64,000 nucleotides of DNA, from the NCBI GenBank assembly GCA_030740765.1, contig JASLWR010000009.1, positions 1,905 through 65,904 on the forward strand, given 5' to 3'. This DNA comes from Thermoplasmatota archaeon. Its GTDB lineage: Archaea > Thermoplasmatota > Penumbrarchaeia > JASLWR01. The notes beneath the pieces are model-generated. The model saw only the letters and a program-made list of their open reading frames with translations, had not been told where the DNA came from and ran no database searches. Positions within the stretch are counted from its first letter, which is position 1; each line of letters starts with the position of its first letter. This document shows positions 1 to 64,000 of this stretch, piece by piece. Made by a program: the position numbers and the translations under genes.

Positions 1-202
1 CGATCGCAATAAGCGGTGGCGATTTCTGGACCGGCATGTTCCACGCAACGGTCATTACCGCTCGTTCGTTCCCGTAAGCTGCGGATATCATTATCACCGG
101 ACCGCTGTTCACCATACGGGTGGCGTATTCGAGACCAATCTCTTCAAATTTGTTTTCGGGCATGTATTCACCTGATCCGGGAACATAATTGTGATGATTC
201 AT
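1..202 (-). CDS. flavin reductase-like (FMN-binding split-barrel) domain protein, N-terminal part; continues beyond the window start
   Basis: Reverse-strand translation from ATG at 200-202: MNHHNYVPGSGEYMPENKFEEIGLEYATRMVNSGPVIMISAAYGNERAVMTVAWNMPVQKSPPLIAI. The V-I-M-I-S...MTV-AW...P-P motif is typical of the Flavin_Reduct fold. Not in the ORF track because it is truncated at the window edge. Confidence 0.45.
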   Translation of the reverse strand, partial: MNHHNYVPGSGEYMPENKFEEIGLEYATRMVNSGPVIMISAAYGNERAVMTVAWNMPVQKSPPLIAI

Positions 203-556
203 CTATTTTTCTGCCGCCATTTCTCTTGACAGAAATTTCTCAAAGCCTCCCGTTTTCTACCCATTTAATTGATATTACATAATGATATATATACTTAAGA
301 CGTTCAACCTTGTTATAAAGAACGGCGACCAAGAAGTTGTGAGAAAGAGATCGTGAGATTTTTGCACATCTCTCACTTTCTTCTGTGGAGAAACCGAAAA
401 GAAACGTGATGCAGAAACACCTGTACCGGTTGAAAAAACCGCGCAAGAAGAAGAAAAATTGGCTGCCAAGAAACAGAAAGAAGCCGAAGAGCTGGCCGAG
501 TTCGACGAACCGGAAAATTTCGATGAGGATTAAATTTGATTTAAAAAAGTGGATGG

Positions 557-1222
557 ATGAGCATGTTGGTTACCACGAAATATTTAAACAGCGATCTACT
601 GATGGCACCCACCAAGATAGTATGTGTACTTCGCAATTACCTGGAGCACGCAAAAGAGCTGAACAGTCCGGTCCCGGAAAAGGTGAAATTCTTTCTCAAA
701 CCGCCATCTTCGCTCTTAGCGAATGAGGGTACCGTAATAATACCCGATTCCGTAGGATCACTGCACCACGAGGTGGAGCTGGCGGTCCTCATTGGGAAGA
801 GGGGCCGTTTTATTCCAGAGGACGAGGTGAAAGATCACGTCCTAGCCTACACTATAATGCTCGATATGACGGCAAGGGATCTGCAGTCTAATGCCAAAAA
901 GGCGGGTTTGCCCTGGACAGAGGCAAAGGGATATGATACATTCGCTCCCTTCGGGCCCCGCGCATATCCCCCCGGAGAGTTCGACTGGCACGATAAGCGG
1001 ATATGGCTCGACGTCAATGGAGAGCGGCGGCAGGAGGGAAATACCGATGAAATGCTTTTCAGTGTGGAAAGGATCATCTCGGAGGTCTCCGAAGTAATGA
1101 CTATCGAGCCGGGAGATATATTTTGTACGGGAACTCCGCCAGGAGTAGGGGCGGTCCGTTCGGGGGATAAAATTACGGCTGGGATCGACGGTATGGAACC
1201 GCTGACCGTTACAGTACAATAA
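557..1222 (+). CDS. fumarylacetoacetate hydrolase (FAH) family protein (2-keto-4-pentenoate hydratase / oxaloacetate decarboxylase-like)
   Basis: 221-aa ORF with FAH-family signature blocks (VCVLRNYLEHAKE, ELAVLIGK, PWTEAKGYDTFAPFGP, GDIFCTGTPPGVG). Confidence 0.85.
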   Translation: MSMLVTTKYLNSDLLMAPTKIVCVLRNYLEHAKELNSPVPEKVKFFLKPPSSLLANEGTVIIPDSVGSLHHEVELAVLIGKRGRFIPEDEVKDHVLAYTIMLDMTARDLQSNAKKAGLPWTEAKGYDTFAPFGPRAYPPGEFDWHDKRIWLDVNGERRQEGNTDEMLFSVERIISEVSEVMTIEPGDIFCTGTPPGVGAVRSGDKITAGIDGMEPLTVTVQ

Positions 1223-1569
1223 AAAAAATCATGGGTACAAGCACAAGCCAACGTATCAGGTGGGCCAAAATACCTACCACCCGGTCTCTCCTCATTCCAC
1301 GAGTTTTTTCGTTCTACACCATCTATGGAGAAATATAATTCCCAAGGACCAGAATGGAGACGGCAGAATAATACCGACGGGGATTTCATTATTACCGGCC
1401 GTAATATTGAGTGCCAAAGCCATACCCATAGAAGCGATAATGGCTATGGGGCCGCCCATCGACTACTAATTGTATGTACCTTAAGCGAAATGAATGAAAA
1501 TTATAGAAAGATTAAAAGGTTATACAACATTTACACACGGTAAGTTATACTATTTCGGAGGCAATTTAA

Positions 1570-2037
1570 ATGAGTATTTCAAGTAGGACATATATAACTC
1601 TAACGATGGTCTTGGTTTTTATACTGTCACTTTCTTTTTACGGTGAGGTTTCCGCTGAAGAAACCCGAGGCCCCGGATATTTTTCATCTGAATTAGAATT
1701 GACAGCTATTGACTTTGATGATGATAGCTATAAAGAAACTGTTAAAGTAGAGATAACAATTACCAACTCAAATTGGTTATATACTTCCACGTGTGATTTT
1801 GAGGCTACACTAAGTTGGGATTCAAATAATACAGTGGACCAATATTCTACTAGTTTCCAATTAAGCGCAGGGTATTATACTACTGTAACTTATTATCTTT
1901 CAACAGAATCAAACAGTGAGGAAGGTCAGTACACCGTCTATGTATCTCTTGAAGCAACTGATTCTGCAGAAACAAATTATGATTACGACTCAGGAAATGT
2001 GAATTTGTATCCTGCGGGGTATATCGATAAAGGGTGA
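1570..2037 (+). CDS. secreted hypothetical protein (N-terminal signal/TM helix; Ser/Thr/Tyr/Asn-rich)
   Basis: 155-aa ORF with an N-terminal hydrophobic segment (LTMVLVFILSLSFYG). A plausible RBS-like GGAGG lies upstream. No recognisable domain. Confidence 0.45.
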   Translation: MSISSRTYITLTMVLVFILSLSFYGEVSAEETRGPGYFSSELELTAIDFDDDSYKETVKVEITITNSNWLYTSTCDFEATLSWDSNNTVDQYSTSFQLSAGYYTTVTYYLSTESNSEEGQYTVYVSLEATDSAETNYDYDSGNVNLYPAGYIDKG

Positions 2038-2045
2038 ATTGAGTT

Positions 2046-3056
2046 ATGGCAGAACAAAAGAATCAAGAAAAAAACGAAACAATAGAAAACGTACAATCAC
2101 TCTACTCAGAAGCAGCACTCATGCAAAAACCAAAACTGTGCTGCCCAACGGGATACGCGGGGGATGAAACTTCACATATTCCTAAAGAAGTATTGGACGT
2201 TTCTTATGGTTGTGGAAACCCAACAACCTTCAAGGTCATGCAATCGGGAATGACCTTAGTTGATCTCGGATCGGGAGCAGGCATCGACTGTTTCATAGCA
2301 AGTAAGAAAGTAGGCCGGTATGGGAAAGTCATTGGCATTGATATGACGGACAACATGCTCGAAAAAGCCAGTAGGAACAAGGAATTGGTAGCTTCCAGGT
2401 TGGGTTTTGATAATGTGGAGTTCAGAAAAGGACAAATAGATAACCTGCCCGTTGCTGATAAGACCGCTGACCTGGTTATATCAAATTGCGTTATTAATTT
2501 AGCCGTCGATAAAGGCAAAGTCTTCGAAGAAATTCACAGAGTATTAAAGGATGAGGGCCTGTTCTGCGTTTCCGATATTGTAGCAAGCAAAGATGTGCCG
2601 CAACACCTCAAAGATGACAAGAAACTCTGGGGGGAATGCGTTAGCGGTGCTTTGGAAACAAGCAAGTACTTGCAAGCAGCAACAGAAGCAGGCTTTTACG
2701 GATTACAAGTGTTAAAAAGCTATGTTTGGCAGGCCATGGAAGGAATAAATTTCATTTCCATAACCCTCAAAGGACACAAACTAAAGAGAAGTCCTGAATG
2801 TATCTATCAAGGACAAACAGCAACATACAATGGACCTGGACTGGAATTTAAGGACGACGAGGATCACACCTTCAAACGAGGCATCCCCCTGGAAATATGC
2901 ATGGAAACAGCGAAAAGGCTCAACAAAGCACCATACGATTCATTCTTTAGTATTAGTGGGGTAACGGGGAACAAAGAAGAATCACCGGATTGCAGTACCC
3001 CAACAAAAAATGTAAATGCGAAAATAGAAAATGATTGTGGACCCGGGTGTTGTTAA
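2046..3056 (+). CDS. arsM: arsenite S-adenosylmethionine methyltransferase
   Basis: ArsM hallmark motifs are present: SYGCGNP, the SAM-binding VDLGSGAGID, VISNCVINL, conserved Cys residues and a C-terminal Cys pair. Confidence 0.85.
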   Translation: MAEQKNQEKNETIENVQSLYSEAALMQKPKLCCPTGYAGDETSHIPKEVLDVSYGCGNPTTFKVMQSGMTLVDLGSGAGIDCFIASKKVGRYGKVIGIDMTDNMLEKASRNKELVASRLGFDNVEFRKGQIDNLPVADKTADLVISNCVINLAVDKGKVFEEIHRVLKDEGLFCVSDIVASKDVPQHLKDDKKLWGECVSGALETSKYLQAATEAGFYGLQVLKSYVWQAMEGINFISITLKGHKLKRSPECIYQGQTATYNGPGLEFKDDEDHTFKRGIPLEICMETAKRLNKAPYDSFFSISGVTGNKEESPDCSTPTKNVNAKIENDCGPGCC

Positions 3057-4085
3057 GTGATCATCCTGATCATTCTGGGACTCATAGCAGTCATTGGACT
3101 GTCATACTGGAATGGAGCCAATGATGTTTCTAAAACTATAGCAACCATAGTAGGCGGGAGAGTAGGCAACTACAAACGAGCAGTAATCTTGGGAGCTACG
3201 TTCAACGCAGTAGGAACATTCTTGGCGTTGTTCTTTGCCCAAACCATCTTCAAAGTCTTCACAGAAGGACTAATTAAAGAAACCAATGTAGGAGAATTAT
3301 TTGCAGCGTCTGTTATCTTAGGAGCAGCAGCATGGATTGTTATAGCCACCAAAACAGGCATGCCCGTTTCAACCACTCACTCCATTCTAGGAGCAATAAT
3401 CTTCCTGGGACTGTTTGTTTTTACCACCGCAGGCATACTTTGGAAGTCAATAGCATTGAAAATAGCGCTTCCATTAATAATATCCCCAATTGTCTCATTC
3501 GTGATGGCATATGGCATATTCTGGCTATATAGCAAGAACTTGCTCTGCCTTAATAATTTAAACGTCAAAATATCAAAAAACATGCGCAAAGTATTGAATA
3601 TTGACAATGCACATTGGATTAGTTGTGCAGCAAGCAGCTTTGCACGTGGCATGAATGATGGGCCAAAATTTGTGGCACTGGCGGCGACGTTTTTGGTAGC
3701 AAATCAATTAACAAACAATGTTCCTGGATTGAATACGATCCTTTTTTCAGTCGTTGCAATAGCTATGGGCTTAGGAGGTTATATCCGTGGCATGAAAGTA
3801 ACCAAAACATTAGCTTATCGCGTCACCAAGATAGGACACAGAGATGGATTTATTGCAAACCTAATAACCTCGGTTTTGGTGACATCTGGAGCAAGCTTGG
3901 GAATGCCTATGTCAACAACGCATGTATCAAGCTTTGCTATTATAGGCATTGGAACGAAAAAAAGCGCAAAAAAAGTAAACTGGAAGACCGTAAAACACAT
4001 GGCACTTGCATGGTTTGTAACACTACCTTTATCAGGACTTTTTTCCATCATCTCTTACAACGTACTACTCGTAGTTGGTCTCTAA
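3057..4085 (+). CDS. PiT-family inorganic phosphate (and arsenate) permease, PHO4 superfamily
   Basis: Duplicated PiT signature (NGANDV...GMPVSTTH and MNDGPK...GMPMSTTH) in a multi-TM protein. Start is GTG immediately after the arsM stop. Confidence 0.85.
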   Translation: MIILIILGLIAVIGLSYWNGANDVSKTIATIVGGRVGNYKRAVILGATFNAVGTFLALFFAQTIFKVFTEGLIKETNVGELFAASVILGAAAWIVIATKTGMPVSTTHSILGAIIFLGLFVFTTAGILWKSIALKIALPLIISPIVSFVMAYGIFWLYSKNLLCLNNLNVKISKNMRKVLNIDNAHWISCAASSFARGMNDGPKFVALAATFLVANQLTNNVPGLNTILFSVVAIAMGLGGYIRGMKVTKTLAYRVTKIGHRDGFIANLITSVLVTSGASLGMPMSTTHVSSFAIIGIGTKKSAKKVNWKTVKHMALAWFVTLPLSGLFSIISYNVLLVVGL

Positions 4086-4363
4086 AATGACATAGGTTAT
4101 TATTTTGTTTTCGGGCACAATGCGGATAGAAGCTAAATAGTCCAAACATTCATCAACCACAAGAACAAAAATCTGGAATTTGTAGGAGAAAGCGGTGGCA
4201 CCAAAATAGCAAATGGAGTAAAAGAACACGAATCATAACTTAGATGAAAGCATAATCTTCAGAGTGTAAATGAAAATTGCCGTTAGCTTAATGTCTCTAA
4301 TTTTCTGAACTTCAGCCTGCCCCATTACTGAGGCTATTATTGAACACTGTAATAAACCTTTCA

Positions 4364-4837
4364 CTAGATCAAGTTCCTCTCGAAAACCCTCCTGTACCAA
4401 CTGACACGAAGGTAGGCCCGAGCCGTATCCTGTTGTGTGGCGGGGAAGGGTGAAACACAGCTCGCATCCGGCAGCAAATAAAACAACTTTGAGTTGTTAC
4501 CAATAGATTTTAATATTTTGAGAGACTCCTCTACAACCTCTCCATTTCCTTTTCCACCATACCATCTTCCATGTCTAAATGTCTCTAACCTATTAAACAA
4601 AACGGATATTTCCGTTTCTCCTTTTTCCCTTAATAGTTTAAATAAACCTGCATGTGTATCATTATGAATCTCATAGACCGATTCCAATTTATATGCAATT
4701 AAATGTTGAATTAAACCATAAATGATTTCCACGATTAGTGCAACGTCTTTATCGTATTCTTTTGTCTCGGATATTTTTTCGAGACTAGCTTTCAGTTCAG
4801 TGGCCTTTTGATAATGTCCTTCAGCTTTCATATTCAT
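4364..4837 (-). CDS. hypothetical protein
   Basis: 157-aa ORF with no confident domain assignment. It lies at the edge of the repeat-rich island. Confidence 0.35.
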   Translation of the reverse strand: MNMKAEGHYQKATELKASLEKISETKEYDKDVALIVEIIYGLIQHLIAYKLESVYEIHNDTHAGLFKLLREKGETEISVLFNRLETFRHGRWYGGKGNGEVVEESLKILKSIGNNSKLFYLLPDASCVSPFPATQQDTARAYLRVSWYRRVFERNLI

Positions 4838-4969
4838 CGAGCTTTCTGTCTCATAGGGACAGAATTTGACATATTTGAAGGTTTCTGTCCAATAATCCCA
4901 GAATGAAATATAATGGAAATCAGGTATTCGATAACAATAATAATCCGCCCAGACTTTTAATCATCAATT

Positions 4970-5148
4970 TCGTATAACGTCTTGCGGATTCCCGAAGTTG
5001 CGTGGGTGGGGAACATCCCTCAGGATTATCTGTCGGCGGAGGAGCAATTTGGGCGGAGGCCGAAGGCCGGGAGCCGAGAACTCGTTAGTTATGCGAGACC
5101 GTTAGGTCCGAGCATTGGGGAGGGGCGGTAGTCCCTCAACGAGCGCAG
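4970..5148. repeat. R1a: ~180-nt structured non-coding repeat element (family R1), starting tcgtataacg and containing gttatgcgag
   Basis: Aligns with 10896-11081 (R1b) at roughly 60-65% identity and with 11325-11400 (R1c). Compensatory hairpin changes are visible: gaccGTTAggtc in R1a versus gcccGATAgggc in R1b. A GGCC-loop-GGCC hairpin (ggccgaaggcc versus ggccgacaggcc) is also conserved. Confidence 0.6.
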
Positions 5149-5238
5149 TTTTGTTGGCAGAGAGTTTCTCCTAATATTACACAAATTGATTGGCGATCAT
5201 TCTATTATCCAACTTAACATCAGGTTGTTTTAGTATCT

Positions 5239-5553
5239 TCATGCAGCCTCAGGATGGACAATTTCAATTAGGATACCTTCCTTTACTTTTTTAAATAACG
5301 CGAGATCATCACTATGAATTCCGGTATTTTTCACTAATTCATTCGGTAAGGTCACCATCAGAGAACTTCCCATCTTTCGCACCTTTCGCACATTTTTTGG
5401 TCTTCTACCCGTAAGGACTTCCCACCTAAGCATTTCATTCGAAGTAAAAAAGGTCTCCTCACATTCATTACATTTCCATCCATTTATTTCTACATCTTCA
5501 CTTATCTCCGAATACTCAGAAATATCTCCATCGCACACGATACACTTTTTCAT
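5239..5553 (-). CDS. Zn-ribbon + AbrB/SpoVT-like (swapped-hairpin) DNA-binding protein; antitoxin-like
   Basis: N-terminal C-x2-C...C-x2-C zinc ribbon, then VRKMGSSLMVTLPNELVKNTGIHSDDLALFKKV, which is typical of AbrB/MazE-like domains. Paralogous to 10112-10420. Confidence 0.6.
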   Translation of the reverse strand: MKKCIVCDGDISEYSEISEDVEINGWKCNECEETFFTSNEMLRWEVLTGRRPKNVRKVRKMGSSLMVTLPNELVKNTGIHSDDLALFKKVKEGILIEIVHPEAA

Positions 5554-5557
5554 TTTA

Positions 5558-5809
5558 TTACCTCCTTCTTAGCTTGATATGGATCAATACCAACTCATCG
5601 ATTGTCTCTGCATATACCAATTCCCAGATTCCATTTTTGGTGGGCATAATGACGATCATTTTCTTTTTCGATTTCTTTTGGTGTACTCCTGATTCAAGGA
5701 TGTCTTCAACAAGGTCCAAATTCTTACGATATTTGTAATAGAGTTCTTCCTTAAAATGACCCGTTTCGATGAGTTCTTTCCCGTTATATATTATCGGTTC
5801 AAACACCAT
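5558..5809 (-). CDS. small hypothetical protein, first gene of a two-gene cassette (possible toxin partner)
   Basis: 83 aa. Related to 10420-10710 (shared G-KEL, ESG/ENGSE, KKxKKK, I-I/VMV, W/YELV/WLIG features). Its start overlaps the stop of the downstream gene, indicating an operon. Confidence 0.5.
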   Translation of the reverse strand: MVFEPIIYNGKELIETGHFKEELYYKYRKNLDLVEDILESGVHQKKSKKKMIVIMPTKNGIWELVYAETIDELVLIHIKLRRR

Positions 5810-5977
5810 TATCTCCTTTATATGTATGTTTTTATATAATAATATAGTTTTTGGTTAGAAAATAGTTCTTTGCGAAAATAATGTCCATATTCGGAAAAAG
5901 TTAAGATATGCCAATCAATTTGTAATTACGTCTTTTCCATATTATTAACCATCAATATTTACTCTCTGTCACAATTT

Positions 5978-6029
5978 CGCATAACTCCCTTATTCGCGAA
6001 TAAAAATTGCAGATAAAGGGAGTTATGCG
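5978..6029. promoter_or_regulatory. R2 copy 1: perfect 14-bp-stem hairpin (CGCATAACTCCCTT ... AAGGGAGTTATGCG) around an AAATTGCAGATAA core; candidate promoter/operator for the minus-strand cassette 5809->5239
   Basis: 56 bp (5981-6036) is identical to 12323-12378. It lies ~180 bp upstream (5') of the minus-strand gene start at 5809. Confidence 0.6.
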
Positions 6030-6279
6030 ATGTTTTCAGAAAGTTTTCACCCAAAAAGACTAAACTAAAAAATTTACAACCCGCGTTAATCCTGCTCACT
6101 CCGCCAATATCCCTTCCGCCTTTCTCACCGCCTTGTCCACCTTCGCAAAGACCCACATCAGTCCAATGACCCTAATTATTTGAATACTACGTGCAAGGAG
6201 AGGAATGCCGCTCAATTGAAAACACACTATCAACAAACGAATACAAACATACATAAAGTATTAAGCGATAGTAAATAAG

Positions 6280-9200
6280 ATGGTTGATAAAGACACACCT
6301 GCTGGCTCCCGTAAGGAGCTTGCTCCTGAGGGTGTCCGCTTTTCTATGCAGACCCCTTTGGGCTCTGCTACACCCTCGCCAAATATGGCTACGGGAGAAG
6401 ATGCATTTCCAATGCATCCGGAGGGTAACGTCCCGAGGATGCAGGTGAATTTCAATTCACCGGAGCAACGCGGGCATCGGAACGCAGTAGACCCGTCTAA
6501 CTTATCAGATGGTAACCTCGCGAGTAAAGTCGGCAAAACCGATTCCTCGTTAACATGGGACTTCAGGTACGAGGACTACGAGAAGTTCTTTCACAGCTAT
6601 CATAACCTGATGAGTTTCAAGATACAGAACATCCTTCTGGTTTCCAGCCCATACGACGCCTTCATACTCAATGAGGACGGCCGACTTTCCGAGCAGATAA
6701 TAGAAGAATATCTGGAACTCGGGCTCTCCTCGGCGCCAAGGCTGTACAGCGTCCCTTCGGGAAAGAGGGCTCTACTGGAATTGAAGAAAAGAAAATACGA
6801 TTTAGTTATTACTATGAGTCAGATATTCGACATCAACCCGGCCGAATTCGGCAGAAGGGCGAAGAAGCTTCGACCGGGGGTTCCCGTTGTACTTCTCGCC
6901 ACCGATAATATCACCGTTGCAAACTATCAGGTTCCCGGAGATCACAGCAGTTTCGACAAGGTCTTCCAATGGCTGGGCGATTCGGCTCTGTTCCTTGCCA
7001 TCATCAAGTATTTCGAGGATATAGGGAACGTCGACAAGGATACCAAGGGAGCAAATGTCAGGGTTATCGTCGTCGTGGAGGATTCGGCAAGATACTATTC
7101 CTCTTTTTTGCCAATAATATATAAAGAGGTAATGCGGCAGACCAAAGCATTGGTCTCTGAAGGCCTGAATGAGCACGAGAAGAGGATTCGGAGACGAAGG
7201 AGACCGAAAATATTGCTGGCCGAGACTTTCAAGGAAGCCTTAAGAGAATACAAAAAATATCACAAGTACATTCTAGGTATCATTACCGACATTTCCTTCC
7301 AGAGGAACGGAAAGAGGTGTATCGACGCGGGATTTAAGTTCGCGGAGAAACTCGACAAAAACATACCCGTTCTCTTCCAATCGTCCGATGAAAAACATTC
7401 CGAGCGCGCGAGGGTAATGCAGCGTCCGTTCCTCAACAAGAACTCACGTACTCTCCTCCGTGATCTGTCGGATTTTCTCACCAAGGAACTGGGATTCGGA
7501 GATTTCATATTCCGCATGCACGATGCCACTGAAATAGGAAGAGCGGCAGATCTGAAGGAGCTGGTCAAGCTCATCAGGGAGGTACCAGCAGAATCGCTCC
7601 GTTTCCACGAGAAGCGATTCCAATTCTCCCGCTGGTTGTTCGCCAGGGGTGAGTTGGACCTCGCAACGAAGATCCGCAAAAAGAAGTTCTCGGATTTTGA
7701 GTCGGTAGACGAAGTAAGAGACTTTCTCATAAACGGGATAGAGAAGACGAGAAAGAAGAGACAGACCGGCATCATAACTGATTTTTCACAGCAGAGCTTT
7801 GAGTTCGAAAGGTCTTTCACACGGTTCGGCAGAGGTTCTCTCGGTGGAAAGGGAAGGGGGATCGCTTTTCTCTCGGCCATGCTCCGCATGAGCAAGATCA
7901 ACAAGATACTGCCCGAGTTCAACATCCGTATCCCCGATACGCTCGTCATTACCACCGAAGAGTTCACCCTCTTCGTCGGGGAGAACGGGCTCGACGAGAT
8001 AGTCCATCTCGATATTTCCGACCGGGATATGGCCCACCGCTTCGTATCGGGATCATTGAGAGATGAGTTGAGGAAAGCTCTATTGAGGTACCTGGAGCAC
8101 GTTAAAGTTCCATTGGCCGTGCGCTCCTCAAGCCTTCTTGAGGACTCCCTTCATCAGCCCTTTGCAGGCATTTATTCGACATATCTGCTGCCTAACAACA
8201 GCGAAAATATTGAAGAGAGAATGGAGCTGCTCTGTTCTGCAATAAAGCTGGTTTACGCCTCGACCTATTTCCACGACGCCAAAACATATATTGAGAGTAC
8301 GTCCCAGAAAGTGGAAGAGGAAAAGATGGGTGTTGTGATACAGAAATTGGTGGGAGATGTTCATGGTGATAGGTTCTATCCTCTGTTCTCGGGGGCGGGG
8401 GTATCACGCAATTATTATCCTCTCCCTCCTCTGAAGCGGGATTCCGGTATTGCCTCTGTTGCCATCGGTCTCGGCAAGATGGTGGTGGACGGCGGTAAGG
8501 TTTTAAGCTTTTCTCCGGAAAATCCAAGGATTTTCCCAGGTTTCTCGACCACCGGGGAAATACTTCAAAATTCACAACGACAATTCTACTGCGTCGATCT
8601 GGCCCGCAGGGATTTTGATCTCACAGAGGGAGAGGATGCGACACTCAGGATTGTGAACATCTCTGACGCTAAAAAGGACGGAATACTTGACCTTACTGCC
8701 AGCGTCTATAACCCGAACGATGATATTATTCGAGATGGACCGTACCACGAGGGACACAAAGTCATAACCTTTGCCGGTATTCTGAAATACGAGAGGTATC
8801 CACTTGCAAATATTCTCCGGAACCTCCTGGAGATAGGTTCCAGAAGTCTTGGCGGTTCTGTGGAGATAGAATTCGCGGTATCGAATGGACGTGATGATCA
8901 ACTGGAGTTCCACATCCTCCAGATACGTCCCATTATATCCAACAAGGAGAAGAGCCTGGTCATGATAAAGGGAGTGGAGGATAATGAGGGGGTTATCGTC
9001 TATTCCGATAAGGCTATGGGCAACGGCTTGATCGATGACATTTCCGACATAGTCATGGTTCTTCCGTCGGAAATGGATAGAAACCAGACCCAATTGATAG
9101 CCCACGAGATCGGCGAGATCAATTCAACAATGAAGAAAGGATCATATCTCCTTCTGGGACCGGGAAGGTGGGGCAGTTTCGATAGATGGCTGGGAATACC

Positions 9201-9507
9201 CGTTAAATGGGGCCAGATATCCCGGGTCGGGGCCATTGTTGAGGCACCCATGCTGGACATTGACGTCACCCAGTCACAGGGTTCTCACTTCTTCCATAAC
9301 ATATCCGCTCTGGGCATACCCTATCTGAGCGTGTCGAGCCGTTCCACCGAAGATAGAATTGACTGGGAATGGTTGGGCAAATTGAAGTTTGAGAAGAAGG
9401 GCCGCTTTGTCAGGCACGCTCACCTTGAAAAACCGTTGATAATCAAGGTCAACGGCAAGGAGGGGAAAGGTATAGTGTTGATAAAGGAAGAATCTAACTC
9501 ATCGTAG
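6280..9507 (+). CDS. PEP/pyruvate-binding (PPDK_N / PEP-synthase N-terminal ATP-grasp) domain protein with an N-terminal receiver-like domain
   Basis: Motifs GRGSLGGKGRGIAFL and LAVRSSSLLEDS match the PPDK_N nucleotide-binding domain. An N-terminal CheY-like alpha/beta region is present (LLVSSPYDAFILNEDG...DLVITM). The true start is probably near 6610 (MSFKIQN), because the first ~80 codons are read through repeat R3. Confidence 0.7.
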   Translation: MVDKDTPAGSRKELAPEGVRFSMQTPLGSATPSPNMATGEDAFPMHPEGNVPRMQVNFNSPEQRGHRNAVDPSNLSDGNLASKVGKTDSSLTWDFRYEDYEKFFHSYHNLMSFKIQNILLVSSPYDAFILNEDGRLSEQIIEEYLELGLSSAPRLYSVPSGKRALLELKKRKYDLVITMSQIFDINPAEFGRRAKKLRPGVPVVLLATDNITVANYQVPGDHSSFDKVFQWLGDSALFLAIIKYFEDIGNVDKDTKGANVRVIVVVEDSARYYSSFLPIIYKEVMRQTKALVSEGLNEHEKRIRRRRRPKILLAETFKEALREYKKYHKYILGIITDISFQRNGKRCIDAGFKFAEKLDKNIPVLFQSSDEKHSERARVMQRPFLNKNSRTLLRDLSDFLTKELGFGDFIFRMHDATEIGRAADLKELVKLIREVPAESLRFHEKRFQFSRWLFARGELDLATKIRKKKFSDFESVDEVRDFLINGIEKTRKKRQTGIITDFSQQSFEFERSFTRFGRGSLGGKGRGIAFLSAMLRMSKINKILPEFNIRIPDTLVITTEEFTLFVGENGLDEIVHLDISDRDMAHRFVSGSLRDELRKALLRYLEHVKVPLAVRSSSLLEDSLHQPFAGIYSTYLLPNNSENIEERMELLCSAIKLVYASTYFHDAKTYIESTSQKVEEEKMGVVIQKLVGDVHGDRFYPLFSGAGVSRNYYPLPPLKRDSGIASVAIGLGKMVVDGGKVLSFSPENPRIFPGFSTTGEILQNSQRQFYCVDLARRDFDLTEGEDATLRIVNISDAKKDGILDLTASVYNPNDDIIRDGPYHEGHKVITFAGILKYERYPLANILRNLLEIGSRSLGGSVEIEFAVSNGRDDQLEFHILQIRPIISNKEKSLVMIKGVEDNEGVIVYSDKAMGNGLIDDISDIVMVLPSEMDRNQTQLIAHEIGEINSTMKKGSYLLLGPGRWGSFDRWLGIPVKWGQISRVGAIVEAPMLDIDVTQSQGSHFFHNISALGIPYLSVSSRSTEDRIDWEWLGKLKFEKKGRFVRHAHLEKPLIIKVNGKEGKGIVLIKEESNSS
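6298..6545. repeat. R3 copy 1: dispersed repeat with an internal GATGCATT(T/C)(T/C)CAATGCATC hairpin, interrupted by two insertions
   Basis: ctgctggctcccgtaaggagcttgctcctgaggg is identical to 17464-17497. gagaagatgcatttccaatgcatc...atcggaacgcagtagacccgtctaacttatcagat matches 17498-17560 with a few substitutions. Confidence 0.7.
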
Positions 9508-9522
9508 TTTTCGGTTAATCCC

Positions 9523-9852
9523 TCATCCGTTTACCGTATCGTATCCGGCCCCTTTCCATTCCACAAAGCTTCCGAAATCATATACTTCCATGAATTTTAA
9601 TTCGTCCATTATTTCCAGGGTCTGACCGCTCCGATTCCCACTTCGACAGTAAATAATATATGTACCGTTCTTGTCCAGTTTATTTAGCTCGTCCCTGAAT
9701 GTCTCGCCATAGAAATCGATATTGATGGAATTTACCAATCGATCATCTCCGAACTCGTTCGAGGTCCTGACGTCCAGGATAATTAAATCGGAATTTACCC
9801 TTATCATTTCATTGGCATCGTCTATCGATATTTTCTCGATGATCGGACCCAT
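9523..9852 (-). CDS. single-domain rhodanese-like sulfurtransferase
   Basis: Rhodanese fold motifs (ILDVRTSNEF...YCRSGNRS) with an active-site Cys in a CRxGxR loop. A possible N-terminal TM extension exists in frame upstream, but without an ATG. Confidence 0.75.
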   Translation of the reverse strand: MGPIIEKISIDDANEMIRVNSDLIILDVRTSNEFGDDRLVNSINIDFYGETFRDELNKLDKNGTYIIYCRSGNRSGQTLEIMDELKFMEVYDFGSFVEWKGAGYDTVNG

Positions 9853-10111
9853 TTCATTTTGATTTTTTTCGGTATCTTCCTCGTTTAGAAGGACATACGA
9901 AACTGCACCGAGAGCGATACCGACCAGGACTGCGATGAAAAAAGTTAAACTTTCGGCTTAAAAGCATAGCACGATTCTGACATTTTAACCTCAATCCTGC
10001 ATTTCCAACCCTGTGGAAATTCCAAGTATTTAGGAGGATTTACATTCAAATTTTAGAGAGAATGAAGTTCCAGATATTGAGTTTCGATAATTGGTTCGGA
10101 TTCAAATTGAC

Positions 10112-10420
10112 TTATTGTAAGACTTTCAATCTGATCTCTTTTGTCTTGGCTTCAATGATGACCTTAGAATACGGATTCAGATGATAGAGGTCCGCAATAG
10201 GTTTTGGGATCCTCACAGCCAAACTATTCCCCGTTTTGAACAGAGATAACTCTTTGCGCTTCTTCATATATCTGAAGAATTTTACGATAACATCAACATC
10301 ATCCGAATTGCTATGAGTATTACCGCATTCACAGCGCCAACCCCGTATCTTGAAACCTTTTAAATCGACATCATCAACTTCTGTCATTTCTTTATCGCAG
10401 ATATTGCACTTGTGAGCCAT
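10112..10420 (-). CDS. Zn-ribbon + AbrB/SpoVT-like DNA-binding protein (paralog of 5239-5553)
   Basis: CNICDK...WRCECGNT zinc ribbon followed by an LFKTGNSLAVRIPKPIADLY swapped-hairpin-like segment. ATGA overlap with the upstream gene. Confidence 0.6.
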   Translation of the reverse strand: MAHKCNICDKEMTEVDDVDLKGFKIRGWRCECGNTHSNSDDVDVIVKFFRYMKKRKELSLFKTGNSLAVRIPKPIADLYHLNPYSKVIIEAKTKEIRLKVLQ

Positions 10421-10710
10421 TATTTCCCTCCTCTCAAGATTTTCATTTTATCTTTGGTTGCTTTAATCTTCCCCACATGTCCGATCAACCAATATTCGAC
10501 ACGATCTTCAACCATGACGATTAGGATGTGTTTTCCTCTATGACACCATTTTTCAGTAAATCCCTTTTTCCGTTTCTTGACTTCACTTCCGTTCTCCATT
10601 ACCCATATCACATCATCTATGGTGATATCACACTCTAACATCTCCTTATCGGCATTCCGATAGTTATCCACTACAAGTTCTTTACCCTTCCATGTCTGCG
10701 TTGGAACCAC
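10420..10710 (-). CDS. small hypothetical protein (paralog of 5558-5809), first gene of the cassette
   Basis: 96 aa. Same gene order and 4-nt overlap as the 5.2-5.8 kb cassette. Confidence 0.5.
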   Translation of the reverse strand: MVPTQTWKGKELVVDNYRNADKEMLECDITIDDVIWVMENGSEVKKRKKGFTEKWCHRGKHILIVMVEDRVEYWLIGHVGKIKATKDKMKILRGGK

Positions 10711-10895
10711 TCCAAAGGATTATATATATTAATATCATGCATAATATATATTATTTTCTATGAAATGTAAAAAAGCATGATGTGATTTTCTTCTGGAACT
10801 TCATTATCGACTATTCGTTCTGTAGTTATTCTTCGATTTTCATTCTATGTGGAAATCCTCCTAATTGAATATTTCCACCGAGCGATTCTGGTATT

Positions 10896-11081
10896 ACGTA
10901 TAACGATTGGCAGGTTCACGAACTTCCGTCGGGGGAAACAATTCATTGGTATCGGTATTGGCGGGGTAGGAATTTGGGTGGAGGCCGACAGGCCGAGAGC
11001 CTGAAACCGGCTAGTTATACGAGCCCGATAGGGCCAAGAATTCGTGGTTGGAAAGGGGGTTAATTGGGGGAGAATTCACAG
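10896..11081. repeat. R1b: ~185-nt structured repeat (family R1), starting acgtataacg and containing gttatacgag
   Basis: See R1a for the alignment and compensatory changes. Confidence 0.6.
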
Positions 11082-11324
11082 TTTATCAGAATCGCCGAAA
11101 AATGCCTTCGGGACGTAGCTTTCCGTTGGCGAAGGCCAGCAGGAAAATTTCGGAAAACATGCCTTATACTAAAACGTAGTTTTAATCCCTATCCCTTTTT
11201 CTTGGTCCGGTTTCCGAAGTAGCGGAGGAATTATTTTTCGATCTTACCTTATGGTAGCTTAAAGTTCTTTGTTCATATGATTTTCTCCATGAATAAAGTC
11301 ATGGGGAAATTCCGATTTACGACT

Positions 11325-11400
11325 GCCACAAGTTATCCGAGGGCGTTAGCTCCGAGCATTGTAGGGGGATAGTTCCCTACAAGCGCAGAGTTCCCGACCA
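11325..11400. repeat. R1c: partial copy (3' two-thirds) of the R1 element
   Basis: caagttatccgagggcgttagctccgagcattgtagggggatagttccctacaagcgcag aligns with gttatgcgagaccgttaggtccgagcattggggaggggcggtagtccctcaacgagcgcag in R1a. Confidence 0.55.
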
Positions 11401-11443
11401 TCTTGCTTTCCTGGGGTTAGGCTAATTGAATAATACAATATAT

Positions 11444-11875
11444 TTAAAGTTCTGGCACTTTTTCATACCCTATTTTAGAAAAGTCGCTATCAAAAGTAAA
11501 TATATAGTTGATACCATATTTTTTCATATATGTCACAATACTCCAATCAACGAAGGAAAGTTTAGTTTTTCTTTCTTCAATATTTTCCCAGATATTTAAA
11601 AAATTTAGAGAATTAAATGGATGAATGATTACATTTGATTGCAATATTCTTCCCATAATATCCATTGCTGCTCTATAATTGTAATTGTACAATAAAAAAG
11701 TATAGGTTTCTTGTAGAACCAACTCTGATGTATGTATGGGTCCAAAATTTAGTTCACCGTTTTTATTTTTCTCTATGAATGATCTTGCTTTTTTATGGTG
11801 GATGTCTTTTTTCTCATTTAATGCCACCCAAGCACTGGTATCTATAAAAATAGGTGGATATTTTATTCTTCCCAT
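11444..11875 (-). CDS. vapC: PIN-domain ribonuclease toxin
   Basis: IFIDTSAWVAL N-terminal acidic motif and FVDWSIV...IFTFDSDF C-terminal acidic residues. The ORF-track start (11935) is probably too long; MGRIKYPPIFIDTS fits a VapC start. Confidence 0.75.
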   Translation of the reverse strand: MGRIKYPPIFIDTSAWVALNEKKDIHHKKARSFIEKNKNGELNFGPIHTSELVLQETYTFLLYNYNYRAAMDIMGRILQSNVIIHPFNSLNFLNIWENIEERKTKLSFVDWSIVTYMKKYGINYIFTFDSDFSKIGYEKVPEL

Positions 11876-11876
11876 A

Positions 11877-12131
11877 CTACGACATCCCATACACAATATC
11901 ATCCACAGTAGCTTCCCTCTTCTTAGGTTCATCACTTCGAGGTTCTAAGCCGAAACAAGAGGCACCCCAATCCACCTTTTTCTTTTTTATCTCCCCATCC
12001 AAGAGTTCTCTTAAAAGAGCCGAGACGGTGATTCCCTTCTCTTCTACAATACTTCTTATCGTCTCAACTTGTTCCTCTGGAAACTTTGTACTCAACACTA
12101 CTTCTGCCATAAGTATACCTACGTCTACCAT
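11877..12131 (-). CDS. vapB: ribbon-helix-helix/CopG-like antitoxin
   Basis: 84-aa ORF immediately upstream of vapC and overlapping it, with an RHH-like region ITVSALLRELL. Exact start uncertain. Confidence 0.55.
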   Translation of the reverse strand: MVDVGILMAEVVLSTKFPEEQVETIRSIVEEKGITVSALLRELLDGEIKKKKVDWGASCFGLEPRSDEPKKREATVDDIVYGMS

Positions 12132-12319
12132 TCTATATATAACTTTCCTTCGGACTTAAAGATTATTTTATTAGGGAGAGGGAGAATGACAACTTATCGC
12201 CTAACCACAAAAGTCAATTATATTTTGTGATGGTCGGGGATTTCGCATACCTACTCGTGAATTGATATGAAAGATCTTGAAACTTTCGGCGTTTAAACCA
12301 TAGGACGATTCCGATATTT

Positions 12320-12371
12320 CGTATAACTCCCTTATTCGCGAATAAAAATTGCAGATAAAGGGAGTTATGCG
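12320..12371. promoter_or_regulatory. R2 copy 2: the same 14-bp-stem hairpin (CGTATAACTCCCTT ... AAGGGAGTTATGCG), ~190 bp upstream of the vapBC operon start
   Basis: 12323-12378 is identical to 5981-6036. Both copies sit 5' of minus-strand TA-like operons. Confidence 0.6.
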
Positions 12372-12515
12372 ATGTTTTTACGAAAAGTCTTTCTCGTGAG
12401 GATCCCGTCGACGTAATCGATAACCCCATTATCGGTGTACAACGCCACTATCCACCGCAAAGCCGTTATTTCTTCAGTTCCGCACCACACGCCCTCAAGT
12501 GAAACTCCTCGCTCT

Positions 12516-13727
12516 TTACTGGACCCCGAGCAGGTCCGCCATGCCGATCACATCAATGCCATCAATACTTTTCTGGGGCTTTCTAGCAACCATAATTCTC
12601 TTTTTCACTTTTCGGCTTTTAACGGCCTTAATATTTTTGATGTCGTTATCTACTATTGAGTCAAGATATTTGATCTCATAGGCAGTTCCCTTAACGAGAA
12701 AATCCACCTCTTTACCTCCTTGCTCCAAGTAAGTTACCTCCCCTTTTTTCCTGAGAGCAAGATACATTAAATTCTCAGCCAGAGCCCCCTTTGCAATACC
12801 ACCGCTAATAATGCTGAGAATCCCATTGTCACATACATATACCTTTTTTGGAGAATAGATACGTTCGTTGGGAGTACCTTCTTTTAAAACAATGTCTATA
12901 AGGAATGCCTCCTGAAAAAGGTTAAGGTAGTTCGTTACCGTCTCTCTTGAAAGTCCCAGTACCCTTGAAAGTTTTGAGGCCGTCAAGCGTCTTCCGGCTC
13001 TCTGGCATATAAGGTAAAACATTTTTTTCATAAGGACAGGGGTCTGAATATTGCATCTGGGTACAATATCCTTGTAAATGATGTCCTCAACCACATCTTC
13101 TATATATTGCGGATCATCGGTGAGCACGTATTCCGGCATTCCCCCCGTCACCATGAAATCCTCGATGTACTGTCCCAACAGATATCCTTCAGATGGGTTT
13201 ATATCCAGTGATCTGAACTGAATATACTCGTGAAAGTTCAAGGGATCAACATTCATCCTCGCATTGCGTCCCACCAGATGACCGCTCCTGTGTTTTATTA
13301 TCAAACTGTTTGAGCCGGTGGCAATGATAAAGAGATTGGGCTCCAGATCATAAAGCACTTTCAATTCTTTTTCGAAGCCCTCCCTTGCATGAACCTCATC
13401 GAAGAGGATATAGGCCTGTTGTTCCCTGCCAATTCGGAATATGCTTCGATATTCATCCACAACATTCAAAAGAGACATCTCTGAAATGGCGGGGTGGTCA
13501 ACTGATATGAAAAAAATATTGGAAGCATCAGTATCTTTCAGCTTTTCAGCAACAAACTGCTTCATTATAGTGGTCTTGCCACAGCGCCTAAGGCCGTATA
13601 CAAATACCAATCGTCGAGTAGAAAGTTTTTCATCCAATTCCTTTAGATAAGATGTCCGTTTCACACCCGGGAACTTGAACTCGCCCTCCCACCATGGATT
13701 ATATCTGTAGAGCAGTTCCTTGTTCAT
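12516..13727 (-). CDS. archaeal-type AAA+ ATPase (COG1373/DUF4143 family)
   Basis: Walker A GLRRCGKTT, Walker B ILFDEVH and a DUF4143-like C-terminal half. The internal start MNKELLYRY (13727) is preferred over 13778, because both AAATTGCA(G/C)ATA motifs (13770, 13802) then lie upstream. Confidence 0.75.
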   Translation of the reverse strand: MNKELLYRYNPWWEGEFKFPGVKRTSYLKELDEKLSTRRLVFVYGLRRCGKTTIMKQFVAEKLKDTDASNIFFISVDHPAISEMSLLNVVDEYRSIFRIGREQQAYILFDEVHAREGFEKELKVLYDLEPNLFIIATGSNSLIIKHRSGHLVGRNARMNVDPLNFHEYIQFRSLDINPSEGYLLGQYIEDFMVTGGMPEYVLTDDPQYIEDVVEDIIYKDIVPRCNIQTPVLMKKMFYLICQRAGRRLTASKLSRVLGLSRETVTNYLNLFQEAFLIDIVLKEGTPNERIYSPKKVYVCDNGILSIISGGIAKGALAENLMYLALRKKGEVTYLEQGGKEVDFLVKGTAYEIKYLDSIVDNDIKNIKAVKSRKVKKRIMVARKPQKSIDGIDVIGMADLLGVQ

Positions 13728-13769
13728 ATACAAATAATCTCCCTTCATCTTTAAATAATTTGCTAATGA

Positions 13770-13813
13770 AAATTGCACATATTGTCAAAAAGCGCTAATA
13801 GAAATTGCAGATA
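13770..13813. promoter_or_regulatory. two tandem AAATTGCA(C/G)ATA motifs (13770-13781, 13802-13813), the same core as in R2, upstream of the AAA ATPase
   Basis: The core AAATTGCAGATAA is shared with 6005-6017 and 12347-12359. On the coding (minus) strand it reads TTATCTGCAATTT followed by A/T-rich sequence, consistent with an archaeal BRE/TATA-like promoter. Confidence 0.45.
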
Positions 13814-13975
13814 ATTGGCAAAAGTGTCGTTAAGCTCAGCACCCCTCCATAAATATGTTGTCTGTACCAGGGCTTTGATCACAAATTTGTCTCTTATTTC
13901 AATTCCATTTCACTTATCAGGAACGCTAAGATTATTAATAACTGACGATGTCGCTTTCCCGAAGGTTCAGAGTAT

Positions 13976-14900
13976 TCACTTTTTCAATTCCGCACCGCAC
14001 GCCCTGCAGTGAAATTCTTCCCGTTCTACCGGAGCCTTGCATACGGGACACTTCCCAATCGATCCTCGAGCCATTTTCTTGGTGCTGGCAGAGCTGGGCA
14101 TTCCAATTATTTTTGGCACCCCATTTGCATCTTCCTCAACATGGATCTTCCAGAGTTCGCCGTACTTTTGTACCACAGGAAGTATATCCGGGGGAAGTAT
14201 GAGAGTTCCGTCATTTGAGATGAAAACATCCCTATCTTCCTCGAGCTGGTTCAGATCCATTTCCACGCCGTGCTGTCCGATGAAACGGCCGTCGCGAAGC
14301 TCCAGGGACCTGTCGGTATAGGAAGCGATATGTTTAGAATGGGTTACGACCAAGCAGGTGGTACCGAGCTTGTCTCTGAGCCCGGATATTATTTCCATGA
14401 CATTCTCGGCATTGCGGTAATCAAGATTCCCGGTGGGCTCGTCCATGAGAAGAACTGCCGGATCGTTTGCCAGAGCCCGGGCTATGGCAACTCTTTGCCG
14501 CTCACCACCGCTCAGATGGCTCGGGTGAGCCTTCATCCGATCCTCGATTCCCAGGAGTTTCATGAGTCCCGTTGCCTTCTTAACCGCCTCGGGCCGCTTC
14601 ATGTTTGCAAAACGTAAGGTCTGGACGACATTGGCGAGAACGGCAAGGTTCTCTATTAGATTGAAGTCCTGGAAGATCCAGCCCACATCATGACGGCGTA
14701 TCTCGGTAAGTTGAAAATGTTTCATATCCTTCAGGTTCTTGCCGTTCACCTCGACTTCTTCGCCTTAGGGGGAAAACAAAGCGCCGATGACATTCAACAA
14801 GGCTGATTTCCCGCAGCCTCGGAAATAAAAAGAGGAACCGCCAGGGACAAGAATACCAACAGTGCGGCCACTACCAGTGCAATACCCATATTTTTGGTTT
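13976..14900 (-). pseudogene. ABC transporter ATP-binding protein (MacB/LolD-like) with a C-terminal Zn ribbon; N-terminal nucleotide-binding region disrupted by an in-frame TAA and a degenerate Walker A
   Basis: Intact Q-loop through H-loop ([31 protein letters not shown]) from a GTG at 14749. In the same frame upstream the sequence reads ...VPGGSSFYFRGCGKSALLNVIGALFSP*GEEVEVNGKNL, with TAA at 14765-14767 on the complement. No upstream ORF of 60 aa or more appears in the track. Confidence 0.5.
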
Positions 14901-14925
14901 TCATCGTCCAACCTCCGAGTCTAAA

Positions 14926-15885
14926 TTACTGTATTTCCTTCTTCTTCAGCCTGAAAACCGACAGCACCGTAAGTCCGGCCGGGATCAAAGTCCAGATCAG
15001 CCAGGAGGTAGCCTGTGAATAATAGTTGGTCAACGGTATCGAAGCCAGCTGGAATCCCTGATCGGGCTCATCAAGTGACACTCCAAGATTATGCGTACCT
15101 GCAAACAACCCCATCTGCTCCTGGAACGTGGGTGTGAGATCAATTCCCGCAGCCTCGGTAAACGAGATGAAGATATTCCCCATGTGATACCCCGGATCAA
15201 AATAATAGAGATGGTTATCCACGTAGAATTCCGAAAAACCGGACCTGATTATGTAGAAGGCGAGATAAATCACAATGACCAGGGCCGCCGATATTATCAT
15301 GACAAGCACGCGGCTTTTGGATACGGTGGAGAGAACGAGAGGGATGGTACCGAAGACCACCGCCACGAACAGTGAATATAGAAGCAGTATTGGTATATAT
15401 AGAAACAGATCCCATATGACCGACAGGTGGGCTCCAGAGATCGTCACCAGAACGTATATGGTTATAAAGATGGCGATAATCTCCATTACTGCCACGAATA
15501 GAAGATATGCTAGGAATTTACCCAGGATCACCTCCCACCTGCGAATGGGCCTGGTAATCAGCGACAGCAGCGTGCCGCGGCTGTCTTCGCCGACAATGAA
15601 ATCCGAAACTGTCCATGCTGCAAAGAAGGCCAGTACAATTCCGCCTACCCAGAAATAAACAGTAAAGAAGAGAATATCCTTGAGCATGAGGGCCTGGATA
15701 TCCAGTGGATAACTGTCTACATCGGCAGCGTAAGCGGAGACAATGGGAAGGATGATGGCCGCAACAAGAAAGATAAAAGCCCGGGGTAAGCTCAATATCT
15801 TCTCAAGTTCCCTGTCAGCGATTATGTGAAATCGCGATCCGGATCTCCCTGTCCCTTTGGTATCTATTTCACTCATGGGACGCAC
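14926..15885 (-). CDS. ABC-2 family transporter permease
   Basis: 319 aa, 6-7 predicted TM helices, typical ABC-2 topology. Translationally coupled to the upstream ATPase (overlap). Confidence 0.7.
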   Translation of the reverse strand: MRPMSEIDTKGTGRSGSRFHIIADRELEKILSLPRAFIFLVAAIILPIVSAYAADVDSYPLDIQALMLKDILFFTVYFWVGGIVLAFFAAWTVSDFIVGEDSRGTLLSLITRPIRRWEVILGKFLAYLLFVAVMEIIAIFITIYVLVTISGAHLSVIWDLFLYIPILLLYSLFVAVVFGTIPLVLSTVSKSRVLVMIISAALVIVIYLAFYIIRSGFSEFYVDNHLYYFDPGYHMGNIFISFTEAAGIDLTPTFQEQMGLFAGTHNLGVSLDEPDQGFQLASIPLTNYYSQATSWLIWTLIPAGLTVLSVFRLKKKEIQ

Positions 15886-16852
15886 CTCCTTTCCCGTTCT
15901 CGTTTTTTTCGGAAACCGAGCTCAGGAAAATATCCTCTAGCGATACGTCCCGCTTTTTAAAAGACATCATAATGGCCTTTGATTTATAGACAATTTCGGT
16001 AACCGCTTCCTCGAGAACATCGTCCTTCTCCGAAACCACCTGTATCCGATTTTCATCGTCGATCCAAGCACGCTTGACATATCGAAGCCGCTTCAATCTT
16101 TCCAATATCAGCTCATTTTTGGACGTTTCCAGAAGAAAATGATTCCCGGCCAGCTGGTCTTTGATAACACCAACATCGTCCGAGAGGATTATCTCTCCCT
16201 TGTTTATGATGGTAACTGTATCGGCCAGTTTTTCAACTTCCCCAAGGATGTGGCTGCTGACGAGGACTGTAAGTCCACGGTCACGGACAAGTTCCAATAT
16301 GTGCTCGATCATACCAGCACGTCCCACGGGATCGAGATTTGCAGTGGGCTCGTCCAGGATGAGTATCTCCGGCTCGTGTATCAGTGCTTGCGCTAGGGCC
16401 GCCTTCTGTTTCATTCCCGAGCTGTAGTTGTTTACTTTACGGTCCGCCGCTTCCTCCAGCTTCAGCCAGAGTATCAGCTCTTCGGCCTTTTTTGCTGCCT
16501 CCGCTTTGCCCAGGTGCCCGAGCCTTCCCATGTAGATCAGATATTTGAAAAGTGTCATATCAAAGAACTTGGGCTGCTCCGACACGTATCCAATGAGCGA
16601 GTTCGCCTTGACCGAACCAGCTTTATATCCCTTTATTGTAGCAGTGCCCTGGGTAATGCTCAAACCCCCAACCAGCATCTTTATAGTTGTGGTCTTTCCG
16701 GCGCCGTTGGGACCCAGGAAGCCGTGGGCCTGTCCGGCCCGGACTTTGAAATCGATACCGTTCACGGCCTTGACGATATTGGCCCCGCCGCCGAAATGTT
16801 TTGTAAGGTCCTTAACCTCTATCATGGGGACGCTCATTCTTCCACCTCCCAT
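15869..16852 (-). CDS. ABC transporter ATP-binding protein (ABC-2 / CcmA-like)
   Basis: Walker A GPNGAGKTT, signature YSSGMKQKAALAQAL, Walker B ILILDEPTANLD, H-loop VSSHIL. Confidence 0.85.
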   Translation of the reverse strand: MGGGRMSVPMIEVKDLTKHFGGGANIVKAVNGIDFKVRAGQAHGFLGPNGAGKTTTIKMLVGGLSITQGTATIKGYKAGSVKANSLIGYVSEQPKFFDMTLFKYLIYMGRLGHLGKAEAAKKAEELILWLKLEEAADRKVNNYSSGMKQKAALAQALIHEPEILILDEPTANLDPVGRAGMIEHILELVRDRGLTVLVSSHILGEVEKLADTVTIINKGEIILSDDVGVIKDQLAGNHFLLETSKNELILERLKRLRYVKRAWIDDENRIQVVSEKDDVLEEAVTEIVYKSKAIMMSFKKRDVSLEDIFLSSVSEKNENGKGGASHE

Positions 16853-19800
16853 GGCTCATCCTCTTCCCCATGAACTGTCGAGGATTCCACCCTTCCCCCT
16901 TTCTTGTTCAGAATATCTTCCTCGATCTCTTCTATCTTTTTTTCCCGCTTCTCGATTTCCAGCTCGATCTCTTCCAACTTTTCTTCTGCCTTGTCGAGCT
17001 CTTCTTCAGCATCTTCGATATCGTACTTCACGTCTTGCAGATACTTGTATACGTTGGCATTCGGGTTTGGCCGCCTGCCCTTTGCACCACACTTTTTGCA
17101 GTGAAGATGTAGTTTTTCCTCGTCGGTTTCCGGCAGTTTCACCTTTGCACCACATTCAGGGCAATTCATACTTTTCCGTATGTCAGCCTCTATCTCCTTC
17201 TTCTCTTTCAGGAAAGCATCCAGCACATCTTCCTTAACTTTCTTGTCTTTTTTTAGACTCTCAAATTGAAGCCCTGTTTCTTCAAGTTCTTTTGTCAGTT
17301 CATCGGCACTGGTTTCCAGCACCAATATCTCTTCGTCGAACTTTTTCACATCGGGGTCAAATGAAGATTTATCCTTTTTCTTTCGATCCCGTCTTCTCCC
17401 CTTCCTTTTTGATCGTCCTTTCTCTTCAGTTCTTTTTTCGGACTTATCAAGTAAAGGCGACCCTGCTGGCTCCCGTAAGGAGCTTGCTCCTGAGGGAGAA
17501 GATGCATTTTCAATGCATCGGAACGCAGTGGACTCGCCTAACTTGTCAGATAGTGACCTTACAAGTGAAGTCTTCAATGCTTCTATCTTTATCCTTTTCT
17601 CTCTCCACTGTTGTGTGCTCTTCTTCAATTTGGCTTGTCTCATTACTATAATCACAATAATAAATATGACCAGGATCACACCTACGGCGATATTGAGGAT
17701 CATAGGTGTATTGGATTCCGGGACATTGACGGTAATGGAGTCGGCAAGGATACTCCCAAACTCATCGGTGGTCTCCACTATGATCTCATGCTGGCCACCG
17801 CTCAAGGTGAGGGTGAGCTCCCCGCCGGTATACTGACCAAAACTGATACCGTCCACAAAGACCTCGCACTCTACGGCCTTCAGGTTCCATGTCAGCTCAA
17901 ATTCATCGTCCAGTATCTCATCATTTCCAGGAGATAGTATGAATAGACTGTAGGAGCCGTCCAGGCAGTACAAACTGTTCCCTTGTGAGATCAGGATATC
18001 TGCCTTTCCATCGGTGTTGACATCCCCGTTATCTTCCGCCACCGCATATCCTATGGGAATCTGTCGCAGCAACGTACCTGTTTCCGGATCCACCACTTCC
18101 AATACGAAGACCTCCGCGCCATCGATCTGGGCGGTCCTCTGTACCATCATATCCCTGATCCCATCGCCGGATACATCACTTAAGACCGAGACACCGAAAA
18201 CAGGCTGTGCCATGTTCCAATCGGTAAATTCCGTTTGTTCTTCGTATTGGATAACATTAAGCTGTTCTCCGGTCTTTCCATCCAAGATATGGATGTCGGC
18301 ACCCAGGGCTCCCCATCGCCCGGAACCAACGGCTATATCAGCTGTTCCGTCTCCGTTTGTATCTTCAATGATCTTCAAAGGATTGCCGCCGCTGAATGCA
18401 AAAGAAAAAATCTCAGTATTTACCCAAATCTCCTGGTGGGTTTGTCCGTCGATTGCCATTATTTGTGGAGGTGCCCTCTTGCCCCCGGTTTTTTTGAAGA
18501 GCAGGGCATCCTTGACCCCGTCGCCATTTAGGTCCTGGAGGAAAGGCCCTTCCTCAGGGTGTTCTCCCGGAGCAAAATTGTCCATGGGCTGGTTTCCCGC
18601 CCCTACGGAAAATCCCGGACCAAGGGCGCTGCCGTCCAGGCCGCTCAGGACATGGCATTCATGCTGCTCTTCGTTTTTATCATCACCAGGAACAACCGAG
18701 AAATACATCACATCCGATCTGCCGTCCCCATTGAGGTCCTCAATTAGCGCGAAACTGCCGGATAATACCTCATCATTGTCCGGACTGCTAAGGTTCTCGG
18801 GATATCTCCAGGAGAAGTTTGCCGACATACTGCCGTTTGCAGATATGTTTGAAAAGTATATCAGTGATGAATAATCGGTTATCAGTAAACCTGGTTGAGC
18901 ATCATCCCCCACAGCGAATGTCTGTGGATACCATGGCAGCCAGCTGATATTATTCTGGGTCATGTTCCACAATTGCGAGCCGTCCGCCCCGTCCAGAAGG
19001 TAGACGTTGCCGCCCTGACCCCCCACGAAGATATCGGGAATTCCGTCACCGCTGAGATCGGAACCCGGTTCCAATGACGCAATCCTTCGGTTTACCAAAT
19101 TCCAATATTCATAGAGGCCTTGAGATGCATTTAGGGAAGAATTGAAAAAGAGCTGAGAGCTTACGGGAGCCTCCCATGCCAGGCTGCCGTCGGCTCCGTC
19201 TATGACGAACACGAATGTATGATTTCCCATCTCCAGAAGGTCATCCGGCACGTCGCTTTGCCGATAGGCCAGGATGTCGATCTTTCCGTCACCGGTAAAG
19301 TCGCTTTCCATGCTGATGTCCCTGGCACCCTTGGTCGGGAGATCGGCGAGAGATACGGTATGTTTCCAGAGCTCTTCGCCGGTGACTCGGTCGACGGCCT
19401 GGAGGGTCCTTACATGAGAATTTGAGCCCAGGGAAGAAAGGATCACAAGGTCTCCGGCCCCGTCGTCGGTAATGTCCGAGATGTCCTGCACCTCCACACT
19501 TTCCATGTTGTTCACATCCCACAGGACTTCCTGGGCCAGGGGATCCACCACCAGAAGGCCAGACGTTCCAAGAGTCAATATCATCAACTGACCCTGGGAA
19601 CCGTCGGGATTGTTAAAGAATTCAAGCTGAAAATTCCCCAGCCAGGCATTATCGAGGATGGGATGATCGAAAAAAGGTTCAAGTTCCTTGGTTTCGGTAT
19701 CCACCAATTTGATCTCATTCTTATGCGGTATAACAAGAGAATAATTGCCATTGCCGTTCCAGTTCACCAAAGCTTCGGTTGACCATAAAACCGGAATATC

Positions 19801-21087
19801 AATTGCGTCCGTACCTGTGGTGTTGAACAGTATGTTTTCCTGGTCCAGCTCAACGATCTCATCATTATCCTCCGGATCTGTTTTTCCACCGGGATCTCTG
19901 TCCTTTCCCTGCCTGGTCCTGACACCGGTAAGGGAAGACGATATGATCTTGGCGGTCCCGCTATAATCCCTGTTAATACCCATGACCAGGATGTCCCGGA
20001 GCCCGTCGCCGTCGAAATCTTCAATGGTCTTTATGCGCGGGTTGAAAAAGTTTAATGGATGATCAATACCTGACTGTATCCCGACATTATTCTCCATATC
20101 AACATTCGGCTGGTTCTGAAGAGTGATCTTCTTCGACCAGATAATTACCCCTCCATCCCCGCTCATCAATGTAATGAAACCGTCTTCCGAACTTACCACC
20201 ACGTCCGGGACATTATCACTGTTAACATCCTCAATGGTCAGGATTGACCAAAGAGAGAGGTCGATCTTGATGTCCACCGTTTCGCCTTCGTCCCCTTTGC
20301 TTTTAGGGTCCAAATCAATGACCTTTTCATATATCTCTGTGAGGTCATGTCCCCAGACCTCGTTCCCAGTCTCGCCGTTTAAAAGATGTATGTCGCCGTC
20401 CTGTGAACCTGCCAGCACATCGTTCTTATTATCGCCAGTCACGTCCGCGGCTGCCACCACGTTCCAGATATCGTTACCGCCCGTAAATGTCCACAGGACA
20501 TCTCCATTCTCTCCCGACAGGCGATAGACCATTTTCCATGAGCTCACGATCACATCCTTTCCACTGCCTGAGGGAATGGAGGCGGCGCACCATGAGATGG
20601 TTTCCGCATCGATTAGACCATCTTCCTCGGTAAAGGCATCCATTATGGGCTTGAATTCCCAGAGTTTTCCCCCTGTTTCGGTGCTCACTGCGATCACGTT
20701 GGGCGTTTGCTGGTTCCTGGTGGTAATAACAAAATCGGTTCGGCCGCCACTGTCAATATCACCGATATCGGTAATTGATATAACTGAATCCAGGGTGGTG
20801 TAACGCGTATACACCTCACCTGTGAGAAGGTCTATGGCCATTGCACCGCCGTCCGTCCCAACTAATACGGTGTTTGGAGTGCCGGCATTTGTCTGATCCA
20901 CCAGCTTTATTTCAGTAGTTATTCCCCCGGTCATGCCTCCGATGGTCTGCCATAGCACGCTGCCCCGTCCAGCGTCTCCCTGGGTTTCAGGGCCGACATT
21001 GGAATTCTGGGCCGGGATAGTAATAACCAATGCAGATGTCATCAGTAAAATAATCAAAAGTATTGGACTTATCATGTGTCGTTCCAT
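16834..21087 (-). CDS. giant (1417 aa) cell-surface PQQ-like/FG-GAP beta-propeller repeat protein with a C-terminal TM anchor and a cytoplasmic coiled-coil + Zn-ribbon tail
   Basis: N-terminal signal/TM, many repeats of the D-x-D/N-GDG-x-D-(I/V/L) and GxxLW/DGS(L/V)WE types, a TM helix (ILNIAVGVILVIFIIVIIV), then a KE-rich coiled coil and CPECGAK...CKKCGAK. Repeat R3 is embedded in-frame in the tail. Confidence 0.75.
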   Translation of the reverse strand: MERHMISPILLIILLMTSALVITIPAQNSNVGPETQGDAGRGSVLWQTIGGMTGGITTEIKLVDQTNAGTPNTVLVGTDGGAMAIDLLTGEVYTRYTTLDSVISITDIGDIDSGGRTDFVITTRNQQTPNVIAVSTETGGKLWEFKPIMDAFTEEDGLIDAETISWCAASIPSGSGKDVIVSSWKMVYRLSGENGDVLWTFTGGNDIWNVVAAADVTGDNKNDVLAGSQDGDIHLLNGETGNEVWGHDLTEIYEKVIDLDPKSKGDEGETVDIKIDLSLWSILTIEDVNSDNVPDVVVSSEDGFITLMSGDGGVIIWSKKITLQNQPNVDMENNVGIQSGIDHPLNFFNPRIKTIEDFDGDGLRDILVMGINRDYSGTAKIISSSLTGVRTRQGKDRDPGGKTDPEDNDEIVELDQENILFNTTGTDAIDIPVLWSTEALVNWNGNGNYSLVIPHKNEIKLVDTETKELEPFFDHPILDNAWLGNFQLEFFNNPDGSQGQLMILTLGTSGLLVVDPLAQEVLWDVNNMESVEVQDISDITDDGAGDLVILSSLGSNSHVRTLQAVDRVTGEELWKHTVSLADLPTKGARDISMESDFTGDGKIDILAYRQSDVPDDLLEMGNHTFVFVIDGADGSLAWEAPVSSQLFFNSSLNASQGLYEYWNLVNRRIASLEPGSDLSGDGIPDIFVGGQGGNVYLLDGADGSQLWNMTQNNISWLPWYPQTFAVGDDAQPGLLITDYSSLIYFSNISANGSMSANFSWRYPENLSSPDNDEVLSGSFALIEDLNGDGRSDVMYFSVVPGDDKNEEQHECHVLSGLDGSALGPGFSVGAGNQPMDNFAPGEHPEEGPFLQDLNGDGVKDALLFKKTGGKRAPPQIMAIDGQTHQEIWVNTEIFSFAFSGGNPLKIIEDTNGDGTADIAVGSGRWGALGADIHILDGKTGEQLNVIQYEEQTEFTDWNMAQPVFGVSVLSDVSGDGIRDMMVQRTAQIDGAEVFVLEVVDPETGTLLRQIPIGYAVAEDNGDVNTDGKADILISQGNSLYCLDGSYSLFILSPGNDEILDDEFELTWNLKAVECEVFVDGISFGQYTGGELTLTLSGGQHEIIVETTDEFGSILADSITVNVPESNTPMILNIAVGVILVIFIIVIIVMRQAKLKKSTQQWREKRIKIEALKTSLVRSLSDKLGESTAFRCIENASSPSGASSLREPAGSPLLDKSEKRTEEKGRSKRKGRRRDRKKKDKSSFDPDVKKFDEEILVLETSADELTKELEETGLQFESLKKDKKVKEDVLDAFLKEKKEIEADIRKSMNCPECGAKVKLPETDEEKLHLHCKKCGAKGRRPNPNANVYKYLQDVKYDIEDAEEELDKAEEKLEEIELEIEKREKKIEEIEEDILNKKGGRVESSTVHGEEDEPWEVEE
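17464..17572. repeat. R3 copy 2 (compact copy), embedded in-frame within the 3' region of the giant minus-strand gene
   Basis: See R3 copy 1. The same element supplies SGASSLREPAG to both antisense-frame ORFs (6261-6536 and the giant ORF). Confidence 0.7.
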
Positions 21088-21111
21088 CGTTTCTTCCCCC
21101 TTTCCTATAAT

Positions 21112-21873
21112 TCATTCTCTTTCGATCTTTGATAATTTAGGATGTACACTATTCAGATGTGCTTGGAGATTTTTCATCATAAGGTCCGTCCCACACTCGG
21201 GGCAGGTCGTCCATTCGTCATTTTTGGATTTTCCCTTTGTGGCGTTACCCTTCATCATTATCCAGATCACCACTGCAAGCGCGATGATGGCTATGACCGC
21301 CCCCACGATTGAATAGAGGACCCAGCTTTCCATTCCGCTCTCCTTCGTTGATATATCTTCTTTTGGATCATCCTCGGTCGTGTCATCCTCTTTTTGATCA
21401 TCTTTACCGTCGTCCTTTCCATCGTCCTTTCCATCGTCTTTACCGTCATCCTTACCTCCACCATCCTCGCCCACCGTGTGGGTTTCGGTGACAGAGCCGC
21501 TAACACTGCATTCCGCGGTAACGGATATTACATCACGATCAGATGCGGTCACATTGTAGGAATATACGATCATGCCCTTGCCCTTTTCATCGTCAACCTT
21601 CTGGCTCGTATAGGTCTCATTCAGAACTTCACGACGGTTCACGCTGACGGTCACTTTTTTGATATAATGTGTGTCAGAATCTGCCGATTCGTGGTCAATG
21701 TAGACTGTCAGGGTCTGCTCTTTGTAGGTTGGATATATCGCAGCCGGTGAATGCGCCTGGACATTCCCTGATATTGGAAGGAAAGTGAGAGCAGTTAGAA
21801 GTGTTGAAAATACCAGTACCGATACAGTCATTGATGTTATTGTTTTGTTCGTTCTCATTGTCTCATTCTCCAA
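21112..21873 (-). CDS. secreted/membrane protein with an acidic (DGKDD)n tandem repeat, a TM helix and a C-terminal C2H2-like zinc finger
   Basis: Signal peptide, beta-rich domain, DGKDDGKDDGKDDGKDD, TM (VLYSIVGAVIAIIALAVVIWIMM), CPECGTDL...HLNSVH. Confidence 0.6.
   Translation of the reverse strand: MENETMRTNKTITSMTVSVLVFSTLLTALTFLPISGNVQAHSPAAIYPTYKEQTLTVYIDHESADSDTHYIKKVTVSVNRREVLNETYTSQKVDDEKGKGMIVYSYNVTASDRDVISVTAECSVSGSVTETHTVGEDGGGKDDGKDDGKDDGKDDGKDDQKEDDTTEDDPKEDISTKESGMESWVLYSIVGAVIAIIALAVVIWIMMKGNATKGKSKNDEWTTCPECGTDLMMKNLQAHLNSVHPKLSKIERE
21385..21462. repeat. 15-bp tandem repeat (about 5 units) encoding the (DGKDD)n tract
   Basis: catcgtcctttc / catcgtctttac units are directly visible in the sequence. 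Confidence 0.7.
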
Positions 21874-21895
21874 TATTTACTGTTTGAATATTTTG

Positions 21896-22090
21896 TCAAT
21901 CGTCAAAAATAAAAATCTTCTCGATGGTGGTTTTGAAAACCCAGGCGATGTCATGGGCCAGTTTCAGCGATGGGTTGTATTTGCCTTTCTCCAGATAGAC
22001 AATGGTCTCCCGCCGCACCCCCACCTTGATTGCTAGATCTCCCTGGGTCATGTTGGATCTTGCCCTGAGCTCCTTGATACGGGTTTTCAT
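21896..22090 (-). CDS. XRE-family (Cro/C1-type) helix-turn-helix transcriptional regulator
   Basis: 64 aa. [45 protein letters not shown] is a canonical HTH_XRE. Confidence 0.85.
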
Positions 22091-22103
22091 GGTACAAACC
22101 CCA

Positions 22104-22550
22104 TCATTCCACTGGGTCTCCCCGGAAACGATGCCATAGCCAGCTAAGTCCGAATATTAGCAGCATCATGAGAATTTGATAGAATACCAGCAGTGAGGGA
22201 TCTATTTCTTGGTAATCGGATTTGAAAAAAATAAGTAAAATTTGCAAATACAAGGCAATAAAGAACGCTTTTGCAGCACTTCTTTGAAGTAGATCCCGGG
22301 TTCGCTCGTCCTTTCTTGGGAACCCCTTGTGAAATTGTCGGACCGTATGAATTATGTACAGCAACGGTATTATAGATCCAACCAGGCCTAATATTAGAAA
22401 AGAGATACCCCATGAAATTTTGACGTCCTTGTAGATCATCCAAAATCCCTTCCAACTTAGAGGCAAGCCCAAAAATAGTTCGAAGAAGATACCGATCAAG
22501 ACCAATCGAATTTTTTCCTTTATTGGTACTTTCATACTTCGGCCCACCAA
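22104..22550 (-). CDS. small multi-TM membrane protein co-transcribed with the XRE regulator (DUF2178-like arrangement)
   Basis: Three to four hydrophobic helices, immediately upstream of the HTH gene. The alternative overlapping frame (22144-22584) is less protein-like. Confidence 0.5.
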
Positions 22551-22737
22551 CTATTGGACTCGAGAAGGATGTGGGGTATTTCAAACTTAATGTTAGATAT
22601 ATCTCACATCTGCTATTAATAAGTTCGGTTTTTTTTTAATGACGAATCAATCCTTGCGCTTTCCAATTCGCACAACATTAAGTGCCAGGACCAATACAGT
22701 TATGATGGCGGCTATAATTGCTACGATGCTCATTTAT

Positions 22738-23442
22738 CTAAAAACTTCTTCTGATGTTGCGGGAATACCGTCCATCAATATCTCCAGTGTGAATACATGC
22801 TCCGAAAAATACGGGGTGAATCACCCACAGATGGTCCCTATGACCCGGACAGGGGCCGAATTTTATTTTTTGTCCATTTAATTTTATTATACCTTCGAAG
22901 ATTCCAACCTGTTCAATGTGCTGCGAGGCAAGCTTTCTAAACAAATCTAGCCCGTTTTTATTCAGATCTTTGGTATACGAATAAAATTCATTCAGAGGTC
23001 GGAAAAGAATATCAAGATCGCATTTCTTTGAGCGATATCGCAGCCGCCAGTCAATCCCCTCCACTTGGTAAGATAAACTACCAAGTCGGAAACGATCGGT
23101 TTCGTGCAATTTTATATCTCTCGAAAGGAGGGGCTTGCCTATTACAATTCTTCCCTTACGGAGGACGATAACAAAGCCTGTACATCTTCGTCTTTTGTTC
23201 GGGACGATTCCTATAGTGGTTATCAGGCTTAATCCGGTTTTTTCGTCTGTGGCGTTAAAATAGTAGCTCTCGCGCCAGTTTTTTTGAGTATATTCACCAG
23301 TTAAGCTCCTCCGCTGCTTCAGGAGGTGAGAAAGATTATCGATTTCAATATAACTCAGACGGGATAGGTCTGTTGCTGATTCATCAGCCCGTTTATTCCC
23401 TTCTCTTTTAATATTATCCACCTTTAGGGAGCATAGATACAT
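22738..23442 (-). CDS. hypothetical protein
   Basis: 234-aa ORF with no recognisable domain. Start uncertain. Confidence 0.3.
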   Translation of the reverse strand: MYLCSLKVDNIKREGNKRADESATDLSRLSYIEIDNLSHLLKQRRSLTGEYTQKNWRESYYFNATDEKTGLSLITTIGIVPNKRRRCTGFVIVLRKGRIVIGKPLLSRDIKLHETDRFRLGSLSYQVEGIDWRLRYRSKKCDLDILFRPLNEFYSYTKDLNKNGLDLFRKLASQHIEQVGIFEGIIKLNGQKIKFGPCPGHRDHLWVIHPVFFGACIHTGDIDGRYSRNIRRSF

Positions 23443-23682
23443 TGCGCTCTAAAGACAAGTTCAAAATCCACATTCTTCTACATTCTTCCTTAAGTTCATG
23501 GCGGTTCGTTGAGTAATATGTCTGCAAATCGGGTTTTCAGAACTTGACTTCGTTTATTCTTCCTCTGAATCAATACAAATTTGAGCGCCAAACATTTTTT
23601 TTATATTTGTTACTCTTAACGGGTACACAGTTTTTTACATTTTCCATAAAATGAGAGGGATTTCGTATAACTAATATATTAC

Positions 23683-23790
23683 ACCGCACCGCATGCATTT
23701 GTAGATAACGCCATTCACGAATTTGATCTGGTCAAAACCACATTTCGGGCTGTTGTTGTCTTTTCCAGGTGAATTGACCTTTAGTTGTTC
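23683..23790 (-). pseudogene. remnant of a C-terminal zinc-ribbon module (fourth copy of the CPxCG-x-D-x-IKF-V-[DN]-GV-x-YKC-x-RCG family), no ATG start
   Basis: Reverse translation gives ...NSPGKDNNSPKCGFDQIKFVNGVIYKCMRCGV*, which matches the C-termini of 24371-24874, 24913-25188 and 25149-25658. Confidence 0.45.
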
Positions 23791-23988
23791 CACATCCTTT
23801 TTTAAATTGCCTATGGACGGACTATATCACAGTGTGTTTACATAATAATACTGGAAGGCATTTCTTACAATTATTTAAGAATAACGAACCAGTAGCACTA
23901 CTTGAATCAATCATTCCTCTCCTATATTTGATAGCTCTGGATGCACTCGGTCAAGATATGAAAGAAAGGTGGATCAAGAATTAAATGA

Positions 23989-24309
23989 TCATACCGTCTT
24001 GATCTTGACCGCCGTTCCAAAGGCTATGATCTCGGCGGCGCCTCTCATGGTCTGAGCAGTTGTATAGCGCATCCCGATTATCGCCTTCGCCTTCATTTTT
24101 TTCGCTTGGCCCATCATGCGTTCCATTGCGCTTCGGCGTGCCTCTTCCATCATTTCCGTGTAGCCTTTTGCCTCGCCGCCAACTATGGAGCGGAGGCCTG
24201 CACCTATATCCTTACCCCAGTGTTTGGTTTGAACACAACTACCAAAGACCACGCCCAGCACTTCAGTGACCTTGTAACCCGGTATCTTTTCCGTTGTTGT
24301 AACTAGCAT
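23989..24309 (-). CDS. YbjQ/UPF0145 (DUF74) family heavy-metal-binding-like protein
   Basis: 106 aa with the typical YbjQ-family pattern (ML.TTT..IPGY....LG.V.G..V...). Confidence 0.7.
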   Translation of the reverse strand: MLVTTTEKIPGYKVTEVLGVVFGSCVQTKHWGKDIGAGLRSIVGGEAKGYTEMMEEARRSAMERMMGQAKKMKAKAIIGMRYTTAQTMRGAAEIIAFGTAVKIKTV

Positions 24310-24370
24310 TCTATACCTTCCTTTTTAGTTGATTTTTTAATCTTTATTTTTTGCTTAATATATTTTTTGC

Positions 24371-24874
24371 TTAATATATTTTCCCGCACCGCGCACATTT
24401 ATAGTTAACACCATCGATAAATTTGATCTGGTCGAACCCGCACTTCGGACAATTTCCATATGTACCCGGCGATTGGATCTTGCGACGTTCGCCATCTTTT
24501 TTAAATTTGATTTTCTCCACACCAAGCAATCTAACGCAGATGAAACATGTTATCACCGCCATGACGATTAAAGGGACGATCAAGTAAGCGGCAGGCACCA
24601 ATAAGCTGTAGTGTTCAAGATCAATAAAATATATCAATGACATCTCGATTACGGCATACCCCATGCCTATCAAGGACACCCAAATGCCTATCATTGGACC
24701 CCAGTAATCGGACTTCCAGACACTAAATGCCGTTGCAAATAATAATGTCGTCAACAACCTGTCGGGAATAACCCAGGTCACCGTGTGCAAACTTACCATC
24801 ATAGATAGTATTGCCATCAAGACAAAGAGAACCGCGCAGATGATACGTATGGATTTATTATCATTCTCGTTCAT
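24371..24874 (-). CDS. four-TM membrane protein with a C-terminal zinc ribbon (paralog family)
   Basis: TM helices followed by CPKCGFDQIKFIDGVNYKCARCGKIY. Confidence 0.6.
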   Translation of the reverse strand: MNENDNKSIRIICAVLFVLMAILSMMVSLHTVTWVIPDRLLTTLLFATAFSVWKSDYWGPMIGIWVSLIGMGYAVIEMSLIYFIDLEHYSLLVPAAYLIVPLIVMAVITCFICVRLLGVEKIKFKKDGERRKIQSPGTYGNCPKCGFDQIKFIDGVNYKCARCGKIY

Positions 24875-24912
24875 ATAATATCCTCATTTGAAATCTATCA
24901 ATCATTTGAAAA

Positions 24913-25188
24913 CTAATATTTATGTCCGCATTTTGTGCATTTGTAAACGACGCCATCAACGAATTTTAATTTATCGTTTCCGCAAACCGGACAAATCCCA
25001 AGGTCCCTTTCATAAAGACTCCTCAGGCGTTTAAGTTCCTTTCCCGCAAGCTTGGAAAGGTTAATCCACCCATTTTCCTTCCACCATCCCCAAATCTCTT
25101 TGCTCAATGTTATGTTCACTTTTGGCATATTTTCACACCTACCATTAATTACAGATGAAACCAGTAAATGTATCCGCATTTTGAGCAC
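24913..25188 (-). CDS. small protein with an RHH-like N-terminus and a C-terminal zinc ribbon (paralog family)
   Basis: MPKVNITLSKEIWGWWKENGWINLSKLAG...CPVCGNDKLKFVDGVVYKCTKCGHKY. The start is probably the internal M (about 25128). Confidence 0.55.
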   Translation of the reverse strand: MLKMRIHLLVSSVINGRCENMPKVNITLSKEIWGWWKENGWINLSKLAGKELKRLRSLYERDLGICPVCGNDKLKFVDGVVYKCTKCGHKY

Positions 25189-25658
25189 ACGTAATTTTGT
25201 GCATTTTTGTTAACCCAATCCCAATCCAGAAATGTTAAACCTCTTGTATTTAAAAGAGTGGCACGGCTCCAGAATTGATCGTTAGCGCAAATGGGACAGG
25301 ATAATTTGTTTCCTTCAATAACAACTTCTTTTGATTGTCGTTTTCCGCTTTTATCCCCTTTTGCTTTATATCTTCGGAGTATGACGAGGTCGTTATTGCG
25401 GATATTTAGTTTATCCATATCTCCCTTTCGGATCGAGACAAATCCTTTTTGAACATATCGGTCTGCTGAGACCTCGACGATAATTCCCGTCCCTTCGGTT
25501 CCGGGAGTGCATAATTCAATTTCATCCCCTTTATCGAAATCCACTTCCTCGATATGCGATTCATGGATCCTGATCACGCCCGGATGTCCCTTAATTTTAC
25601 TGGCCTTGGCTCTCAGTTCCATTTTGTTCACCTCAAGTTCTTCCTTCGCTATGATCAT
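25149..25658 (-). CDS. beta-barrel N-domain + C-terminal zinc-ribbon protein (paralog family)
   Basis: N-terminal region resembles AbrB/TRAM-like beta domains (GDEIELCTPGTEGTGIIVEV). C-terminus CPICANDQF...YVCSKCGYIY. Confidence 0.5.
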   Translation of the reverse strand: MIIAKEELEVNKMELRAKASKIKGHPGVIRIHESHIEEVDFDKGDEIELCTPGTEGTGIIVEVSADRYVQKGFVSIRKGDMDKLNIRNNDLVILRRYKAKGDKSGKRQSKEVVIEGNKLSCPICANDQFWSRATLLNTRGLTFLDWDWVNKNAQNYVCSKCGYIYWFHL

Positions 25659-25690
25659 TTCTCTAATGGTTTTATTTTACCGGCCTCATT

Positions 25691-26014
25691 TCAACTCGAA
25701 TCTACGATTTTATTGAGTTCCGACTGAACAAAGGCTGGCATTACAATATCGAGAAGGAAAAATAAAATGAACCAAAACCATTTTTGATTATCTTTCTTGA
25801 CATGATCAGCAAAGCCTTCAGCATATTTATATTTCCAATAAATGTTCACAAACGGAATTATTATCAGCCAGCCCGTTGGTATTTTTGCTCCCAGACGGTT
25901 CATCTCATTTTTAGTTGAAACTGCCCAATAGATTCCATAGATGCCAAAGGTAGTTAATGTAAATAGATACACCAATAGAATATTCCTTTTTTTTATCATC
26001 GTTTTATGTTCCAT
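25691..26014 (-). CDS. DUF4234-like small membrane protein
   Basis: Two TM helices with WxW and KYKY features. Confidence 0.5.
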   Translation of the reverse strand: MEHKTMIKKRNILLVYLFTLTTFGIYGIYWAVSTKNEMNRLGAKIPTGWLIIIPFVNIYWKYKYAEGFADHVKKDNQKWFWFILFFLLDIVMPAFVQSELNKIVDSS

Positions 26015-26329
26015 ATTAAGTTCCTCCGTTGATTATTTCTTAGAGGTGCAATTATCGAAAGTTTCGTTAACCCATTTTTCACCTGAACGGCCCGAGGTGC
26101 GCCCAGCAAGTGCTGTTATAAATTCTACAAATCTTTGCGCCATAAGGAGTATATAGGAGTATTAATACTTATAACTTATCACTTAATTATTCAATAATCC
26201 CATTATTGGCGAACAAAGTATTTTCATATCCACAGACCCGATATGTACCCAGAGTGAACGTGAAGGTACAACGAAGCGAGAAAGTGGAAAAAGCTGATTG
26301 CAAGGAGATGGGGGGCGAATAGATAATCT

Positions 26330-26869
26330 TCAGGAAAGTTGCACCTGTGCCAGATCGGATATCTCTTTCAATCTCGGACAACGAAGGTCATATTCCTTCT
26401 CAAGGTCGTACATACGGTCCAGGAATATTACTGTCCAGACCCTGCCGGTTACCTCGGCTTGTAGAGTCAGCTCCGAGATTACAACCTCCCAGTCCAATCC
26501 GGATTGGAAGAGCTTGCTCATGTCATCCAGGTCGATATCCCTTCCCGATACGGATTTCAAAAGGAATAAATCCTCATTGGAAAGCCGGTTGATCTTAAGA
26601 TTCCTGAGTTTGGATAAGGGTATAGCCCTCTGCCTCATGGATTCTGTGAACTCCAGCTTGCCGGCAATGTTCTTCATGAAGATATCGAATTTCAGTCCTT
26701 GAGAATTCTGAAAATGCATCGCAGTCCTCTTCAATTCCTCCTGGGACTGCATCTCTAACTGTATGAAACCAATTTCTCTTAATGCTAATATGATAGATTC
26801 AAGTTCCTTTTTCTCCCGGAGCACAAGATCAATATCCTTCGTAGCTGTTTTTGATCCTGCCTTGAGCAT
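26330..26869 (-). CDS. minimal nucleotidyltransferase (NTase-fold) domain protein
   Basis: GS-x9-DxD motif (KAGSKTATKDIDLVL), characteristic of the pol-beta-like NTase superfamily. Confidence 0.5.
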   Translation of the reverse strand: MLKAGSKTATKDIDLVLREKKELESIILALREIGFIQLEMQSQEELKRTAMHFQNSQGLKFDIFMKNIAGKLEFTESMRQRAIPLSKLRNLKINRLSNEDLFLLKSVSGRDIDLDDMSKLFQSGLDWEVVISELTLQAEVTGRVWTVIFLDRMYDLEKEYDLRCPRLKEISDLAQVQLS

Positions 26870-26962
26870 AGCACTTCCCCCAATAAGGTATATCGAAAGG
26901 GACCGACCGCTACATCCAGTAGTTTCATGGTTTTTTCCAATAGATTACTATCATACCGAAAA

Positions 26963-27820
26963 TTATCGCTCATTAGATATCCCTCCATTTTCTAACAGAT
27001 GTCCAATGCCTATTCTCTCTGCAAGGTGTTTCATACGGGAAATATCCAGATCCTTCGTATTGTTCTTTATCAGGTTATTTACCGCCCTTATTACCCGCCC
27101 CTCGTTGGACAATCCCCGAAGAGTATATGCTATATGCTCCTCTACAGTCAATTTCTCTCTTTTTGGTGCCACATAGAGGTAATGGTCGCAAACGAGATCA
27201 GGAAAAAACTCCGGAACCGCTTGAATCCCCGTCATCTCAACTTTTTCATCTGCAATGGCGTTACGGGTACCAAATAGTATTTTATCCGCTCGATTCCAAA
27301 TAATCCAGCTGTTCGTGTCTATTTCCGTTATCAATTTTCTATAGTAATAACTTGAGTAGCTGGTGAGAAAGAATTTCAGCAGATGGAAACGGGGAGATAT
27401 TTCATATGTACCTCCATGTTTCTGAACGCCCCCTATCGACTTAAAATTATTCAAGACATTATAAACTGTCTTCAAGCTTACGTTATATGCCATTTGGTCC
27501 GGCCTGAGGAATTCATTCGTAATATTGACCAATACAGGTATGGAAGAGTTATCAAGATATTTTGACCAATCGATGTGATCCATTTCCAGAAAAAGGGCAC
27601 GAAGGGCCAATGAGTGTTCAAGATTATTTATCGCCACCCGCCTGGGTCTTCGGTCCATCTCCAGAACAAATTCTTTTTTTTGAAGTTTCGTAAGAACCTC
27701 ACTTACTCTATTGACCGACAGGTCCACGGCCCTTGAGAGTGAGCCGAGATCGTTGATTCCTGAAGAAATATTACGAAAGATCAATAGTTCCATCTTGCTC
27801 AGGTTAATATTCCACATCAT
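26963..27820 (-). CDS. winged-helix DNA-binding protein with an uncharacterised C-terminal domain
   Basis: N-terminal MELLIFRNISSGINDLGSLSRAVDLSVNRVSEVLTKLQKKEFV resembles a wHTH/MarR-like region. Confidence 0.45.
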   Translation of the reverse strand: MMWNINLSKMELLIFRNISSGINDLGSLSRAVDLSVNRVSEVLTKLQKKEFVLEMDRRPRRVAINNLEHSLALRALFLEMDHIDWSKYLDNSSIPVLVNITNEFLRPDQMAYNVSLKTVYNVLNNFKSIGGVQKHGGTYEISPRFHLLKFFLTSYSSYYYRKLITEIDTNSWIIWNRADKILFGTRNAIADEKVEMTGIQAVPEFFPDLVCDHYLYVAPKREKLTVEEHIAYTLRGLSNEGRVIRAVNNLIKNNTKDLDISRMKHLAERIGIGHLLENGGISNER

Positions 27821-27886
27821 CCCATAAATTGTAAATAACTCGATTTACTTATAAATGTTTCGAGTATTTTACAATTATTTAAAAAT

Positions 27887-28804
27887 TCAGTACAATCCGT
27901 CAACACTCAAATATCTCTCACCGCTGTCCGCAAACAATGCAACAATAAGCTTACCACGATTCTCTTCAATTTTCGCCAACTCCCTTGCAGCGTAAGCGTT
28001 CATTCCTGACGTTATCCCCGTAAGAATTCCTTCCTTTTTTGCCAGCTCTCGGCAGCTGCGGAAAGCGTCTTCCTCCGATACCAGCATTATGTCGTCCAGC
28101 TTAGTTCGGTCCAGTAATTTCGGTATAAATCCCGGGCTGGTCCCGGCCTGCCGGTGTGGTTTGAAAATTCCTTTCGAGATCATTGGAGCAATCTCCGGTT
28201 CCACCCCAATAACACGAAATGAAGGCTTTTTCGGTTTTATGTATTCTGCAACACCCCTTGCGGTCCCCGTGGTTCCGAGGGATACCACCAAAATGTCTAT
28301 TTTCCCGTCTGTGTCTTCCCACAATTCTTTTCCGGTGGTTTCTCTGTGGGCACAGACGTTGGCGGGATTTGCATGCTGCTCTATGTAGAAAGAGTTAGGA
28401 ATTTCATCCTGTAATTCAAGGGCTCTTCTTTTCGATCCGGCAGTCCCTTCGCTGGCCGGAGTCAATTCCAACTTCGCACCGAATACCTTCATTAACCGTC
28501 TTCTCTCCTCCGATTGTATCTCAGACATACATATGAGAAGCTTGTAGCCCTTCAAGGCACATATGAAAGAGAGAGCGAGGCCGGTGTTACCGGATGTGGC
28601 CTCGATAATTGTCGTCTCACTGTCGATCTTCCCCTCACGCTCCGCCGCCTCTATCATGTATGACACCGGCCTGTCCTTCACACTGTACGGGTTAAACATC
28701 TCGAGTTTTGCAACTATGGTCGCCTCCAGTCCCTCGGCGAAGCGGCCGAGGTGGATCATTGGCGTATTACCAATCAATTTCATAAGGTCGGGTTTGACGT
28801 TCAC
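27887..28804 (-). CDS. cysK: cysteine synthase / O-acetylserine sulfhydrylase (PLP-dependent, CysK/CysM family)
   Basis: PLP lysine region (NPYSVKDR), TSGNTGLALSF, GTTGTARGV and similar family blocks. Confidence 0.85.
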   Translation of the reverse strand: MNVKPDLMKLIGNTPMIHLGRFAEGLEATIVAKLEMFNPYSVKDRPVSYMIEAAEREGKIDSETTIIEATSGNTGLALSFICALKGYKLLICMSEIQSEERRRLMKVFGAKLELTPASEGTAGSKRRALELQDEIPNSFYIEQHANPANVCAHRETTGKELWEDTDGKIDILVVSLGTTGTARGVAEYIKPKKPSFRVIGVEPEIAPMISKGIFKPHRQAGTSPGFIPKLLDRTKLDDIMLVSEEDAFRSCRELAKKEGILTGITSGMNAYAARELAKIEENRGKLIVALFADSGERYLSVDGLY

Positions 28805-28848
28805 TGAGACACTTCCTTCAGCAAATTTGAGTTATCAATTAACTGCCC

Positions 28849-31125
28849 TTATTCTTTTAATATTAATTTACGGGATTTCCCCATTGTGACAATATTGAGA
28901 ACTGCCATTGCGATTATTAAAATGCCGAAAATTATGGGATAGATCATCAATATAACCTTGAGCTCCCATCCGGAAGCAAGGCCGATCATAGAAAGAATGA
29001 TGGTAAGCAGAATCATTATCGAGCTTGTTAGTATCGTTAATTTTGGAATCTTCTTGATCCTTGCTCCATCAGATATTATGTTGTTGCTAAAATTAAAAAA
29101 TAAGATTGAAAGCGGCACTAGCAGTATCGGGAGGGTGATAATGTAGATATTCTCGGTCTCAGTAAAAACATAATACATGATCACCAGAAACAATATTATA
29201 ATACTCAGATAAGCCGAAATGTATGACAATTTCATGGATGCTCTTGACCTTTTAATTCGGTGGCACAAATCATCATCTACGTCACTATAATTTTCAAGTT
29301 TGGAGATTCCCTTTAAGCTTAAAAAACGCCCGATCTCAAAGCTAATCAGGAATGCGATAAATCCGAGAAAACTGCATAAAAGAACCCCGATAAACTCATA
29401 CGGATCCCAGAAGAACAGCACTTTGGCATCCGGCTCATAGTTCATCGAGAATTTTATTGCTATGACCTGAGATATGAATAGAAAAACAATTCCTATAATT
29501 ACTGAAATGTTTCCCGCCTTAAAAAACCAGAGCCAATCCTTCCGGGATTCCTTCTCCTTGCGATCCTTCTTCCTTTTCCTTATAATATTGGCTACAAATA
29601 CCTTGATCCATATCACTAACGCAACAAGCATGGCAAGACCGATTCCGCCGATCAGAAATGCCTTCAAGTATAGATAATCATCAAATCCCCAGATACGTAA
29701 AGGTGTTTCTCCACCTTCGGGGTAGGCTATCGGCCCCGTCTGGTTCGTATCGGTCCCATCTGGTGTACTATAATTATTGATCAACCAGGCCTTGACACCC
29801 GTGCCCCATGAACAAGCTGCTGCGTCCAATCTCCCGTTACCATCCCAATCCCCGAAATTGGCCCCGTACGGTTCACCTCCCATGGTGAGAGGGATCTCTT
29901 TGAACAATGGATCGTTGGAATCCACATCACCCCTGAATATCCAGGTCCAGCCGTTCGGTTGGTCGTTGATATATAAATAAATATCATCTCCACCGTTACT
30001 TGCCGCAATTAGTTCGGGTTTCCCATCCCCGGTTATATCCCGAAGTTCCAGTTGGTCCCAGGTACCCCCGCTGTCATGAAGACCCATGCTTCCGTCGCTC
30101 CATTGAAAGTCGGTGCCTCCGGGCGATCCACCGTTATTGCCAAGCCAGACCTTGATCCCCTCGTTTCGCGTTCCATATATAATGTCCGAATTCCCATCGA
30201 TATCGACGTCAATAATCTTGATCCCGAAAGCCTCTCTCCTGACCTCTTTAAACGAGATTTCCTCCCAGGTTCTGTTAGAGGATTGAACGTACATCCGGAT
30301 CGTTTCAGAATTGAAATAGGGGCAGCCCACAAGGTCCAGCAGACCATCTGCATTCAGATCTCCAACCCCGATACCCGTTATCTCGTTTCCTGATCTGGGG
30401 GGGCTCTTTTCGGACCAACCATTTACGGTGCCGCTGCCGTACCAGACCCTGACGGCGTACTCGGTGGAAACTGCAATGTCCAGATATCCGTCCCCGTCCA
30501 GGTCCGCCAGTTCCGCTTCATTGGCCGATTCATCATTATCGATGGTATATTCGAGGGAAAATCCACCGGCACCATCTCCCCTGTAGACTTCGATTCCATT
30601 CTTGTCACCATCATACCATTTTGTCAGAAGGGGGGCGATGAGATCGACATTACCGTCATTGTCAACGTCACCGAATGATAGGGCGCCGTAGTATTTGTCC
30701 GAATTTTTTCCCGGAAGACCATGGCCGAATTCCTTCCATTCACCGAGTGCGGCGTTATATTCGAAGGCTCGTATCCCCGGTGTTTTCGGTGAAATTCTTC
30801 CGGCCCCTCCCACATAGAGTTCGTCCAGCCCGTTACCATCTGCATCATATACCTCGACAGATGAAAATGAAGCTTTCTCGGGAAGTCCCTTTGAAATTTC
30901 TGTTCTACCACCGATCAAGAAAGTATGCACTCCTTCGGCGGTGGTTTTTGTGGATAAAAAAAGTATCGATAACAGTAATAAAATAAGTGTGATGAGCAGG
31001 GACACTCCTGTCCGTTTATATGGAGCTGGTACAATCATTTGAAAACTTCCATAGATTATCGCAAGTATAGAACAATGAAATATCATTAATCTTGCCCTTG
31101 TTTTTCGTAATAAATTCCCCGGCAT
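28849..31125 (-). CDS. FG-GAP/VCBS repeat (integrin-alpha-like beta-propeller) protein with a C-terminal multi-TM domain
   Basis: Repeated DxDGDG(x)DL/I units (DVDNDGNVDL, DLDGDGYLDIA, DLNADGLLDLV, DVDIDGNSDII, DITGDGKPELI, DWDGNGRLD) followed by 7 or more TM helices. Confidence 0.7.
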   Translation of the reverse strand: MPGNLLRKTRARLMIFHCSILAIIYGSFQMIVPAPYKRTGVSLLITLILLLLSILFLSTKTTAEGVHTFLIGGRTEISKGLPEKASFSSVEVYDADGNGLDELYVGGAGRISPKTPGIRAFEYNAALGEWKEFGHGLPGKNSDKYYGALSFGDVDNDGNVDLIAPLLTKWYDGDKNGIEVYRGDGAGGFSLEYTIDNDESANEAELADLDGDGYLDIAVSTEYAVRVWYGSGTVNGWSEKSPPRSGNEITGIGVGDLNADGLLDLVGCPYFNSETIRMYVQSSNRTWEEISFKEVRREAFGIKIIDVDIDGNSDIIYGTRNEGIKVWLGNNGGSPGGTDFQWSDGSMGLHDSGGTWDQLELRDITGDGKPELIAASNGGDDIYLYINDQPNGWTWIFRGDVDSNDPLFKEIPLTMGGEPYGANFGDWDGNGRLDAAACSWGTGVKAWLINNYSTPDGTDTNQTGPIAYPEGGETPLRIWGFDDYLYLKAFLIGGIGLAMLVALVIWIKVFVANIIRKRKKDRKEKESRKDWLWFFKAGNISVIIGIVFLFISQVIAIKFSMNYEPDAKVLFFWDPYEFIGVLLCSFLGFIAFLISFEIGRFLSLKGISKLENYSDVDDDLCHRIKRSRASMKLSYISAYLSIIILFLVIMYYVFTETENIYIITLPILLVPLSILFFNFSNNIISDGARIKKIPKLTILTSSIMILLTIILSMIGLASGWELKVILMIYPIIFGILIIAMAVLNIVTMGKSRKLILKE

Positions 31126-31421
31126 TTCTCAAGCTTGTCATCATGAAAGTATGTCTTATTATAGACCCGATCTGTGAAATGTCTTTATCTACGTATGCTG
31201 CTCCACATTCATCCTTCCACCCCAGCTAATATTCGTATCTACAGTTCTACATCCTTCACAATTAATATTGGGAGTCAGGTACATGAAAGCGGACCCCTAG
31301 GTATTTGGCTTCATCTACATCTAGGCAGAACAAGGAAGGGATTTGATTATTTTTATGAATACATTTAAATCGAATCAACTATACAATGCATATAACTATT
31401 AAAATATACCGAGGGATAATT

Positions 31422-31619
31422 ATGAAACATCCGATTGTTTACTACTGTGAAGAGTGTGGGAAAACCGATTCAAAGAAAGATAGTGAGACCTTAGAACTTT
31501 TTTGCTGTAACAGGTCCATGAAGAAGAAAGAACTCGAAACGTGCACGAAGGCAGGGGCTTCAGCAGAGCACGCCCGCTTCTCGGACGATGACGAGCCATG
31601 CGACGACGGTCGAGGATGA
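31422..31619 (+). CDS. small Cys-rich hypothetical protein
   Basis: MKHPIVYYCEECGK...CC...C; a possible metal-binding mini-protein. Weak. Confidence 0.3.
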   Translation: MKHPIVYYCEECGKTDSKKDSETLELFCCNRSMKKKELETCTKAGASAEHARFSDDDEPCDDGRG

Positions 31620-31662
31620 TGTTTGATATATTTCCAGGGTTATTGCAATTGAAGGTATCATC

Positions 31663-31857
31663 ATGACCATGGAAAACGAAATTGAGTGCAAATATTCCGG
31701 TAGTGTTCTCGAACTTGCTAAGACGGTTCGATTCAATCCCGCCACAGAGGAATATGAATACAGCTGTGTTAATTGTGCTCTTGCATGGGAAAAAAGACAA
31801 ATATTCCCCACACATACCACACTGAACAGCGTGGAGCTGAGAATCATCCGCAAATAA
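31663..31857 (+). CDS. small hypothetical protein
   Basis: 64-aa ORF downstream of the previous one, with a CxxC pair (CVNCALAW). Confidence 0.3.
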   Translation: MTMENEIECKYSGSVLELAKTVRFNPATEEYEYSCVNCALAWEKRQIFPTHTTLNSVELRIIRK

Positions 31858-32101
31858 TCCGGGAAAAGACCTCACGGGACCTAAAATATAATTCAGCACA
31901 AAAGCCCCAGTCCTTTTCCAGAATATGCCTATAATCACGTACGATCATTTCGACCCATCTCAACCGGTCAATCTTGCCTCTTCGGTGATTTACCTGACCG
32001 ATATTATTTTCAAACCTCTTAAACAAGCCATTTTTGATTTTACAATAATTGATTCACATATGCAAATACTTATATGCCAAAAAGCCCCTTTGTCTTAACT
32101 G

Positions 32102-32530
32102 GTGTCTTCCATGTTAGTTGAGATGATAATGAGACGGTCCGTGGTTTCCATAGATCAGGAAAGGAATGTACTGGACGCGTGCTTGAAATTTAAACAGTAC
32201 AAGATCGGCAGCCTGGTGGTGAAGAACCAGAATAAATCCTGCGTAGGTATTTTGACGGAACGAGACGTCATCGAAAGAGCGATATGCAATCGCAGGGCAC
32301 CTGTAACAACTCTGGTAAAAGAGATAATGACAACGGGTGTGAAGACGATACATCCCCGAAAAGGTAGCCGAGGCGACAAAGATCATGAAGAAATTTCATA
32401 CCAAGAAACTACCGGTGATCCAGGGAAAGAGCATCGTTGGGATAATAACCATAACGGATATCTCTTTCGCCAAACCGGAAATGGCCAAGGAGTTCATGGA
32501 TACCTATGTCACACCCCGGTGGATTGATTG
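32102..32530 (+). CDS. tandem CBS-domain protein, frameshifted at a C4 homopolymer (about 32350-32356)
   Basis: Frame 1 gives a clean first CBS domain up to VKTIHP. The +1 frame continues EKVAEATKIMKKFHTKKLPVIQGKSIVGIITITDISFAKPEMAKEFMDTYVTPRWID*, a clean second CBS domain ending at 32530. The shift coincides with the cccc run. Confidence 0.6.
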
Positions 32531-32542
32531 AATAAGTATTGT

Positions 32543-33265
32543 TCAGACCGACATTGCCAGGCGTAAACCGATGAACGGCGCACGCTCGCCCGGGAGATTC
32601 CAGTCCCTGCACGTGGAAGTGCATTTCTCATGGGAACTGCTCCAGCTTCCACCGCGGTCCACGTGGTAATAACCCTTCTCGCCGGTCCAGGCTCTGTTGT
32701 GTCCCGGCGCGCCTTCGTAATTATCGTGCCAATTATCCTCACACCATTCCCAGACGTTCCCCAGCATGTCGTACAGACCCCACTTGTTTGGCTTCTTTTT
32801 TCCCACATCATGGGTCCGAGCGCCGGAATTCTCATCGAACCAGGCGTAATTGGACAACTTTTTGATGTTATTATTTAAAAAATAATCCCTTGAATCGCCG
32901 GCACGGCAGGCATATTCCCACTCAGCTTCAGTGAGTAGCCTGTATTTGTCCGTCCCTTCAAGCAGGTTCAGATTATCTATGAAAGTCTCGCAGTCACGCC
33001 ACGAAACCATCTCAACGGGGCGCTCGTCACTTTTGAAACGGCTCGGGTTATCGCCCATTATTACTTCCCACTGCCACTGGGTAACTGGGAATGCACCGAT
33101 ATAAACCGGCTCGGCAATCTTGACAGTGTGGGAGGGTCGCGTATCGTCCCACCCATCGGAGCCCATTGTGAATTTCCCAGCTGGAATCTTTTTGAAGATC
33201 ATCCCGATGTCATTATTGAATTCTATTATCTTGATTCTTTTTGTTTCGTTCATTTTGTAATTCAC
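32543..33265 (-). CDS. formylglycine-generating enzyme (FGE-sulfatase / SUMF1) family protein
   Basis: Typical FGE blocks: RPSHTVKI, YRLLTEAEWEYACRAG, GNVWEWCEDNW, RGGSWSSS. Confidence 0.75.
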   Translation of the reverse strand: MNYKMNETKRIKIIEFNNDIGMIFKKIPAGKFTMGSDGWDDTRPSHTVKIAEPVYIGAFPVTQWQWEVIMGDNPSRFKSDERPVEMVSWRDCETFIDNLNLLEGTDKYRLLTEAEWEYACRAGDSRDYFLNNNIKKLSNYAWFDENSGARTHDVGKKKPNKWGLYDMLGNVWEWCEDNWHDNYEGAPGHNRAWTGEKGYYHVDRGGSWSSSHEKCTSTCRDWNLPGERAPFIGLRLAMSV

Positions 33266-33542
33266 CGCAGGTAATACAGAATTTCATTTTATACTATAAA
33301 TATACAGCCGCCGCCAAAATCAATGATGTTATTTAAAAAAATTGAAGAAAACTTCAAATTGAAAAATCCGACATTATAGACTTATACTGAAGATTAGAAG
33401 GTAAAACCTATATGGAAAAAAAGAAAAAGAAACCTTGAAATGATTGATTCGATAATGAATCAACGGTAAAACTCAAGGTTTACTTGGCAATAATATCGAC
33501 TGATATCAGGACATTTTAGTATAACTGTTCGAGCATTTCATA

Positions 33543-33707
33543 TCAATATCTTGGCGGCCTGCGCTTACTAAAACAATCCCTGCAATATACGGGTCGTTCT
33601 CCATCGGGTTTAAAAGGTACCTGGGTCTCCTGGCCGCAATCGGAGCAGGTTGTATCGTGCATTTCACGGGGCGGACGATCTTGCCCTCTTCTTCTTTCAT
33701 CAAACAT
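33543..33707 (-). CDS. small CxxC-x17-CxxC zinc-ribbon protein (54 aa), not in the ORF track
   Basis: Reverse-strand translation: MFDERRRGQDRPPREMHDTTCSDCGQETQVPFKPDGERPVYCRDCFSKRRPPRY*. The 65-aa ORF listed at 33506-33703 is a different, less protein-like frame. Confidence 0.5.
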   Translation of the reverse strand: MFDERRRGQDRPPREMHDTTCSDCGQETQVPFKPDGERPVYCRDCFSKRRPPRY

Positions 33708-33833
33708 ATTTAACTTCCTTTTTTTATTGTTTTCAGAATCTCCAATTCAAGAGATATCTCAATATGTTGAACCGGAATGTTGTATATAATATTATGCACT
33801 GAAAAACAAAGAGGTATTTTGTAATATCGAATA

Positions 33834-34151
33834 CTATACTCGATTTTTACAAATAGGGTAGAAATATCTGTACTTTCCCACACGTTCCGAACGTATCATC
33901 CCCGCTTCCTCCAATCTTCGAAGATGATGTCGAAGAGTCCCACTGGCAATACCCAGTTCTCTTTTGATCCGTCGGTAATGCTCCCCTGGATGTTCTCCGA
34001 TATACGTGAAGATCAATCGACGTTTCTCGTTTTCGAGTATCCTTATAGCTTCGATGTTATGAATTTTTCCACCCGACCTTATGTTTCCCGTATTCCCAAA
34101 ATAAATAAAAAGAGCCGATGCAAACAACCACCTCTCAACACTTAAATTCAC
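33834..34151 (-). CDS. winged-helix (ArsR/PadR-like) transcriptional regulator with an N-terminal hydrophobic segment
   Basis: HTH region RRLIFTYIGEHPGEHYRRIKRELGIASGTLRHHLRRLEEAGMIRSERVGKYRYF. Start placed at a GTG (34151) to avoid overlap with the upstream VWA gene. The ORF track extends to 34331. Confidence 0.55.
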   Translation of the reverse strand: MNLSVERWLFASALFIYFGNTGNIRSGGKIHNIEAIRILENEKRRLIFTYIGEHPGEHYRRIKRELGIASGTLRHHLRRLEEAGMIRSERVGKYRYFYPICKNRV

Positions 34152-34182
34152 ACGGTCGCACCATCGGCCCCATACTGTTGTT

Positions 34183-36579
34183 TTATCTGTTTCTGGGCTC
34201 AAATACGGCCTTTTTCTCCTCGGTCCAACGATAGATGACATCCCTTTCAAAATGATGGATTGGCTCATCGTTATCGGGAGGTGAGTCTTCGAAAGGCAAC
34301 GAAGAACGGCTCCTGTTAGACCCGTTGTCATCCTCTTCCTCTTCAGGTGGGAATTCGGGTTCCTCCTGCTGGCCTTCTAGGTCCTCGGGGTACCAGACGT
34401 TCAGGTCATCGATCTCTACCACGAAGCAGGTGTACTCCGTGATAAAATCGTACTGACACGAAAGCTCAACTACGCGGTCCACCAGTTCCGGCGTCTCCCC
34501 GTACACTTCCATCTGCTCCATGATCTTTTCGATCTCCTGGTAAGCCCACAATCTGGCCACGAAGGGATTATTGTCATTCTCACCCACAGTCACGGTATCA
34601 GTGAAGGTGCGGACCCCGTTTCGACCGGTGGCGTTTATCTCCATTTCGAAGGAATCGCAGCGTTCGAACCTCCCAGTTATGGCGATATCAGTACCCGCAA
34701 AGAGGTAATCGGCGCTCTCCATGGAAACATCATATACATTTTCCGAGAAACCGAAATTCATCTGCATCAGAAGAGGGGTCGAGATGGTACGGTAGAAATC
34801 GGTTATCTGGTTGGTGGGGTCCCCTGACGTGCTGATCTTGATTGCTTGACCAAAATTCTCCATACTTATGGCCCGGAGAAAATCGAAATCCACGTCGGAT
34901 CCAAATCCCAGGCAGAAAACGGACGAGTGGGCCGTATTGGCGTTGACTATGTTATTCCTGAGTCGGGTGCTGTCAGTCTCTCCAGCGGTTGGCTGTCCAT
35001 CGGTTAAAAGAACCACTATGGGTATATGAGAATCTCCCTGATTCCCCAGTAGTTCGAGGCCATCCAGGGCTGCCTGGTTGAAGTTCGTGGACCCGGAAGC
35101 ACCAATATTGTTGATGAAATTCACAGCCTGCTGCTTGTTTTCCCTGCTGGCAGAGATGATCTCCGGCTTGTACTGCTCCACGCCGGTGGAAAAGGTCAAT
35201 ATGTTGAACTTGTCATCCGCGGGAAGATCGTTTACAACGTACTCGAAAGCCTCCTTGACCTGGTTTATTTTATTACCGGACATGGAGCCGGAACGGTCGA
35301 TGACAAATATGATATGCTTGGGGACCGGGGCTTCCTGGAGTGCGTTTGCAGACGGCGAAAAACGCAGGAGGAAATATCCTCCGTCACCGTCGTTGTGAAC
35401 CGTCACGTCACCCTCAAGAGGGGGTTCGTACACTGTATAGCAAAGTTTGATATCCTGAAGACTGGTCTGGTTCCTCGCCAGTACCATTCCCGCGGCCTGG
35501 TTCGACGTTATGGTGAGATCATTGTTGTTGATTGCACCGGAAACGCTGAAATTTTTCAGGCCGCTCTGGTGATACAGGTCCATGATAATCAGGACCTCGC
35601 CCATGATCTCCTGCGAGTTGATGCCTGCTAGAGGTACGTTATAGCTGAATTCGCCCAGGTATCTCTTGAGGAAGGTCTCGTGCCTGAGGTTGACATTCAT
35701 GTATGATAGGGGAGGAACTCTCAGGCTCATTTCCAGGCTGTTGCTGTTGTGCCATTTGATGAACACAGCCATTTTATCGGGACCAGTTTTCACCACCTTT
35801 TCGGTCTCTTTTGGTATGATGAACGAATAATAAGTATTTCCGTTCAATTCCATTGTGAGGTTCGATACCATTGCCCCCTCGGGGATCCGGATGGTGAAGG
35901 ACTTCATGCTGATGTTGGCAGTTGGATTTGCCACCCCGAGCTGTATGTCGGTGACGGCGTAGGAGTTGTCGATAACGAGACTTACCTTGGTGCGGGCAAG
36001 ACTAACTCGGTGAGAAGGGTAGTACGGTTCCCCCTCAAAATCGAATTCATAGTTTTGCCTGGGTTCATCGTGGTCGCCCTCCGGTTCGGCGCCCTCGGCC
36101 GGTTTTTCTTCTTCCTCCACTTTTTCCACTTCCGACTCTTCGGGTTCTTGTGGAGGTGGAACGGCTGAAGTGTCGTCCGCCTTGGGCTCGTTCGTAAGTT
36201 CAGGACCGTTGTCCACAGCCTCGGTGTTGGGAGACGCCCCGTCATTGGATTTCTCATCGGAGGTTTCAGGAGCTTTATTATTGCTCTCTGCAGGTGTATT
36301 GGGAACCTGGCCAGCAGGCTTTTCCGGCTCCGTCGTGACATTTTTGCCGGTGGTCGCATCGGGCTTATCGTTGGTACCCATCAGTTCCTGAAAAAAATAA
36401 TTCTCTGTAAACCCTACTGTCGAGTCGGTGCTCGCATTTCCAGGATCATCTTCGCTATTCCCGGCCCGAATGATCTCCACAGGTCGTTCCGCCACGTTCA
36501 TATAGATTATGTATGCCATGTTGACGCCCAGAAGCAGGAACACCAACACCAGGGACAATGTGTTTTTCTTTATCTCCAT
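34183..36579 (-). CDS. membrane-anchored VIT (vault inter-alpha-trypsin) + von Willebrand factor A (VWA) domain protein with acidic low-complexity linkers
   Basis: N-terminal TM (LSLVLVFLLLGVNMAYIIY), VIT-like beta domain, VWA MIDAS motif (IIFVIDRSGSMSG ... LLTDGQPT), acidic C-terminal tail. Confidence 0.75.
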   Translation of the reverse strand: MEIKKNTLSLVLVFLLLGVNMAYIIYMNVAERPVEIIRAGNSEDDPGNASTDSTVGFTENYFFQELMGTNDKPDATTGKNVTTEPEKPAGQVPNTPAESNNKAPETSDEKSNDGASPNTEAVDNGPELTNEPKADDTSAVPPPQEPEESEVEKVEEEEKPAEGAEPEGDHDEPRQNYEFDFEGEPYYPSHRVSLARTKVSLVIDNSYAVTDIQLGVANPTANISMKSFTIRIPEGAMVSNLTMELNGNTYYSFIIPKETEKVVKTGPDKMAVFIKWHNSNSLEMSLRVPPLSYMNVNLRHETFLKRYLGEFSYNVPLAGINSQEIMGEVLIIMDLYHQSGLKNFSVSGAINNNDLTITSNQAAGMVLARNQTSLQDIKLCYTVYEPPLEGDVTVHNDGDGGYFLLRFSPSANALQEAPVPKHIIFVIDRSGSMSGNKINQVKEAFEYVVNDLPADDKFNILTFSTGVEQYKPEIISASRENKQQAVNFINNIGASGSTNFNQAALDGLELLGNQGDSHIPIVVLLTDGQPTAGETDSTRLRNNIVNANTAHSSVFCLGFGSDVDFDFLRAISMENFGQAIKISTSGDPTNQITDFYRTISTPLLMQMNFGFSENVYDVSMESADYLFAGTDIAITGRFERCDSFEMEINATGRNGVRTFTDTVTVGENDNNPFVARLWAYQEIEKIMEQMEVYGETPELVDRVVELSCQYDFITEYTCFVVEIDDLNVWYPEDLEGQQEEPEFPPEEEEDDNGSNRSRSSLPFEDSPPDNDEPIHHFERDVIYRWTEEKKAVFEPRNR

Positions 36580-37029
36580 TTTTTTCACCTCATTTGCTTT
36601 TCCGGCATGACGAATGAGCGGCACTTTTGCCGGTGGGATTCGCCCTTTTCACCGTTTACAAATAATGGAAGTACCGAAAGTGCATATAAACAGATTGACA
36701 CAATAACTTCCACTTCCCGGCGGGAGATTTCAGAATTATTATTTTCTGATGTTTTGCACGGAAAACTCAAGAGAATTTTGATTAATTTTCCTATTCGAAA
36801 TTCATTTCATCATTGCTGACGCTAAATCAGTTGCCAATACCACAATGGCTAATAACTGGAAATTATTGAAATAAAAGCAAGTCATTGGAGTTCTAACATC
36901 TGCAGTACAATCATTCCTTGTGGTTTTCGTCCCATTTTTTCAAACAATTTTCTAAATAAAAATTATGCCATTTTTTGTAGTAAGTATTATGGGAATAATA
37001 ACCTGTAAAGAAAAAAATTGGAATCGAAA

Positions 37030-37790
37030 AACCAAATAGTAGTAAACTACCAGCCCCTAAAGGAGCTGGCGTTTTAAGCGTTGTGCCGTTAATTCTAGGC
37101 AAAGTCTGTCAACGAAGTTTGGCCGATTAGGCCGACGGTCTTCCTTACCTTGAAGTATTCATAATCATCTCCTTGCCAGTGTTTACGTTGTTGTCTCTCG
37201 ATGTAGAATTGGACCATTTCGCCCGTGACTCGGCCAACGGATTCAAAGAAATAACCATCGGTCCAGAACTGATCGCCCCATAAGTGCCTTTTGATCGTAT
37301 TCCAACATTTCTTGCGAATCCAGTATGAGGTGTAGCCTTTCAATTGGCCTGCAATATATGAGACACTGTAATTCTTGCATCCAACTAAAAATACATGGGC
37401 ATGGTCGGTTCCAAATTCCATCGCACTTATTGATATACCCAAATGTTTTGCCTTCTCTTCCATCATCTCTCTACAAACGGCTTGAACTTCTGGATACTCG
37501 AAAACAGGGCGTCGGTACTTCGGTGTGAACTGCATATGGAAGTTACATCCTCCGAAACTGTGTTTAGCTCTCGCTAATCGATTCATGTTGTAGACCTCCG
37601 AAAACTATTTGAAAGCCTACACTAATACCGGTTTGCCTCGTGCCACGAGGCGCGCCGAAAATTTAGCGTTTGACGGTCAAGTAGACCTCCGTGTTAGACT
37701 TTCAAAACGGGAATGTCCTCAACCGGTTTAAATCTTCGGCGCCACAATTCATCCAGAGCCTAAAGGCACTGGCGTTCTTGTGGCTATTTT
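37030..37790. mobile_element. IS200/IS605-family insertion sequence (tnpA only)
   Basis: tnpA gene plus subterminal hairpins on both sides with a conserved CTAAAGG(A/C)RCTGGCGTT core: CCAGCCCCTAAAGGAGCTGG at 37050-37069 and CCAGAGCCTAAAGGCACTGG at 37753-37772. The ~0.75-kb size is typical of IS200. Confidence 0.7.
37095..37586 (-). CDS. tnpA: IS200/IS605 family Y1 (HUH) transposase
   Basis: HUH motif HAHVFLVG and catalytic Tyr region YIAGQLKGYTSYWIR. Confidence 0.85.
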   Translation of the reverse strand: MNRLARAKHSFGGCNFHMQFTPKYRRPVFEYPEVQAVCREMMEEKAKHLGISISAMEFGTDHAHVFLVGCKNYSVSYIAGQLKGYTSYWIRKKCWNTIKRHLWGDQFWTDGYFFESVGRVTGEMVQFYIERQQRKHWQGDDYEYFKVRKTVGLIGQTSLTDFA

Positions 37791-38250
37791 TAAGTAAAAG
37801 CACCACAATTATTAAAAATAATTAGCCGATATGCATCCACGCTTATAATCAATAACCAAATCCTTTATATATTATCGGCACCATTTCCGCTCGTGTTTGT
37901 CTCTTTCAAAAAAATCCTCTGGGATATAATAGGAAAGCAGTTCAAAATATGTGACTAAAGTAATATATAAAACGCAAGACGACCGAACCTTTAGATGATG
38001 AATGGTAAAATCCATCTGCGCTTGCCGATTTTCCCAGGAAATCAAGGGAAAAGGATAATCTCAGATCGACTGACGCCTGCCGATTGGTTCCAGAAATGCT
38101 GCACAGTTTCGTTTACGAAATCTAAGGTACGGGTGCATATAAAACACCGGAACGGTAGTGGGGATCCATGCAGATTCCATACGAGTAATAAATAATGAGC
38201 TTCATAACTATCATTGATTTCCAAGAATATGAAAAATTCTATTAATTCCG

Positions 38251-38295
38251 CTTTCTAGCCTATGGCATTCACTTCGAAGTGATCGATCTAGAAAG
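38251..38295. promoter_or_regulatory. nested palindrome upstream of the molybdoenzyme operon: CTTTCTAG ... CACTTCGAAGTG ... CTAGAAAG (candidate operator)
   Basis: Perfect 12-bp palindrome CACTTCGAAGTG (38270-38281) flanked by the inverted 8-mers CTTTCTAG (38251-58) and CTAGAAAG (38288-95), about 85 bp upstream of the alpha-subunit start. Confidence 0.4.
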
Positions 38296-38379
38296 TCAAA
38301 ATGACTGTAAGGAGAGGCATAAACATGGTAGAGATTTTTTAGGTTGGGGCGGCCGCTGAAAAATAGTAACTTATGAGGT

Positions 38380-41300
38380 GTGAAAATGTCCAAAAAGAAG
38401 GTAACACGGCGTGGTTTTTTAAAACTCCTAGGTGGTACAACCGCCTCACTTTTCATGTCCAGATTTATTCCAAAAGTGGTATTTGCCTCTGACAAATTGG
38501 AGCCCATAAAAAGTGAGATGAATCCCTTGGAGACTTATCCGAATCGGGACTGGGAACAAGTCTACCGTGACCTCTACTCCACAGATTCGAGTTATATATG
38601 GCTTTGTGCTCCAAACGACACACACGGTTGCCTATTAAGAGCTCATGTGAAGAACGGAGTTGTCAAATATATCGATCCGAGTTTTGGATACGGCAAGGCC
38701 ACTGATGTATATGGAAATCAGGCATCCTCCCGCTGGGATCCGCGGATATGTCCAAACGGCCATACCTACGTTCGCCGATGCTACAGCGATCGACGAGTAA
38801 AAGGGGCCTACATTCGTACAGGTTACAAGGATTGGGTTGATGCGGGAAGACCACGTGAATCCGATGGCCTGCCAAAGCGGGAATACTTCCTGAATCGAGG
38901 TAAGGATACTTGGGAGAATGTGTCATTTGATGAGGCCTATACGTATATTGCGGGAAGTCTCAAGAATGTGGCTGAAACATACACCGGTACGAAGGGGAAA
39001 GACTATCTTCTCGCCCAGGGCTATCACCCGGCCATGGTTGAGAAGACAAAGACCGACAGCGGAGAGTATGCCGGGATAAGGACCTTGAAATTCAGGGCAA
39101 GCATGGCATGGTTATCGGCCATGAGGTTCACCGGACTCTACCGTTTTGCAAACTCCCTAGCCTTGTTAGACGCAAACATAAGGGGAGTCGGCCCTGACGA
39201 GGCGACAGGTCCGAGGAGCTGGGATTCGTACTCATGGCACACAGACCTGCCGCCGGGACATCCAATGGTCCACGGGAACAAGACCATCGATTTTGACCTT
39301 TTCGCAGCCGAGTATTCAAATCTCATAACACTCTGGGGGATGAATTGGATTGCTACCAAAATGGTAGAAAGTCATTGGCTCACAGAAGCACGGATCAGGG
39401 GAGCGAAGGTGATAACCATCGCCACCGAATACCAGTCCACCTCGAACAAGGCCGATGAGGCGATCGTCATCAGGCCGGCAACTGATACAGCCTTCGCCCT
39501 AGGTGTGGCCCAGCACCTCATTGCCAAAGGAATTTACGATGCCGATTACATTAAAAAGTTCACTGATCTTCCCTTCCTTGTTAGAATGGATGACCTGACT
39601 CTTCTTCGGGCTAAGGACGTTAAGACTTTTGACCCGTATACTCAGGCAAATCTTTCCAATTACACCCAAATAGGAGGCACCGTTCCATCAAAGTTTATCA
39701 AGCAGGACAGAATGTACATATCTCAATCCCTAAGAGATGAATGGAACGATTATGTCGTTTGGGATTCGACACTTACATCTCCCAAGGTGATTACACGGGA
39801 TCAGGTTGGAGACGATTTCACTACTTCGGGATTGGACCCGGCCCTCACCGGGAGTTACCAGGTGACCTTGTTGGACGATGACGACACTCAAGTCGAAGTG
39901 AGACCTATCTTTGACCTGATCAAAGAATATGTTGATGATAACTTCACCCCTGCCAAAGCCTCCGAGGTATGCCGGGCTCCTCAAGCTGCTATCGAGGCCT
40001 TCGCCCAATCCATTGCAAACAACAATGGGAAAACCCTATTCACTGTGGGAATGGGACCAAACCATTACTGGACGAATGATCTTAAGGACCGGGCAATATT
40101 TCTCATTGCAAGCCTTACTGGTAGTGTAGGGAACTTCGGTGGAAATGTGGGCAGCTATTCTGGAAACTACAGGCTTGAGTTATTCAACGGCATCGGCCAT
40201 TGGGCTGCGGAGGACCCGTTCAACGTGGAACTGGATCCGTTGAAGCAGTCAGTAACCAAAAAATACAAAAAAACCGAATCAGCTCACTATTACAATTATG
40301 GTGACCGTCCTCTAGTAGTGGTGGATGGGGACGGAAAGGAACTCCATAACTTCACGGGGGATACCCACATGCCAACCCCCACCAAGACAACCTGGTGGGT
40401 GGATGCAAATTCCATCTTGGGGAATTCAAAATGGGCATATGACGTCATCGTGAACACTCTCCCACGAATCGAAATGATAGTTACAAATGAGTGGTTCTGG
40501 ACAAAGACTTGCGAGTACGCCGATATTGTACTTGGGGTTCCATCATGGATCGAACGGAAGATTCCGGATATATATGGCGCTTGTACAAACCCTTTCTTTC
40601 AGATGATAGTTCCGGCGGATATCGATTACATTCATGACGTCAGGGACGATCTGGAAACCTATGAGGGAGTTGCAAATAAGCTATCCGTTCTGACCGGTGA
40701 TACTCGGTTCAATGACCTTTGGAGCTTTAAGAACAGCGACGGCCGGCTTGATATGGCCAAGTATGGCCAGAGAGTTCTTGATTCCAGCAATACCTTGAAG
40801 GGGTACGAATGGGACAAGGTTCTCAAAGACTGCAAGGAGGGAATACCAAAATATGTCATGGTCCGAACAACACCCCGTGTCGGAGGATATGAACAGATAC
40901 ATGAATCCAAACCCTTTTACACTAAAACCGGACGTATGGAATTCTTCCGCGAAGAGCCTGAATGGAGGGATGCGGGGGAAAACCTTCCAATCTTCAGGGA
41001 GACAGTTGATTCCACCCACTACGAACCTGCCGTCATTGTGGATGAGGGGTCCAATCCTGCCATCCGGCCAATGGGACCTGCTGATTATGGATTTCACTTA
41101 GACCAGTTGGATGCCGAGACAAGACAGGTACGGAATGTGGTAAAAGGATGGTCCGATCTTAAAAACACCAAACACCCATTGGCAGTGGCAGATCCGGATT
41201 TCAAATTCATTCTTTATACTCCAAAATACCGTCATGCATGTCACTCAATGGCGGCATCCCAGGATTACAATGCCGTTTATTTCGGACCCTTTGGGGACTT

Positions 41301-41919
41301 CTATCGGAGGGATAAAAGAAAACCTTACGTTGGAGAAGGATACGTGGATATGAATCCGGATGATGCAAAGGAGCTGGGAATCGAGGATGGGGACTATATC
41401 TGGGTAGATGGAGATCCGAAGGACCGTCCCTATAGAGGGTGGAAAGAAGGGGACGACAATTACAAAGTAATGCGATGGCTCGTTCGGGCGAGATACTACC
41501 CCGGTATTCCGAGAGGCACAGCTCGATCTTGGTTTCACATGTATGGTGCTACTCACGGCAGCGTCGAGGGACATGAGAACAGATATGACGGGCTGGCCAA
41601 GAGTCCGACAACGGGCTACCAAGCTGCGTACAGGTACGGCAGCCATCAGTCAATTACCAGAGCCTGGCTCAAGCCCACACTTATGACCGACTCGCTTGTT
41701 CGGAAGAACGGTATGGGTCAGACGATTGGCAAGGGATACCACGTTGAAATCCATTGTGCCACCGGAGCACCCAAGGAGTCTTTCGTCAAGATAACCCACG
41801 CAGAGGATGGCGGCATCGGGGGTATTGGTCGTTGGGAACCAGCCGCCGAGGGCTATCGGCCTACTTATGAAAATTCAAAGATGAGCAAATACCTTGCGGG
41901 CAAGTATGGGGGTGATTGA
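38380..41919 (+). CDS. Tat-exported molybdopterin oxidoreductase catalytic (alpha) subunit, DMSO-reductase family type II (NarG/NxrA/EbdA-like)
   Basis: Twin-arginine signal (KVTRRGFLKLLGGTTASLF). Molybdopterin domains (IATEYQSTSNKADEAIVIRPATDTAFALGVAQHLI; GMGPNHYWTNDL...GGNVGSYSGNY). N-terminal FS0 region reads C-APN-D-THG-C-x39-C. Length of 1179 aa is in the NarG/NxrA range. Confidence 0.85.
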   Translation: MKMSKKKVTRRGFLKLLGGTTASLFMSRFIPKVVFASDKLEPIKSEMNPLETYPNRDWEQVYRDLYSTDSSYIWLCAPNDTHGCLLRAHVKNGVVKYIDPSFGYGKATDVYGNQASSRWDPRICPNGHTYVRRCYSDRRVKGAYIRTGYKDWVDAGRPRESDGLPKREYFLNRGKDTWENVSFDEAYTYIAGSLKNVAETYTGTKGKDYLLAQGYHPAMVEKTKTDSGEYAGIRTLKFRASMAWLSAMRFTGLYRFANSLALLDANIRGVGPDEATGPRSWDSYSWHTDLPPGHPMVHGNKTIDFDLFAAEYSNLITLWGMNWIATKMVESHWLTEARIRGAKVITIATEYQSTSNKADEAIVIRPATDTAFALGVAQHLIAKGIYDADYIKKFTDLPFLVRMDDLTLLRAKDVKTFDPYTQANLSNYTQIGGTVPSKFIKQDRMYISQSLRDEWNDYVVWDSTLTSPKVITRDQVGDDFTTSGLDPALTGSYQVTLLDDDDTQVEVRPIFDLIKEYVDDNFTPAKASEVCRAPQAAIEAFAQSIANNNGKTLFTVGMGPNHYWTNDLKDRAIFLIASLTGSVGNFGGNVGSYSGNYRLELFNGIGHWAAEDPFNVELDPLKQSVTKKYKKTESAHYYNYGDRPLVVVDGDGKELHNFTGDTHMPTPTKTTWWVDANSILGNSKWAYDVIVNTLPRIEMIVTNEWFWTKTCEYADIVLGVPSWIERKIPDIYGACTNPFFQMIVPADIDYIHDVRDDLETYEGVANKLSVLTGDTRFNDLWSFKNSDGRLDMAKYGQRVLDSSNTLKGYEWDKVLKDCKEGIPKYVMVRTTPRVGGYEQIHESKPFYTKTGRMEFFREEPEWRDAGENLPIFRETVDSTHYEPAVIVDEGSNPAIRPMGPADYGFHLDQLDAETRQVRNVVKGWSDLKNTKHPLAVADPDFKFILYTPKYRHACHSMAASQDYNAVYFGPFGDFYRRDKRKPYVGEGYVDMNPDDAKELGIEDGDYIWVDGDPKDRPYRGWKEGDDNYKVMRWLVRARYYPGIPRGTARSWFHMYGATHGSVEGHENRYDGLAKSPTTGYQAAYRYGSHQSITRAWLKPTLMTDSLVRKNGMGQTIGKGYHVEIHCATGAPKESFVKITHAEDGGIGGIGRWEPAAEGYRPTYENSKMSKYLAGKYGGD

Positions 41920-41921
41920 TC

Positions 41922-43070
41922 ATGGTCGATGTGTGGAATTGGCAGCTCAATCGGAAGATGGAATACAAGTATGATGAGACTCGGCCTTCCAAACAGGTCA
42001 GCGCTGTTTTCGACATTAACAAATGCATTGCATGCCAGACCTGCACTATGGCATGTAAAACCACCTGGACATCCGGGAAGGGTGAGGAGTATATGTTCTG
42101 GAATAGTGTCGAAACAAAGCCCTGGGGCTCCTATCCCATGGGGTGGGACGTAAGAATTCTCGATAAGCTCGGCTCGCAGCCATGGGACACTAACACCGAT
42201 CCCGTAACCTTTTCAGGTAAAACCATCTTCGAAAAAGTTCCGGAGGGTGAGGAGGTTGAAGGATGGCGCCCCGACGATATGGACTGGGCTTATCCGAACC
42301 GGGGCGAGGATGAGACCAACGAGATCATTGACAAGTCAAAGTACCACCTGACACTTCCCCATGCAATATGGAACTTCTATCTGGCTCGGATATGTATGCA
42401 CTGCACATATCCGGCTTGCGTCGCCGCTTGTCCTCGAAAAGCAATCTATAAGCGGAAAGAAGACGGGATCGTTCTCATCGACCAGAAGCGGTGCAGGGGG
42501 TACCGGGAGTGTGTACGAGCATGTCCGTATAAACGTTCCATGTACAACCACGTCACCCGAATATCGGAGAAATGCATCTTCTGCTATCCCGCGGTGGAGG
42601 AGGGGATTTGGCCCCGGTGCATGCGTAACTGTGTCGGTAAGATCCGCCTCGTCGGGTATGTTAACAAACCGGAAGATTCGGACCCCAAAAACCCCATAGA
42701 CTTCCTTGTACACGAAAAGAAGGTCGCACTCCCCCTTTATCCACAATTGGGAACCGAGCCAAATATATACTATATCCCTCCAATTCATTCGGATGCCAAG
42801 TTCTTGAAACAGATGTTTGGTCCCGGGGTTGATAATGCTGTCAAGATATATAAGAACATGCGGAACGGGAACGAACCCGAACTCAGAGGTGTTCTTCTCT
42901 TATGCACGAGCACGGACAAGATTTTAGGAAAGTTTGCAATCCGTTCGGACGAGGCCATCGGATACGATACGGATGGGAATGAGGTAGCGCGTCTCCCCTT
43001 GGTGGAGTCGCAGATCAGACGGGTCTTCCACGACTCGGAAAGGGAGGTCTACCGGCACAATATCACGTAG
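41922..43070 (+). CDS. iron-sulfur (beta) subunit, NarH/NxrB/EbdB-like four-cluster ferredoxin
   Basis: Cys motifs CIACQTCTMACK, CMHCTYPACVAACP, CRGYRECVRACP, CIFCYP...C. Translationally coupled (overlap) to the alpha subunit. Confidence 0.85.
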   Translation: MVDVWNWQLNRKMEYKYDETRPSKQVSAVFDINKCIACQTCTMACKTTWTSGKGEEYMFWNSVETKPWGSYPMGWDVRILDKLGSQPWDTNTDPVTFSGKTIFEKVPEGEEVEGWRPDDMDWAYPNRGEDETNEIIDKSKYHLTLPHAIWNFYLARICMHCTYPACVAACPRKAIYKRKEDGIVLIDQKRCRGYRECVRACPYKRSMYNHVTRISEKCIFCYPAVEEGIWPRCMRNCVGKIRLVGYVNKPEDSDPKNPIDFLVHEKKVALPLYPQLGTEPNIYYIPPIHSDAKFLKQMFGPGVDNAVKIYKNMRNGNEPELRGVLLLCTSTDKILGKFAIRSDEAIGYDTDGNEVARLPLVESQIRRVFHDSEREVYRHNIT

Positions 43071-43082
43071 GGAGGTGAAAGG

Positions 43083-44270
43083 ATGATCAAGAATAAAAAA
43101 ACCGTTATTATGTTTGTTATCACTCTATCTATCGTCCTCACGGTGCTCCAATATCAGGGTATTGTCCCGGGAACCTCGGACTCCGGAACTGAACTGAGAT
43201 CGGTCTATACGGAAGAGGATATCCCGGCCACAGACCCCGAATCAAGTTTATGGGATGAAGCCACATCCATCACAGTACCTATTTCAGGCCAGACAAGTAC
43301 CAATCCAAAACGGCTCTTGCCATCAGTGGAGTCCGTCCGTATCAAGTCCCTTAACAACGGCACCCACATCGCTTTTCGGATCACCTGGAATGACGCGGTC
43401 AAGAACAGCAAGACCACCAAGAATCAGGAGTTCCGTGACGCTCTTGCCATCCAGATCGCAGACAAGGGCTCCATCCCATTCGTCTGTATGGGATCTGCCG
43501 CAACCGGTACCACAAGAATGCATATTATGCAGTGGAAGTCCGATTGGCAGAGGGATATTGAAGAAGGGTTCCAGGATCTCGAGGACTCATTCCCCAACTT
43601 CTGGGTGGATTATTACCCCTATGCTGTGGGAGAGCCTCCTTATAGGGTTCCCGAGGACTTCCCCGGGAACGCAAGTCTCTACCTGCCCGGTTATCACGTG
43701 GGAAACCCATTCTCCGATCCATTGAAGGTCACTTCTGTGGAGGATGCCATAGCCGATGGTTACTCGACCATCACAACTCAAGCGATCCAGAACGCGGTTG
43801 GCCGCGGGGTCTGGAAGAACGGTACATGGAGCGTTGTGATCTCCAGGGCCTTGGACACCGGGGACCATGACGATACTGTGATCAAGGAGGATAATATCCT
43901 CGCCTTCGCCGTATGGGACGGGGAGAGCCAAGATGTGGGAGCGCGGAAGTCGGTCAGTAGCTGGGTCACCCTCAAGACCCGCGGTAAGACCAAAGAAGAA
44001 AATCCCCCATATGTTGCTCAGATCTGTATTCTGATATTGTATGTGATCGCTCTATTGGCTATCATCGGCCTCATTGGATTTGGACTGAAGCGAAAGAAAA
44101 AAGGGAAGGTCTCCAAGGAAGAAGGGGAGGCAACTGAGGATAAACCCGATTTAAAAGAAGAGGAGCAACCCAAGAAAACCGGGGAAGGTAAAAAGAAGAA
44201 GGTGGGACACTCTCAGAAGAAATCTCAGAAGAATAAGGTTAGCCCTGCAAAAAAGAGAAAAGGAGGTTGA
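43083..44270 (+). CDS. heme-b (gamma) subunit, ethylbenzene-dehydrogenase-gamma / NxrC-like (EB_dh domain) with a C-terminal TM anchor and Lys-rich tail
   Basis: N-terminal signal/TM, EB_dh-like beta-sandwich region (ITVPISGQ...IAFRITWND...AFAVWDGESQD), C-terminal TM (ICILILYVIALLAIIGLIGFGL) and a K/E-rich tail. Confidence 0.7.
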   Translation: MIKNKKTVIMFVITLSIVLTVLQYQGIVPGTSDSGTELRSVYTEEDIPATDPESSLWDEATSITVPISGQTSTNPKRLLPSVESVRIKSLNNGTHIAFRITWNDAVKNSKTTKNQEFRDALAIQIADKGSIPFVCMGSAATGTTRMHIMQWKSDWQRDIEEGFQDLEDSFPNFWVDYYPYAVGEPPYRVPEDFPGNASLYLPGYHVGNPFSDPLKVTSVEDAIADGYSTITTQAIQNAVGRGVWKNGTWSVVISRALDTGDHDDTVIKEDNILAFAVWDGESQDVGARKSVSSWVTLKTRGKTKEENPPYVAQICILILYVIALLAIIGLIGFGLKRKKKGKVSKEEGEATEDKPDLKEEEQPKKTGEGKKKKVGHSQKKSQKNKVSPAKKRKGG

Positions 44271-44276
44271 AGGAAG

Positions 44277-44990
44277 ATGACGGAAATAGATGATCATGTA
44301 CATGAATGCGAGATCTCTTTCACCAGATCCCAGGTGTACGGTCTCCTCGCCAGGATTTTCTCCAGTTCCGATCAGGTTCTTGATAACACCTTACTGCGGG
44401 ATCTCGGCCGAGTCACTTCCGAAACCTCGGATTACGTGGAATTGGACGATGATTTGACGCGCATAAAAGAGGCAATCCGCGCTATCGCCCCGACAGTAAG
44501 GGAAATGAACCAAGAATATACCCGCCTCTTTTCCAAGGGAGAGGCCCCCCCTTACGAATGCTCTTACGTACCCTCATCCAGGGTCACACATGAACTTGCT
44601 GATATCTCGGGTTTCTTTTTAGCTTTCGGCGTTCAACCAAAGGGGGAGCGCCAGGATAATCTCAGCAGCGAACTCGAGTTCATGTCCTTCCTGTGTCTTA
44701 AAGAATCCATCGCCCAATCCAACCAGATGCTGGAGGAGGCCAAGATATGCCGCGATGCACAAACCAAGTTTCTCACCGACCACCTAGGCAGGTGGATCGG
44801 CGTCTACCACCGCCTTGTAACAGACAAGACTAACTTCCCGATCTATCCCCTGTTGGTGGGTCTCGTTCATAAGATAGTCACACGGGACGCTTCATATCTG
44901 GGGGCCCGAATCGACGAAATCATAGAGGTGCCAATAGATGAGGCCCAAGACCTACCTGGATGCGGGATCGGCTCGAACTCGATATGCTAA
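44277..44990 (+). CDS. TorD/DmsD/NarJ-family redox-enzyme maturation chaperone (delta subunit)
   Basis: TorD-like signature (YTRLFSKGEAPPYECSY...LDHLG-like HLGRWIG). Confidence 0.75.
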   Translation: MTEIDDHVHECEISFTRSQVYGLLARIFSSSDQVLDNTLLRDLGRVTSETSDYVELDDDLTRIKEAIRAIAPTVREMNQEYTRLFSKGEAPPYECSYVPSSRVTHELADISGFFLAFGVQPKGERQDNLSSELEFMSFLCLKESIAQSNQMLEEAKICRDAQTKFLTDHLGRWIGVYHRLVTDKTNFPIYPLLVGLVHKIVTRDASYLGARIDEIIEVPIDEAQDLPGCGIGSNSIC

Positions 44991-45018
44991 TCTGCTTCCG
45001 GTATTTGTAAAGCTTTTG

Positions 45019-45990
45019 ATGATCTCTGCCCTAGTAGAGTTCATCATCCTTCGGGGTCTCAACAGGATGGCGGACCTCTATCCTTGGTGGATGAAGAGGG
45101 GCGGTACTGCCATAATGGTATTCATGGGAAACATCGCTTACAATTTAGCCTTCATAACATCAATAACGGTCGTTCTCATTATAGCTTATGTCTTTTGGAA
45201 CAAGGAAAAAAGACTATCACTGTTCCTGTTAATATGGGTCACGGTTCTCATTGGTGTCTCGGTCATCGGGTCGTGGATCGAGCTGATAGTGTTATTGGGC
45301 AGCATCACGGCGATCCTTCTCCTGTTTACCCTTGTGATGCGGAAGTCGCACAGGATTTTTTTCTCCCAAGGACATGAAACATTAGATACCGAAGCATCGG
45401 GAAAAATTCATCGTGGTGCGCTTCTACTGTTTTTTCTTTTCATCCTTATCGCATACCTCAGTGCTTTATACCTACACATAGGAAACGATCTCGCAAATCT
45501 GGGTTTGTCCCCTCCCGGAAGGACCGGGGTATATGGGATTGGAGAGGTCTTCGCTGTCGCATCGGCATTCCTGGCCTTGGTGGCGTTCTGGCGGAGGCCT
45601 CGCTTAGTCGATCTGGTCCTTCCGACCATAGTGGTCGGTGGTATGTTGACGTTCGCATTCTTACGCTCCGACATCTTACCCCTGGTGACCATGTGGTCAT
45701 TGGGTTTCCAGTTTTACCTGTTCCTACCGATCTATATTGGGGCCCTCTGGTGTTACCTTCTCACCTTATTTCTCCTCGTGCGCAGCAAGGGACGGAGAAA
45801 GTACCTCGTACCCGGCCTTTTGCTCATAGCTATCAGTGGACGCATGTTGAACGATTTCTATCTCATACAGATGGCAATGGTCGGTGTGCTCCTCCTCACC
45901 TTGGCCGACGACTTGGTCGAGTTTACCCTTGATACGAAAAGAAAATTGGTGCCAATGAAAATGGTTGAACATGGCCACCCGACCCGGTAA
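45019..45990 (+). CDS. polytopic membrane protein of unknown function (about 8 TM), last gene of the molybdoenzyme operon
   Basis: Multi-TM ORF overlapping the end of the chaperone gene. Start chosen at an internal Met to minimise overlap. No known quinol-oxidase motifs recognised. Confidence 0.45.
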   Translation: MISALVEFIILRGLNRMADLYPWWMKRGGTAIMVFMGNIAYNLAFITSITVVLIIAYVFWNKEKRLSLFLLIWVTVLIGVSVIGSWIELIVLLGSITAILLLFTLVMRKSHRIFFSQGHETLDTEASGKIHRGALLLFFLFILIAYLSALYLHIGNDLANLGLSPPGRTGVYGIGEVFAVASAFLALVAFWRRPRLVDLVLPTIVVGGMLTFAFLRSDILPLVTMWSLGFQFYLFLPIYIGALWCYLLTLFLLVRSKGRRKYLVPGLLLIAISGRMLNDFYLIQMAMVGVLLLTLADDLVEFTLDTKRKLVPMKMVEHGHPTR

Positions 45991-46082
45991 ACAGTGTTCC
46001 CTGAAAAATAAAAAACGATTCCCACCTATTATTTAAGGGAATTTACTAAAAAACAATTGACAGGAAGAAAAGAGGATGTTCT

Positions 46083-48503
46083 ATGTTCAGAGGCTCTAAT
46101 AAGGAGAAAAATAGTAAACCACTTGAAAAAACTCGCGCGCTGCCACTGATTGTCGCGATCAGTATGATATTGGTCGTTCTCCTTGTGGTAGACCTTGGTA
46201 CAATGGGTGATTCAAATAGAGCCTCCGACAATATGTGTATAGGTTGTCATGGTAACCGTTTTAAGGAGTATAGCAATCTTCTCCCCGGCGACCCCTTATC
46301 TGTGCTGCCAACAGAATTCACCGAGAATTCAACAGAGATTAAGATAGCTGTCGAGATAATCGACACGGGAGATCCCGGACCTCTGTCGTATTTCGAGATA
46401 TCCTCGCTACGAGTGACCCTTAACAGTATCGACAATAAATTGGACATTCCCAACCCTCAGCAGGAGAAAAATAATCTTTTTCCAGACGATAAGGTGATTT
46501 TTAATTGGTCGGTTACGGGGGTCCTACCGGGTGAGGACACCTTGACCATCAGCCTCTATGCATTAAATCCACATTATAATTGCGTGGCTATAGATACTTA
46601 TAGCTATATCGCCTCGATTATACTTCCATATGAGATACCTTCACAGCCTCAAAACGTCACGGCGATCCCGGGTGATGGTTATATAGTGTTATCATGGCAA
46701 GAACCGAACGATGATGGAGGTATACCCGTAATGGAATACAAAATATATCGTGGTGGAGATCCCGGTGGTGAAACTTATTATGATCTGGTGAGCAGCACAA
46801 TGACCTCATATAATGATACCTCGGTTACCAATGGAGAGACCTATTATTATTATATAACCGCAACAAATTTAATCGGTGAGTCCGAAAAGAGTCCCGAGGT
46901 CTTTGCTACCCCATATGGACGTCCTACGCCGCCATTGAATCCGAAGATAAATAGTGGAAATAGTTATGTTGAACTGGACTGGGAAACATCGATTGACGAC
47001 GGCGGATCACCAATAATGTTCTACAATATATACCGGGGGAATTCCTCGGGCAACGAGACTTACCATATTTCCCAGAATATTAATAAAACCTCATACAACG
47101 ATACAGCAGTTACTAATGGGGAAACATATTACTACTATGTTACCGCTGTTAATTCGGTCGGTGAATCCGATCCCGGTATCGAGGTGTTTGCATCACCCGG
47201 AAAAGATGTTACAAACCCTTCGGCCCCGGAAAATTTCGAGGCCATGGCAGGAAACGGTTTTGTCCACTTGTACTGGGAGATTCCATCTGATGACGGTGGT
47301 TCTGTTATAATGGGATATAAGATATTCCGGGGTATAAATTCCGGAGATTTTACTTTCTTTGATTCCGTATTGGGTTTCACAACCTCATACAACGATACCT
47401 CTGTTATCAACGGAGAAATTTATTATTACTATGTTACAGCGGTCAACCCGGTAGGAGAATCAGGGCCGAGTGATGTCAATATCACAAGCCCACGTGGCCT
47501 TCCGGAACCTCCAAAGGAAGTTCAGGCTACTATGGGCAAGGGGTATGTCATGTTAATCTGGAAAGCCCCGGATAACGATGGGGGAGCTATAATAACTGCT
47601 TATAGGATATACAGAGGCAATGGATCAAGCAATTTTATCGACTTTTCCCTGGTCAGCGGGTTAACGCTATCTTACAACGATACCTCTGTTATAAACGGAG
47701 TATCTTATTACTATTATGTTATTGCAATCAACTCCTTGGGGGAGAGCGATCCCAGTAATGAGGTAAACGTAATATCTCAGAGAGAACCTACGGCGCCCCG
47801 GAACCTGAGCGGGATACTTGGTCCCGGATATGTACATCTCTCATGGGAACCTCCGGTGGAGGACGGAGGTTTACCTATATTGATATATAATATCTATCGC
47901 GGTACTTTTTCGGGCGCCGAAACCTATCATTCATCTGTCAGTTCAATATTGACCCAATACCGAGATGCGGATTCAAACATATCATATTATAATAATATAT
48001 ATTATTATGTCACTGCAGTCAATTTTGTCGGAGAAAGCGCCCCGACCGATGAAGTTAATGTGACCATCCAAGAGGTGGGCACTGATTCCACTGAACCCGA
48101 TCTTCCTGAGGTAGCCTCGTACTTTCCCAAAAACAGGAATTTGCAGGCTAACCTGAATGAGGTTGTGGTATTCTATATGGAAGCTGACGGTAATGTATCT
48201 ATTAACTGGTATGTGGATAACGAGCCTTACGCAACCGGGACATCTACATTGAGCTATCCTGTAGTAAAACCCGGCACACGTACGATCAGGGCACGAATAA
48301 CGGATGAGATTTCCGATCGTTCCATTGAGATATCCTGGAATATCGTGACCACAGAAGATGATGCCAACATCGAGACTAACGAGCAGAGCAGTATCTCCCC
48401 GCTTCCTGGTTGGATGAGGAACTCTGTACTCTACGGCGGCATGGTCGTGCTCATGGTGCTGGGCGTATATCTTGCGATTTTTTACAGGAAGAGGAAACCA
48501 TGA
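46083..48503 (+). CDS. membrane-anchored protein with an N-terminal CXXCH motif (CIGCH), five tandem fibronectin type III domains, an Ig-like domain and a C-terminal TM helix
   Basis: N-terminal TM, NMCIGCHGN, five ~94-aa repeats each ending Y(K/N)IYRG...SYNDTSVTNGETYYYYVTAVN..GES, C-terminal TM (LYGGMVVLMVLGVYLAIFY). Confidence 0.7.
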   Translation: MFRGSNKEKNSKPLEKTRALPLIVAISMILVVLLVVDLGTMGDSNRASDNMCIGCHGNRFKEYSNLLPGDPLSVLPTEFTENSTEIKIAVEIIDTGDPGPLSYFEISSLRVTLNSIDNKLDIPNPQQEKNNLFPDDKVIFNWSVTGVLPGEDTLTISLYALNPHYNCVAIDTYSYIASIILPYEIPSQPQNVTAIPGDGYIVLSWQEPNDDGGIPVMEYKIYRGGDPGGETYYDLVSSTMTSYNDTSVTNGETYYYYITATNLIGESEKSPEVFATPYGRPTPPLNPKINSGNSYVELDWETSIDDGGSPIMFYNIYRGNSSGNETYHISQNINKTSYNDTAVTNGETYYYYVTAVNSVGESDPGIEVFASPGKDVTNPSAPENFEAMAGNGFVHLYWEIPSDDGGSVIMGYKIFRGINSGDFTFFDSVLGFTTSYNDTSVINGEIYYYYVTAVNPVGESGPSDVNITSPRGLPEPPKEVQATMGKGYVMLIWKAPDNDGGAIITAYRIYRGNGSSNFIDFSLVSGLTLSYNDTSVINGVSYYYYVIAINSLGESDPSNEVNVISQREPTAPRNLSGILGPGYVHLSWEPPVEDGGLPILIYNIYRGTFSGAETYHSSVSSILTQYRDADSNISYYNNIYYYVTAVNFVGESAPTDEVNVTIQEVGTDSTEPDLPEVASYFPKNRNLQANLNEVVVFYMEADGNVSINWYVDNEPYATGTSTLSYPVVKPGTRTIRARITDEISDRSIEISWNIVTTEDDANIETNEQSSISPLPGWMRNSVLYGGMVVLMVLGVYLAIFYRKRKP
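46639..48075. repeat. five tandem ~282-bp coding repeats (FN3 domains)
   Basis: Repeated protein-level units are visible in the translation. The DNA copies are diverged. Confidence 0.6.
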
Positions 48504-50122
48504 GAAAAATGGTTATTCTCTTTCTAATAACCATCATTCTGGTCCCCACAGCTGGCGGAGATTCCCATCGAAATACCGATTGTTTATCCTGTCATTCTTC
48601 ATCATACCCCATTTCCGGGTACGTCTATTATCCCCCGACGGTTTTTTTAAATGTTTCCATGTTTACAAAACGTGGGGTGGAATTTCCCGTAGAAGTGGGA
48701 ATTGATTTTATTGATTATGATATAAAGGAACTTCTAATAGAAATTACTCAAGATCCGAAAATCTTTAGTTTCAATGAATCCACTATAGAAGCATATGATC
48801 TGAAAAAGGGTACGAGATTCAAATTCACCGCTACTGCAATAAAGAACGGGGTTTCCAAAATAATCGTAACGGTAAATGCGATAACCTATTATGAGCATAA
48901 AACCATTGATGGATACGATTATCGGGAAGAAGTGATAGAGAAAAGTAGGATCATCAGTGTTGGTAGTACATCGTTGGTACCTTCATCCTGGAACGTATTG
49001 TTGGATGATGCGGGCGGGGAAATAACCCTGACCGCAGTGGAGGACATCACCGATCTAACTGTTTTCACATCATCCTCTCTCGAAGCAAAGCCCACCGGCA
49101 GGAACTTTCTATCGGCAGATAGTGAACTGGACATCTTCTTGCGCCCCACATCTCGAAAAAAGATCGATGAGAATATAATAATATCGTGGCGGGTGAACAA
49201 CACACCCTATGCTATTCCAATAAGTGTTTTATACAATCCCCAAGCGCCCAAAGTAACTGATTATTTTCATTGGATCGGAAGAATCACCGGTATATCTACT
49301 CTTGTACTGCTTTTGATCTCCATAGTTCTCGGCGGTATATGGAATACCGGAGGTTATCTAAACCGGATGATCAGCGCCAAGCGAAGGGTGAGGTATCATT
49401 GCGCCGTATCGTGGTTTCTTTTTGGATTGGCTATCTATCACGGCTCCGTTCTTCTATCCGGTCCTTACACTGACCAGCTCTGGAACATTTGGATCATATT
49501 AGGTTATCTCGCCGCCGTTACGATGCTGGTGGTGAGCCTGACCGGGAGCTTTATGAAGTTTACGATAAAGTTGATAGGTGCCAAGAACTGGCGCAGGGTC
49601 CACCTTTACTCAACATTTCTTTCCCTTGCATTTGTAATTTTTCATGGGATCGCCATGGGAACGGATTTTACATTCATTAGGGAACGAGAGGATATTGTTT
49701 TCTGGGCGATTATGGGTACGGTATTGTTCGCTGGAGTTATTGTTTTGACGCTCTATTTAAACGAAAGAGAAAAAGGACTGACTCGGATACAACATCATTC
49801 CCTTGATCCTAGGGGATCCGATGATTCTGATGATGATTTATACTGGCAAGACGATTATCGAGAAGACGATTGTCGGGAAGACGATCACAGATTGGATGTT
49901 TACGGGACGGACGACCCATGGCAAGACGATTATCGTCAAGATAAATACGGATCGGATGATTACTACAATGAAGCAAAAAAAGAAGTTGAGATACCATGTC
50001 CCAAGTGTGGTGAACAATTATCCCCACCCTATAAGTTCTGCACTACCTGCGGTTTGAGGCTAGCTAAGGAAAACTTTAAAATTGGAAAAAGGAAAAAGTG
50101 GAGGAGTGGTAACAGAGGATAG
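48500..50122 (+). CDS. fusion protein: N-terminal CXXCH domain (CLSCH) + ferric-reductase-like di-heme-b transmembrane domain + acidic DDY-repeat tail + C-terminal zinc ribbon
   Basis: ATGA overlap with the previous gene. DCLSCHSS after an N-terminal TM. Two TM helices each carry His pairs 14 residues apart (YHCAVSWFLFGLAIYHG; VHLYSTFLSLAFVIFHG), as in FRD/cytochrome b561-type bis-heme domains. Tail: DDYREDD.. repeats and CPKCGEQL...CTTCGL. Confidence 0.65.
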   Translation: MRKMVILFLITIILVPTAGGDSHRNTDCLSCHSSSYPISGYVYYPPTVFLNVSMFTKRGVEFPVEVGIDFIDYDIKELLIEITQDPKIFSFNESTIEAYDLKKGTRFKFTATAIKNGVSKIIVTVNAITYYEHKTIDGYDYREEVIEKSRIISVGSTSLVPSSWNVLLDDAGGEITLTAVEDITDLTVFTSSSLEAKPTGRNFLSADSELDIFLRPTSRKKIDENIIISWRVNNTPYAIPISVLYNPQAPKVTDYFHWIGRITGISTLVLLLISIVLGGIWNTGGYLNRMISAKRRVRYHCAVSWFLFGLAIYHGSVLLSGPYTDQLWNIWIILGYLAAVTMLVVSLTGSFMKFTIKLIGAKNWRRVHLYSTFLSLAFVIFHGIAMGTDFTFIREREDIVFWAIMGTVLFAGVIVLTLYLNEREKGLTRIQHHSLDPRGSDDSDDDLYWQDDYREDDCREDDHRLDVYGTDDPWQDDYRQDKYGSDDYYNEAKKEVEIPCPKCGEQLSPPYKFCTTCGLRLAKENFKIGKRKKWRSGNRG

Positions 50123-50387
50123 GGTACAAATAGAGGTCGGGAAAACATACCGAGAATGCAGTGCTAAATTATTTCCCCATGAGAGGTTCTGTATCGGCTG
50201 CGGAACGAAAATGGTAAGTTGAAAAGGTGTTCATATGGCTGGAAAGAATAGGAAAAAAGACGTTAGTTTATACTGCATTATTCGTTGCGGGAATTATTAT
50301 TGTTGCATCGGCTATCGCTCAATATTCACAAAATAGCTTCAGCGAAGGATGTAACAACGAGGGAGAAAGTGAAAAAAACTCATGGCT

Positions 50388-52043
50388 TCAATCGATATTA
50401 TCTTTCTTCGCCCATTGAACCATTATGTCCTTTAGCTGCGCCTTCTGAGCAGCATCTAGTTCCCCCGCCTGATTTAGTACTTGCTCCACTTCTTCCGGTT
50501 GGATGCGTCCGTCGGCTAGTGCGGTATTGACAGCTGCTATAAGCTCAGGCGAGGTTTTTTCAAGGCTCAAAGATATATTTCTTACGCGCGCCTTACTTAG
50601 GCTGTCATCTATTTTCTTCTCGATAACAAGGTACTGGTTTTCGTCGAGCTTACCCTTGCGGTAGTGTCTCGTGACCTCCTCGCGTAAGTTGGCGAGCTCA
50701 GTATCCAAATGATCCAAGTTGTTCCCCTGTTCTTTCACCTTCTTATCGATTTTGTCCAGATAGCCATGGACATTGGCTTTCTGTCGCCGGAGCATTACCC
50801 AACCCACGATAGAAATGAGTATCGCACCAACCGCAAATAATGGCTCCCAATAGCGTTCTAAAAAACTCTGCTTTCCCACTTCGGCACCACCAACTGTCTC
50901 ACCCTTCCCAATCGTCTTGAAGGTATATTCATAGTCAAGCATTTTATTGCCGGCGAGGTCTTCCACATCAGAGATGTGTACTGTATAGGTAGTCCGGGCA
51001 GTGAGCAGATCAGTGCTTGTGAAAGTGAGAATGGAACGGTTGTTCTCAACGGTAAGGGAAAGATTGCCTGACAGCGGGGTCTCGTCAGCCAATAGCTCTA
51101 TCCGGGCTCCATCACGCACCTCTTCGTTGAATCGTGCTGTAATATTAGTCGCCAGGTTAACATTCTCCGCATTTGGCATCGGTCGCAGCTGCTCTGCGAT
51201 CACCATCGGTTCGATCGTGTCTACAGTCACCCCAACGACTACCCGACTATCCTCGGTACCCAGCCACTCATGGGTGGGTGTGCGAAGGTCTATGATGAGT
51301 AGATGGAAGCCCTCGGTTAAGGATGCATAGGTAAGGGGCGCCGTGGTAGTGTGCATCTGGCGGTTGTCAGCATCCACCTCGTCATACATGTAGTGCATGT
51401 GCGGTCCACCGTAGTAACCACCTGATATGGTATGGTTCTCAACGGTGAATTTGACCACTACATTCGTACCAACATAGTCACCATCCCGGGGGTTTTGTAC
51501 GACCAATCGCGCCTTGCCTACTGTAAAAGCGAGTTTGACATCAGTTAGGGATGCTCCGGAAGAATCGTTTACATTACTAAGATCCATTGTGATCTCCTCG
51601 CCAAATGGGTAGAGGTGAAAAATAGATCCCTGACCAAGTCCGCAGTCACGATCAGGAAGGTTGACACGAATCATGTTCCCGCTGATTGAAAGGGTAACTG
51701 CTAAGGGACCGAAGACATTGCTATTTACACTCACTATCGCAGTGGATATATCGGGGGAGGTGCCATAGTCCACGAGAATATGGTCAAGGTCATGCCAATT
51801 GACGAGGCTACCGTTGGCAGGAGTAAAAATTGGCTCTACGGCGCGCCCTCTAACGCTATCTTCGACGCTACCACCAGCCTCGGCTGCTGTCTCATCTGCA
51901 ATCATTGGTAGAAAGATTAGTGACACTCCAAACAAGATAAGAACAAGCAGTGCGGATGAGTGCATCCAATTTATCCGCGAAGGTGTCTTGCCGGGTATCG
52001 GTAATATACTATTCTTTATCTTGTCTGTCTCCTCATTACTCAT
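50388..52043 (-). CDS. cell-surface protein with Ig-like (SbsA/Big-type) domains, a TM anchor and a cytoplasmic coiled-coil tail
   Basis: N-terminal signal/TM, beta-rich ectodomain, TM (LFAVGAILISIVGWVML), then a heptad-rich K/E tail. Confidence 0.55.
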   Translation of the reverse strand: MSNEETDKIKNSILPIPGKTPSRINWMHSSALLVLILFGVSLIFLPMIADETAAEAGGSVEDSVRGRAVEPIFTPANGSLVNWHDLDHILVDYGTSPDISTAIVSVNSNVFGPLAVTLSISGNMIRVNLPDRDCGLGQGSIFHLYPFGEEITMDLSNVNDSSGASLTDVKLAFTVGKARLVVQNPRDGDYVGTNVVVKFTVENHTISGGYYGGPHMHYMYDEVDADNRQMHTTTAPLTYASLTEGFHLLIIDLRTPTHEWLGTEDSRVVVGVTVDTIEPMVIAEQLRPMPNAENVNLATNITARFNEEVRDGARIELLADETPLSGNLSLTVENNRSILTFTSTDLLTARTTYTVHISDVEDLAGNKMLDYEYTFKTIGKGETVGGAEVGKQSFLERYWEPLFAVGAILISIVGWVMLRRQKANVHGYLDKIDKKVKEQGNNLDHLDTELANLREEVTRHYRKGKLDENQYLVIEKKIDDSLSKARVRNISLSLEKTSPELIAAVNTALADGRIQPEEVEQVLNQAGELDAAQKAQLKDIMVQWAKKDNID

Positions 52044-52460
52044 ATCATACCTCTAAAACTTGTGTTCTCTTGCTGATAGAACATCTATACCTTATAGAAT
52101 TTACTCACTATGTTTCATGAATTTCAATTTCTACGCTCCTTATGATCCTCGGGTGTGTTCTGATATCTCCATATCTTCTCGATGCTTAAGACAGGCTGTA
52201 GAGGTCGTTTCAACCCTCTTATTATCGTCCCCCGATACGCCTCACAGGGCTTATTAGGTGGTTTCTTGGACAGTACCCCTAATAGTAAATAATGGGTTAA
52301 GCTTCATTATTTAAAATTTCCATTTCAAATTCATCCGGTTGCAAGTAGCCAATGAATCACCCTCGAAAACCTTTGGGTTTTCTACGGATACATCTGTGGA
52401 AAGTTCATTCCACGTCGATTGGCAAAAAGGCGGATACTTCAGATGACTGCTTACAATTTA

Positions 52461-55106
52461 TTATATAATTCCGACGAGTAAGAGACCTCCGATAATGGTG
52501 AATAACATCAAAACGAGAGTTATTCGGCCAGACCACCGGTGTACGTTACGAATGATATTCCTTTTCTTTTTTATTTTTAGCAGCAGCACTCCGAGGATCG
52601 GCATGCTTATGATAAATATCGCTGTCAAAGCACCCAAAAAGGTATGGGTAACCCTGAAATGTATTCCTCCGGATGAACCCACCATGTAGAATGCGAATAT
52701 TATCCCGATAACAGATGATGCCGCACCCGCCGATCCCAGTAACCTGTGCGCTTTCAGCCACCATTTTTTTTTCTTCATGAACCTGGCAATGGTGACTCCG
52801 GTGGCCATTAATAATAATCCCAAACTCATTAACACTGCGTGATACGGCCACCAAACAGACACCTTTTTTTCCCAATATTCACCTGTGGCGATATCCAAGG
52901 TAGCGTAACCCTTCTTTGTATGCTTTAGTTCACGACTGTCCTCTGGGCTCATTGCCCATATTACATTCAATCTACCGTCGGGATCGATGTCATGATCATA
53001 CTTATCGCCTGTGGATAAATATCGCTTGAATTCGATTATAGTAATACCGTTTTCCTCCGAGCCGCTAAAGGATAATATGTCCGAGGTACCTCCCTTATCC
53101 ACATCGATCAGATGGGGCCCTCCTTCTTCTTCGGAATAGGTGTCAAGCGCGATCACATCATCACCGGAAACCGAACCGATTATTATATCGGCATCCTTCA
53201 TCATTTTCTCGGCATCAAAACCGATGGCCACCCATCCCGTGGTCTTTCCCTCGATGGCCATATAAATGGATTTACCATCGACGCGCCAGTGTAATATGAA
53301 ATTTCCGTCATCGAATGATGCTTCGAATTCGTATTCACCCTCTGTAATTATTCCATCGAGATTATAGACCACTTCAATATGGGAGGTTGCATTATTTCCC
53401 GAGGTGTCCGAGGCCCTTGCATAGATGGTGTTAGTTCCTTCCCTCAGAGAGATCAAAGCGGTCCAGTTAAGAGTGCCCTGGGCTGCTATCCATTCCTCTT
53501 CGTTGACTTTCACCTCTATTTTATCCAGTTCCACATCATCATATGCAGTGCCATTCACGGTTATCTTACGTACATCCAGCTCCTCGTTGTTCAGTGGCCA
53601 CAAAATTGATATGACCGGTGGAGCAAAATCAGGCGGCGTGTATGTAACGTTAACAGAATCGGAGGCATGGTTGCCGGAAGAATCAGTGGCCCTGGCTATT
53701 ATACGATTATTTCCTTCCACAAACGTTAATTCAACGCTCCACGATTCCGTGCCCTCGGTTAACTTCCAGACACCGTCATTTACCTTCACATCTACCCTGC
53801 TCAGGGCGGCATTGTCAGTGGCATTCCCTTTTACCGTTATCGTGCCCGTTTCAAACACCTGGCTCTCAAGAGGTGATGATATCTTGATCCAGGGAGGTAT
53901 CTCGTCGAGTGGCCCCGAGCTATTATAAGTGACGTTTACTACATCCGTGGCTTCATTGTCGGAGGCGTCGATGGCCTTGGCATAGATCGTATTTTGACCC
54001 TCTGCCAGCATCAGATCTATGCTCCATGAATCCGTTCCCTGGGCCAACTGCCATTGACCGGTGTTCAGCTTGCCCTCCACCCTGCCCAAAGCTTCGTCAT
54101 CATCGGCGGTTCCGCTCACGGTTATCTGGTCCGTGTAGAACACTTCTCCTTCTGTGGGGACGGATATATATATAATTGGGGGGGTGGAATCAACATAGGT
54201 GACGTTAACAGTGCCCGTGGCCTCGTTCTGATATTGGTCGGTGGCCTTAGCATAGATCGTATTTACTCCAGGGGCAAGAGTGACCTGTATTGTCCAAGAA
54301 ACCGTCCCGGTGGCCTGCTGCCAAGCTCCTTCGTTCACTTTCACCTCTACGGTATCCAATCCTCTATCGTCAGATGCCATGCCGGAGACGGTAATTTGTT
54401 CAGTGGAGACCTCAACACCGTTTGACGGTGATGTGATGGATATGGTAGGGGCATTGGTGTCCAAGCTCTCGGGTACAACCCACGAATTCTTATTCCAGCC
54501 ATCCCCGTTATTTTTACCATTCCCATTTACGGCGTTACCAGCCAAATAAAATGTTATAGTTCCGGTGCCTGGACCGGGGGCTGTCCAATCGATATCCCAG
54601 GATCTCTGGTTTTTATTGGTATGGCTTGCCTGATTCTGAGCAATGTTTATTTGAACATTTCCATCCGTTGTCGAGAGACTTCCGGAAGACACCTCAAGAT
54701 TAAAACCTCCCAGGGCGGTTGCCGGCCCACCGTTTAAACTCAGGGTGAGAGGATATGTTTGAGCGGAGCTATAGTTATTTGGTAACCCGTTTATGGAAAC
54801 TGCCACTGTCGGATCGGGGGTTGGTGAGTGACATGTACAACCCGTTTGAGCTTTATCAAACTTACCTCCACTTCTTGCTCCCACTTCCAAAACAGCAACA
54901 CTGCCAATCAATATCAATAGAAGAACCAGTCCGTATGTTTTGGCTGGATTTGTACCATTTTTAATCATGAGGGAAATATTCTTCTGTTTTTTCGGACAGC
55001 TATGATATACGTTCCTTCCTCTTTTATCAGACCGTTTTTTTCTAAAAAAGTGGTTTTTCATTTCCTTTTCAGAAGGAATAATATCATCCATGTTTGTAAA
55101 TAACAT
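52461..55106 (-). CDS. N-terminal CXXCH (CTCH) + 4 Ig-like repeats + DOMON domain + cytochrome b561/ferric-reductase-like TM domain protein
   Basis: Signal/TM, then GCTCHSPTPDP. Four ~90-aa repeats (ITVSG.A.DD..L..VEVKVN.G.W..A.GT.SW...L.EG.NTIYA.A.D..N.A). DOMON-like block (GWVAIGFDAEKMMKDADIIIG...IIEFKR). C-terminal 4-5 TM helices with conserved His residues. Confidence 0.65.
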   Translation of the reverse strand: MLFTNMDDIIPSEKEMKNHFFRKKRSDKRGRNVYHSCPKKQKNISLMIKNGTNPAKTYGLVLLLILIGSVAVLEVGARSGGKFDKAQTGCTCHSPTPDPTVAVSINGLPNNYSSAQTYPLTLSLNGGPATALGGFNLEVSSGSLSTTDGNVQINIAQNQASHTNKNQRSWDIDWTAPGPGTGTITFYLAGNAVNGNGKNNGDGWNKNSWVVPESLDTNAPTISITSPSNGVEVSTEQITVSGMASDDRGLDTVEVKVNEGAWQQATGTVSWTIQVTLAPGVNTIYAKATDQYQNEATGTVNVTYVDSTPPIIYISVPTEGEVFYTDQITVSGTADDDEALGRVEGKLNTGQWQLAQGTDSWSIDLMLAEGQNTIYAKAIDASDNEATDVVNVTYNSSGPLDEIPPWIKISSPLESQVFETGTITVKGNATDNAALSRVDVKVNDGVWKLTEGTESWSVELTFVEGNNRIIARATDSSGNHASDSVNVTYTPPDFAPPVISILWPLNNEELDVRKITVNGTAYDDVELDKIEVKVNEEEWIAAQGTLNWTALISLREGTNTIYARASDTSGNNATSHIEVVYNLDGIITEGEYEFEASFDDGNFILHWRVDGKSIYMAIEGKTTGWVAIGFDAEKMMKDADIIIGSVSGDDVIALDTYSEEEGGPHLIDVDKGGTSDILSFSGSEENGITIIEFKRYLSTGDKYDHDIDPDGRLNVIWAMSPEDSRELKHTKKGYATLDIATGEYWEKKVSVWWPYHAVLMSLGLLLMATGVTIARFMKKKKWWLKAHRLLGSAGAASSVIGIIFAFYMVGSSGGIHFRVTHTFLGALTAIFIISMPILGVLLLKIKKKRNIIRNVHRWSGRITLVLMLFTIIGGLLLVGII
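53351..54431. repeat. four tandem ~270-bp coding repeats (Ig-like domains) within the 52461-55106 gene
   Basis: Protein-level repeats seen in the translation. Coordinates approximate. Confidence 0.5.
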
Positions 55107-55246
55107 TCATTAATAGTAAATATTTCGGTATGAAATGCTCTATTCTCAATAATTCGTGTCTCATAGAAGTGGTAAAACTATGAAAAAAATACACGAAATT
55201 GGGGGGGAATTTGACATAGAAACTGAAGTTTTATTATACTCTTTTA

Positions 55247-55669
55247 TTAATATTTAAGTTGTAATCGCTGTATATGTCGCGTGTTTAGAACCATGGCACC
55301 CAATAAAAGTAATATACCAAATAATGAAGTCAAACCAACGAAAGGTGCAAGAAGCATTGCGGAACTCATACCTATGATACTTACAGCTATCGGAGAACAG
55401 CATGTGATCATACTTATAACCATGCCAACTACACCTAGTGCTCCACCTTCTCTACATTTACAGCGATTTTTGATACTGTATGCTACCAGTGCAATATTCA
55501 TACTCATCAATATGGTAACAATTATTGCTGTCGGCACAAGAACACTAAATAGATAGATGTCGGTTCCAGTTGGATTACTCGTACCGAAGATCGCAGTCCC
55601 AATTTTTATCAGCCCGGAAAAGTAAAGCGAAGCCCTAAAAATTCCTATTCCATCGTTCGCTTCGCTCAC
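55247..55669 (-). CDS. small hydrophobic membrane protein, unknown function
   Basis: 140 aa with 4 predicted TM helices. Confidence 0.4.
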   Translation of the reverse strand: MSEANDGIGIFRASLYFSGLIKIGTAIFGTSNPTGTDIYLFSVLVPTAIIVTILMSMNIALVAYSIKNRCKCREGGALGVVGMVISMITCCSPIAVSIIGMSSAMLLAPFVGLTSLFGILLLLGAMVLNTRHIQRLQLKY

Positions 55670-55937
55670 TTCGGAGCAAGCTCCGGGGTATTAGACCCAT
55701 GAAGGAATAAAACTATCAAGAGTTTTCTAAATAAATCTACCACGGGCTATCACCTCGATACATTAGTAATATCAACTTATATGCACATATGCACTTCCAT
55801 ACACATATAACTTTTTATTAAAAAATGCCATCGAAAATGATAATGGATTCCCAATCTATCCCCCTTCTTCACTATGGTGTGAAGATTCATCTAACACTAT
55901 CTCTGATTCATCATAGTCTTTACTTTTATAAAATAAT

Positions 55938-57059
55938 CTAACGCCCTTTTCCATTCTTACGAGTTCTCCATCCACCAAATATGGGTTTGCATTTTATTGA
56001 CAGGTCCATCCTTTTTGTACCCATGATTCTCATGGCAAGATCAAGAGTCCAATCACTCTTGAAAGACAGGTCGGCAAGTCTTTTAGTCATCAATGCAGTC
56101 TTGAGCTCTCTGCCCACAGCTTGCCTCCACTCTGTCTCGTAATCTTCAAGCGGTGATTCGGAATTGATATGTCTTCCTATGACGTTCCCCGCGATCCTTC
56201 CGCATATCATGGCAATGGGAATACCACCGCCGTTGGTGGCCATGACATGACCTGCGGCGTCCCCTACCACTATAACATTTCCCTTCACAGTTTGAGGTAT
56301 GGGTCCCGAGACAGGTACATGACCTGCACTCCAAAATCTCGGTTTTGCATTTATATCAATGGATTTGAGAAATTTTAGCAACAGGGATTTAAGTGGAACT
56401 TTACTCTTTTTCTGCACTCCTAATCCGATATTTGCCCCCGTTGCTTTCGGAATGACCCATGCATAACCTCCCGGTGCAACGCTGCCGAAATACATTTCCA
56501 CGGTGGGTTCAAAATCGCCCGGTATTTCACACAATATGCAGGGAGACAGTTTCTTTGGGCCTCGTAATCCCATCCATCCTGCAACCTTGGAGAAAGGACC
56601 GTCAGCACCTACTATTACTTTTGAGATGAAATCCCCCCCATTGGTTATTACCCTGTGGCCATCGATGCCCGTAACTTTAACATCCGTCCTTAGCTCTGCC
56701 CCCATCTTGACGGCCTTCTCTACAAGATATTTATCAAACTCCCTTCGCTCAACCGAGAATCCATTGAATTTTAATTCATAGCATTTTCTCTTGGAGGAGA
56801 ATATTTTAATGGAGGTGGTCCTTTTAGAGATTAATTTTTCTTTTATAGCAAACAATTCTCCTAAATTATTTACCTTTGGTAATATCTCCCGAATCTCATC
56901 AACGGTAGGTAAAAATTCACCACACTGTACGGGATATCCTATTTCCTTTTTTTTTTCTAGAATTAAGACATTTAATTTATTTTTGGCTGCATAGTAAGCA
57001 GTGGTGCTGCCCGCGGGCCCCGCTCCAATTACAATGACATCATATCTATCCATGACCAT
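55938..57059 (-). CDS. geranylgeranyl reductase family FAD-dependent oxidoreductase (digeranylgeranylglycerophospholipid reductase-like)
   Basis: N-terminal FAD dinucleotide-binding motif YDVIVIGAGPAGSTTAYYAA and GGR family blocks (PVQCGEF, VVGDAAGHV). Confidence 0.85.
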   Translation of the reverse strand: MVMDRYDVIVIGAGPAGSTTAYYAAKNKLNVLILEKKKEIGYPVQCGEFLPTVDEIREILPKVNNLGELFAIKEKLISKRTTSIKIFSSKRKCYELKFNGFSVERREFDKYLVEKAVKMGAELRTDVKVTGIDGHRVITNGGDFISKVIVGADGPFSKVAGWMGLRGPKKLSPCILCEIPGDFEPTVEMYFGSVAPGGYAWVIPKATGANIGLGVQKKSKVPLKSLLLKFLKSIDINAKPRFWSAGHVPVSGPIPQTVKGNVIVVGDAAGHVMATNGGGIPIAMICGRIAGNVIGRHINSESPLEDYETEWRQAVGRELKTALMTKRLADLSFKSDWTLDLAMRIMGTKRMDLSIKCKPIFGGWRTRKNGKGR

Positions 57060-57111
57060 CCCGTTGATTCAGATATTTTATTATTTCAATTATCTATTGA
57101 TCCGATGGCGA

Positions 57112-58092
57112 TCAATAATTTCTCCCTATGGTGAACTCTGCAAGGTATTTTAATTTGGATTTCCACTTGGAATCAGGTAAATTATCGATGGATCCTATTG
57201 CTATATCAGCGTATTTTTTACCCATGTTTCTGGCAAAATCAACTGACTGCGTATTTTTTATGATATCTATGGCCTCCGAGACCCCTTGGTTGGTATTATC
57301 AGTTTTTAGAAGCACTTCTTTTAATCTCTCTCTTTGAAGAGGCGAAGCATGCTTCAGTGCATGTATGGATAATATGGTGAGTTTTCCCTCGGATATGTCC
57401 TTACCAACAGATTTTCCTGTTTTGGTATTAATCCCGATCACATCCAATATATCATCCATTATCTGAAATGCTATCCCCATGTTTAAACCAAAATCGGCAA
57501 GAATTTTTATCTGTGATCCGGTTCCACCGGCCATTATCCCACCGGCCTTGGCACTGGCGGATATAGGGCCCGCGGTCTTCTTCTCAATGATGTCGAGATA
57601 TTTTTTTTCCGTAAGATCAATGTTCATAATATTCTGGGATTGGATGATCTCCCCTACAGCCAATCCTATGGAAGCATCTAATATCACATCCCTGATTTCT
57701 TTTTTATATTCACTCCCGATTTCGAACGCCTTGGCAAAGAGATAATCCCCTGTGACAAGGGAATTGGTCGTACCAAACTTCTGGTGTGCTGTCAGCTTGC
57801 CGTGGCGCAGTATGCTTCCATCGTTGATATCATCGTGGAGAATAGTGCCGGTATGAATAAGCTCAAAGGCAGCTGCCAAAGGTGCGACCTTCGAAATATC
57901 TTCTCCGCGTAGTGCTTTGAATGATAGAAGAAATAATCCCGGTCGAATTCTCTTTCCACCGGCATCAATTACATGGCGGGCCACTTCATTTATGGTGGAG
58001 ATACCACAATCGATCCTCTCTCTTATCTGCTCCTCTACAAGGTCCAATTCCTCATATATACCCAGGTCTAAATCCAGCATATCCAGGGTCAT
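57112..58092 (-). CDS. polyprenyl diphosphate synthase (trans-isoprenyl diphosphate synthase; GGPP or longer-chain synthase)
   Basis: First DDxxD (ILHDDINDGS) and second DDxxD (FQIMDDILD) aspartate-rich motifs. Confidence 0.85.
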   Translation of the reverse strand: MTLDMLDLDLGIYEELDLVEEQIRERIDCGISTINEVARHVIDAGGKRIRPGLFLLSFKALRGEDISKVAPLAAAFELIHTGTILHDDINDGSILRHGKLTAHQKFGTTNSLVTGDYLFAKAFEIGSEYKKEIRDVILDASIGLAVGEIIQSQNIMNIDLTEKKYLDIIEKKTAGPISASAKAGGIMAGGTGSQIKILADFGLNMGIAFQIMDDILDVIGINTKTGKSVGKDISEGKLTILSIHALKHASPLQRERLKEVLLKTDNTNQGVSEAIDIIKNTQSVDFARNMGKKYADIAIGSIDNLPDSKWKSKLKYLAEFTIGRNY

Positions 58093-58195
58093 AATATTTA
58101 CTATGTATATAATGGTTTTTCTTAGGAATCAATATATATCGAGTAATATATATTCATGTCCTATTCATGCTTAACTTCAGTTCACCGGATATTTA

Positions 58196-59311
58196 GTGGC
58201 AATTCACATGACTGAGTTCACCTACTGGAGACGATGGCGTACGATTCTCGGTGCCGCCAATCCTCTTCCAGGCGCGCCACTTGACCCCGTGAGCAAATGG
58301 ATGCTCATTACGAGAGCCTATGTCCACAATATGACCCTGGTCTCCGCCTTGATTGGAATGATGCTTGCAATTCAAGTCGGTAACGGGGTTGTTAATCCTG
58401 TGGAGGCTATTATTGTCGTTATAGGTCTGGTACTGGCCCATGCTGCCAATAACATGATCAACGATTTCTTTGACTTTATGCACGGAGTTGATACTGATGA
58501 TTACCCCAGGTTGAAATACGGGCCACATCCAATCGTTCACAAGCTGATAAGTAAGAAAGGGCTTTTGGGACTCGTATTTCTATGTAACCTTGTTGACCTA
58601 TTGATCGCTATTTACTTCTACCAGAAGGTTGGAATAGAAATCCTGTACTTTGTTTTTGCAGGGATACTCATTTCGGTCTTCTATGTGGCTAAACCTGTTC
58701 GTTTGAAGAATCTTGGGCTTGGGGAGCTTGGGATTTTTCTGATTTGGGGCCCTTTGATGGTTGGGGGCACCTTTCTTGCATTGACCGGGGACAATTCCAA
58801 TGGAGAAATGCTCTACGATGCTATGCTGTTCTCAGTGCCATATGGACTCGTGGTCATGGCCGTGGTTATGGGAAAACATATGGATAAATATCATGATGAT
58901 CGCGAAAAACCTGTCCATACCTTGCCGGTACTGATCGGTCTTCCAGCATCATCTCGCATCACACAATTTCTCATTCTGTTTTTCTTTCCGGCTACGGCAT
59001 TTATAGTTTGGCAGGGACACTCCCTATTCCTACTTGTTGTGTTTTTCGCGCTACCTAGAGCCATACGGTCAATCAAAATGATCGGAAGGCCCGTTCCAGG
59101 TACTCCCCAAGAAGCATTCGGAATAGCCTATGATGCCATACCAAACCATCTTAAAAAAGGATATACGCCGGATAACCCCCCGGACCATTATCCGATCTGG
59201 CCACTTTGGTATGTTGCATGGGCATTTCACTTTGTGAGGCTGGGTGGTGCCCTTTTCGTACTTGGGCTGGTGATGGATACATTGATTTCAACAGGAATAA
59301 TCCCGTTATGA
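58196..59311 (+). CDS. UbiA-family aromatic prenyltransferase (MenA-like 1,4-dihydroxy-2-naphthoate polyprenyltransferase)
   Basis: AANNMINDFFDFMHGVDTDD matches the NxxxDxxxD UbiA/MenA motif. 8-9 TM helices. Confidence 0.65.
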   Translation: MAIHMTEFTYWRRWRTILGAANPLPGAPLDPVSKWMLITRAYVHNMTLVSALIGMMLAIQVGNGVVNPVEAIIVVIGLVLAHAANNMINDFFDFMHGVDTDDYPRLKYGPHPIVHKLISKKGLLGLVFLCNLVDLLIAIYFYQKVGIEILYFVFAGILISVFYVAKPVRLKNLGLGELGIFLIWGPLMVGGTFLALTGDNSNGEMLYDAMLFSVPYGLVVMAVVMGKHMDKYHDDREKPVHTLPVLIGLPASSRITQFLILFFFPATAFIVWQGHSLFLLVVFFALPRAIRSIKMIGRPVPGTPQEAFGIAYDAIPNHLKKGYTPDNPPDHYPIWPLWYVAWAFHFVRLGGALFVLGLVMDTLISTGIIPL

Positions 59312-59436
59312 ACTATCCCCGCCTATGCAGCTACCTTCAGGCTCTATGCTTTCATCGCCACATTGATGTGTGTCGCCTATGTACCGAGGTTCTTTGGAAT
59401 ATCTTTTTGATTTTTATCAGAAAAAATATTTCAGGA

Positions 59437-60375
59437 TTATAGCTGTCCTGAATAATACAATAGGAAAAGCATGGTTCCCAAACCCGAAACAATGCTTACG
59501 AGAACCAATGCGGCTACGATATTGGAATAAGTGGGTTTTCTAAGGAAGATCAAATAGATCAGGGGCGGCATAACCAGAAAAGGCCAGGTTTTGGAAAGTA
59601 TCGGGCGGGTTAATACATGATCGAACCATCCTTCTATTATCAAGGATGCAAAGCCCGTCGTTAGAAAAATATGAGCCAAAATAATGGTTCTCCGAGGTCC
59701 TATGCGCACTGCCAATGTTTTTACTCCATGGGCTTTGTCTACATCATAATCTGCCACAGTTGTAGGAGCATATAGTCCCCCGATTATAACGACTATGGAT
59801 AGCAAAAAATATATGGGAAAATCAAAAACATTCCCCCCTCCGATGATCCAACCTCCCAATGGGCATAAGAATCCTATACCTATCATATTAATGGCTATAT
59901 CAAAGCCGCCTACTGCTTTGAGTTTGATAGACGGATGTGAGTATAAGAGAGATAATATTATGACGAGTATAACTATCAAGGAAAATTGTACTGACAATAT
60001 GAATGCCAAAAACAGTCCCAATAATCCCAAAGCGTAGGAAGAGTATAGTATTGTTTTTGGCTCGATAATACCCTTGAGAAGAGGGGAAGTTTTTTTACGC
60101 CGATGTTCATTATCGATTAGCATATCGCTGTAATCGTTGAACAGAAATGTAAACCCTCCCAATAATGGGCCTATAGTGACCAAACCCAAAATTCCACGGG
60201 TGTCCGGGTAGATTTGGTGGCTGGCAATGGCCCACCCTATATAGAACGGGCCCAAAGCCACTATCCAAAACTCAATACCTACGAAGTGCAGTATCGATAA
60301 AATAAGTTTTGGCAGGGAGTCTCGATTACCATTACCTTTATCGTTTTTTACCATATCACTTGATAAAGTAAACAC
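59437..60375 (-). CDS. UbiA-family prenyltransferase (second paralog; DGGGP-synthase-like or quinone prenyltransferase)
   Basis: FLFNDYSDMLIDNEHR aspartate-rich motif in a polytopic membrane protein. Confidence 0.65.
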   Translation of the reverse strand: MFTLSSDMVKNDKGNGNRDSLPKLILSILHFVGIEFWIVALGPFYIGWAIASHQIYPDTRGILGLVTIGPLLGGFTFLFNDYSDMLIDNEHRRKKTSPLLKGIIEPKTILYSSYALGLLGLFLAFILSVQFSLIVILVIILSLLYSHPSIKLKAVGGFDIAINMIGIGFLCPLGGWIIGGGNVFDFPIYFLLSIVVIIGGLYAPTTVADYDVDKAHGVKTLAVRIGPRRTIILAHIFLTTGFASLIIEGWFDHVLTRPILSKTWPFLVMPPLIYLIFLRKPTYSNIVAALVLVSIVSGLGTMLFLLYYSGQL

Positions 60376-60568
60376 CTCCTTTGTTTGGATTTGAATATTC
60401 TTTAAAAGTTATTTATTATCGGTGCTATACACGATCCCAGGATTCTTCCGAATATACGTTATGGTCTTTGTCTCGTGAGTCAATGAACAACCCACATTTG
60501 CCCGTTATCACTCCGTTGCTCGCTCTGCTACGCAACACCTTTGAGGCGTTGCTGCACCCTCAGCATCC

Positions 60569-63280
60569 TCAGATGGCTCTAGCCACGATCTCAGCCACAT
60601 CTATTATGTTGATGTTACGCTTCTCACCTGCGTTCTTGAGTTCCTTTTTCATATCTTTTGCCACCGGTGACATCTGGTTCTTGCAGTTGTTGCACATCGA
60701 GGCAATGGTGGTAGCGCCAAGCTCCAGACCGGCGCTAATACGCTGTCTGGTTATCTCGGTGCTTATGTCATAATCCACCGCTTTCAATCCTCCGCCGCCC
60801 CCGCAACAGTCCGAGTTCCTCTTATTGTTCTCGAACTCCAGGAGTTCCAGACCCGGAACGCTATTCAGTATGAATCGGGGATCTTCGTAGACACCCCTTC
60901 CGAGTTCAAGCTCTGGGATGCGACCCAATTCACAAGGGTCGTGATAGATGACGGGATTTTTCTTGGATTGGAACTTGCGGGTCAGCTTGAGTTTGCCGTT
61001 ACGGATAAGCCTTGCTATAAGTTCAGATGTATGGAGCATCTCGTAATCGTAATCAACGAATTTTTTGTATTTATTAAGGGCCCTGTAGCATCCGGGACAT
61101 CCTGTGACAACCGTACGAGCTCCACGCTTTTCGACCTGGCCTATGTTGTAACGGGCCAAATCTTCGAAGTTTTCCGGTTGTCCTGTGAACAGGTTGATAG
61201 CTCCACAGCACTTTTCATCCGGACCCAGTGTGGTGAAATTCAACCCCGCCTTGGTGAATATTTTCAGGTAGCTAAAGAGCAGTTTATACTCGTGGTATGC
61301 TGTCATGCAACCAACGAAATAGACCACATCCGCCTTTTCTGGGAGCTTGTAGTCATCCCTGTACCATTCATCTCTCTTCTCCCTGGGTTCTTGGAAAGGG
61401 TTCCAATAAGTAGAGTCGAATATTGATTTGTACATATTCACTGCGTTTTTGGGAGGTCCGTGTCCTTTCTTGGCCATCCAATGACGAATCTCTTCCCAGT
61501 ACTCGTGGAACTTGATGTTCACATGACATATGGTCTCGCACTTGGAGCAAAGAGTGCAATACATCTTTTCGACCCATTCCTCATCAGGAAGAAAACCTAC
61601 CCCGGTCCTGTCGTTAATAGCATCATTGTTGGTCAAATACTGTTTGATTTGATAGAGCTTCCCATGTGGTGATGCCGTATCGACCCTGCGTGTTTTGAAC
61701 ATCGGGCAGACGGTCTTACAGTAACCGCACTGTGCGCAAGCATATACATCCCATAAATGTAGACCATTGTCCGAATTTTGTTTCTTGAGCCCGGCAGTTA
61801 TCTTCTCATTGACCTTATATCCATCCAATGGACGTTTGTACGGCAGAGCCCATGAGGCCATCTTCAGCATTGGACCCGATGTCATCATCATGCCCTTGAG
61901 AAGCAGTGGGGAGGATAAGGCGGGTGTTATCAATTTCCCCGGGTTCATTATGTTTGACGGGTCGTTTTTTATTTTGAACTTTTTAATACGTGAATATCTT
62001 TCTTTACCATAGAAGTTCTTTACCTCGAGGGGGAGGAATATCCCGGTCTGGTAGGTTCTGCCCTTGTACTTTTTCGCAAGGGATAGGAACCTGATGGGAA
62101 ATCCCCAGCCAAATGCATAGTCGAAAGTTCTTTCGTCATGGAGCATGAATGCTAAAAGGCTTGCTTCGGACCTGTTTGCCAGTGTTCCCTCGAGAGCAAT
62201 CGGTTCTTTGCCAAACTTTTTCTCGAAATGTTTAAGAAAATCCGCCAATTTCTCCAATGGCATGTACACCTCGCCCGGTATCAGTGAAGGTCCGATGGCC
62301 TTTATCCTCATGGGATAGAACCTGTTCTCCCACTTATGAGAGGCGAGCTTTTTGTCTCCGATCTCGCCTTTTCCTTTCGCGGCCAGTATTTTCTTGAGCT
62401 TGCCCCCTTCCTTCAAGTACTTGCTCTTAGGCATGGCGACCAAAAGTACATACTTTTCCAAGGGGAGATGCAAATTTCCCTCACCTTCGCCTTCCGCTTC
62501 CCTCTCCATCTCGATACATTTAGGAGAGTTGAGCCCCATTGACCACAAAGAGAGCTTGCTTCTCGCAAGTTCTTGGATAACTCGTGCTATATCCTCGGCA
62601 GTGTCGTACCAGCTGAGAACGGGGATCGTCTCATCTAAATCCCTCAGCTTGAATGTGACCTGGGTTATGAAGCCGGTTATCCCCTCGCAGTCGGCCACAA
62701 CATCGAGGTCGCTTCCTCGAATTTCCACGAGTTCTTTTAGGGGATTGAGGAGTTTCAGGGATTCGATGTTGTCCCTTATGGACCCGAATTGGAAGCTGCC
62801 GATGCCGATGCCGCCCTGCGCGACCCAGCCCCCGACCGTTGACGATAGTGAGCTGGTTGGATAGATCCGAAGCGATAATCCACTCTTATTTAGTTCCTTT
62901 TCCAATGGATCCCAGATTATCCCGGGTTCAACTGTGACCGTCTTCTTCTTTCCGTCGATCTCTATAATTCCATCCATGCGATTGAAGTCCACAACGATAC
63001 CGCCCATAACAGGTACGGCACCCCCGACACCCGAGGTGCCGGACCCTCTGGGAACCAGGGGTATCTCATATTTATTGGCTGCATCGAGAAGATACTTTAG
63101 TTCGTCCGTCGTGATCGGCTGGACAATGGCTTCTGGCATCCTTTTTAGTAGTAGATTGATCTCCCCTGGCAAAGCCCCTACATCGTGGGAATACGGCAGC
63201 ATCTCATTATAACTGAACACGGCACGGTCACCAAAATGTCCCTTAAGTTCCTCTTTTAGTTCCTCTTTCATTTTCTTCAT
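60569..63280 (-). CDS. fusion of an FAD-linked oxidase (FAD_binding_4, GlcD/D-lactate-dehydrogenase-like) with a GlcF/HdrD-like [4Fe-4S] + CCG-domain module
   Basis: PCMH-type FAD domain (PLVPRGSGTSGVGGAVP). Two ferredoxin-like CxxCxxC...CP motifs (CAQCGYCKTVCP, CTLCSKCETICH). Two CCG cysteine-rich domains (FVGCMT...KCCG; HDPCELG...DCCGGGGG). Confidence 0.8.
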   Translation of the reverse strand: MKKMKEELKEELKGHFGDRAVFSYNEMLPYSHDVGALPGEINLLLKRMPEAIVQPITTDELKYLLDAANKYEIPLVPRGSGTSGVGGAVPVMGGIVVDFNRMDGIIEIDGKKKTVTVEPGIIWDPLEKELNKSGLSLRIYPTSSLSSTVGGWVAQGGIGIGSFQFGSIRDNIESLKLLNPLKELVEIRGSDLDVVADCEGITGFITQVTFKLRDLDETIPVLSWYDTAEDIARVIQELARSKLSLWSMGLNSPKCIEMEREAEGEGEGNLHLPLEKYVLLVAMPKSKYLKEGGKLKKILAAKGKGEIGDKKLASHKWENRFYPMRIKAIGPSLIPGEVYMPLEKLADFLKHFEKKFGKEPIALEGTLANRSEASLLAFMLHDERTFDYAFGWGFPIRFLSLAKKYKGRTYQTGIFLPLEVKNFYGKERYSRIKKFKIKNDPSNIMNPGKLITPALSSPLLLKGMMMTSGPMLKMASWALPYKRPLDGYKVNEKITAGLKKQNSDNGLHLWDVYACAQCGYCKTVCPMFKTRRVDTASPHGKLYQIKQYLTNNDAINDRTGVGFLPDEEWVEKMYCTLCSKCETICHVNIKFHEYWEEIRHWMAKKGHGPPKNAVNMYKSIFDSTYWNPFQEPREKRDEWYRDDYKLPEKADVVYFVGCMTAYHEYKLLFSYLKIFTKAGLNFTTLGPDEKCCGAINLFTGQPENFEDLARYNIGQVEKRGARTVVTGCPGCYRALNKYKKFVDYDYEMLHTSELIARLIRNGKLKLTRKFQSKKNPVIYHDPCELGRIPELELGRGVYEDPRFILNSVPGLELLEFENNKRNSDCCGGGGGLKAVDYDISTEITRQRISAGLELGATTIASMCNNCKNQMSPVAKDMKKELKNAGEKRNINIIDVAEIVARAI

Positions 63281-63342
63281 CTCGATATCCTCCCGCCTTT
63301 ATGATCGCAACCGTTTTTTCTCATTTGACAATATGCTATGTA

Positions 63343-63777
63343 TCATGGCTGGTCCTCCACCACAGTGATTTGTCCCTGCGTATTCAAATGTCCTGAACCA
63401 CATATTACTGTACACATGAAATTAAAGACCCCCACCTTGTCGGCCTTGAATCTGATCGTAGTGGTCTTATCGAACGGAAGTACATCTGAGATCTCATAGC
63501 CCTCCAGGTAAAAACCGTGCATTGTGAATCCGGGCTCCAATTCGCCGCTGGAGTTTATCTTTAAAACGACCAAGGTGTCCTTGACCACTGTGATATTATT
63601 TGGAGTAAACTCGAACTGGGTAGCATTCATATAAATGATCTCGCCGTCTTCCCAGTTGGTCCCTTCAGCAATAAATTTAACATATCCGTTGAAACCGAAA
63701 TATATTAAGAGAACTACAAAAAAGAACGTGATTGGCGGGAATTTCAGTCCCTGTATGATCTTCTTTCCTATGGTCAT
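63343..63777 (-). CDS. membrane-anchored cupredoxin with a CuA-type (COX2-like) copper site
   Basis: N-terminal TM, then HGFYLEGY...FMCTVICGSGHLNTQ. This gives H...C-x3-C-x3-H as in CuA, but with Gln where Met is expected. Confidence 0.6.
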   Translation of the reverse strand: MTIGKKIIQGLKFPPITFFFVVLLIYFGFNGYVKFIAEGTNWEDGEIIYMNATQFEFTPNNITVVKDTLVVLKINSSGELEPGFTMHGFYLEGYEISDVLPFDKTTTIRFKADKVGVFNFMCTVICGSGHLNTQGQITVVEDQP

Positions 63778-63780
63778 TTA

Positions 63781-64000
63781 CATCACTTCGATAATATCGG
63801 CTTTTACTGTTTCGGCTTTCCAAATGAAGCCAAAATATTCCTTTCTCACGTACCCGTCCTTATCGATGAGAACGGCGAGCATTGTATGGTGGTAGGTTTC
63901 GTTTTCGGTTTTATTGTAATAGACATTGTAGTCGCCCATCACTTTGCCAATGGATTCATTGTCTCCCGTGAGGAACTGCCAACTGGTGAAGTTGGCACCG
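63781..64000 (-). CDS. SCO1/SenC-family copper chaperone (thioredoxin-like), C-terminal part; N-terminus beyond the window end
   Basis: Reverse translation ...FTSWQFLTGDNESIGKVMGDYNVYYNKTENETYHHTMLAVLIDKDGYVRKEYFGFIWKAETVKADIIEVM* matches the SCO1 C-terminal consensus (FLTG...F.VYY.....Y.VDHS..LID.DG). Confidence 0.55.

Follow-up and report, generated by a model that had tools for sequence, protein, structure and literature searches.

The window analyzed here, a 64-kb (64,000 nt) stretch of DNA from a Thermoplasmatota archaeon, carries two long structured repeats (R1a and R1b), a partial copy (R1c), and two short repeats (R2 and R2´), with genes in the intervals between them (Table 1). The wider window is archaeal chromosome, with genes for a geranylgeranyl reductase, a polyprenyl synthase and UbiA. 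The genes that neighbor the repeats are mostly on the - strand and comprise small ORFs without a Pfam match, a MazE/AbrB-like gene, a PIN-domain toxin (Pfam PIN, 2.6e-15) and an AAA_14/DUF4143 ATPase. Neither gene of the pair between R1a and R2 (5558-5809 and 5239-5553) has a Pfam match, and the pair is toxin-antitoxin-like by its arrangement. The interval between R2 and R1b also contains an ORF on the - strand (6261-6536) that is a paralogous fragment of the C-terminal region of a 1417-aa protein encoded at 16834-21087. The initial annotation had described R1a, R1b and R1c as one family of structured non-coding elements lying 3´ of toxin-antitoxin-like cassettes. Both the location and the relationship were borne out, and R1a could be aligned by blastn with R1b (72.5% identity over 153 nt, with 1-nt indels) and with R1c (79% over 62 nt).

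Table 1. Repeats and intervening cassettes in the 4.9-12.4 kb part of the window (window coordinates; helices and arms are named as in the text).
Feature	Coordinates	Strand	Details
R1a, long attC-like site	4958-5170	+	written on the putative folding ('bottom') strand; covariance-model match 149.5 bits at 4958-5125; P1 5´ strand CGTATAAC 4971-4978; P1 3´ strand GTTATGCG 5088-5095; branched core between; hpA 5097-5108; hpB ~5115-5139; GCAGTTT 5145-5151; cassette-specific arm X´ 5151-5165
Cassette body R1a-R2	5166-5960	-	genes 5558-5809 (83 aa) and 5239-5553 (104 aa)
R2, short attC-like site	5961-6036 (repeat 5974-6036)	+	repeat family D8; flank X 5961-5974; P1 5´ strand CGCATAAC 5978-5985; perfect 15-bp stem; P1 3´ strand GTTATGCG 6022-6029
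R2-R1b interval	6037-10882		PPDK_N-like gene 6280-9507 (+); rhodanese 9523-9852 (-); MazE/AbrB-like 10112-10420 (-); 96-aa gene 10420-10710 (-)
R1b, long attC-like site	10883-11096	+	covariance-model match 168 bits; flank GCGATTCTGGTA; P1 5´ strand CGTATAAC 10897-10904; P1 3´ strand GTTATACG 11014-11021; hpA 11023-11034; CAGTTT from 11079; X´ TATCAGAATCGCC 11084-11096
Conserved extension 3´ of R1b, then R1c	11097 to ~11290, then 11300-11400	+	
Toxin-antitoxin cassette R1b/R1c-R2´	11444-12131	-	PIN toxin 11444-11935; 84-aa upstream partner 11877-12131
R2´, short attC-like site	12306-12378 (repeat 12316-12378)	+	repeat family D8; 98% identical to R2; flank X CGATTCCGATA 12306-12316; P1 5´ strand CGTATAAC 12320-12327; P1 3´ strand GTTATGCG 12364-12371

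R1a and R1b both open with ATT(T/A)CGTATAAC (at 4971 and 10897) and carry GTTATGCG or GTTATACG, that is GTTAT(G/A)CG, 117 nt downstream (at 5088 and 11014). The length from box to box is 125 nt in each (4971-5095 and 10897-11021), which lies within the roughly 57-141 nt between boxes used as a length criterion for attC sites. The motifs GYATAAC and GTTATRC were present in 17 of 17 full R1 copies as well as in R2 and R2´; they are one position off the RYYYAAC consensus, and published archaeal attC sites that are functional have these boxes too. By itself, the 9-mer CGTATAACG shows no enrichment in the window (11 matches compared to 8.7 expected).

As the initial annotation had noted, the ends of R1 are shared with R2, which spans 52 nt (5978-6029) and is bounded by CG(C/T)ATAAC...GTTATGCG; only P1, the helix that these ends form, is common to R1 and R2. 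The sole difference between R2 and R2´ is the variable P1 base (C in R2, T in R2´). R2 folds strongly as DNA (z = -6.5), and the two short repeats were scored by the R1 covariance model at 13.4 bits (E 0.004) for R2 and 22.8 bits (E about 1e-5) for R2´. R2 and R2´ are minimal sites of the same attC-like kind as R1.

The covariance-model search proposed in the initial annotation, run with a 17-copy model, returned only R1b, R1a, R1c, R2´ and R2 in the 64 kb (168, 149, 34, 23 and 13 bits, respectively), all five inside one 7.5-kb cluster. R1c is a degenerate R1 that has lost internal sequence (103 positions of the model are missing; 34.4 bits) and retains a decayed P1 5´ strand, GTTATCCG, both outer hairpins (hpA and hpB) and GCAGAGTT. 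The region from 11097 to 11400, which includes R1c and the extension 3´ of R1b, is 77% identical to positions 6077-6446 of a related locus (L008, see below), and the extension and R1c are probably decayed sites. Such a conserved extension, ~170-200 nt long, occurs at about half of the sites, where GTTATGCG recurs 123-152 nt downstream of its first occurrence. The R1 elements are GC-rich and lie within AT-rich spacers.

The window's three R1 copies alone are too few for covariation statistics, and the consensus fold was taken from a MAFFT alignment (A4) of 17 copies from the window and related loci, from which the covariance model was also built. The fold comprises 31 pairs, of which 12 show compensatory changes, and 95.4% of cells were paired, compared to 86.2% in shuffled alignments and 21.6-45.7% in slid controls. 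The covariation score was 0.296, compared to 0.128 for shuffled alignments (0 of 500 shuffles reached 0.296) and 0.045-0.074 for slid controls; the related sequences all come from a narrow lineage, and the compensatory events are not many independent ones. Selection on pairing within the strand, as claimed in the initial annotation, is thus upheld by the 17 copies (0.296 compared to 0.128), and the hairpins that it had quoted are present: hpA is GACC-GTTA-GGTC in R1a (5097-5108) and GCCC-GATA-GGGC in R1b (11023-11034), and GGCC-GAA-GGCC and GGCC-GACA-GGCC hairpins were confirmed in R1 copies.

In the consensus fold, the 8-bp closing helix P1 (CGYATAAC/GTTATRCG, the R box) is almost invariant in sequence. 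It is separated by an asymmetric internal loop, with 5 nt on the 5´ arm and 2 nt on the 3´ arm, from the 10-bp helix P2 (the L-box equivalent), which has only a 1x1 mismatch and compensatory changes at 5 of 10 pairs. The interior is a three-way junction formed with the GGCC-GACA-GGCC hairpin and the 7-bp helix P3 (compensatory changes at 3 of 7 pairs), which closes a deletable variable domain absent from three short copies. Outside P1 are hpA, hpB, a conserved GCAGTTT and the 10-14-nt arm X´. At one position of hpA, a 4-bp hairpin just 3´ of P1 (GNNC-GNTA-GNNG), the pair types are CG in seven copies, UA in six, GC in three and AU in one. A nearly sequence-invariant P1 next to covarying P2, P3 and hpA is the pattern of attC sites in general, in which the R box is conserved and the remainder is conserved only in structure.

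Folds of single R1a and R1b sequences, as DNA or as RNA, were not better than those of shuffled sequences (z of -0.2 to -1.9; about 0 for DNA), so the support for the structure is comparative throughout. A classic attC hairpin fold taken from single R1 copies was rejected on the same grounds, its energies being no better than shuffled. Rfam had no relevant family over R1, at gathering thresholds or at E <= 10 (regions 4800-6300 and 10700-12500), and a scan found no tRNA or tmRNA genes.

Outside the window, a pattern scan of one genome per species detected the R1 family in one other genome, the uncultured archaeon MAG CAYFHS01. A scan of metagenome contigs matched five contigs and supplied three related ones, and a scan of viral contigs gave 0 matches to R1. 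The R1 family is narrow, with one other genome and a few metagenome contigs in very large collections. Contigs of the same species as the window (L001-L006, L010 and L013) are 99.5-100% identical to it and show no variation within R1; a strain difference was seen at window position 4501.

In the MAG, two loci that overlap by 55 nt (L008 and L009) together carry nine full or short R1 copies, and a third locus on the same contig (L007) carries two more. All copies of this array have one orientation (+), with start-to-start spacings of 1.16-1.93 kb. By the criterion used for an attC array (two or more co-oriented sites, <4 kb apart, separated by short ORFs), the nine sites of the MAG, 1.16-1.93 kb apart, form a same-orientation array. 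The window sites start at 4971, 5978, 10897 and 12320; the gap between the second and the third is 4.9 kb. More R1 arrays are present in metagenome contigs L011 and L014. Related contigs share almost nothing except the R1 copies, the DNA between them being different; the exception is one cassette common to L009 and L011. The cassette genes encode PIN, ParE, MazE/AbrB, RHH/UPF0175 and HEPN-like/MNT proteins and unknown small ORFs, and are mostly, but not all, on the strand opposite R1. Pfam showed no recombinase or transposase domain in the 40 window ORFs scanned and no recombinase domain in 20 ORFs from the related loci (L007-L009, L011 and L014, ~31 kb), and a complete integron, with an adjacent IntI-type integrase and attI, was not found among the same ORFs.

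The base changes in P1 link each site to its neighbor. The P1 5´ strand was perfectly complementary to the P1 3´ strand of the previous site in 14 of 16 cases, compared to 7 of 18 for the P1 3´ strand of its own site. For the variable P1 base Y (CG[Y]ATAAC), the informative cases favored the previous over the own site by 9 to 1 (p = 0.02). The C of R2 pairs with the G in GTTATGCG of R1a, the T of R2´ pairs with the A in GTTATACG of R1b, and in L007 a double change (CGCCTAAC) stands opposite GTTAGGCG, the end of the site before it. In integrons, the bases that follow a site's G|TT are part of the next cassette, and their pairing partner is the inverse core of that cassette. An integron-type crossover within the conserved ATAAC/GTTAT triplet region predicts just such pairing with the previous site. 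A crossover at GCAG|TTT beside X´, with the outer helix P0 as the true R box, was considered as well; under this alternative Y should pair inside its own site, a prediction contradicted 9 to 1.

A second linkage involves the flanks, since the arm X´ in the tail of a site is the reverse complement of an arm X that lies directly 5´ of the next site's ATTTCG. Complementarity between the tail of one site and the flank of the next averaged 10.7 nt, compared to 6.9 +/- 1.9 nt for 293 non-adjacent controls (Mann-Whitney p = 3e-7). The flank and tail of the same site matched over 7.2 nt, near the 6.9 nt of the controls, with R1b (11 nt; 11 of 12) and one MAG copy (10 nt) as exceptions. In the window, the tail of R1a pairs with the flank of R2, its X´ being complementary to 5961-5974, and the cassette between them is bracketed by the inverted repeat TTGTTGGCAGAGAGT (5151-5165) and ACTCTCTGTCACAA (5961-5974). 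The tail of R1b likewise pairs with the flank of R2´, with X´ complementary to 12306-12316 at 10 of 11 positions. R2-R1b is the sole adjacent pair in the window to fail both linkage tests, and the interval between them is not a clean cassette. To judge from these sequence relationships, each cassette would be a unit with matching sequence at both ends, and the exchange point appears to lie inside the conserved core, bracketed to the site interior rather than to a single base.

Three observations bear on which strand folds. On the + strand, G-U (or G-T) wobbles outnumbered A-C mismatches by ~30 to 11; in 12 of 13 sites, the single-stranded DNA fold had a lower energy on + than on -; and when sites were rebuilt in the arrangement of a circular cassette, 9 of 13 folded better than in the native arrangement. 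The linkage data alone do not tell which P1 strand is cut. From the closer match to published bottom strands (see below), the - strand of most genes, the G-T wobbles and the energies of the single-stranded DNA folds, we infer that the + strand of the window is the 'bottom', folding strand, antisense to most cassette genes, and that ATAA|C at the 5´ end of the site is the likely cleavage point.

We consider it probable (roughly 0.78) that R1 and R2 serve as attC-type recombination sites in an integron-like cassette array on a Candidatus Thermoplasmatota chromosome; selection most likely acts on the fold of single-stranded DNA. Since the window is without an integrase, its 4.9-12.4 kb part is a CALIN, a cluster of attC-like sites with no integrase next to it; it has four working-looking sites, one decayed site and cassettes that are mainly toxin-antitoxin pairs. 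An integron-integrase-type tyrosine recombinase encoded elsewhere would cut the folded strand in ATAA|C, which reads G|TT on the coding strand. One end of each cassette would then comprise its own core, tail and X´, and the other end X followed by ATTTCGYATAA. In the excised circle, X and X´, pairing as helix P0, and a perfectly matched P1 would meet and clamp the site. This clamp may favor folding and re-insertion, and P0 is predicted to form locally only in the circular cassette.

Several observations speak against the attC assignment. There is no recombinase in the 64-kb window or in the ~31 kb of related loci. The geometry of R1 is off-canonical, R1 was missed by a model of nine published sites, and single folds are at the level of shuffled sequences. 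In addition, the cassette genes are not all co-oriented, and the R2-R1b pair breaks both linkage rules. A more far-reaching version of the attC assignment, in which the site is an elaborated unit of ~190-200 nt made up of an attC-like core, two hairpins and a clamp specific to the circle, lacks the canonical bulges and is perhaps served by a non-classical recombinase, is a speculative one to which we give limited credence. The functional unit of R1 does measure ~190-200 nt with its extra hairpins and clamp.

Among the alternatives, the one that fares best holds that these are attC-like sites of a separate, lineage-specific system, served by another recombinase (an archaeal tyrosine or HUH-type enzyme) with P0, hpA and hpB taking part in recognition. 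No integron integrase was seen in the window or related loci, the spacers are non-canonical and bulged bases are absent, and conserved hairpins and a clamp helix extend beyond the R box, all of which would suit a separate system, as would the restriction of the family to one genome and a few metagenome contigs of very large collections. A model made as a stand-in from the bottom strands of nine published attC sites also gave no match to R1, and scored R2 at 11.5 bits (E 2.5) and R2´ at 9.5 bits (E 8.6); however, this model is weak, with nine sequences and long inserts penalized. Most archaeal and many bacterial arrays are likewise without an adjacent integrase, and both the R boxes and the adjacent spacer of R1 are identical to those of attC sites recombined by IntI1, with the crossover bracketed at the same conserved ATAAC/GTTAT triplet. 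We regard a separate system as unlikely.

The initial annotation had read the conserved pairing as RNA structure, and here the evidence divides: the pairing is under selection, but the linkage between neighbors and the attC boxes point to single-stranded DNA rather than RNA as its likely carrier. If R1 were a structured non-coding RNA transcribed from the + strand (a cis-regulatory element, an antitoxin-like RNA or a small RNA gene), its covariation would come from RNA folding. The significant compensatory changes, the excess of G-U over A-C on the + strand, the GC-rich elements amid AT-rich spacers and the adjoining toxin-antitoxin genes would all be in keeping with this. Like structured small RNAs and type I/III antitoxin RNAs, R1 is non-coding, lies beside toxin-antitoxin genes and has covarying stems. 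Unlike for these RNAs, there is no Rfam match, even at E <= 10, and the same element flanks unrelated cassettes; moreover, the RNA fold z-scores are weak. An RNA would leave unexplained why variable P1 bases and flanks pair with the neighboring copy, why the copies form regular same-orientation arrays with strain-variable cassettes, why the end boxes are identical to those of functional attC sites, and why R2 obeys the same linkage rules with only P1 in common with R1. An RNA of any of these kinds is very improbable.

The other initial proposal, that R1 and R2 are non-autonomous MITE-like or palindrome-associated elements (mobilized by an IS200/IS605-type transposase) that accumulated in intergenic spacers, can draw on a repeated, non-coding, lineage-specific family with structured, short copies, inverted-repeat ends (CGYATAAC...GTTATRCG resembles terminal inverted repeats, and R2 is almost perfectly palindromic), internally deleted and decayed derivatives, and the match of 11 of 12 nt between the flank and tail of R1b itself. 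It is hardly tenable, as copies in the arrays have a strictly uniform orientation and sit at every cassette boundary, complementarity between own flank and tail is at the control level (7.2 compared to 6.9 nt), leaving individual copies without terminal repeats, the flanks instead pair across the neighboring gene cassette, cassette-specific inverted repeats are not a transposase target, no transposase was found in the window or related-locus sequence, the five copies in 64 kb lie in one 7.5-kb cluster, and viral contigs gave 0 matches.

By the attC reading, a marine Thermoplasmatota lineage carries integron-type arrays, mostly of toxin-antitoxin modules, in its chromosome. This reading also holds a lesson for annotation: covariation that stems from folded single-stranded DNA can be mistaken for the mark of an RNA gene when genomes are scanned. 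The variable R-box base and the 10-14-nt cassette-specific inverted repeat mark cassette boundaries and could be used to detect such arrays independently of an integrase and of a curated attC model. If the elaborated-site version is true, the clamp would be a previously undescribed means of biasing a cassette towards folding and re-insertion. Were the clamp helix and the hairpins functional, the range of attC site forms would be wider and cassette re-insertion would gain a testable handle; if the elaborated-site version holds, current attC models would miss such arrays or call them only in part.

Vibrio cholerae repeats (VCRs), like other species-specific attC families of sedentary chromosomal integrons, are long and highly similar within a genome. 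Like VCRs, R1 sites are long (~125 nt between R boxes) and much alike within a genome, with decayed sites and cassettes among them, and VCR arrays also are large and rich in toxin-antitoxin cassettes, some of them reversed. In contrast to VCRs, R1 has an archaeal host, no integrase or attI site was seen, and hpA, hpB and P0 are additional; the interior of R1 branches, whereas that of VCRs is one long imperfect hairpin.

Cassette arrays have been described in 75 archaeal MAGs, Thermoplasmatota included (Ghaly et al., 2022, PMC9668308), and most of them lack a neighboring integrase, with toxin-antitoxin cassettes abundant among their contents (PMC9668308). A full-text literature search for Thermoplasmatota and integron returned no paper describing the R1 arrays. 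The sites listed in Data S10 of that study (PMC9668308) are attC sites recombined by IntI1, with R boxes GTATAAC...GTTATAC in Hadarchaeota and GCATAAC...GTTATGT in Hydrothermarchaeota. Compared with the published bottom strands, the R1 + strand has up to 13 identical nt (CATAACGCCTTGC, GTATAACGACTG), and identity was higher to the bottom strands (mean 9.7 nt) than to the top strands (7.7 nt; p = 0.004; Data S10, PMC9668308).

R1 differs from canonical attC sites in its spacers of 5 and 2 nt and in having no conserved bulged bases in P2; nine published sites fold with spacers of ~7 and 7 nt and a bulge, and R2 is an uninterrupted 15-bp stem. In canonical sites, the recombined strand is marked by the unpaired central spacer and extrahelical bases, a role that the asymmetric loop of R1 may take over. 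It also differs from archaeal attC sites in its three-way junction, its two extra hairpins and the cassette-specific clamp helix of 10-14 bp outside the R box. The likenesses to archaeal attC sites and CALINs (PMC9668308) begin with the arrays themselves, which are tandem, structured sites in the same orientation, 1-2 kb apart, with short ORFs that are mostly unknown or toxin-antitoxin genes and no adjacent integrase. The tested Hadarchaeota and Hydrothermarchaeota sites have the very same R boxes (GYATAAC and GTTATRC) and bottom-strand spacer (GTATAACGACTG, ATAACGCCTTGC), the junction signature puts the crossover at the conserved GTT/AAC region, and sites are more similar within than between lineages. 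R1 is best explained as a long, elaborated, lineage-specific variant of an integron-type site of a kind already known in Archaea.

We found a conserved extension of 170-200 nt after many of the long attC-like R1 sites, with a second GTTATGCG lying 123-152 nt past the first. The extension is present after R1b in the window, in contigs of the MAG CAYFHS01, which is another species (L008 and L009), and in metagenome contigs with R1 arrays (L011 and L014). In one subgroup, a degenerate version of the R1 5´ arm lies within the extension as well. The extension may represent either a site that has decayed or an alternative box. Additionally, site clusters of both species carry an 'archaeal ATPase' gene, either within the cluster or at its edge; these genes may themselves be cassettes.

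Strains of the same species differ to the left of R1a, at window positions 4085-4501 (compared with 11053-11636 of L001). A pair of genes encoding a HEPN-like protein (119-121 aa) and a nucleotidyltransferase (MNT) is intact downstream of R1a in L001, L002 and L004; in the window, L003 and L006, the sequence from 4501 leftwards is unrelated to this and partly GC-rich, resulting in a 157-aa hybrid ORF (4364-4837).

We also noted an antisense ORF (6261-6536, -) overlapping the start of the PPDK_N-like ORF (6280-9507, +), roughly its first 85 codons. The protein encoded by the antisense ORF (…STAFRCPRCSG…ASSLREPAG…) has a paralogue in a C-terminal segment of the FG-GAP protein of 1417 aa (~residues 1170-1211), the two genes sharing two blocks of 81-91% DNA identity. 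The antisense ORF looks like a gene fragment adjoining R2, a short attC-like site. The real start of the PPDK_N gene may lie more downstream than 6280.

Other repeated sequences are paralogous ORFs and repeats within ORFs. At 23669-25194, short minus-strand ORFs are mutually paralogous, their DNA being 68-73% identical, and are spaced at 700, 542 and 248 nt; they had no Pfam match, and neither R1 nor R2 sites lie between them. ORF 21112-21873 (-) contains a 12-nt tandem repeat (21384-21462), which on the coding strand specifies a short, repetitive segment rich in acidic residues and glycine. Longer tandem repeats, of 276-294 nt and with 61-73% identity, occur four times in each of two large ORFs, consistent with repeated Ig-like/adhesin domains of surface proteins.

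Coordinates of R1 extensions, ATPase genes and repeat-containing or paralogous ORFs
Feature	Sequence	Position	Strand	Detail
R1 extension	window	11097-11290		
R1 sites with extension	L008	199/347, 1453/1577, 4547/4699		
R1 sites with extension	L009	164/287, 1326/1458		
R1 sites with extension	L011	981/1113, 2786/2911		
R1 sites with extension	L014	2288/2414		
Archaeal ATPase gene	window	12516-13778	-	AAA_14/DUF4143
Archaeal ATPase gene	L007	6447-7961	+	ATPase_2/DUF234, Mrr-like end
FG-GAP protein, 1417 aa	window	16834-21087	-	paralogous stretch at 17452-17577
Large ORF, four tandem repeats	window	46083-48503	+	repeats at 46806-47764
Large ORF, four tandem repeats	window	52461-55106	-	repeats at 53498-54395

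Follow-up and report, generated by a model that had tools for sequence, protein, structure and literature searches.

Hairpin R2 and its longer relative R1 as candidate attC-like junction sites between small toxin-antitoxin and defence modules of a Thermoplasmatota archaeon

The attC sites of integrons are folded single-strand substrates built from R″/R′ boxes (RYYYAAC/GTTRRRY) and L boxes, with an unpaired spacer, extrahelical bases and a variable terminal structure (PMC5027507). They are cut in the AAC triplet, and the bottom strand is the purine-rich and more stable one (PMC5027507; Nivina et al. 2016). Clusters of attC sites, mostly without an integrase, have been described in archaea including Thermoplasmatota (PMC9668308; Ghaly et al. 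2022), and toxin-antitoxin (TA) genes are the commonest annotated cargo of these archaeal clusters (PMC9668308). The archaeal attCs used in assays with IntI1 include a Hadarchaeota site with the ends GTATAAC...GTTATAC and a Hydrothermarchaeota site with GCATAAC...GTTATGT (PMC9668308 Data S1, S3, S9). MITEs (reviewed in Delihas 2011, PMC3184786) are small non-coding, intergenic, structured elements with terminal inverted repeats that may bracket genes.

We analysed a 64-kb stretch of a Thermoplasmatota chromosome, hereafter the window, in which a first-pass annotation had pointed to a hairpin element, R2, duplicated upstream of two TA-like operons. The duplication of the hairpin was confirmed and its reading as a promoter was not supported. 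R2 is most likely a boundary element where small TA and defence modules swap in and out of the chromosome, and not a promoter. R2 and a longer repeat, R1, resemble attC sites without fitting the canonical form, and our preferred reading, held tentatively and at slightly less than even confidence, is that both are non-canonical attC-like recombination sites of a cassette array.

The R2 hairpin and its gene neighbourhood

Nearly all genes between 4 and 31 kb of the window lie on the minus strand. Positions 4501-13747 are 99.9% identical to NCBI contig JASMGI010000670.1, and more than 20 contigs from many samples match the window at 99.5-100%. R2a sits between the TA1 gene pair (5239-5809) and a divergent PEP/pyruvate-binding gene, R2b sits between the 3′ end of an AAA_14/DUF4143 ATPase gene and vapBC, and both loci read R2, TA operon, R1 in gene orientation. 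The R2 copies and the neighbouring modules are as follows, with scores from a covariance model built only from the four R1 sites described below.

5224..5881, minus strand: TA1 module with its own promoter region, between R2a and R1a, consisting of an 83-aa gene and a 104-aa zinc-ribbon/AbrB-like gene
5974..6036, minus strand: R2a, putative hairpin junction site, with arms 5977-5991 and 6016-6030, loop 5992-6015 and inner palindrome 5990-6003; weak conservation continues as a tail to about 6050; sequence in gene orientation (minus strand) TCGCATAAC...GTTATGCGAAAT; 20.2 bits, E 0.05, on the minus strand
10112..10710, minus strand: second AbrB/MazE-type TA module (TA2), downstream of R1b
11444..12131, minus strand: vapBC module between R2b and R1b, consisting of a PIN toxin and a small upstream gene
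12316..12378, minus strand: R2b, second copy, with arms 12319-12333 and 12358-12372; 18.1 bits, E 0.15, on the minus strand
12516..13727, minus strand: AAA_14/DUF4143 ATPase, PADLOC candidate system PDC-S01 (E 5.6e-67)

R2a and R2b were identical at 62 of 63 positions, and their likeness extended about 15 nt further right with indels (78 nt at 93.6%). The exact match between 5981-6036 and 12323-12378 reported in the first-pass annotation was reproduced. A 52-mer of R2 had only these two matches in the window at up to three mismatches, and 100 shuffles gave none. The arms, TCGCATAACTCCCTT and AAGGGAGTTATGCGA in copy a, form a perfect 15-bp stem in R2a and one with a single G.T pair in R2b (12322 T), which bears out the hairpin described earlier as a perfect 14-bp stem with a length of 14-15 bp. 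The 24-nt loop contains the inner palindrome TTATTCGCGAATAA. This hairpin is the longest local inverted repeat of the window, and as DNA it folded far better than shuffles, with z = -7.1 (copy a) and -4.6 (copy b). From R″ to R′ the element measures 54 nt, with a helix uninterrupted by an internal loop or spacer. No covariation was found in the R2 helix; its central 8-9 bp are invariant, and the outer 3 bp break exactly where the downstream module differs. The sole difference between the two copies, 12322 T, falls within this stretch of the 3′ arm, whose sequence depends on which module follows.

We also considered whether R2 encodes a peptide or a known RNA. A 65-aa ORF called across R2 is spurious, and the peptide translated across the element matched only itself among 1.8 billion representative proteins. 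A micro-ORF of 12-14 codons starting at the ATG after the hairpin was rejected because every difference between the window and the related contig L162 changes an amino acid, so that it is not conserved as a peptide. A search of the whole window against Rfam 15 returned no match at the gathering score, and at E values up to 5 it returned chance-level matches only, such as mir-4477 with 27.8 bits against a gathering score of 74.

R1 repeats and the termini shared with R2

The half-site CGYATAAC occurs nine times in the window compared with 2.4 expected, forming inverted pairs at 4971/5088, 5978/6022, 10897/11014 and 12320/12364 plus one solo copy. The pairs 117 nt apart (4971/5088 and 10897/11014) belong to R1, and the earlier observation that the half-site opens the R1 elements at 4971 and 10897 thus holds, in the form of inverted pairs. 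The solo copy also exists, at 23664 and not at 23669 as first given, and lies in a 12-mer that precedes a 234-aa gene by 218 nt. Wherever the extended 12-mer ATTTCGYATAAC occurs, it is on the plus strand.

4967..5098, minus strand: R1a, long putative junction site downstream of the TA1 operon, 98.2 bits with the R1-derived model; in gene orientation, R box TCGCATAAC/GTTATACGA, 3/6-nt asymmetric loop, L box CGAGTTCTCG/CGGGAATCCG and variable centre
5099..5152, minus strand: M module adjoining R1a, two small hairpins with compensatory changes (pairs read by eye); further M copies at 11331-11388 and at 1874-1928 of the related contig L199
10893..11023, minus strand: R1b, long putative junction site between vapBC and the second AbrB/MazE-type TA module, 96.4 bits
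11322..11388, minus strand: M module with a truncated R box (GTTATCCG on the plus strand), downstream of vapC
12240-12251: near copy of the solo 12-mer, ATTTCGCATACC
23660..23671, minus strand: solo 12-mer ATTTCGTATAAC, the 3′-arm motif GTTATACGAAAT in gene orientation

The 9-bp termini TCGYATAAC/GTTATRCGA are common to R2a and R2b (54 nt) and to R1a and R1b (about 130 nt), and the centres differ; what R2 and R1 share is thus the arms and not the loop. In gene orientation the termini read TCGYATAAC ... GTTATRCGA, usually followed by AAT. The covariance model, although made from R1 alone, placed R2a and R2b as the next best matches of the window, with higher scores on the minus strand (20.2 and 18.1 bits) than on the plus strand (13.5 and 11.2 bits). 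Beyond R1 and R2 it found nothing in the window or in ten related loci; the truncated R box (11309-11340) scored 10.5 bits. We conclude that R2 and R1 are one family.

Four R1 sites, two in the window and one each in the related contigs L199 and L200, are built alike over 95-132 nt. The 9-bp R box TCGYATAAC/GTTATRCGA is followed by an asymmetric internal loop (2-3 nt against 6 nt) and then by a 10-bp L box, and the centre, 45-80 nt long, is variable. In the alignment of these four sites 89.5% of the cells in the two helices are paired, compared with 13-42% in slid controls, and six pairs changed on both sides compared with 2.8 +/- 1.2 in shuffles (5 of 500), an example being the L200 site, where CACATAAC/GTTATGTG replaces CGCATAAC/GTTATGCG. 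An M module lies between the stop codon and R1 at three of the four sites. On the plus strand of the window the R1 sites have a GC skew of +0.27 and +0.29 against a local background of about -0.1 and a purine content of 57-59%.

The R1 strand complementary to the genes folds better than the mRNA-sense strand, by 8-16 kcal/mol with RNA parameters and by 3.4-3.6 kcal/mol with DNA parameters. This bears on the possibility, which we regard as quite unlikely, that R2 and R1 are transcribed, cis-acting RNA hairpins that terminate or stabilise the upstream transcript or insulate modules, like the REP/BIME elements of bacterial 3′ UTRs. Several positions would suit such a role, in that the R1 and M hairpins lie 18-90 nt past the stop codons of the cargo, R2b lies 138 nt past the ATPase stop codon and the R2 copies of L199 and L200 lie about 158 nt past an antitoxin stop codon. 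The conservation of the structure with compensatory changes would also be expected of an RNA, and a run of 4-5 T follows R2 on the plus strand. However, the gene strand has no T run after the hairpins, it is the mRNA-sense strand of R1 that folds worse, Rfam holds no match, and wobble pairs do not favour one strand. Moreover, no co-oriented gene lies upstream of R2a or of the L162 copy, where the neighbour is the divergent PEP-binding gene, and an RNA hairpin would leave the swaps of modules at the arm, described next, unexplained.

Related loci, module differences at the R2 arm and promoter positions

The R1/R2 family was seen only in two close lineages and in few copies, in the window species and on contigs of one ENA project (L162, L199 and L200). 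L162 is an approximately 85% ortholog of the PEP-binding/rhodanese/ABC region and carries R2 at the same place. The alignment of the window with L162 runs from the PEP side through the hairpin and ends within the far arm at GGGAGTTAT, which in gene orientation is followed by GCGAAAT in the window and by CACAAAC in L162. Past this breakpoint the TA modules differ, with L162 carrying a different MazE-type gene, and the flanks of the two loci retain no residual similarity; a likeness between the left flanks of R2b and L162 suggested by MAFFT was not above shuffles. The R2 core has two changes in 49 nt between the window and L162, compared with 85% identity in the surrounding intergenic DNA, and the replacement of the flank in L162 takes in the outermost 3 bp of the terminal repeat. 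L162 lacks the block 9930-13975 (TA2, R1b, vapBC, R2b and the ATPase gene) and carries another small gene in its place. No conserved synteny was seen for PEP-binding gene orthologs of 62-66% identity.

L199 and L200 are overlapping contigs, 99% identical in the overlap, and together they hold a co-oriented array that runs RHH_8 and AbrB-like genes, R2, methyltransferase, R1, RHH_12 and PIN_2 genes, MazE, R2, NosD-like gene, and M with R1. The unit formed by the 3′ part of the antitoxin, the spacer and R2 is 93% identical between L199 and L200 up to GGA(G/T)TTAT, after which L199 continues into the NosD-like gene and L200 into the methyltransferase, two unrelated modules. The downstream module therefore changes at the R2 3′ arm in two independent cases, the window against L162 and L199 against L200. 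Because the bases after GTTAT are semi-conserved (RYGAAAT-like), the breakpoint can be placed only to about 10 nt. The L199 copy of R2 has an internal loop (read by eye) and a bulged G.

The order R2, cargo, R1 was found three times with unrelated cargo, namely the TA1 operon and vapBC in the window and the NosD-like gene in L199, and in L200 the methyltransferase lies between R2 and R1, with R1 beginning 18 nt past its stop codon. All R1 and R2 sites are co-oriented with the genes, and they are closely spaced: 0.9 kb from R1a to R2a, 1.3 kb from R1b to R2b, and four sites in about 5.5 kb of L200/L199. Judged from these arrangements, R2 and R1 appear to be junction sites shared by neighbouring modules and not the two ends of one fixed cassette. 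The alternative raised in the first-pass annotation, terminal repeats of a mobilisable cassette, comes near to this picture of R2 and R1 at module boundaries with replacement at the R2 3′ arm.

We propose that R2 acts as a structured junction site in arrays of small self-promoted modules of the Thermoplasmatota chromosome. One DNA strand would fold into the hairpin, a site-specific recombinase would cut the conserved AAC/GTT triplet of the 3′ arm, and this would allow excision, insertion or replacement of the downstream module, in the manner of integron attC sites. In this scheme R2 would be the short site (54 nt) and R1 the long one (95-130 nt; R box, asymmetric loop, L box and variable centre). 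A recombinant junction between the R2a body and the R1a downstream flank is predicted to read AATCATCAATTTCGTATAACTCCCTTATTCGCG on the plus strand. We infer recombination at the site as the cause of the replacements, and likewise the part played by single-stranded folding and the kind of enzyme that acts.

The main rival to attC-like sites is MITE-type ends. R1 and R2 would then be two size classes of a lineage-specific MITE or foldback family, with TCGYATAAC as their common transposase-binding termini. They would have inserted into a TA/defence island, whose intergenic DNA is permissive, and pairs of them could mobilise the enclosed DNA as a composite element. We consider this possible though unlikely. 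The elements are short, with perfect terminal inverted repeats (9-15 bp) between unrelated flanks; two size classes have their termini in common; the near-identity of R2a and R2b is what recent copying would leave; and the unit of R2, cargo and R1 has inverted outer termini. In other assemblies, contig ends fall exactly at R2 and at the edge of R1a (L176 and L180), and the confinement of the family to two close lineages in few copies, two R2 and two R1 in the window, also fits. However, none of the four window copies (R2a, R2b, R1a and R1b) is flanked by a target-site duplication, and we found no transposase whose ends match, the IS200 copy having different hairpins. Relative to the genes, every copy points the same way, the R1 centres diverge strongly with the two helices kept by compensatory changes, and the L199/L200 comparison shows constant DNA upstream of R2 with a changing cargo and R1. 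The replacement of the outer 3 bp in L162 along with the flank is unexpected if the whole element is mobile.

Several other origins were tried and rejected. The hairpins flanking the window's IS200-type Y1 transposase are unrelated to R1 and R2, which are thus neither IS200/IS605 ends nor REP-like derivatives of this transposase. A Xer/dif-like core (TTTCGCATAA-CTCCC-TTATTCGCGAA) was rejected, with R1 having no second half-site at that spacing. The 6.3-kb segment that separates R2a from R2b might have been flanked by a duplicated att site, but this was set aside, there being no integrase and L162 having R2a without R2b, as was a tRNA-linked att site, the window having no tRNA or tmRNA genes. 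A scan of the genome collection with a 15-mer, too short a pattern, gave chance matches only, including a single coincidental match in Methanoperedens (L016). A metagenome scan for both R2 arms returned 41 hairpins, of which two were R2, both from the R2a locus, and the remainder were unrelated and terminator-like. The viral collection held no match to an R2 23-mer, and the family pattern occurred once in each of two viral contigs that had no other similarity, where we estimate about three matches by chance. Neither R2 nor R1 nor the entire R1-TA1-R2 unit was matched in the plasmid and phage collections.

We next consider where the promoters of the modules lie. The reading of R2 as a shared promoter or operator of a TA/defence regulon was not supported, since the likely TA core promoters are more than 100 nt from R2. 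Homologs of TA1 occur in three other lineages and contexts at 80-81% nucleotide identity, and the homology spans only window positions 5224-5881, that is, the two genes and 45-72 nt upstream with the TATA-like AAAAGTATATTA. The three loci lack CGYATAAC, the 22-mer of the R2 loop and the arm, and have neither R2 nor R1 nearby. Because the homology excludes R2, the TA1 module would work without it, and its core promoter is likely about 120 nt from R2a. In vapB a TATA-like box adjoins the start, about 175 nt from R2b (read by eye). The distance from R2 to the next start codon ranges from 62 to 185 nt and is not fixed; the distances of 180-190 bp first given for the two window operons hold for vapBC, with 185 nt from the near edge of the element to the start codon at 12131, and not for TA1, with 165 nt to the start codon at 5809. 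R2 thus appears to lack the placement expected of an archaeal core promoter of the adjacent TA operon, with BRE/TATA about 25 nt upstream of the transcript start, or of an operator that overlaps it and is conserved along with the gene.

The remaining evidence for a regulatory site concerns the R2 loop. Its core AAATTGCASATA occurs four times in the window compared with 0.76 expected, at 6004, 12346, 13770 and 13802, and the two last copies had been reported as a recurrence of the core 5′ of the ATPase gene. We could verify this recurrence and found that the similarity is in fact that of a 22-mer.

13761-13782, minus strand: R2-loop 22-mer, 17/22 identical
13793-13814, minus strand: R2-loop 22-mer, 20/22 identical, 32 nt from the first; both directly upstream of the ATPase gene

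The region 13761..13814 gave a local alignment score of 36 against a shuffle maximum of 35 (0/1000). One could suppose that R2 is a shared promoter/operator and that a single regulator, also in control of the ATPase gene, binds its 22-mer with AAATTGCAGATA, which we consider very unlikely. The 22-mer is found four times in the window and nowhere else. A plausible BRE/TATA (GCAAA TTATTTAAA; read by eye) stands about 22 nt ahead of the start codon of the ATPase gene (13727), and the copies at 13761-13814 immediately precede it, in the place where an activator or repressor would bind in archaea. In addition, the window and L162 agree better in the R2 core than in its intergenic surroundings. However, the R2 copies of L199 and L200 keep the hairpin without the AAATTGCAGATA (TGCAAT) core, and it is the arms and not the loop that recur in R1. 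Added to these are the distant core promoters of TA1 and vapB, the variable spacing to the start codons and the three contexts in which TA1 homologs have the same promoter region without R2. Furthermore, identical 63-mers before two unrelated TA families cannot be autoregulatory operators. Only the ATPase repeats are left in favour of a regulator site.

These repeats may have another origin. The ATPase module is bounded by the 22-mers upstream and R2b downstream, and it holds a decayed 3′ end of an ABC gene (12470-12526 compared with 13980-14036, about 75%); the real ABC 3′ end precedes the 22-mers. Thus, the arrangement of an ABC 3′ end followed by R2-type sequence flanks the ATPase gene on both sides. 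The 22-mers could be either a decayed third R2-type site at a module boundary or a protein-binding repeat, and we tentatively read them as the remains of such a third site. The ATPase homologs, at most 54% identical, are too distant for tracing the 22-mer.

Comparison with attC sites and other repeat systems

We compared R1 and R2 with the described features of attC sites. The terminal boxes GYATAAC / GTTATRC fit RYYYAAC ... GTTRRRY at six of seven positions each, with AAC and GTT in place. The same R box, with the same deviation from the consensus, is found in the archaeal attCs listed for the IntI1 assays. Between its 9-bp R box and its 10-bp L box R1 has a 3/6-nt loop, and its centre is variable. 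R2 forms a continuous 15-bp helix. R1 falls within the attC length range of about 57-141 bp and R2, at 54 nt, just below it. At least two co-oriented sites lie within 4 kb with short co-oriented ORFs between them, and the cargo of TA pairs and defence candidates is typical of cassettes. In R1 the bottom strand is the purine-richer and better-folding one. Cassettes vary between relatives, in the window against L162 and in L199 against L200, from a breakpoint that, at its resolution of ~10 nt, agrees with the crossover expected between G and TT of R′.

Other features of canonical attC sites are missing. There are no consistent bulges, and so no extrahelical bases, in the R1 and R2 helices, and R1 and R2 lack the canonical AACAA spacer and the ..CAGCNGAC L″ motif. 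A crude covariance model made from six published archaeal attCs did not match R1 or R2, its best match in the window being elsewhere at E = 1.6, and there was no tyrosine recombinase among the 32 larger ORFs of the window, where only the unrelated IS200-type Y1 transposase was seen. The site does not always travel with the module, since the TA1 homologs occur in three contexts without R1 behind them.

By the features given in PMC5027507 and PMC9668308, R1 agrees with attC in its R box and architecture, its size and strand asymmetry, and its position within an array. Because of the mismatches to the canonical site, and with no integrase in the window, we do not file R1 and R2 as canonical attC members. 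They most likely work like attC sites. It is also conceivable, although we think it unlikely, that R1 and R2 represent a previously undescribed non-canonical class of folded-DNA recombination sites, where cassette exchange in Thermoplasmatota chromosomes would depend on a divergent integron-type integrase or on a different recombinase.

If R1 and R2 are recombination sites, an archaeal population that is cosmopolitan and nearly clonal has a cassette-exchange system for shuffling its TA genes and defence candidates, one that would escape the attC models used in integron surveys. It would extend the recent topic of archaeal integrons and offer substrates of 54 nt and ~130 nt for assays. Were a non-canonical class to exist, archaeal integron-like cassette platforms would be broader and more varied than current surveys suggest, and standard attC detectors would be blind to them. 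If the elements are only of MITE type, they are an ordinary lineage-specific repeat family. In either case the annotation is corrected: the operons next to R2 do not have it as their promoter, and the 65-aa ORF is spurious.

Several described systems invite comparison. The pdif sites of Acinetobacter plasmids bound modules, often TA pairs, with recombinase sites whose half-sites resemble ...GCGCATAA. They are 28-bp XerC/XerD sites with a 6-bp spacer, whereas the half-sites of R1 and R2 are inverted, 36 or about 110 nt apart and hairpin-forming. REP/BIME elements are stem-loops of 20-40 nt that are rich in G+C, occur in high copy number and are associated with RAYT transposases. They share with R1 and R2 the character of short extragenic palindromes, often after stop codons, and the occurrence of hairpin mosaics (compare M with R1). 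In contrast, R1 and R2 have few copies, are larger, have no RAYT and are tied to module replacement. With MITEs, R1 and R2 have in common that they are small, non-coding, intergenic and structured, with terminal inverted repeats, that their families combine shared ends with different interiors, and that they can bracket genes. R1 and R2 differ in having no target-site duplications or parent IS and few copies in uniform orientation, in the compensatory changes of their helices, and in a breakpoint that falls within the terminal repeat.

The closest resemblance is to attC sites and to CALIN arrays, the attC clusters that lack an integrase. R2 differs from attC in being a perfect, uninterrupted hairpin below the usual minimum length. 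The sites described here also have a conserved CGAAAT extension after the 3′ arm and a two-hairpin M module before most R1 copies, and the modules carry their own promoters and are not always accompanied by the site. In common with CALIN/attC, they are imperfect palindromes with ...AAC / GTT... termini, here in sites of 54 to about 130 nt with a variable centre, and R1 combines an R box, an asymmetric unpaired spacer, an L box and a variable terminal structure. As in those arrays, the bottom strand is purine-rich and folds better, the sites lie between small co-oriented ORFs that are often TA pairs, no integrase is adjacent, and the modules differ among relatives from the 3′ arm onward.

The TA1 module and the edges of its neighboring repeats

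The toxin-antitoxin-like module TA1 lies between two junction sites of one family, and the three are laid out as follows:

4967-5098, minus strand: R1a, the longer type of junction site
5224-5881: TA1, with an 83-aa gene, a 104-aa zinc-ribbon/AbrB-like gene and a 45-72 nt promoter
5974-6036, minus strand: R2a, a 63-bp hairpin junction site

Homologs of TA1 with 80-81% identity and sharp homology edges were found in three unrelated genomic contexts. Either TA1 has relocated or the DNA around it has been exchanged.

Two contigs of other assemblies stop precisely at a repeat border, L176 at the right edge of R2a (6036) and L180 at the left edge of R1a (4966). Such breaks would be expected from repeats that create branches in an assembly graph, and they hint at more copies beyond the window. 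R2a is also spanned by a 65-aa minus-strand ORF (5959-6156) that exists in public protein collections (P0121); this ORF was almost certainly called in error across the repeat.

An insertion in the PEP/pyruvate-binding gene and the flanks of the ATPase module

The 5′ portion of the PEP/pyruvate-binding gene carries an in-frame 216-nt insertion (6307-6522) that is missing from the ortholog in L162, a locus ~85% identical to this region. Pieces of the insertion recur on the plus strand, at 17452-17577, inside a 1417-aa minus-strand ORF; the recurring pieces measure 45, 26 and 63 nt and are 81-96% identical. A JGI contig (L139) matches window 5615-6488 at 99.7% identity and then diverges within the insertion (L139 874-1644). 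This contig also has a 36-nt stretch similar to window 60529-60564, and the same motif occurs in L162 at 733-764.

Directly downstream of the DUF4143 ATPase gene (12516-13727, minus strand), 12470-12526 is ~75% identical to 13980-14036 and represents a decayed copy of the final codons of the ABC ATPase gene. Therefore, two ABC 3′ ends flank the ATPase module.

Other hairpins and repeats

The M module is a pair of small hairpins whose copies (window 5099-5152 and 11331-11388, and 1874-1928 of the related contig L199) differ by compensatory changes, and in every case it adjoins the R′′ end, or 5′ R-box arm, of an R1-type site. An IS200-type Y1 transposase gene (37095-37586) has its own hairpins on both sides, which bear no relation to R2:

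~37042: CCAGCCCCTAAAGGAGCTGG
~37757: CCAGAGCCTAAAGGCACTGG

A 138-nt direct repeat, 70% identical between copies (23672-23809 and 24372-24509), occupies two adjacent intergenic or 3′-terminal regions in a series of small minus-strand ORFs, with the first copy beginning immediately past the solo 12-mer ATTTCGTATAAC. Within large surface-protein-like ORFs, coding repeats stand in tandem, four at 46806-47760 and four at 53498-54395, with periods of ~270-294 nt.

Strain-level polymorphism at position 4501

Assemblies differ at the strain level from position 4501, within the ORF at 4364-4837. Past this point, some match the window sequence and encode a 157-aa ORF; in others, a 119/121-aa gene comes next and then a Polbeta-type nucleotidyltransferase, the two probably forming a HEPN/MNT-like pair.

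Follow-up and report, generated by a model that had tools for sequence, protein, structure and literature searches.

The window (the whole stretch of DNA analysed, 64,000 nt) contains two large protein-coding genes, each of which carries in frame one copy of a short dispersed repeat, here designated R3. The genes, the repeat copies and their modules are distributed as follows.

6280-9507, + strand: host gene 1, encoding a receiver-like domain and PPDK_N (PEP-utilising family; Pfam PPDK_N, 1.5e-38), 1075 aa with the insert
6289-6525, + strand: R3 copy A, long form, 237 nt = 79 codons, delimited by repeat blocks and the empty orthologous site L020; peptide in sense frame 1, KDTPAGSRKELAPEG...NLAS; predicted junction peptide, MVDKDTPAGSRK
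6333-6395, + strand: insert 1 of copy A, an optional hairpin-rich module of 63 nt with stems GAGGGTGT...ACACCCTC and GCAGACCC...GGGCTCTGC
6400-6418, + strand: P3 hairpin, GATGCATT-TCC-AATGCATC
6419-6478, + strand: insert 2 of copy A, an optional module of 60 nt with hairpin GGTGAATT-TCA-ATTCACC and GCATC direct repeats at its borders
16834-21087, - strand: host gene 2, encoding a giant FG-GAP/beta-propeller surface protein, 1417 aa with the insert (Pfam and tail translation)
17453-17566, + strand: R3 copy B, compact form, 114 nt = 38 codons, delimited by repeat blocks, the orthologues P0128, P0129 and P0130 and the empty-site DNA L018; predicted junction peptide, IEALKTSLVR
60520-60561, + strand: relic of an R3-family module, gctctgctac-GCAACACCTTTGAGGCGTTGC-tgcaccctc, matched by blastn-short to an array module of L009/L022

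The two copies share an exact 34-mer, CTGCTGGCTCCCGTAAGGAGCTTGCTCCTGAGGG, which occurs twice in the window (6299-6332 and 17463-17496, both on the + strand), where chance would be expected to produce no such match. They are further joined by three collinear blocks (45 nt, 91%; 26 nt, 96%; 63 nt, 81%), the second of which includes the GATGCATT-loop-AATGCATC hairpin, and copy A differs from copy B in having two additional internal modules, of 63 and 60 nt. An earlier note on this DNA had described a repeated element in frame within two large, open ORFs, with an identical 34-bp block, read in sense by ORF 6280-9507 (+) and in antisense by ORF 16834-21087 (-); all of this is borne out. Its sites were correct, but the limits it gave (6298-6545 and 17464-17572) are refined by element-free orthologues to 6289-6525 and 17453-17566, and the two extra inserts that it saw in the long copy are slightly larger than the proposed 50-60 bp.

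Both copies fold more strongly than shuffled sequence (z = -3.7 and -4.0 as RNA, -4.4 to -4.5 as ssDNA), and the complementary strand folds nearly as well, as is expected of DNA palindromes. Copy B is flanked by the 5-bp direct repeat CAAGT (17448-17452 and 17562-17566), the sole exact 5-bp repeat at the filled sites, which overlaps the terminus of the copy itself. The relic at 60520-60561 lies directly beyond the stop codon of ORF 60569-63280 (-). A short GGAGCAAGCTCC hairpin at 55665-55684 was considered as another relic and rejected as too short.

At precisely these two points the element is missing from the syntenic orthologues of both host genes (77-93% amino-acid identity). Copies A and B are therefore lineage-specific insertions that keep the frame, 79 codons long in A and 38 in B. 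Copy A follows codon 4 of the PPDK_N-like gene, in sense frame 1. The L020 orthologue (996 aa, ~93% identical in the aligned N-terminal region) uses the same start codon and reads MAGQISKTTPSFSW at the empty site, where the window reads MVDK[79 aa]VGKTDSSLTW; the window gene is 237 nt longer, with the same ATG and upstream DNA. Among the 150 best family homologues, none covers query residues 1-72 and all but one start at residue 85 or later, in keeping with an insert. Copy B falls in the part of host gene 2 that encodes the cytoplasmic juxtamembrane tail, in antisense frame -2. The giant FG-GAP protein encoded by this gene has a transmembrane helix, its cytoplasmic tail is K/E-rich with a zinc ribbon, and its orthologues keep the synteny with ABC_tran and ABC2_membrane genes. 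P0128, P0129 and P0130 read IEASKSSIDKSGKRTE, compared with IEA[LKTSLVRSL...PAGSPL]LDKSEKRTE in the window, whose gene has 114 nt extra relative to L018/P0128. The comparison with orthologues, which had been set beforehand, thus found no homologous residues at either site and supports the suggestion of a MITE-like insertion into coding sequence. Judged from these alignments, both window copies are insertions, and both genes are real and still open.

A further case is a conserved radical-SAM gene that carries the element in its middle. Its L011 allele is longer by 249 nt, equivalent to 83 residues, L013 contains a 'mini' form of 51 nt made up of the termini only, and in L016 the site is empty. 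The 120 radical-SAM homologues among the matches listed are all 415-474 aa long (mostly 450-474), compared with 557 aa for the L011 ORF. Altogether, three filled/empty orthologous comparisons (114, 237 and 249 nt) are available in addition to the 51-nt mini form. P0007 resembled a radical-SAM allele without the element (99% identical) but was discarded, as it is a junction-swapped contig composed of the L011 5' part, the element and the L010 3' part.

R3 is a multi-copy, mosaic family in related marine Thermoplasmatota assemblies. Twelve distinct copies were distinguished: two in the window, five in MAG CAYFHS01, and one each in L007, L010, L011, L022 and L024. The last is a 5'-truncated fragment, so 11 of the 12 are usable for alignment. 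Most copies were collected by exact match to the core, in a single genome scan and a single metagenome scan; this criterion inflates apparent conservation and misses diverged copies. This bears on the 'recent mobility or strong constraint' that had been read into the 34-bp block: its 29-nt core is identical in 11 scan-collected copies with differing flanks, but the scans required a 20-23-nt exact match inside that core, so only the additional bases count as evidence of conservation. L022, the sole copy found independently of the scans, has one substitution within the core.

The modules combine freely. Insert 1 is missing in copy B, L001, L002, L007 and L022 and found in L003, L004, L005, L010 and L011; insert 2 occurs without insert 1 in L022/P0005 and is extended in L005, and all four presence/absence combinations of the two inserts were seen. 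L007 has an additional 54-nt insert inside a hairpin, the terminal hairpins are of three types, and units stack head-to-tail in arrays, within which they share one direction. An inverted copy of insert 1 lies upstream of the L022 element. Two stems show compensatory changes, namely CCAAG/CTTGG to CCGGG/CCCGG (two pairs, changed on both sides) and GGCGA/TCGCC to GGTGA/TCACC (in L005 and L011); the covariation comes from 5 sequences.

Half of the distinct copies (6/12) lie inside ORFs and half (6/12) are intergenic. The ORF copies are read in sense frame 1 (4/6) or antisense frame -2 (2/6), the only two frames in which the long form is open, and the two orientations encode unrelated peptides. 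Frame 1 is lost by a stop or frameshift in 3/5 intergenic copies with a complete core (L003, L004 and L005; the sixth intergenic copy, L024, lacks the 5' part), against broken frames in 0/6 ORF copies, the sample being small. Every module length (114, 63, 60, 54, 51 and +12 nt) is divisible by 3, and a 237-nt form open on both strands arises in 1.7% of dinucleotide shuffles.

A search of 5.8 billion proteins with the element peptide returned 6 short ORFs, and the peptide has no Pfam match. This sense-translation search was useless for the host genes; it gave the Thermoplasmatota label and further copies. The 20-mer core has no match in the viral contigs searched. Across the window, Rfam 15 gave no match at the gathering threshold, and around copy A nothing overlapped the element at E up to 10; the latter search produced spurious miRNA-model matches on the neighbouring hairpin at 5974-6036. 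A scan for tRNA and tmRNA found none.

With a length of 114-249 nt, R3 is too short for a transposase. It has no terminal inverted repeats, as its ends, AAAGGCGACC... and ...CTTACAAGT, are not mutual inverted repeats, but it carries near-terminal hairpins that are stable in single-stranded form. On the strand complementary to the window + strand, the units immediately follow a T(T/C)AC-like site and begin TTGTAAGG or TTGAAAAG, and their end sequence is GCAAGCTCCTTACGGGAGCCAGCAGGGTCGCCTTTAC, terminating in CTTTAC. Empty sites have TCAC (L016) or TTAC (L020) at the exact junction, and TCCA in L018. No clean target duplication was found at the filled sites, which have imperfect RGTRAAG repeats instead, and insert 2 is bordered by its GCATC repeats rather than by TTAC-like sites. 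The window also contains an insertion sequence with a comparable hairpin.

37042-37793, - strand: IS200/IS605-family insertion sequence, ~752 bp, with tnpA ORF 37095-37586 (-); candidate trans-mobiliser of R3
37050-37069 and 37753-37772: near-terminal hairpins of the insertion sequence

The TnpA ORF is intact (Pfam Y1_Tnp, 8e-30) and scores 100 bits with the NCBIfam model transpos_IS200 (cut-off 55), compared with 22 bits for the RAYT model (cut-off 80). It contains the HUH (DHAHVF) and tyrosine (GYFFESVG) motifs, and its relatives in the PDB are 2ec2, 2f4f and the TnpA proteins of ISHp608 and ISDra2. There are at least two copies of tnpA, the second situated at one end of the contig to which L010 and L011 belong. 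This second copy, in L010, sets the boundary at 37042, while 37793, on the tnpA-upstream side, is placed by analogy only. Three other contigs with identical TnpA were examined for defining the ends and rejected, because all three are one locus, which breaks off at the upstream hairpin. The hairpins flanking tnpA are in direct orientation. The end downstream of tnpA reads ...GGTAGTTTAC, a TTAC lies 21 nt 5' of the upstream hairpin, and the element, which has TTTAC termini, starts TTAAAAAT after TTAC.

At one end the two elements resemble each other: the insertion sequence reads ...GCTCC-TTTA-GGGGC-TGGTAGTTTAC (terminus GTTTAC) and R3 reads ...GCTCC-TTACG-GGAGC-(18 nt)-CTTTAC. The hairpin-to-end spacing differs (18 nt in R3 versus 8 nt) and the opposite end of R3 does not resemble the corresponding end of the insertion sequence, which means that R3 is not a simple deletion derivative of this copy. 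Local alignment of the insertion sequence flanks with the R3 modules gave no significant similarity against shuffles (best 18/22, reached by 2/200 shuffles before correction for 24 comparisons). The TnpA encoded at 37095-37586 is a plausible but unproven mobiliser of R3.

Taken together, R3 is probably a single family of mobile DNA repeats, mosaic, non-autonomous and hairpin-forming, in a marine Thermoplasmatota population; its frame-compatible copies would add peptide to the proteins of their host genes. With a consensus that is stop-free in one sense and one antisense frame and with every measured module a multiple of 3 nt, a genic copy in either frame would add peptide without truncation. 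Such copies would persist where the protein tolerates the insert, i.e., at an N-terminus, in a cytoplasmic tail, an acidic linker or a loop, and in the window copy A would add 79 residues after codon 4 and copy B 38 residues after the transmembrane helix. We infer that the inserts are translated. More tentatively, at a little short of an even chance for this last step, the family may have spread by single-strand 'peel-and-paste' transposition, with a Y1 transposase of the IS200/IS605 family, for example that of 37095-37586, acting in trans.

Several other explanations have to be weighed against this one. Gene boundaries could be misdrawn, the element being non-coding (5' UTR or intergenic spacer), the PPDK_N-like gene starting near 6610 and the giant ORF being two genes, as the earlier note had suggested. 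Many family homologues of the PPDK_N-like protein do align only from query residues ~104-114. Nevertheless, these homologues have 3-30 residues N-terminal of the aligned block, and the L020 gene begins at an ATG homologous to that at 6280, preceded by the same conserved DNA. Moreover, the 19 residues upstream of M111 (WDFxYEDYEKFFHSYHNLM, between copy A and 6610) are conserved at the protein level, with three of five nucleotide differences synonymous; no start codon was found between copy A and this segment, so copy A lies after codon 4 and not in a 5' UTR. As for the giant gene, it is a single ORF whose long tail beyond copy B (zinc ribbon, coiled coil) is kept as one ORF in the three orthologues P0128-P0130. 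Some other orthologues are short-tailed (~1203-1211 aa in total), so the tail that had been called dispensable is so across lineages, but this does not explain the open frame, and we consider misdrawn boundaries highly improbable. Mis-joining of contigs by the repeat is real, as L008, L009, L012 and L025 each join the flank of one copy to that of another, and an assembly artefact might have made the apparent in-ORF insertions. Both window junction pairs recur in independent assemblies, however: the copy A locus is identical in L006, and P0127 (1413 aa; 8 member sequences) is 100% identical to the giant ORF across its full length. The flanks minus the element also align colinearly with orthologues, with the frame kept, which makes this explanation barely credible.

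The strong folding relative to shuffles, the three-way junction with optional hairpins that is typical of structured RNAs, the compensatory stem changes and the position of some copies adjoining genes up- or downstream (L004, relic 60520-60561) would all suit a cis-regulatory or small RNA gene family, conserved for a role at the RNA level, e.g., in mRNA stability or termination. Against it stand the lack of any Rfam match, even at E up to 10 around copy A, the occurrence of copies in both orientations relative to host genes and within the coding sequences of unrelated genes, their absence from orthologous loci, and the almost equal folding of the complementary strand; we regard a structured RNA as very unlikely, although R3 may have a side effect on host mRNAs. 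The common peptide of the four ORF copies in the same sense frame, together with module lengths divisible by three, could alternatively mean that the repeat genuinely codes for protein, as a short domain or linker peptide (PAGSRKELAPEG...) that has moved from gene to gene through duplication or recombination. Against this, the peptide of the two antisense ORF copies is unrelated, half of all copies are intergenic, three of them with broken frames, the variation keeps base pairing, and the peptide is low-complexity, proline/serine-rich and nearly without relatives (the 6 short ORFs and lack of a Pfam match given above), so that a protein module is most improbable. Splicing of the archaeal BHB-intron type was also rejected: the closing stem is not a bulge-helix-bulge, and the ORF copies are stop-free multiples of three, which a spliced element would not need.

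A bolder version of the mobile-repeat reading holds that R3 is an IS200/IS605-dependent hairpin lineage adapted as a family to genic life, in which a stop-free frame on each strand would make most coding insertions in those frames non-lethal, and whose copies would serve as portable recombination sites shuffling gene ends. L012 is the exact product expected from inversion between two inverted copies 16 kb apart, and it fuses the 5' part of a radical-SAM gene to the tail of another protein. We think this version unlikely; if it is true, R3 would actively give rise to chimeric genes and to insertions in proteins among abundant marine archaea.

The mobile repeat has practical consequences as well. 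It is predicted to add 38-83 residues of low-complexity peptide to real proteins, including a conserved radical-SAM enzyme, and metagenomic contigs break or are wrongly joined at it (four with swapped junctions were seen), so gene models and MAGs of marine Thermoplasmatota need repeat-aware handling. The pattern of 'selfish DNA inside protein-coding genes', best known from Rickettsia, is extended to planktonic archaea and may be tied to a concrete candidate mechanism, i.e., IS200/IS605 TnpA single-strand transposition next to T(T/C)AC sites.

Among known systems, the bacterial REP/BIME clusters with RAYT and the ERIC elements with internal insertions are mainly extragenic. Like them, R3 forms mosaic clusters in which short hairpin units recur and has variants with additional blocks at set internal positions, and an HUH Y1 enzyme is the presumed mobiliser. 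The Y1 protein of the window is an IS200 TnpA and not a RAYT (100 versus 22 bits, the latter against a cut-off of 80), and its flanking hairpins are direct rather than inverted; REP/REPIN-RAYT systems are characterised by a single-copy RAYT-class gene with inverted REP flanks, whereas tnpA is present in at least two copies.

PATEs of Haloquadratum walsbyi are described as palindrome-associated transposable elements derived from IS200/IS605-type transposons, with no terminal inverted repeats, no target duplication and an adjoining 4-6 nt targeting sequence; their near-terminal palindromes resemble those of a co-resident IS605-type element, they have a conserved short terminal oligonucleotide, and both ~52 bp terminal-only derivatives formed by core deletion and small elements nested in palindromes are reported (PMC3119063). 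R3 likewise has no terminal inverted repeats and no transposase capacity and shares a genome with a Y1 (HUH) TnpA, and it may also agree in its near-terminal palindromes, its terminal oligonucleotide and a short target (T(T/C)AC at two of three empty sites) without clean duplication; the 51-nt mini form of L013 parallels the ~52 bp derivatives, and the L007 insert the nested elements. It differs in that its end similarity to the insertion sequence is short and not statistically established, and in that the co-resident element encodes TnpA alone, with no tnpB seen. The in-frame ORF habit is a feature of R3 that is absent from the PATE features described in the relevant passages of PMC3119063.

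For this habit the closest parallel is offered by the Rickettsia palindromic elements, or RPE (Ogata et al., 2000, as reviewed in PMC2229807 and PMC10969869). In the passages of these reviews that treat them, RPE are palindromic repeats of ~100-150 bp with stable stem-loops, both intergenic and in frame inside unrelated, often conserved protein genes, adding peptide with the ORF intact; filled and empty orthologues occur, a 12-bp TIR is listed, and translation and tolerance by the host protein were tested in gmk (PMC2229807, PMC10969869). R3 is likewise a palindromic dispersed repeat, in frame in genes, with filled and empty orthologues. It differs from RPE, as described there, in its host (a marine archaeon versus an intracellular alphaproteobacterium), in lacking terminal inverted repeats, and in its optional modules, head-to-tail arrays and candidate IS200/IS605 mobiliser. 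Archaeal palindromic repeats with open frames fused into protein genes have reportedly been noted once, in a methanogen; these belong to a different phylum and a different element, and the likeness is one of description only. As a short dispersed stem-loop repeat with frame-keeping genic copies and empty orthologues, R3 belongs to an RPE-like class, which is functional and not a sequence family. R3 thus adds a new member to kinds that are already known, the RPE-like and the PATE-like, and is not a new kind of system.

Two copies of the dispersed hairpin repeat R3 were distinguished in the window, each within a large ORF:

6280-9507, + strand: PPDK_N-like ORF
6289-6525, in sense within that ORF: R3 copy A (long form, 237 nt)
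16834-21087, - strand: giant FG-GAP ORF
17453-17566, in antisense within that ORF: R3 copy B (compact form, 114 nt)

The identical 34-nt block reported in the earlier note was borne out: the 34-mer occurs exactly twice in the window (6299-6332 and 17463-17496, each on the + strand; chance expectation, none). Three collinear blocks link both sites (45 nt at 91%, 26 nt at 96% and 63 nt at 81%), the second of which holds the hairpin GATGCATT-loop-AATGCATC. The copy at ~6.3 kb corresponds to the compact copy plus two internal segments, insert 1 (6333-6395) and insert 2 (6419-6478); two extra inserts, previously put at 50-60 bp, are thus present, with measured sizes of 63 and 60 nt. As also claimed before, both ORFs stay open through R3, ORF 6280-9507 traversing it in sense and ORF 16834-21087 in antisense. 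Both copies fold far better than shuffled sequences (z = -2.8 to -4.5; RNA or ssDNA, either strand). The compact form folds into a three-way junction, whose closing stem (GGCGACCCTGC / GCAGTGGACTCGCC) surrounds a nested hairpin inside the 34-mer and an ATGCAT hairpin, followed by a separate terminal hairpin. R3 has no match in Rfam and does not belong to any known RNA family.

The suggestion that the true start of the PPDK_N-like gene lies near 6610 found no support. The orthologue at locus L020 (~93% identity across the aligned N-terminal region) shares the ATG of 6280, and its upstream DNA matches the window as far as this codon; its protein begins MAGQISKTTPSFSWDF..., versus MVDK, 79 residues and VGKTDSSLTWDF... 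in the window. The segment from R3 to the Met at 6610 is conserved in L020 (three of the five nucleotide differences are synonymous), and no alternative start codon occurs in it. When 1.84 billion representative proteins were searched, none of the 150 homologues listed covered query residues 1-72, and all but one started at residue 85 or later; alignments of full-length family members start at about query residue 85-114, with 3-30 residues of their own ahead. From the shared ATG, the conserved segment and the homologue coverage it follows that copy A was inserted after codon 4 and adds 237 nt.

The product of the giant gene is a surface protein of FG-GAP/beta-propeller type; it has a transmembrane helix and, in its cytoplasmic tail, which is rich in K/E, a zinc ribbon. 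The orthologues of the gene (77-80% identity) keep the gene order, with the ABC_tran and ABC2_membrane genes following, and read ...RIKIEASKSSIDKSGKRTE... at the copy B point, versus ...RIKIEA-LKTSLVRSLSDKLGESTAFRCIENASSPSGASSLREPAGSPL-LDKSEKRTE... in the window, where the middle part is the insert. At the DNA level the window surplus is exactly 114 nt, with a 5-bp repeat at the flanks. Copy B is not an assembly error, since an independent assembly yields a protein 100% identical to the giant ORF along its entire length. Judged from these comparisons, both host genes are real and both copies are insertions; orthologues of both genes lack R3 at these points, in agreement with the earlier idea of a mobile-type element inserted into coding sequence. 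The orthologues occur in a long-tail form (~1375-1417 aa; zinc ribbon and coiled coil, window tail 16834-17440) and a short-tail form (~1203-1211 aa; P0131, P0133 and P0135 among the proteins compared), which stops shortly past the transmembrane helix.

Other repeats and a variable region lie around these genes. A separate 63-nt hairpin repeat (ATTTCGCATAACTCCCTT...AAGGGAGTTATGCGA; 5974-6036 and 12316-12378, 98% identity) is kept upstream of the PPDK_N orthologue in L020 (~22350-22410), and its loop 22-mer, CGCGAATAAAAATTGCAGATAA, has two further copies at 13761-13814; Rfam gave only spurious miRNA-model matches for the repeat, which may act as a hairpin in regulation or termination, or may represent a further repeat family. 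Tandem coding repeats of ~270-294 nt (61-74% identity; 46806-47760 and 53498-54395), within the large ORFs 46083-48503 (+) and 52461-55106 (-), are probably repeated Ig/FN3-like domains in surface proteins. Region 9523-14749, between the ABC2_membrane and PPDK_N genes, varies among lineages (compared with loci L018 and L020) and looks like a variable island; its L020 counterpart encodes an FG-GAP protein and a rhodanese. In the window it holds:

11444-11935: PIN-domain ORF
12516-13778: AAA_14/DUF4143 ATPase
13976-14749: truncated ABC_tran ORF (profile positions 49-136 only)

Further R3 copies were sought with a 20-23-nt exact core, in a single scan each of species-representative genomes and of JGI metagenomes. 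These scans gave five copies in CAYFHS01 (an "uncultured archaeon" MAG) and several on deep-ocean contigs; protein-based look-ups led to a Candidatus Thermoplasmatota archaeon MAG at NCBI with R3, whose sequence, wherever it is comparable with the window's population, shows 99-100% identity. Eleven of the 12 distinct copies were aligned, leaving out L024, a 5'-truncated fragment. Among these 11 the core is conserved, all four presence/absence combinations of inserts 1 and 2 occur, the terminal hairpin is of three alternative kinds, and one copy (L007) has an extra 54-nt insert within a hairpin. Intergenic units form head-to-tail arrays of a single orientation, up to ~600 nt long. In L022, a core without insert 1 has an inverted copy of this insert (gtagcagagcccatgggggtctgcgaagcacagcggacaccctc; 4880-4925) immediately on its upstream side, and modules in an array can therefore point either way. 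Directly past the stop codon of ORF 60569-63280 (-), a hairpin module of the R3 family survives as a relic (window 60520-60561). In ~130 kb of a sister lineage (L013-L021), no R3 copy was found apart from a 51-nt mini form.

Sitting in frame within genes characterises the R3 family as a whole: six of the 12 copies lie within large ORFs, and sense frame 1 and antisense frame -2 are the only frames of the long form that have no stop.

R3 copies within large ORFs (frame; host and position)
Window copy A: sense 1; PPDK_N-like gene, after codon 4
L001: sense 1; 955-aa protein, acidic linker
L010: sense 1; 1669-aa DUF2341 protein, C-terminal tail
L011: sense 1; radical-SAM enzyme, middle
Window copy B: antisense -2; giant FG-GAP protein, tail
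L007: antisense -2; 1296-aa Peptidase_M6 protein, tail after the transmembrane helix

The radical-SAM gene is the cleanest case of in-frame insertion. At an identical point, between SYY(L/I)xx and DDGKY, locus L016 has no insert, L013 a mini element of 17 residues (51 nt; the terminal hairpin follows the R3 5' end directly) and L011 an insert of 83 residues. The L011 ORF has 557 aa, versus 415-474 aa (mostly 450-474) in the 120 homologues listed, with ~17 surplus residues due to an upstream start and not to R3. Every module length measured (114, 63, 60, 54, 51 and +12 nt) is a multiple of three. Only 1.7% of dinucleotide shuffles of the 237-nt form are open on both strands; for the 114-nt form such openness is not unusual (25%). 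Frame 1 is lost, by a point stop or 1-nt indel, in three of five complete-core intergenic copies and in none of the six ORF copies, both small samples. The R3 peptide is not a known domain (a search of 5.8 billion proteins returned only six short ORFs), the peptides from the two orientations are unrelated, and the stems show compensatory changes (CCAAG/CTTGG to CCGGG/CCCGG; GGCGA/TCGCC to GGTGA/TCACC). The frame, peptide and stem evidence together fits a DNA-level palindromic passenger, surviving in genes left unbroken, and on the whole R3 is probably a palindromic mobile element that its host genes tolerate in frame.

In four contigs, all of them from other samples, the sequence passes from the flank of one R3 copy to the flank of a different one:

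L008: 5' flank of copy A with 3' flank of L010
L009: 5' flank of copy A with the L022 array
L025: flank-switched contig from another sample
L012: L011 radical-SAM 5' part, L010 tail and QueC

Contig Ga0187827_10000923 carries two inverted R3 copies ~16 kb apart, and L012, in which the 5' part of the radical-SAM gene is joined to another protein's tail, is the exact product expected of an inversion between them; the same junction would arise if the assembly path switched at the repeat, and the short flank-switched contigs are most simply explained as chimeras.

The window also contains an intact tnpA gene of IS200/IS605 type (37095-37586, - strand), flanked by similar hairpins in direct orientation. 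Its product matches Pfam Y1_Tnp (8e-30) and NCBIfam transpos_IS200 (100 bits; cut-off 55), is related to the solved ISHp608 and ISDra2 TnpA structures, and has both the HUH motif and the catalytic Tyr. TnpA is the sole product of the apparently intact element (37042-37793), which has a gene for a VWA/VIT protein on one side and a molybdopterin oxidoreductase/4Fe-4S/EB_dh cluster (38380-44270) on the other; contigs of three other samples end at its upstream hairpin. A second IS copy, on the contig with L010 and L011, sets one IS end. The REP/RAYT system was rejected (RAYT model 22 bits versus a cut-off of 80; direct flanking hairpins; at least two gene copies). IS608 is cleaved at its left end at a TTAC site 19 nt 5' of the hairpin and at its right end at a site 10 nt 3' of the hairpin; the window IS has the same layout, with TTAC 21 nt 5' of the upstream hairpin and its end 8 nt past the downstream one.

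Ends of the IS200-like element and of R3 (tnpA direction)
Ahead of the start: IS, CTTTTAC; R3, T(T/C)AC-like
First bases: IS, TTAAAAAT; R3, TTGTAAGG or TTGAAAAG
Far-end hairpin: IS, GCTCC-TTTA-GGGGC; R3, GCTCC-TTACG-GGAGC
Far-end hairpin to end: IS, 8 nt; R3, 18 nt
Terminus: IS, GTTTAC; R3, CTTTAC

The R3 ends are not inverted repeats, and its flanks show only imperfect RGTRAAG repeats, with no exact duplications seen. Empty sites read, in tnpA orientation, CCATCATCAC|CGATG (radical SAM), GGTTTTAC|TTATTTG (PPDK_N) and GAGCTCCA|TTGATAAG (giant gene), and units within arrays meet at CTTTAC|TTG; R3 units may target such junctions themselves, which would explain the head-to-tail arrays. A TnpA of this type is a candidate mobiliser of R3, a possibility slightly short of an even chance; the link is kept tentative because local alignment of the IS flanks with R3 modules is not significant against shuffles, the spacing differs, and the IS boundary upstream of tnpA lacks independent definition.

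R3 is relevant to those who annotate or assemble genomes of marine Thermoplasmatota, and offers a tractable case of a putative link between in-frame palindromic elements and an IS200/IS605 transposase. Rickettsia palindromic elements (RPEs) are regarded as DNA-level palindromic passengers surviving in genes they do not break (PMC2229807, PMC10969869), and R3, as far as its sequence tells, would work alike. The same likeness extends to the palindromic elements with coding potential of M. jannaschii, which are cited in PMC2229807. The definition of palindrome-associated transposable elements (PATEs), derived from IS200/IS605-type transposons, in PMC3119063 comprises (i) the absence of inverted terminal repeats and of target duplication, (ii) near-terminal palindromes resembling those of IS605-type elements, (iii) a conserved terminal oligonucleotide, (iv) ~52-bp terminal-only derivatives, and (v) other small elements nested within palindromes; the features of R3 appear to agree with this definition, and its anatomy is PATE-like. 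With an apparently RPE-like working and a PATE-like anatomy, R3 belongs to already known kinds of element.
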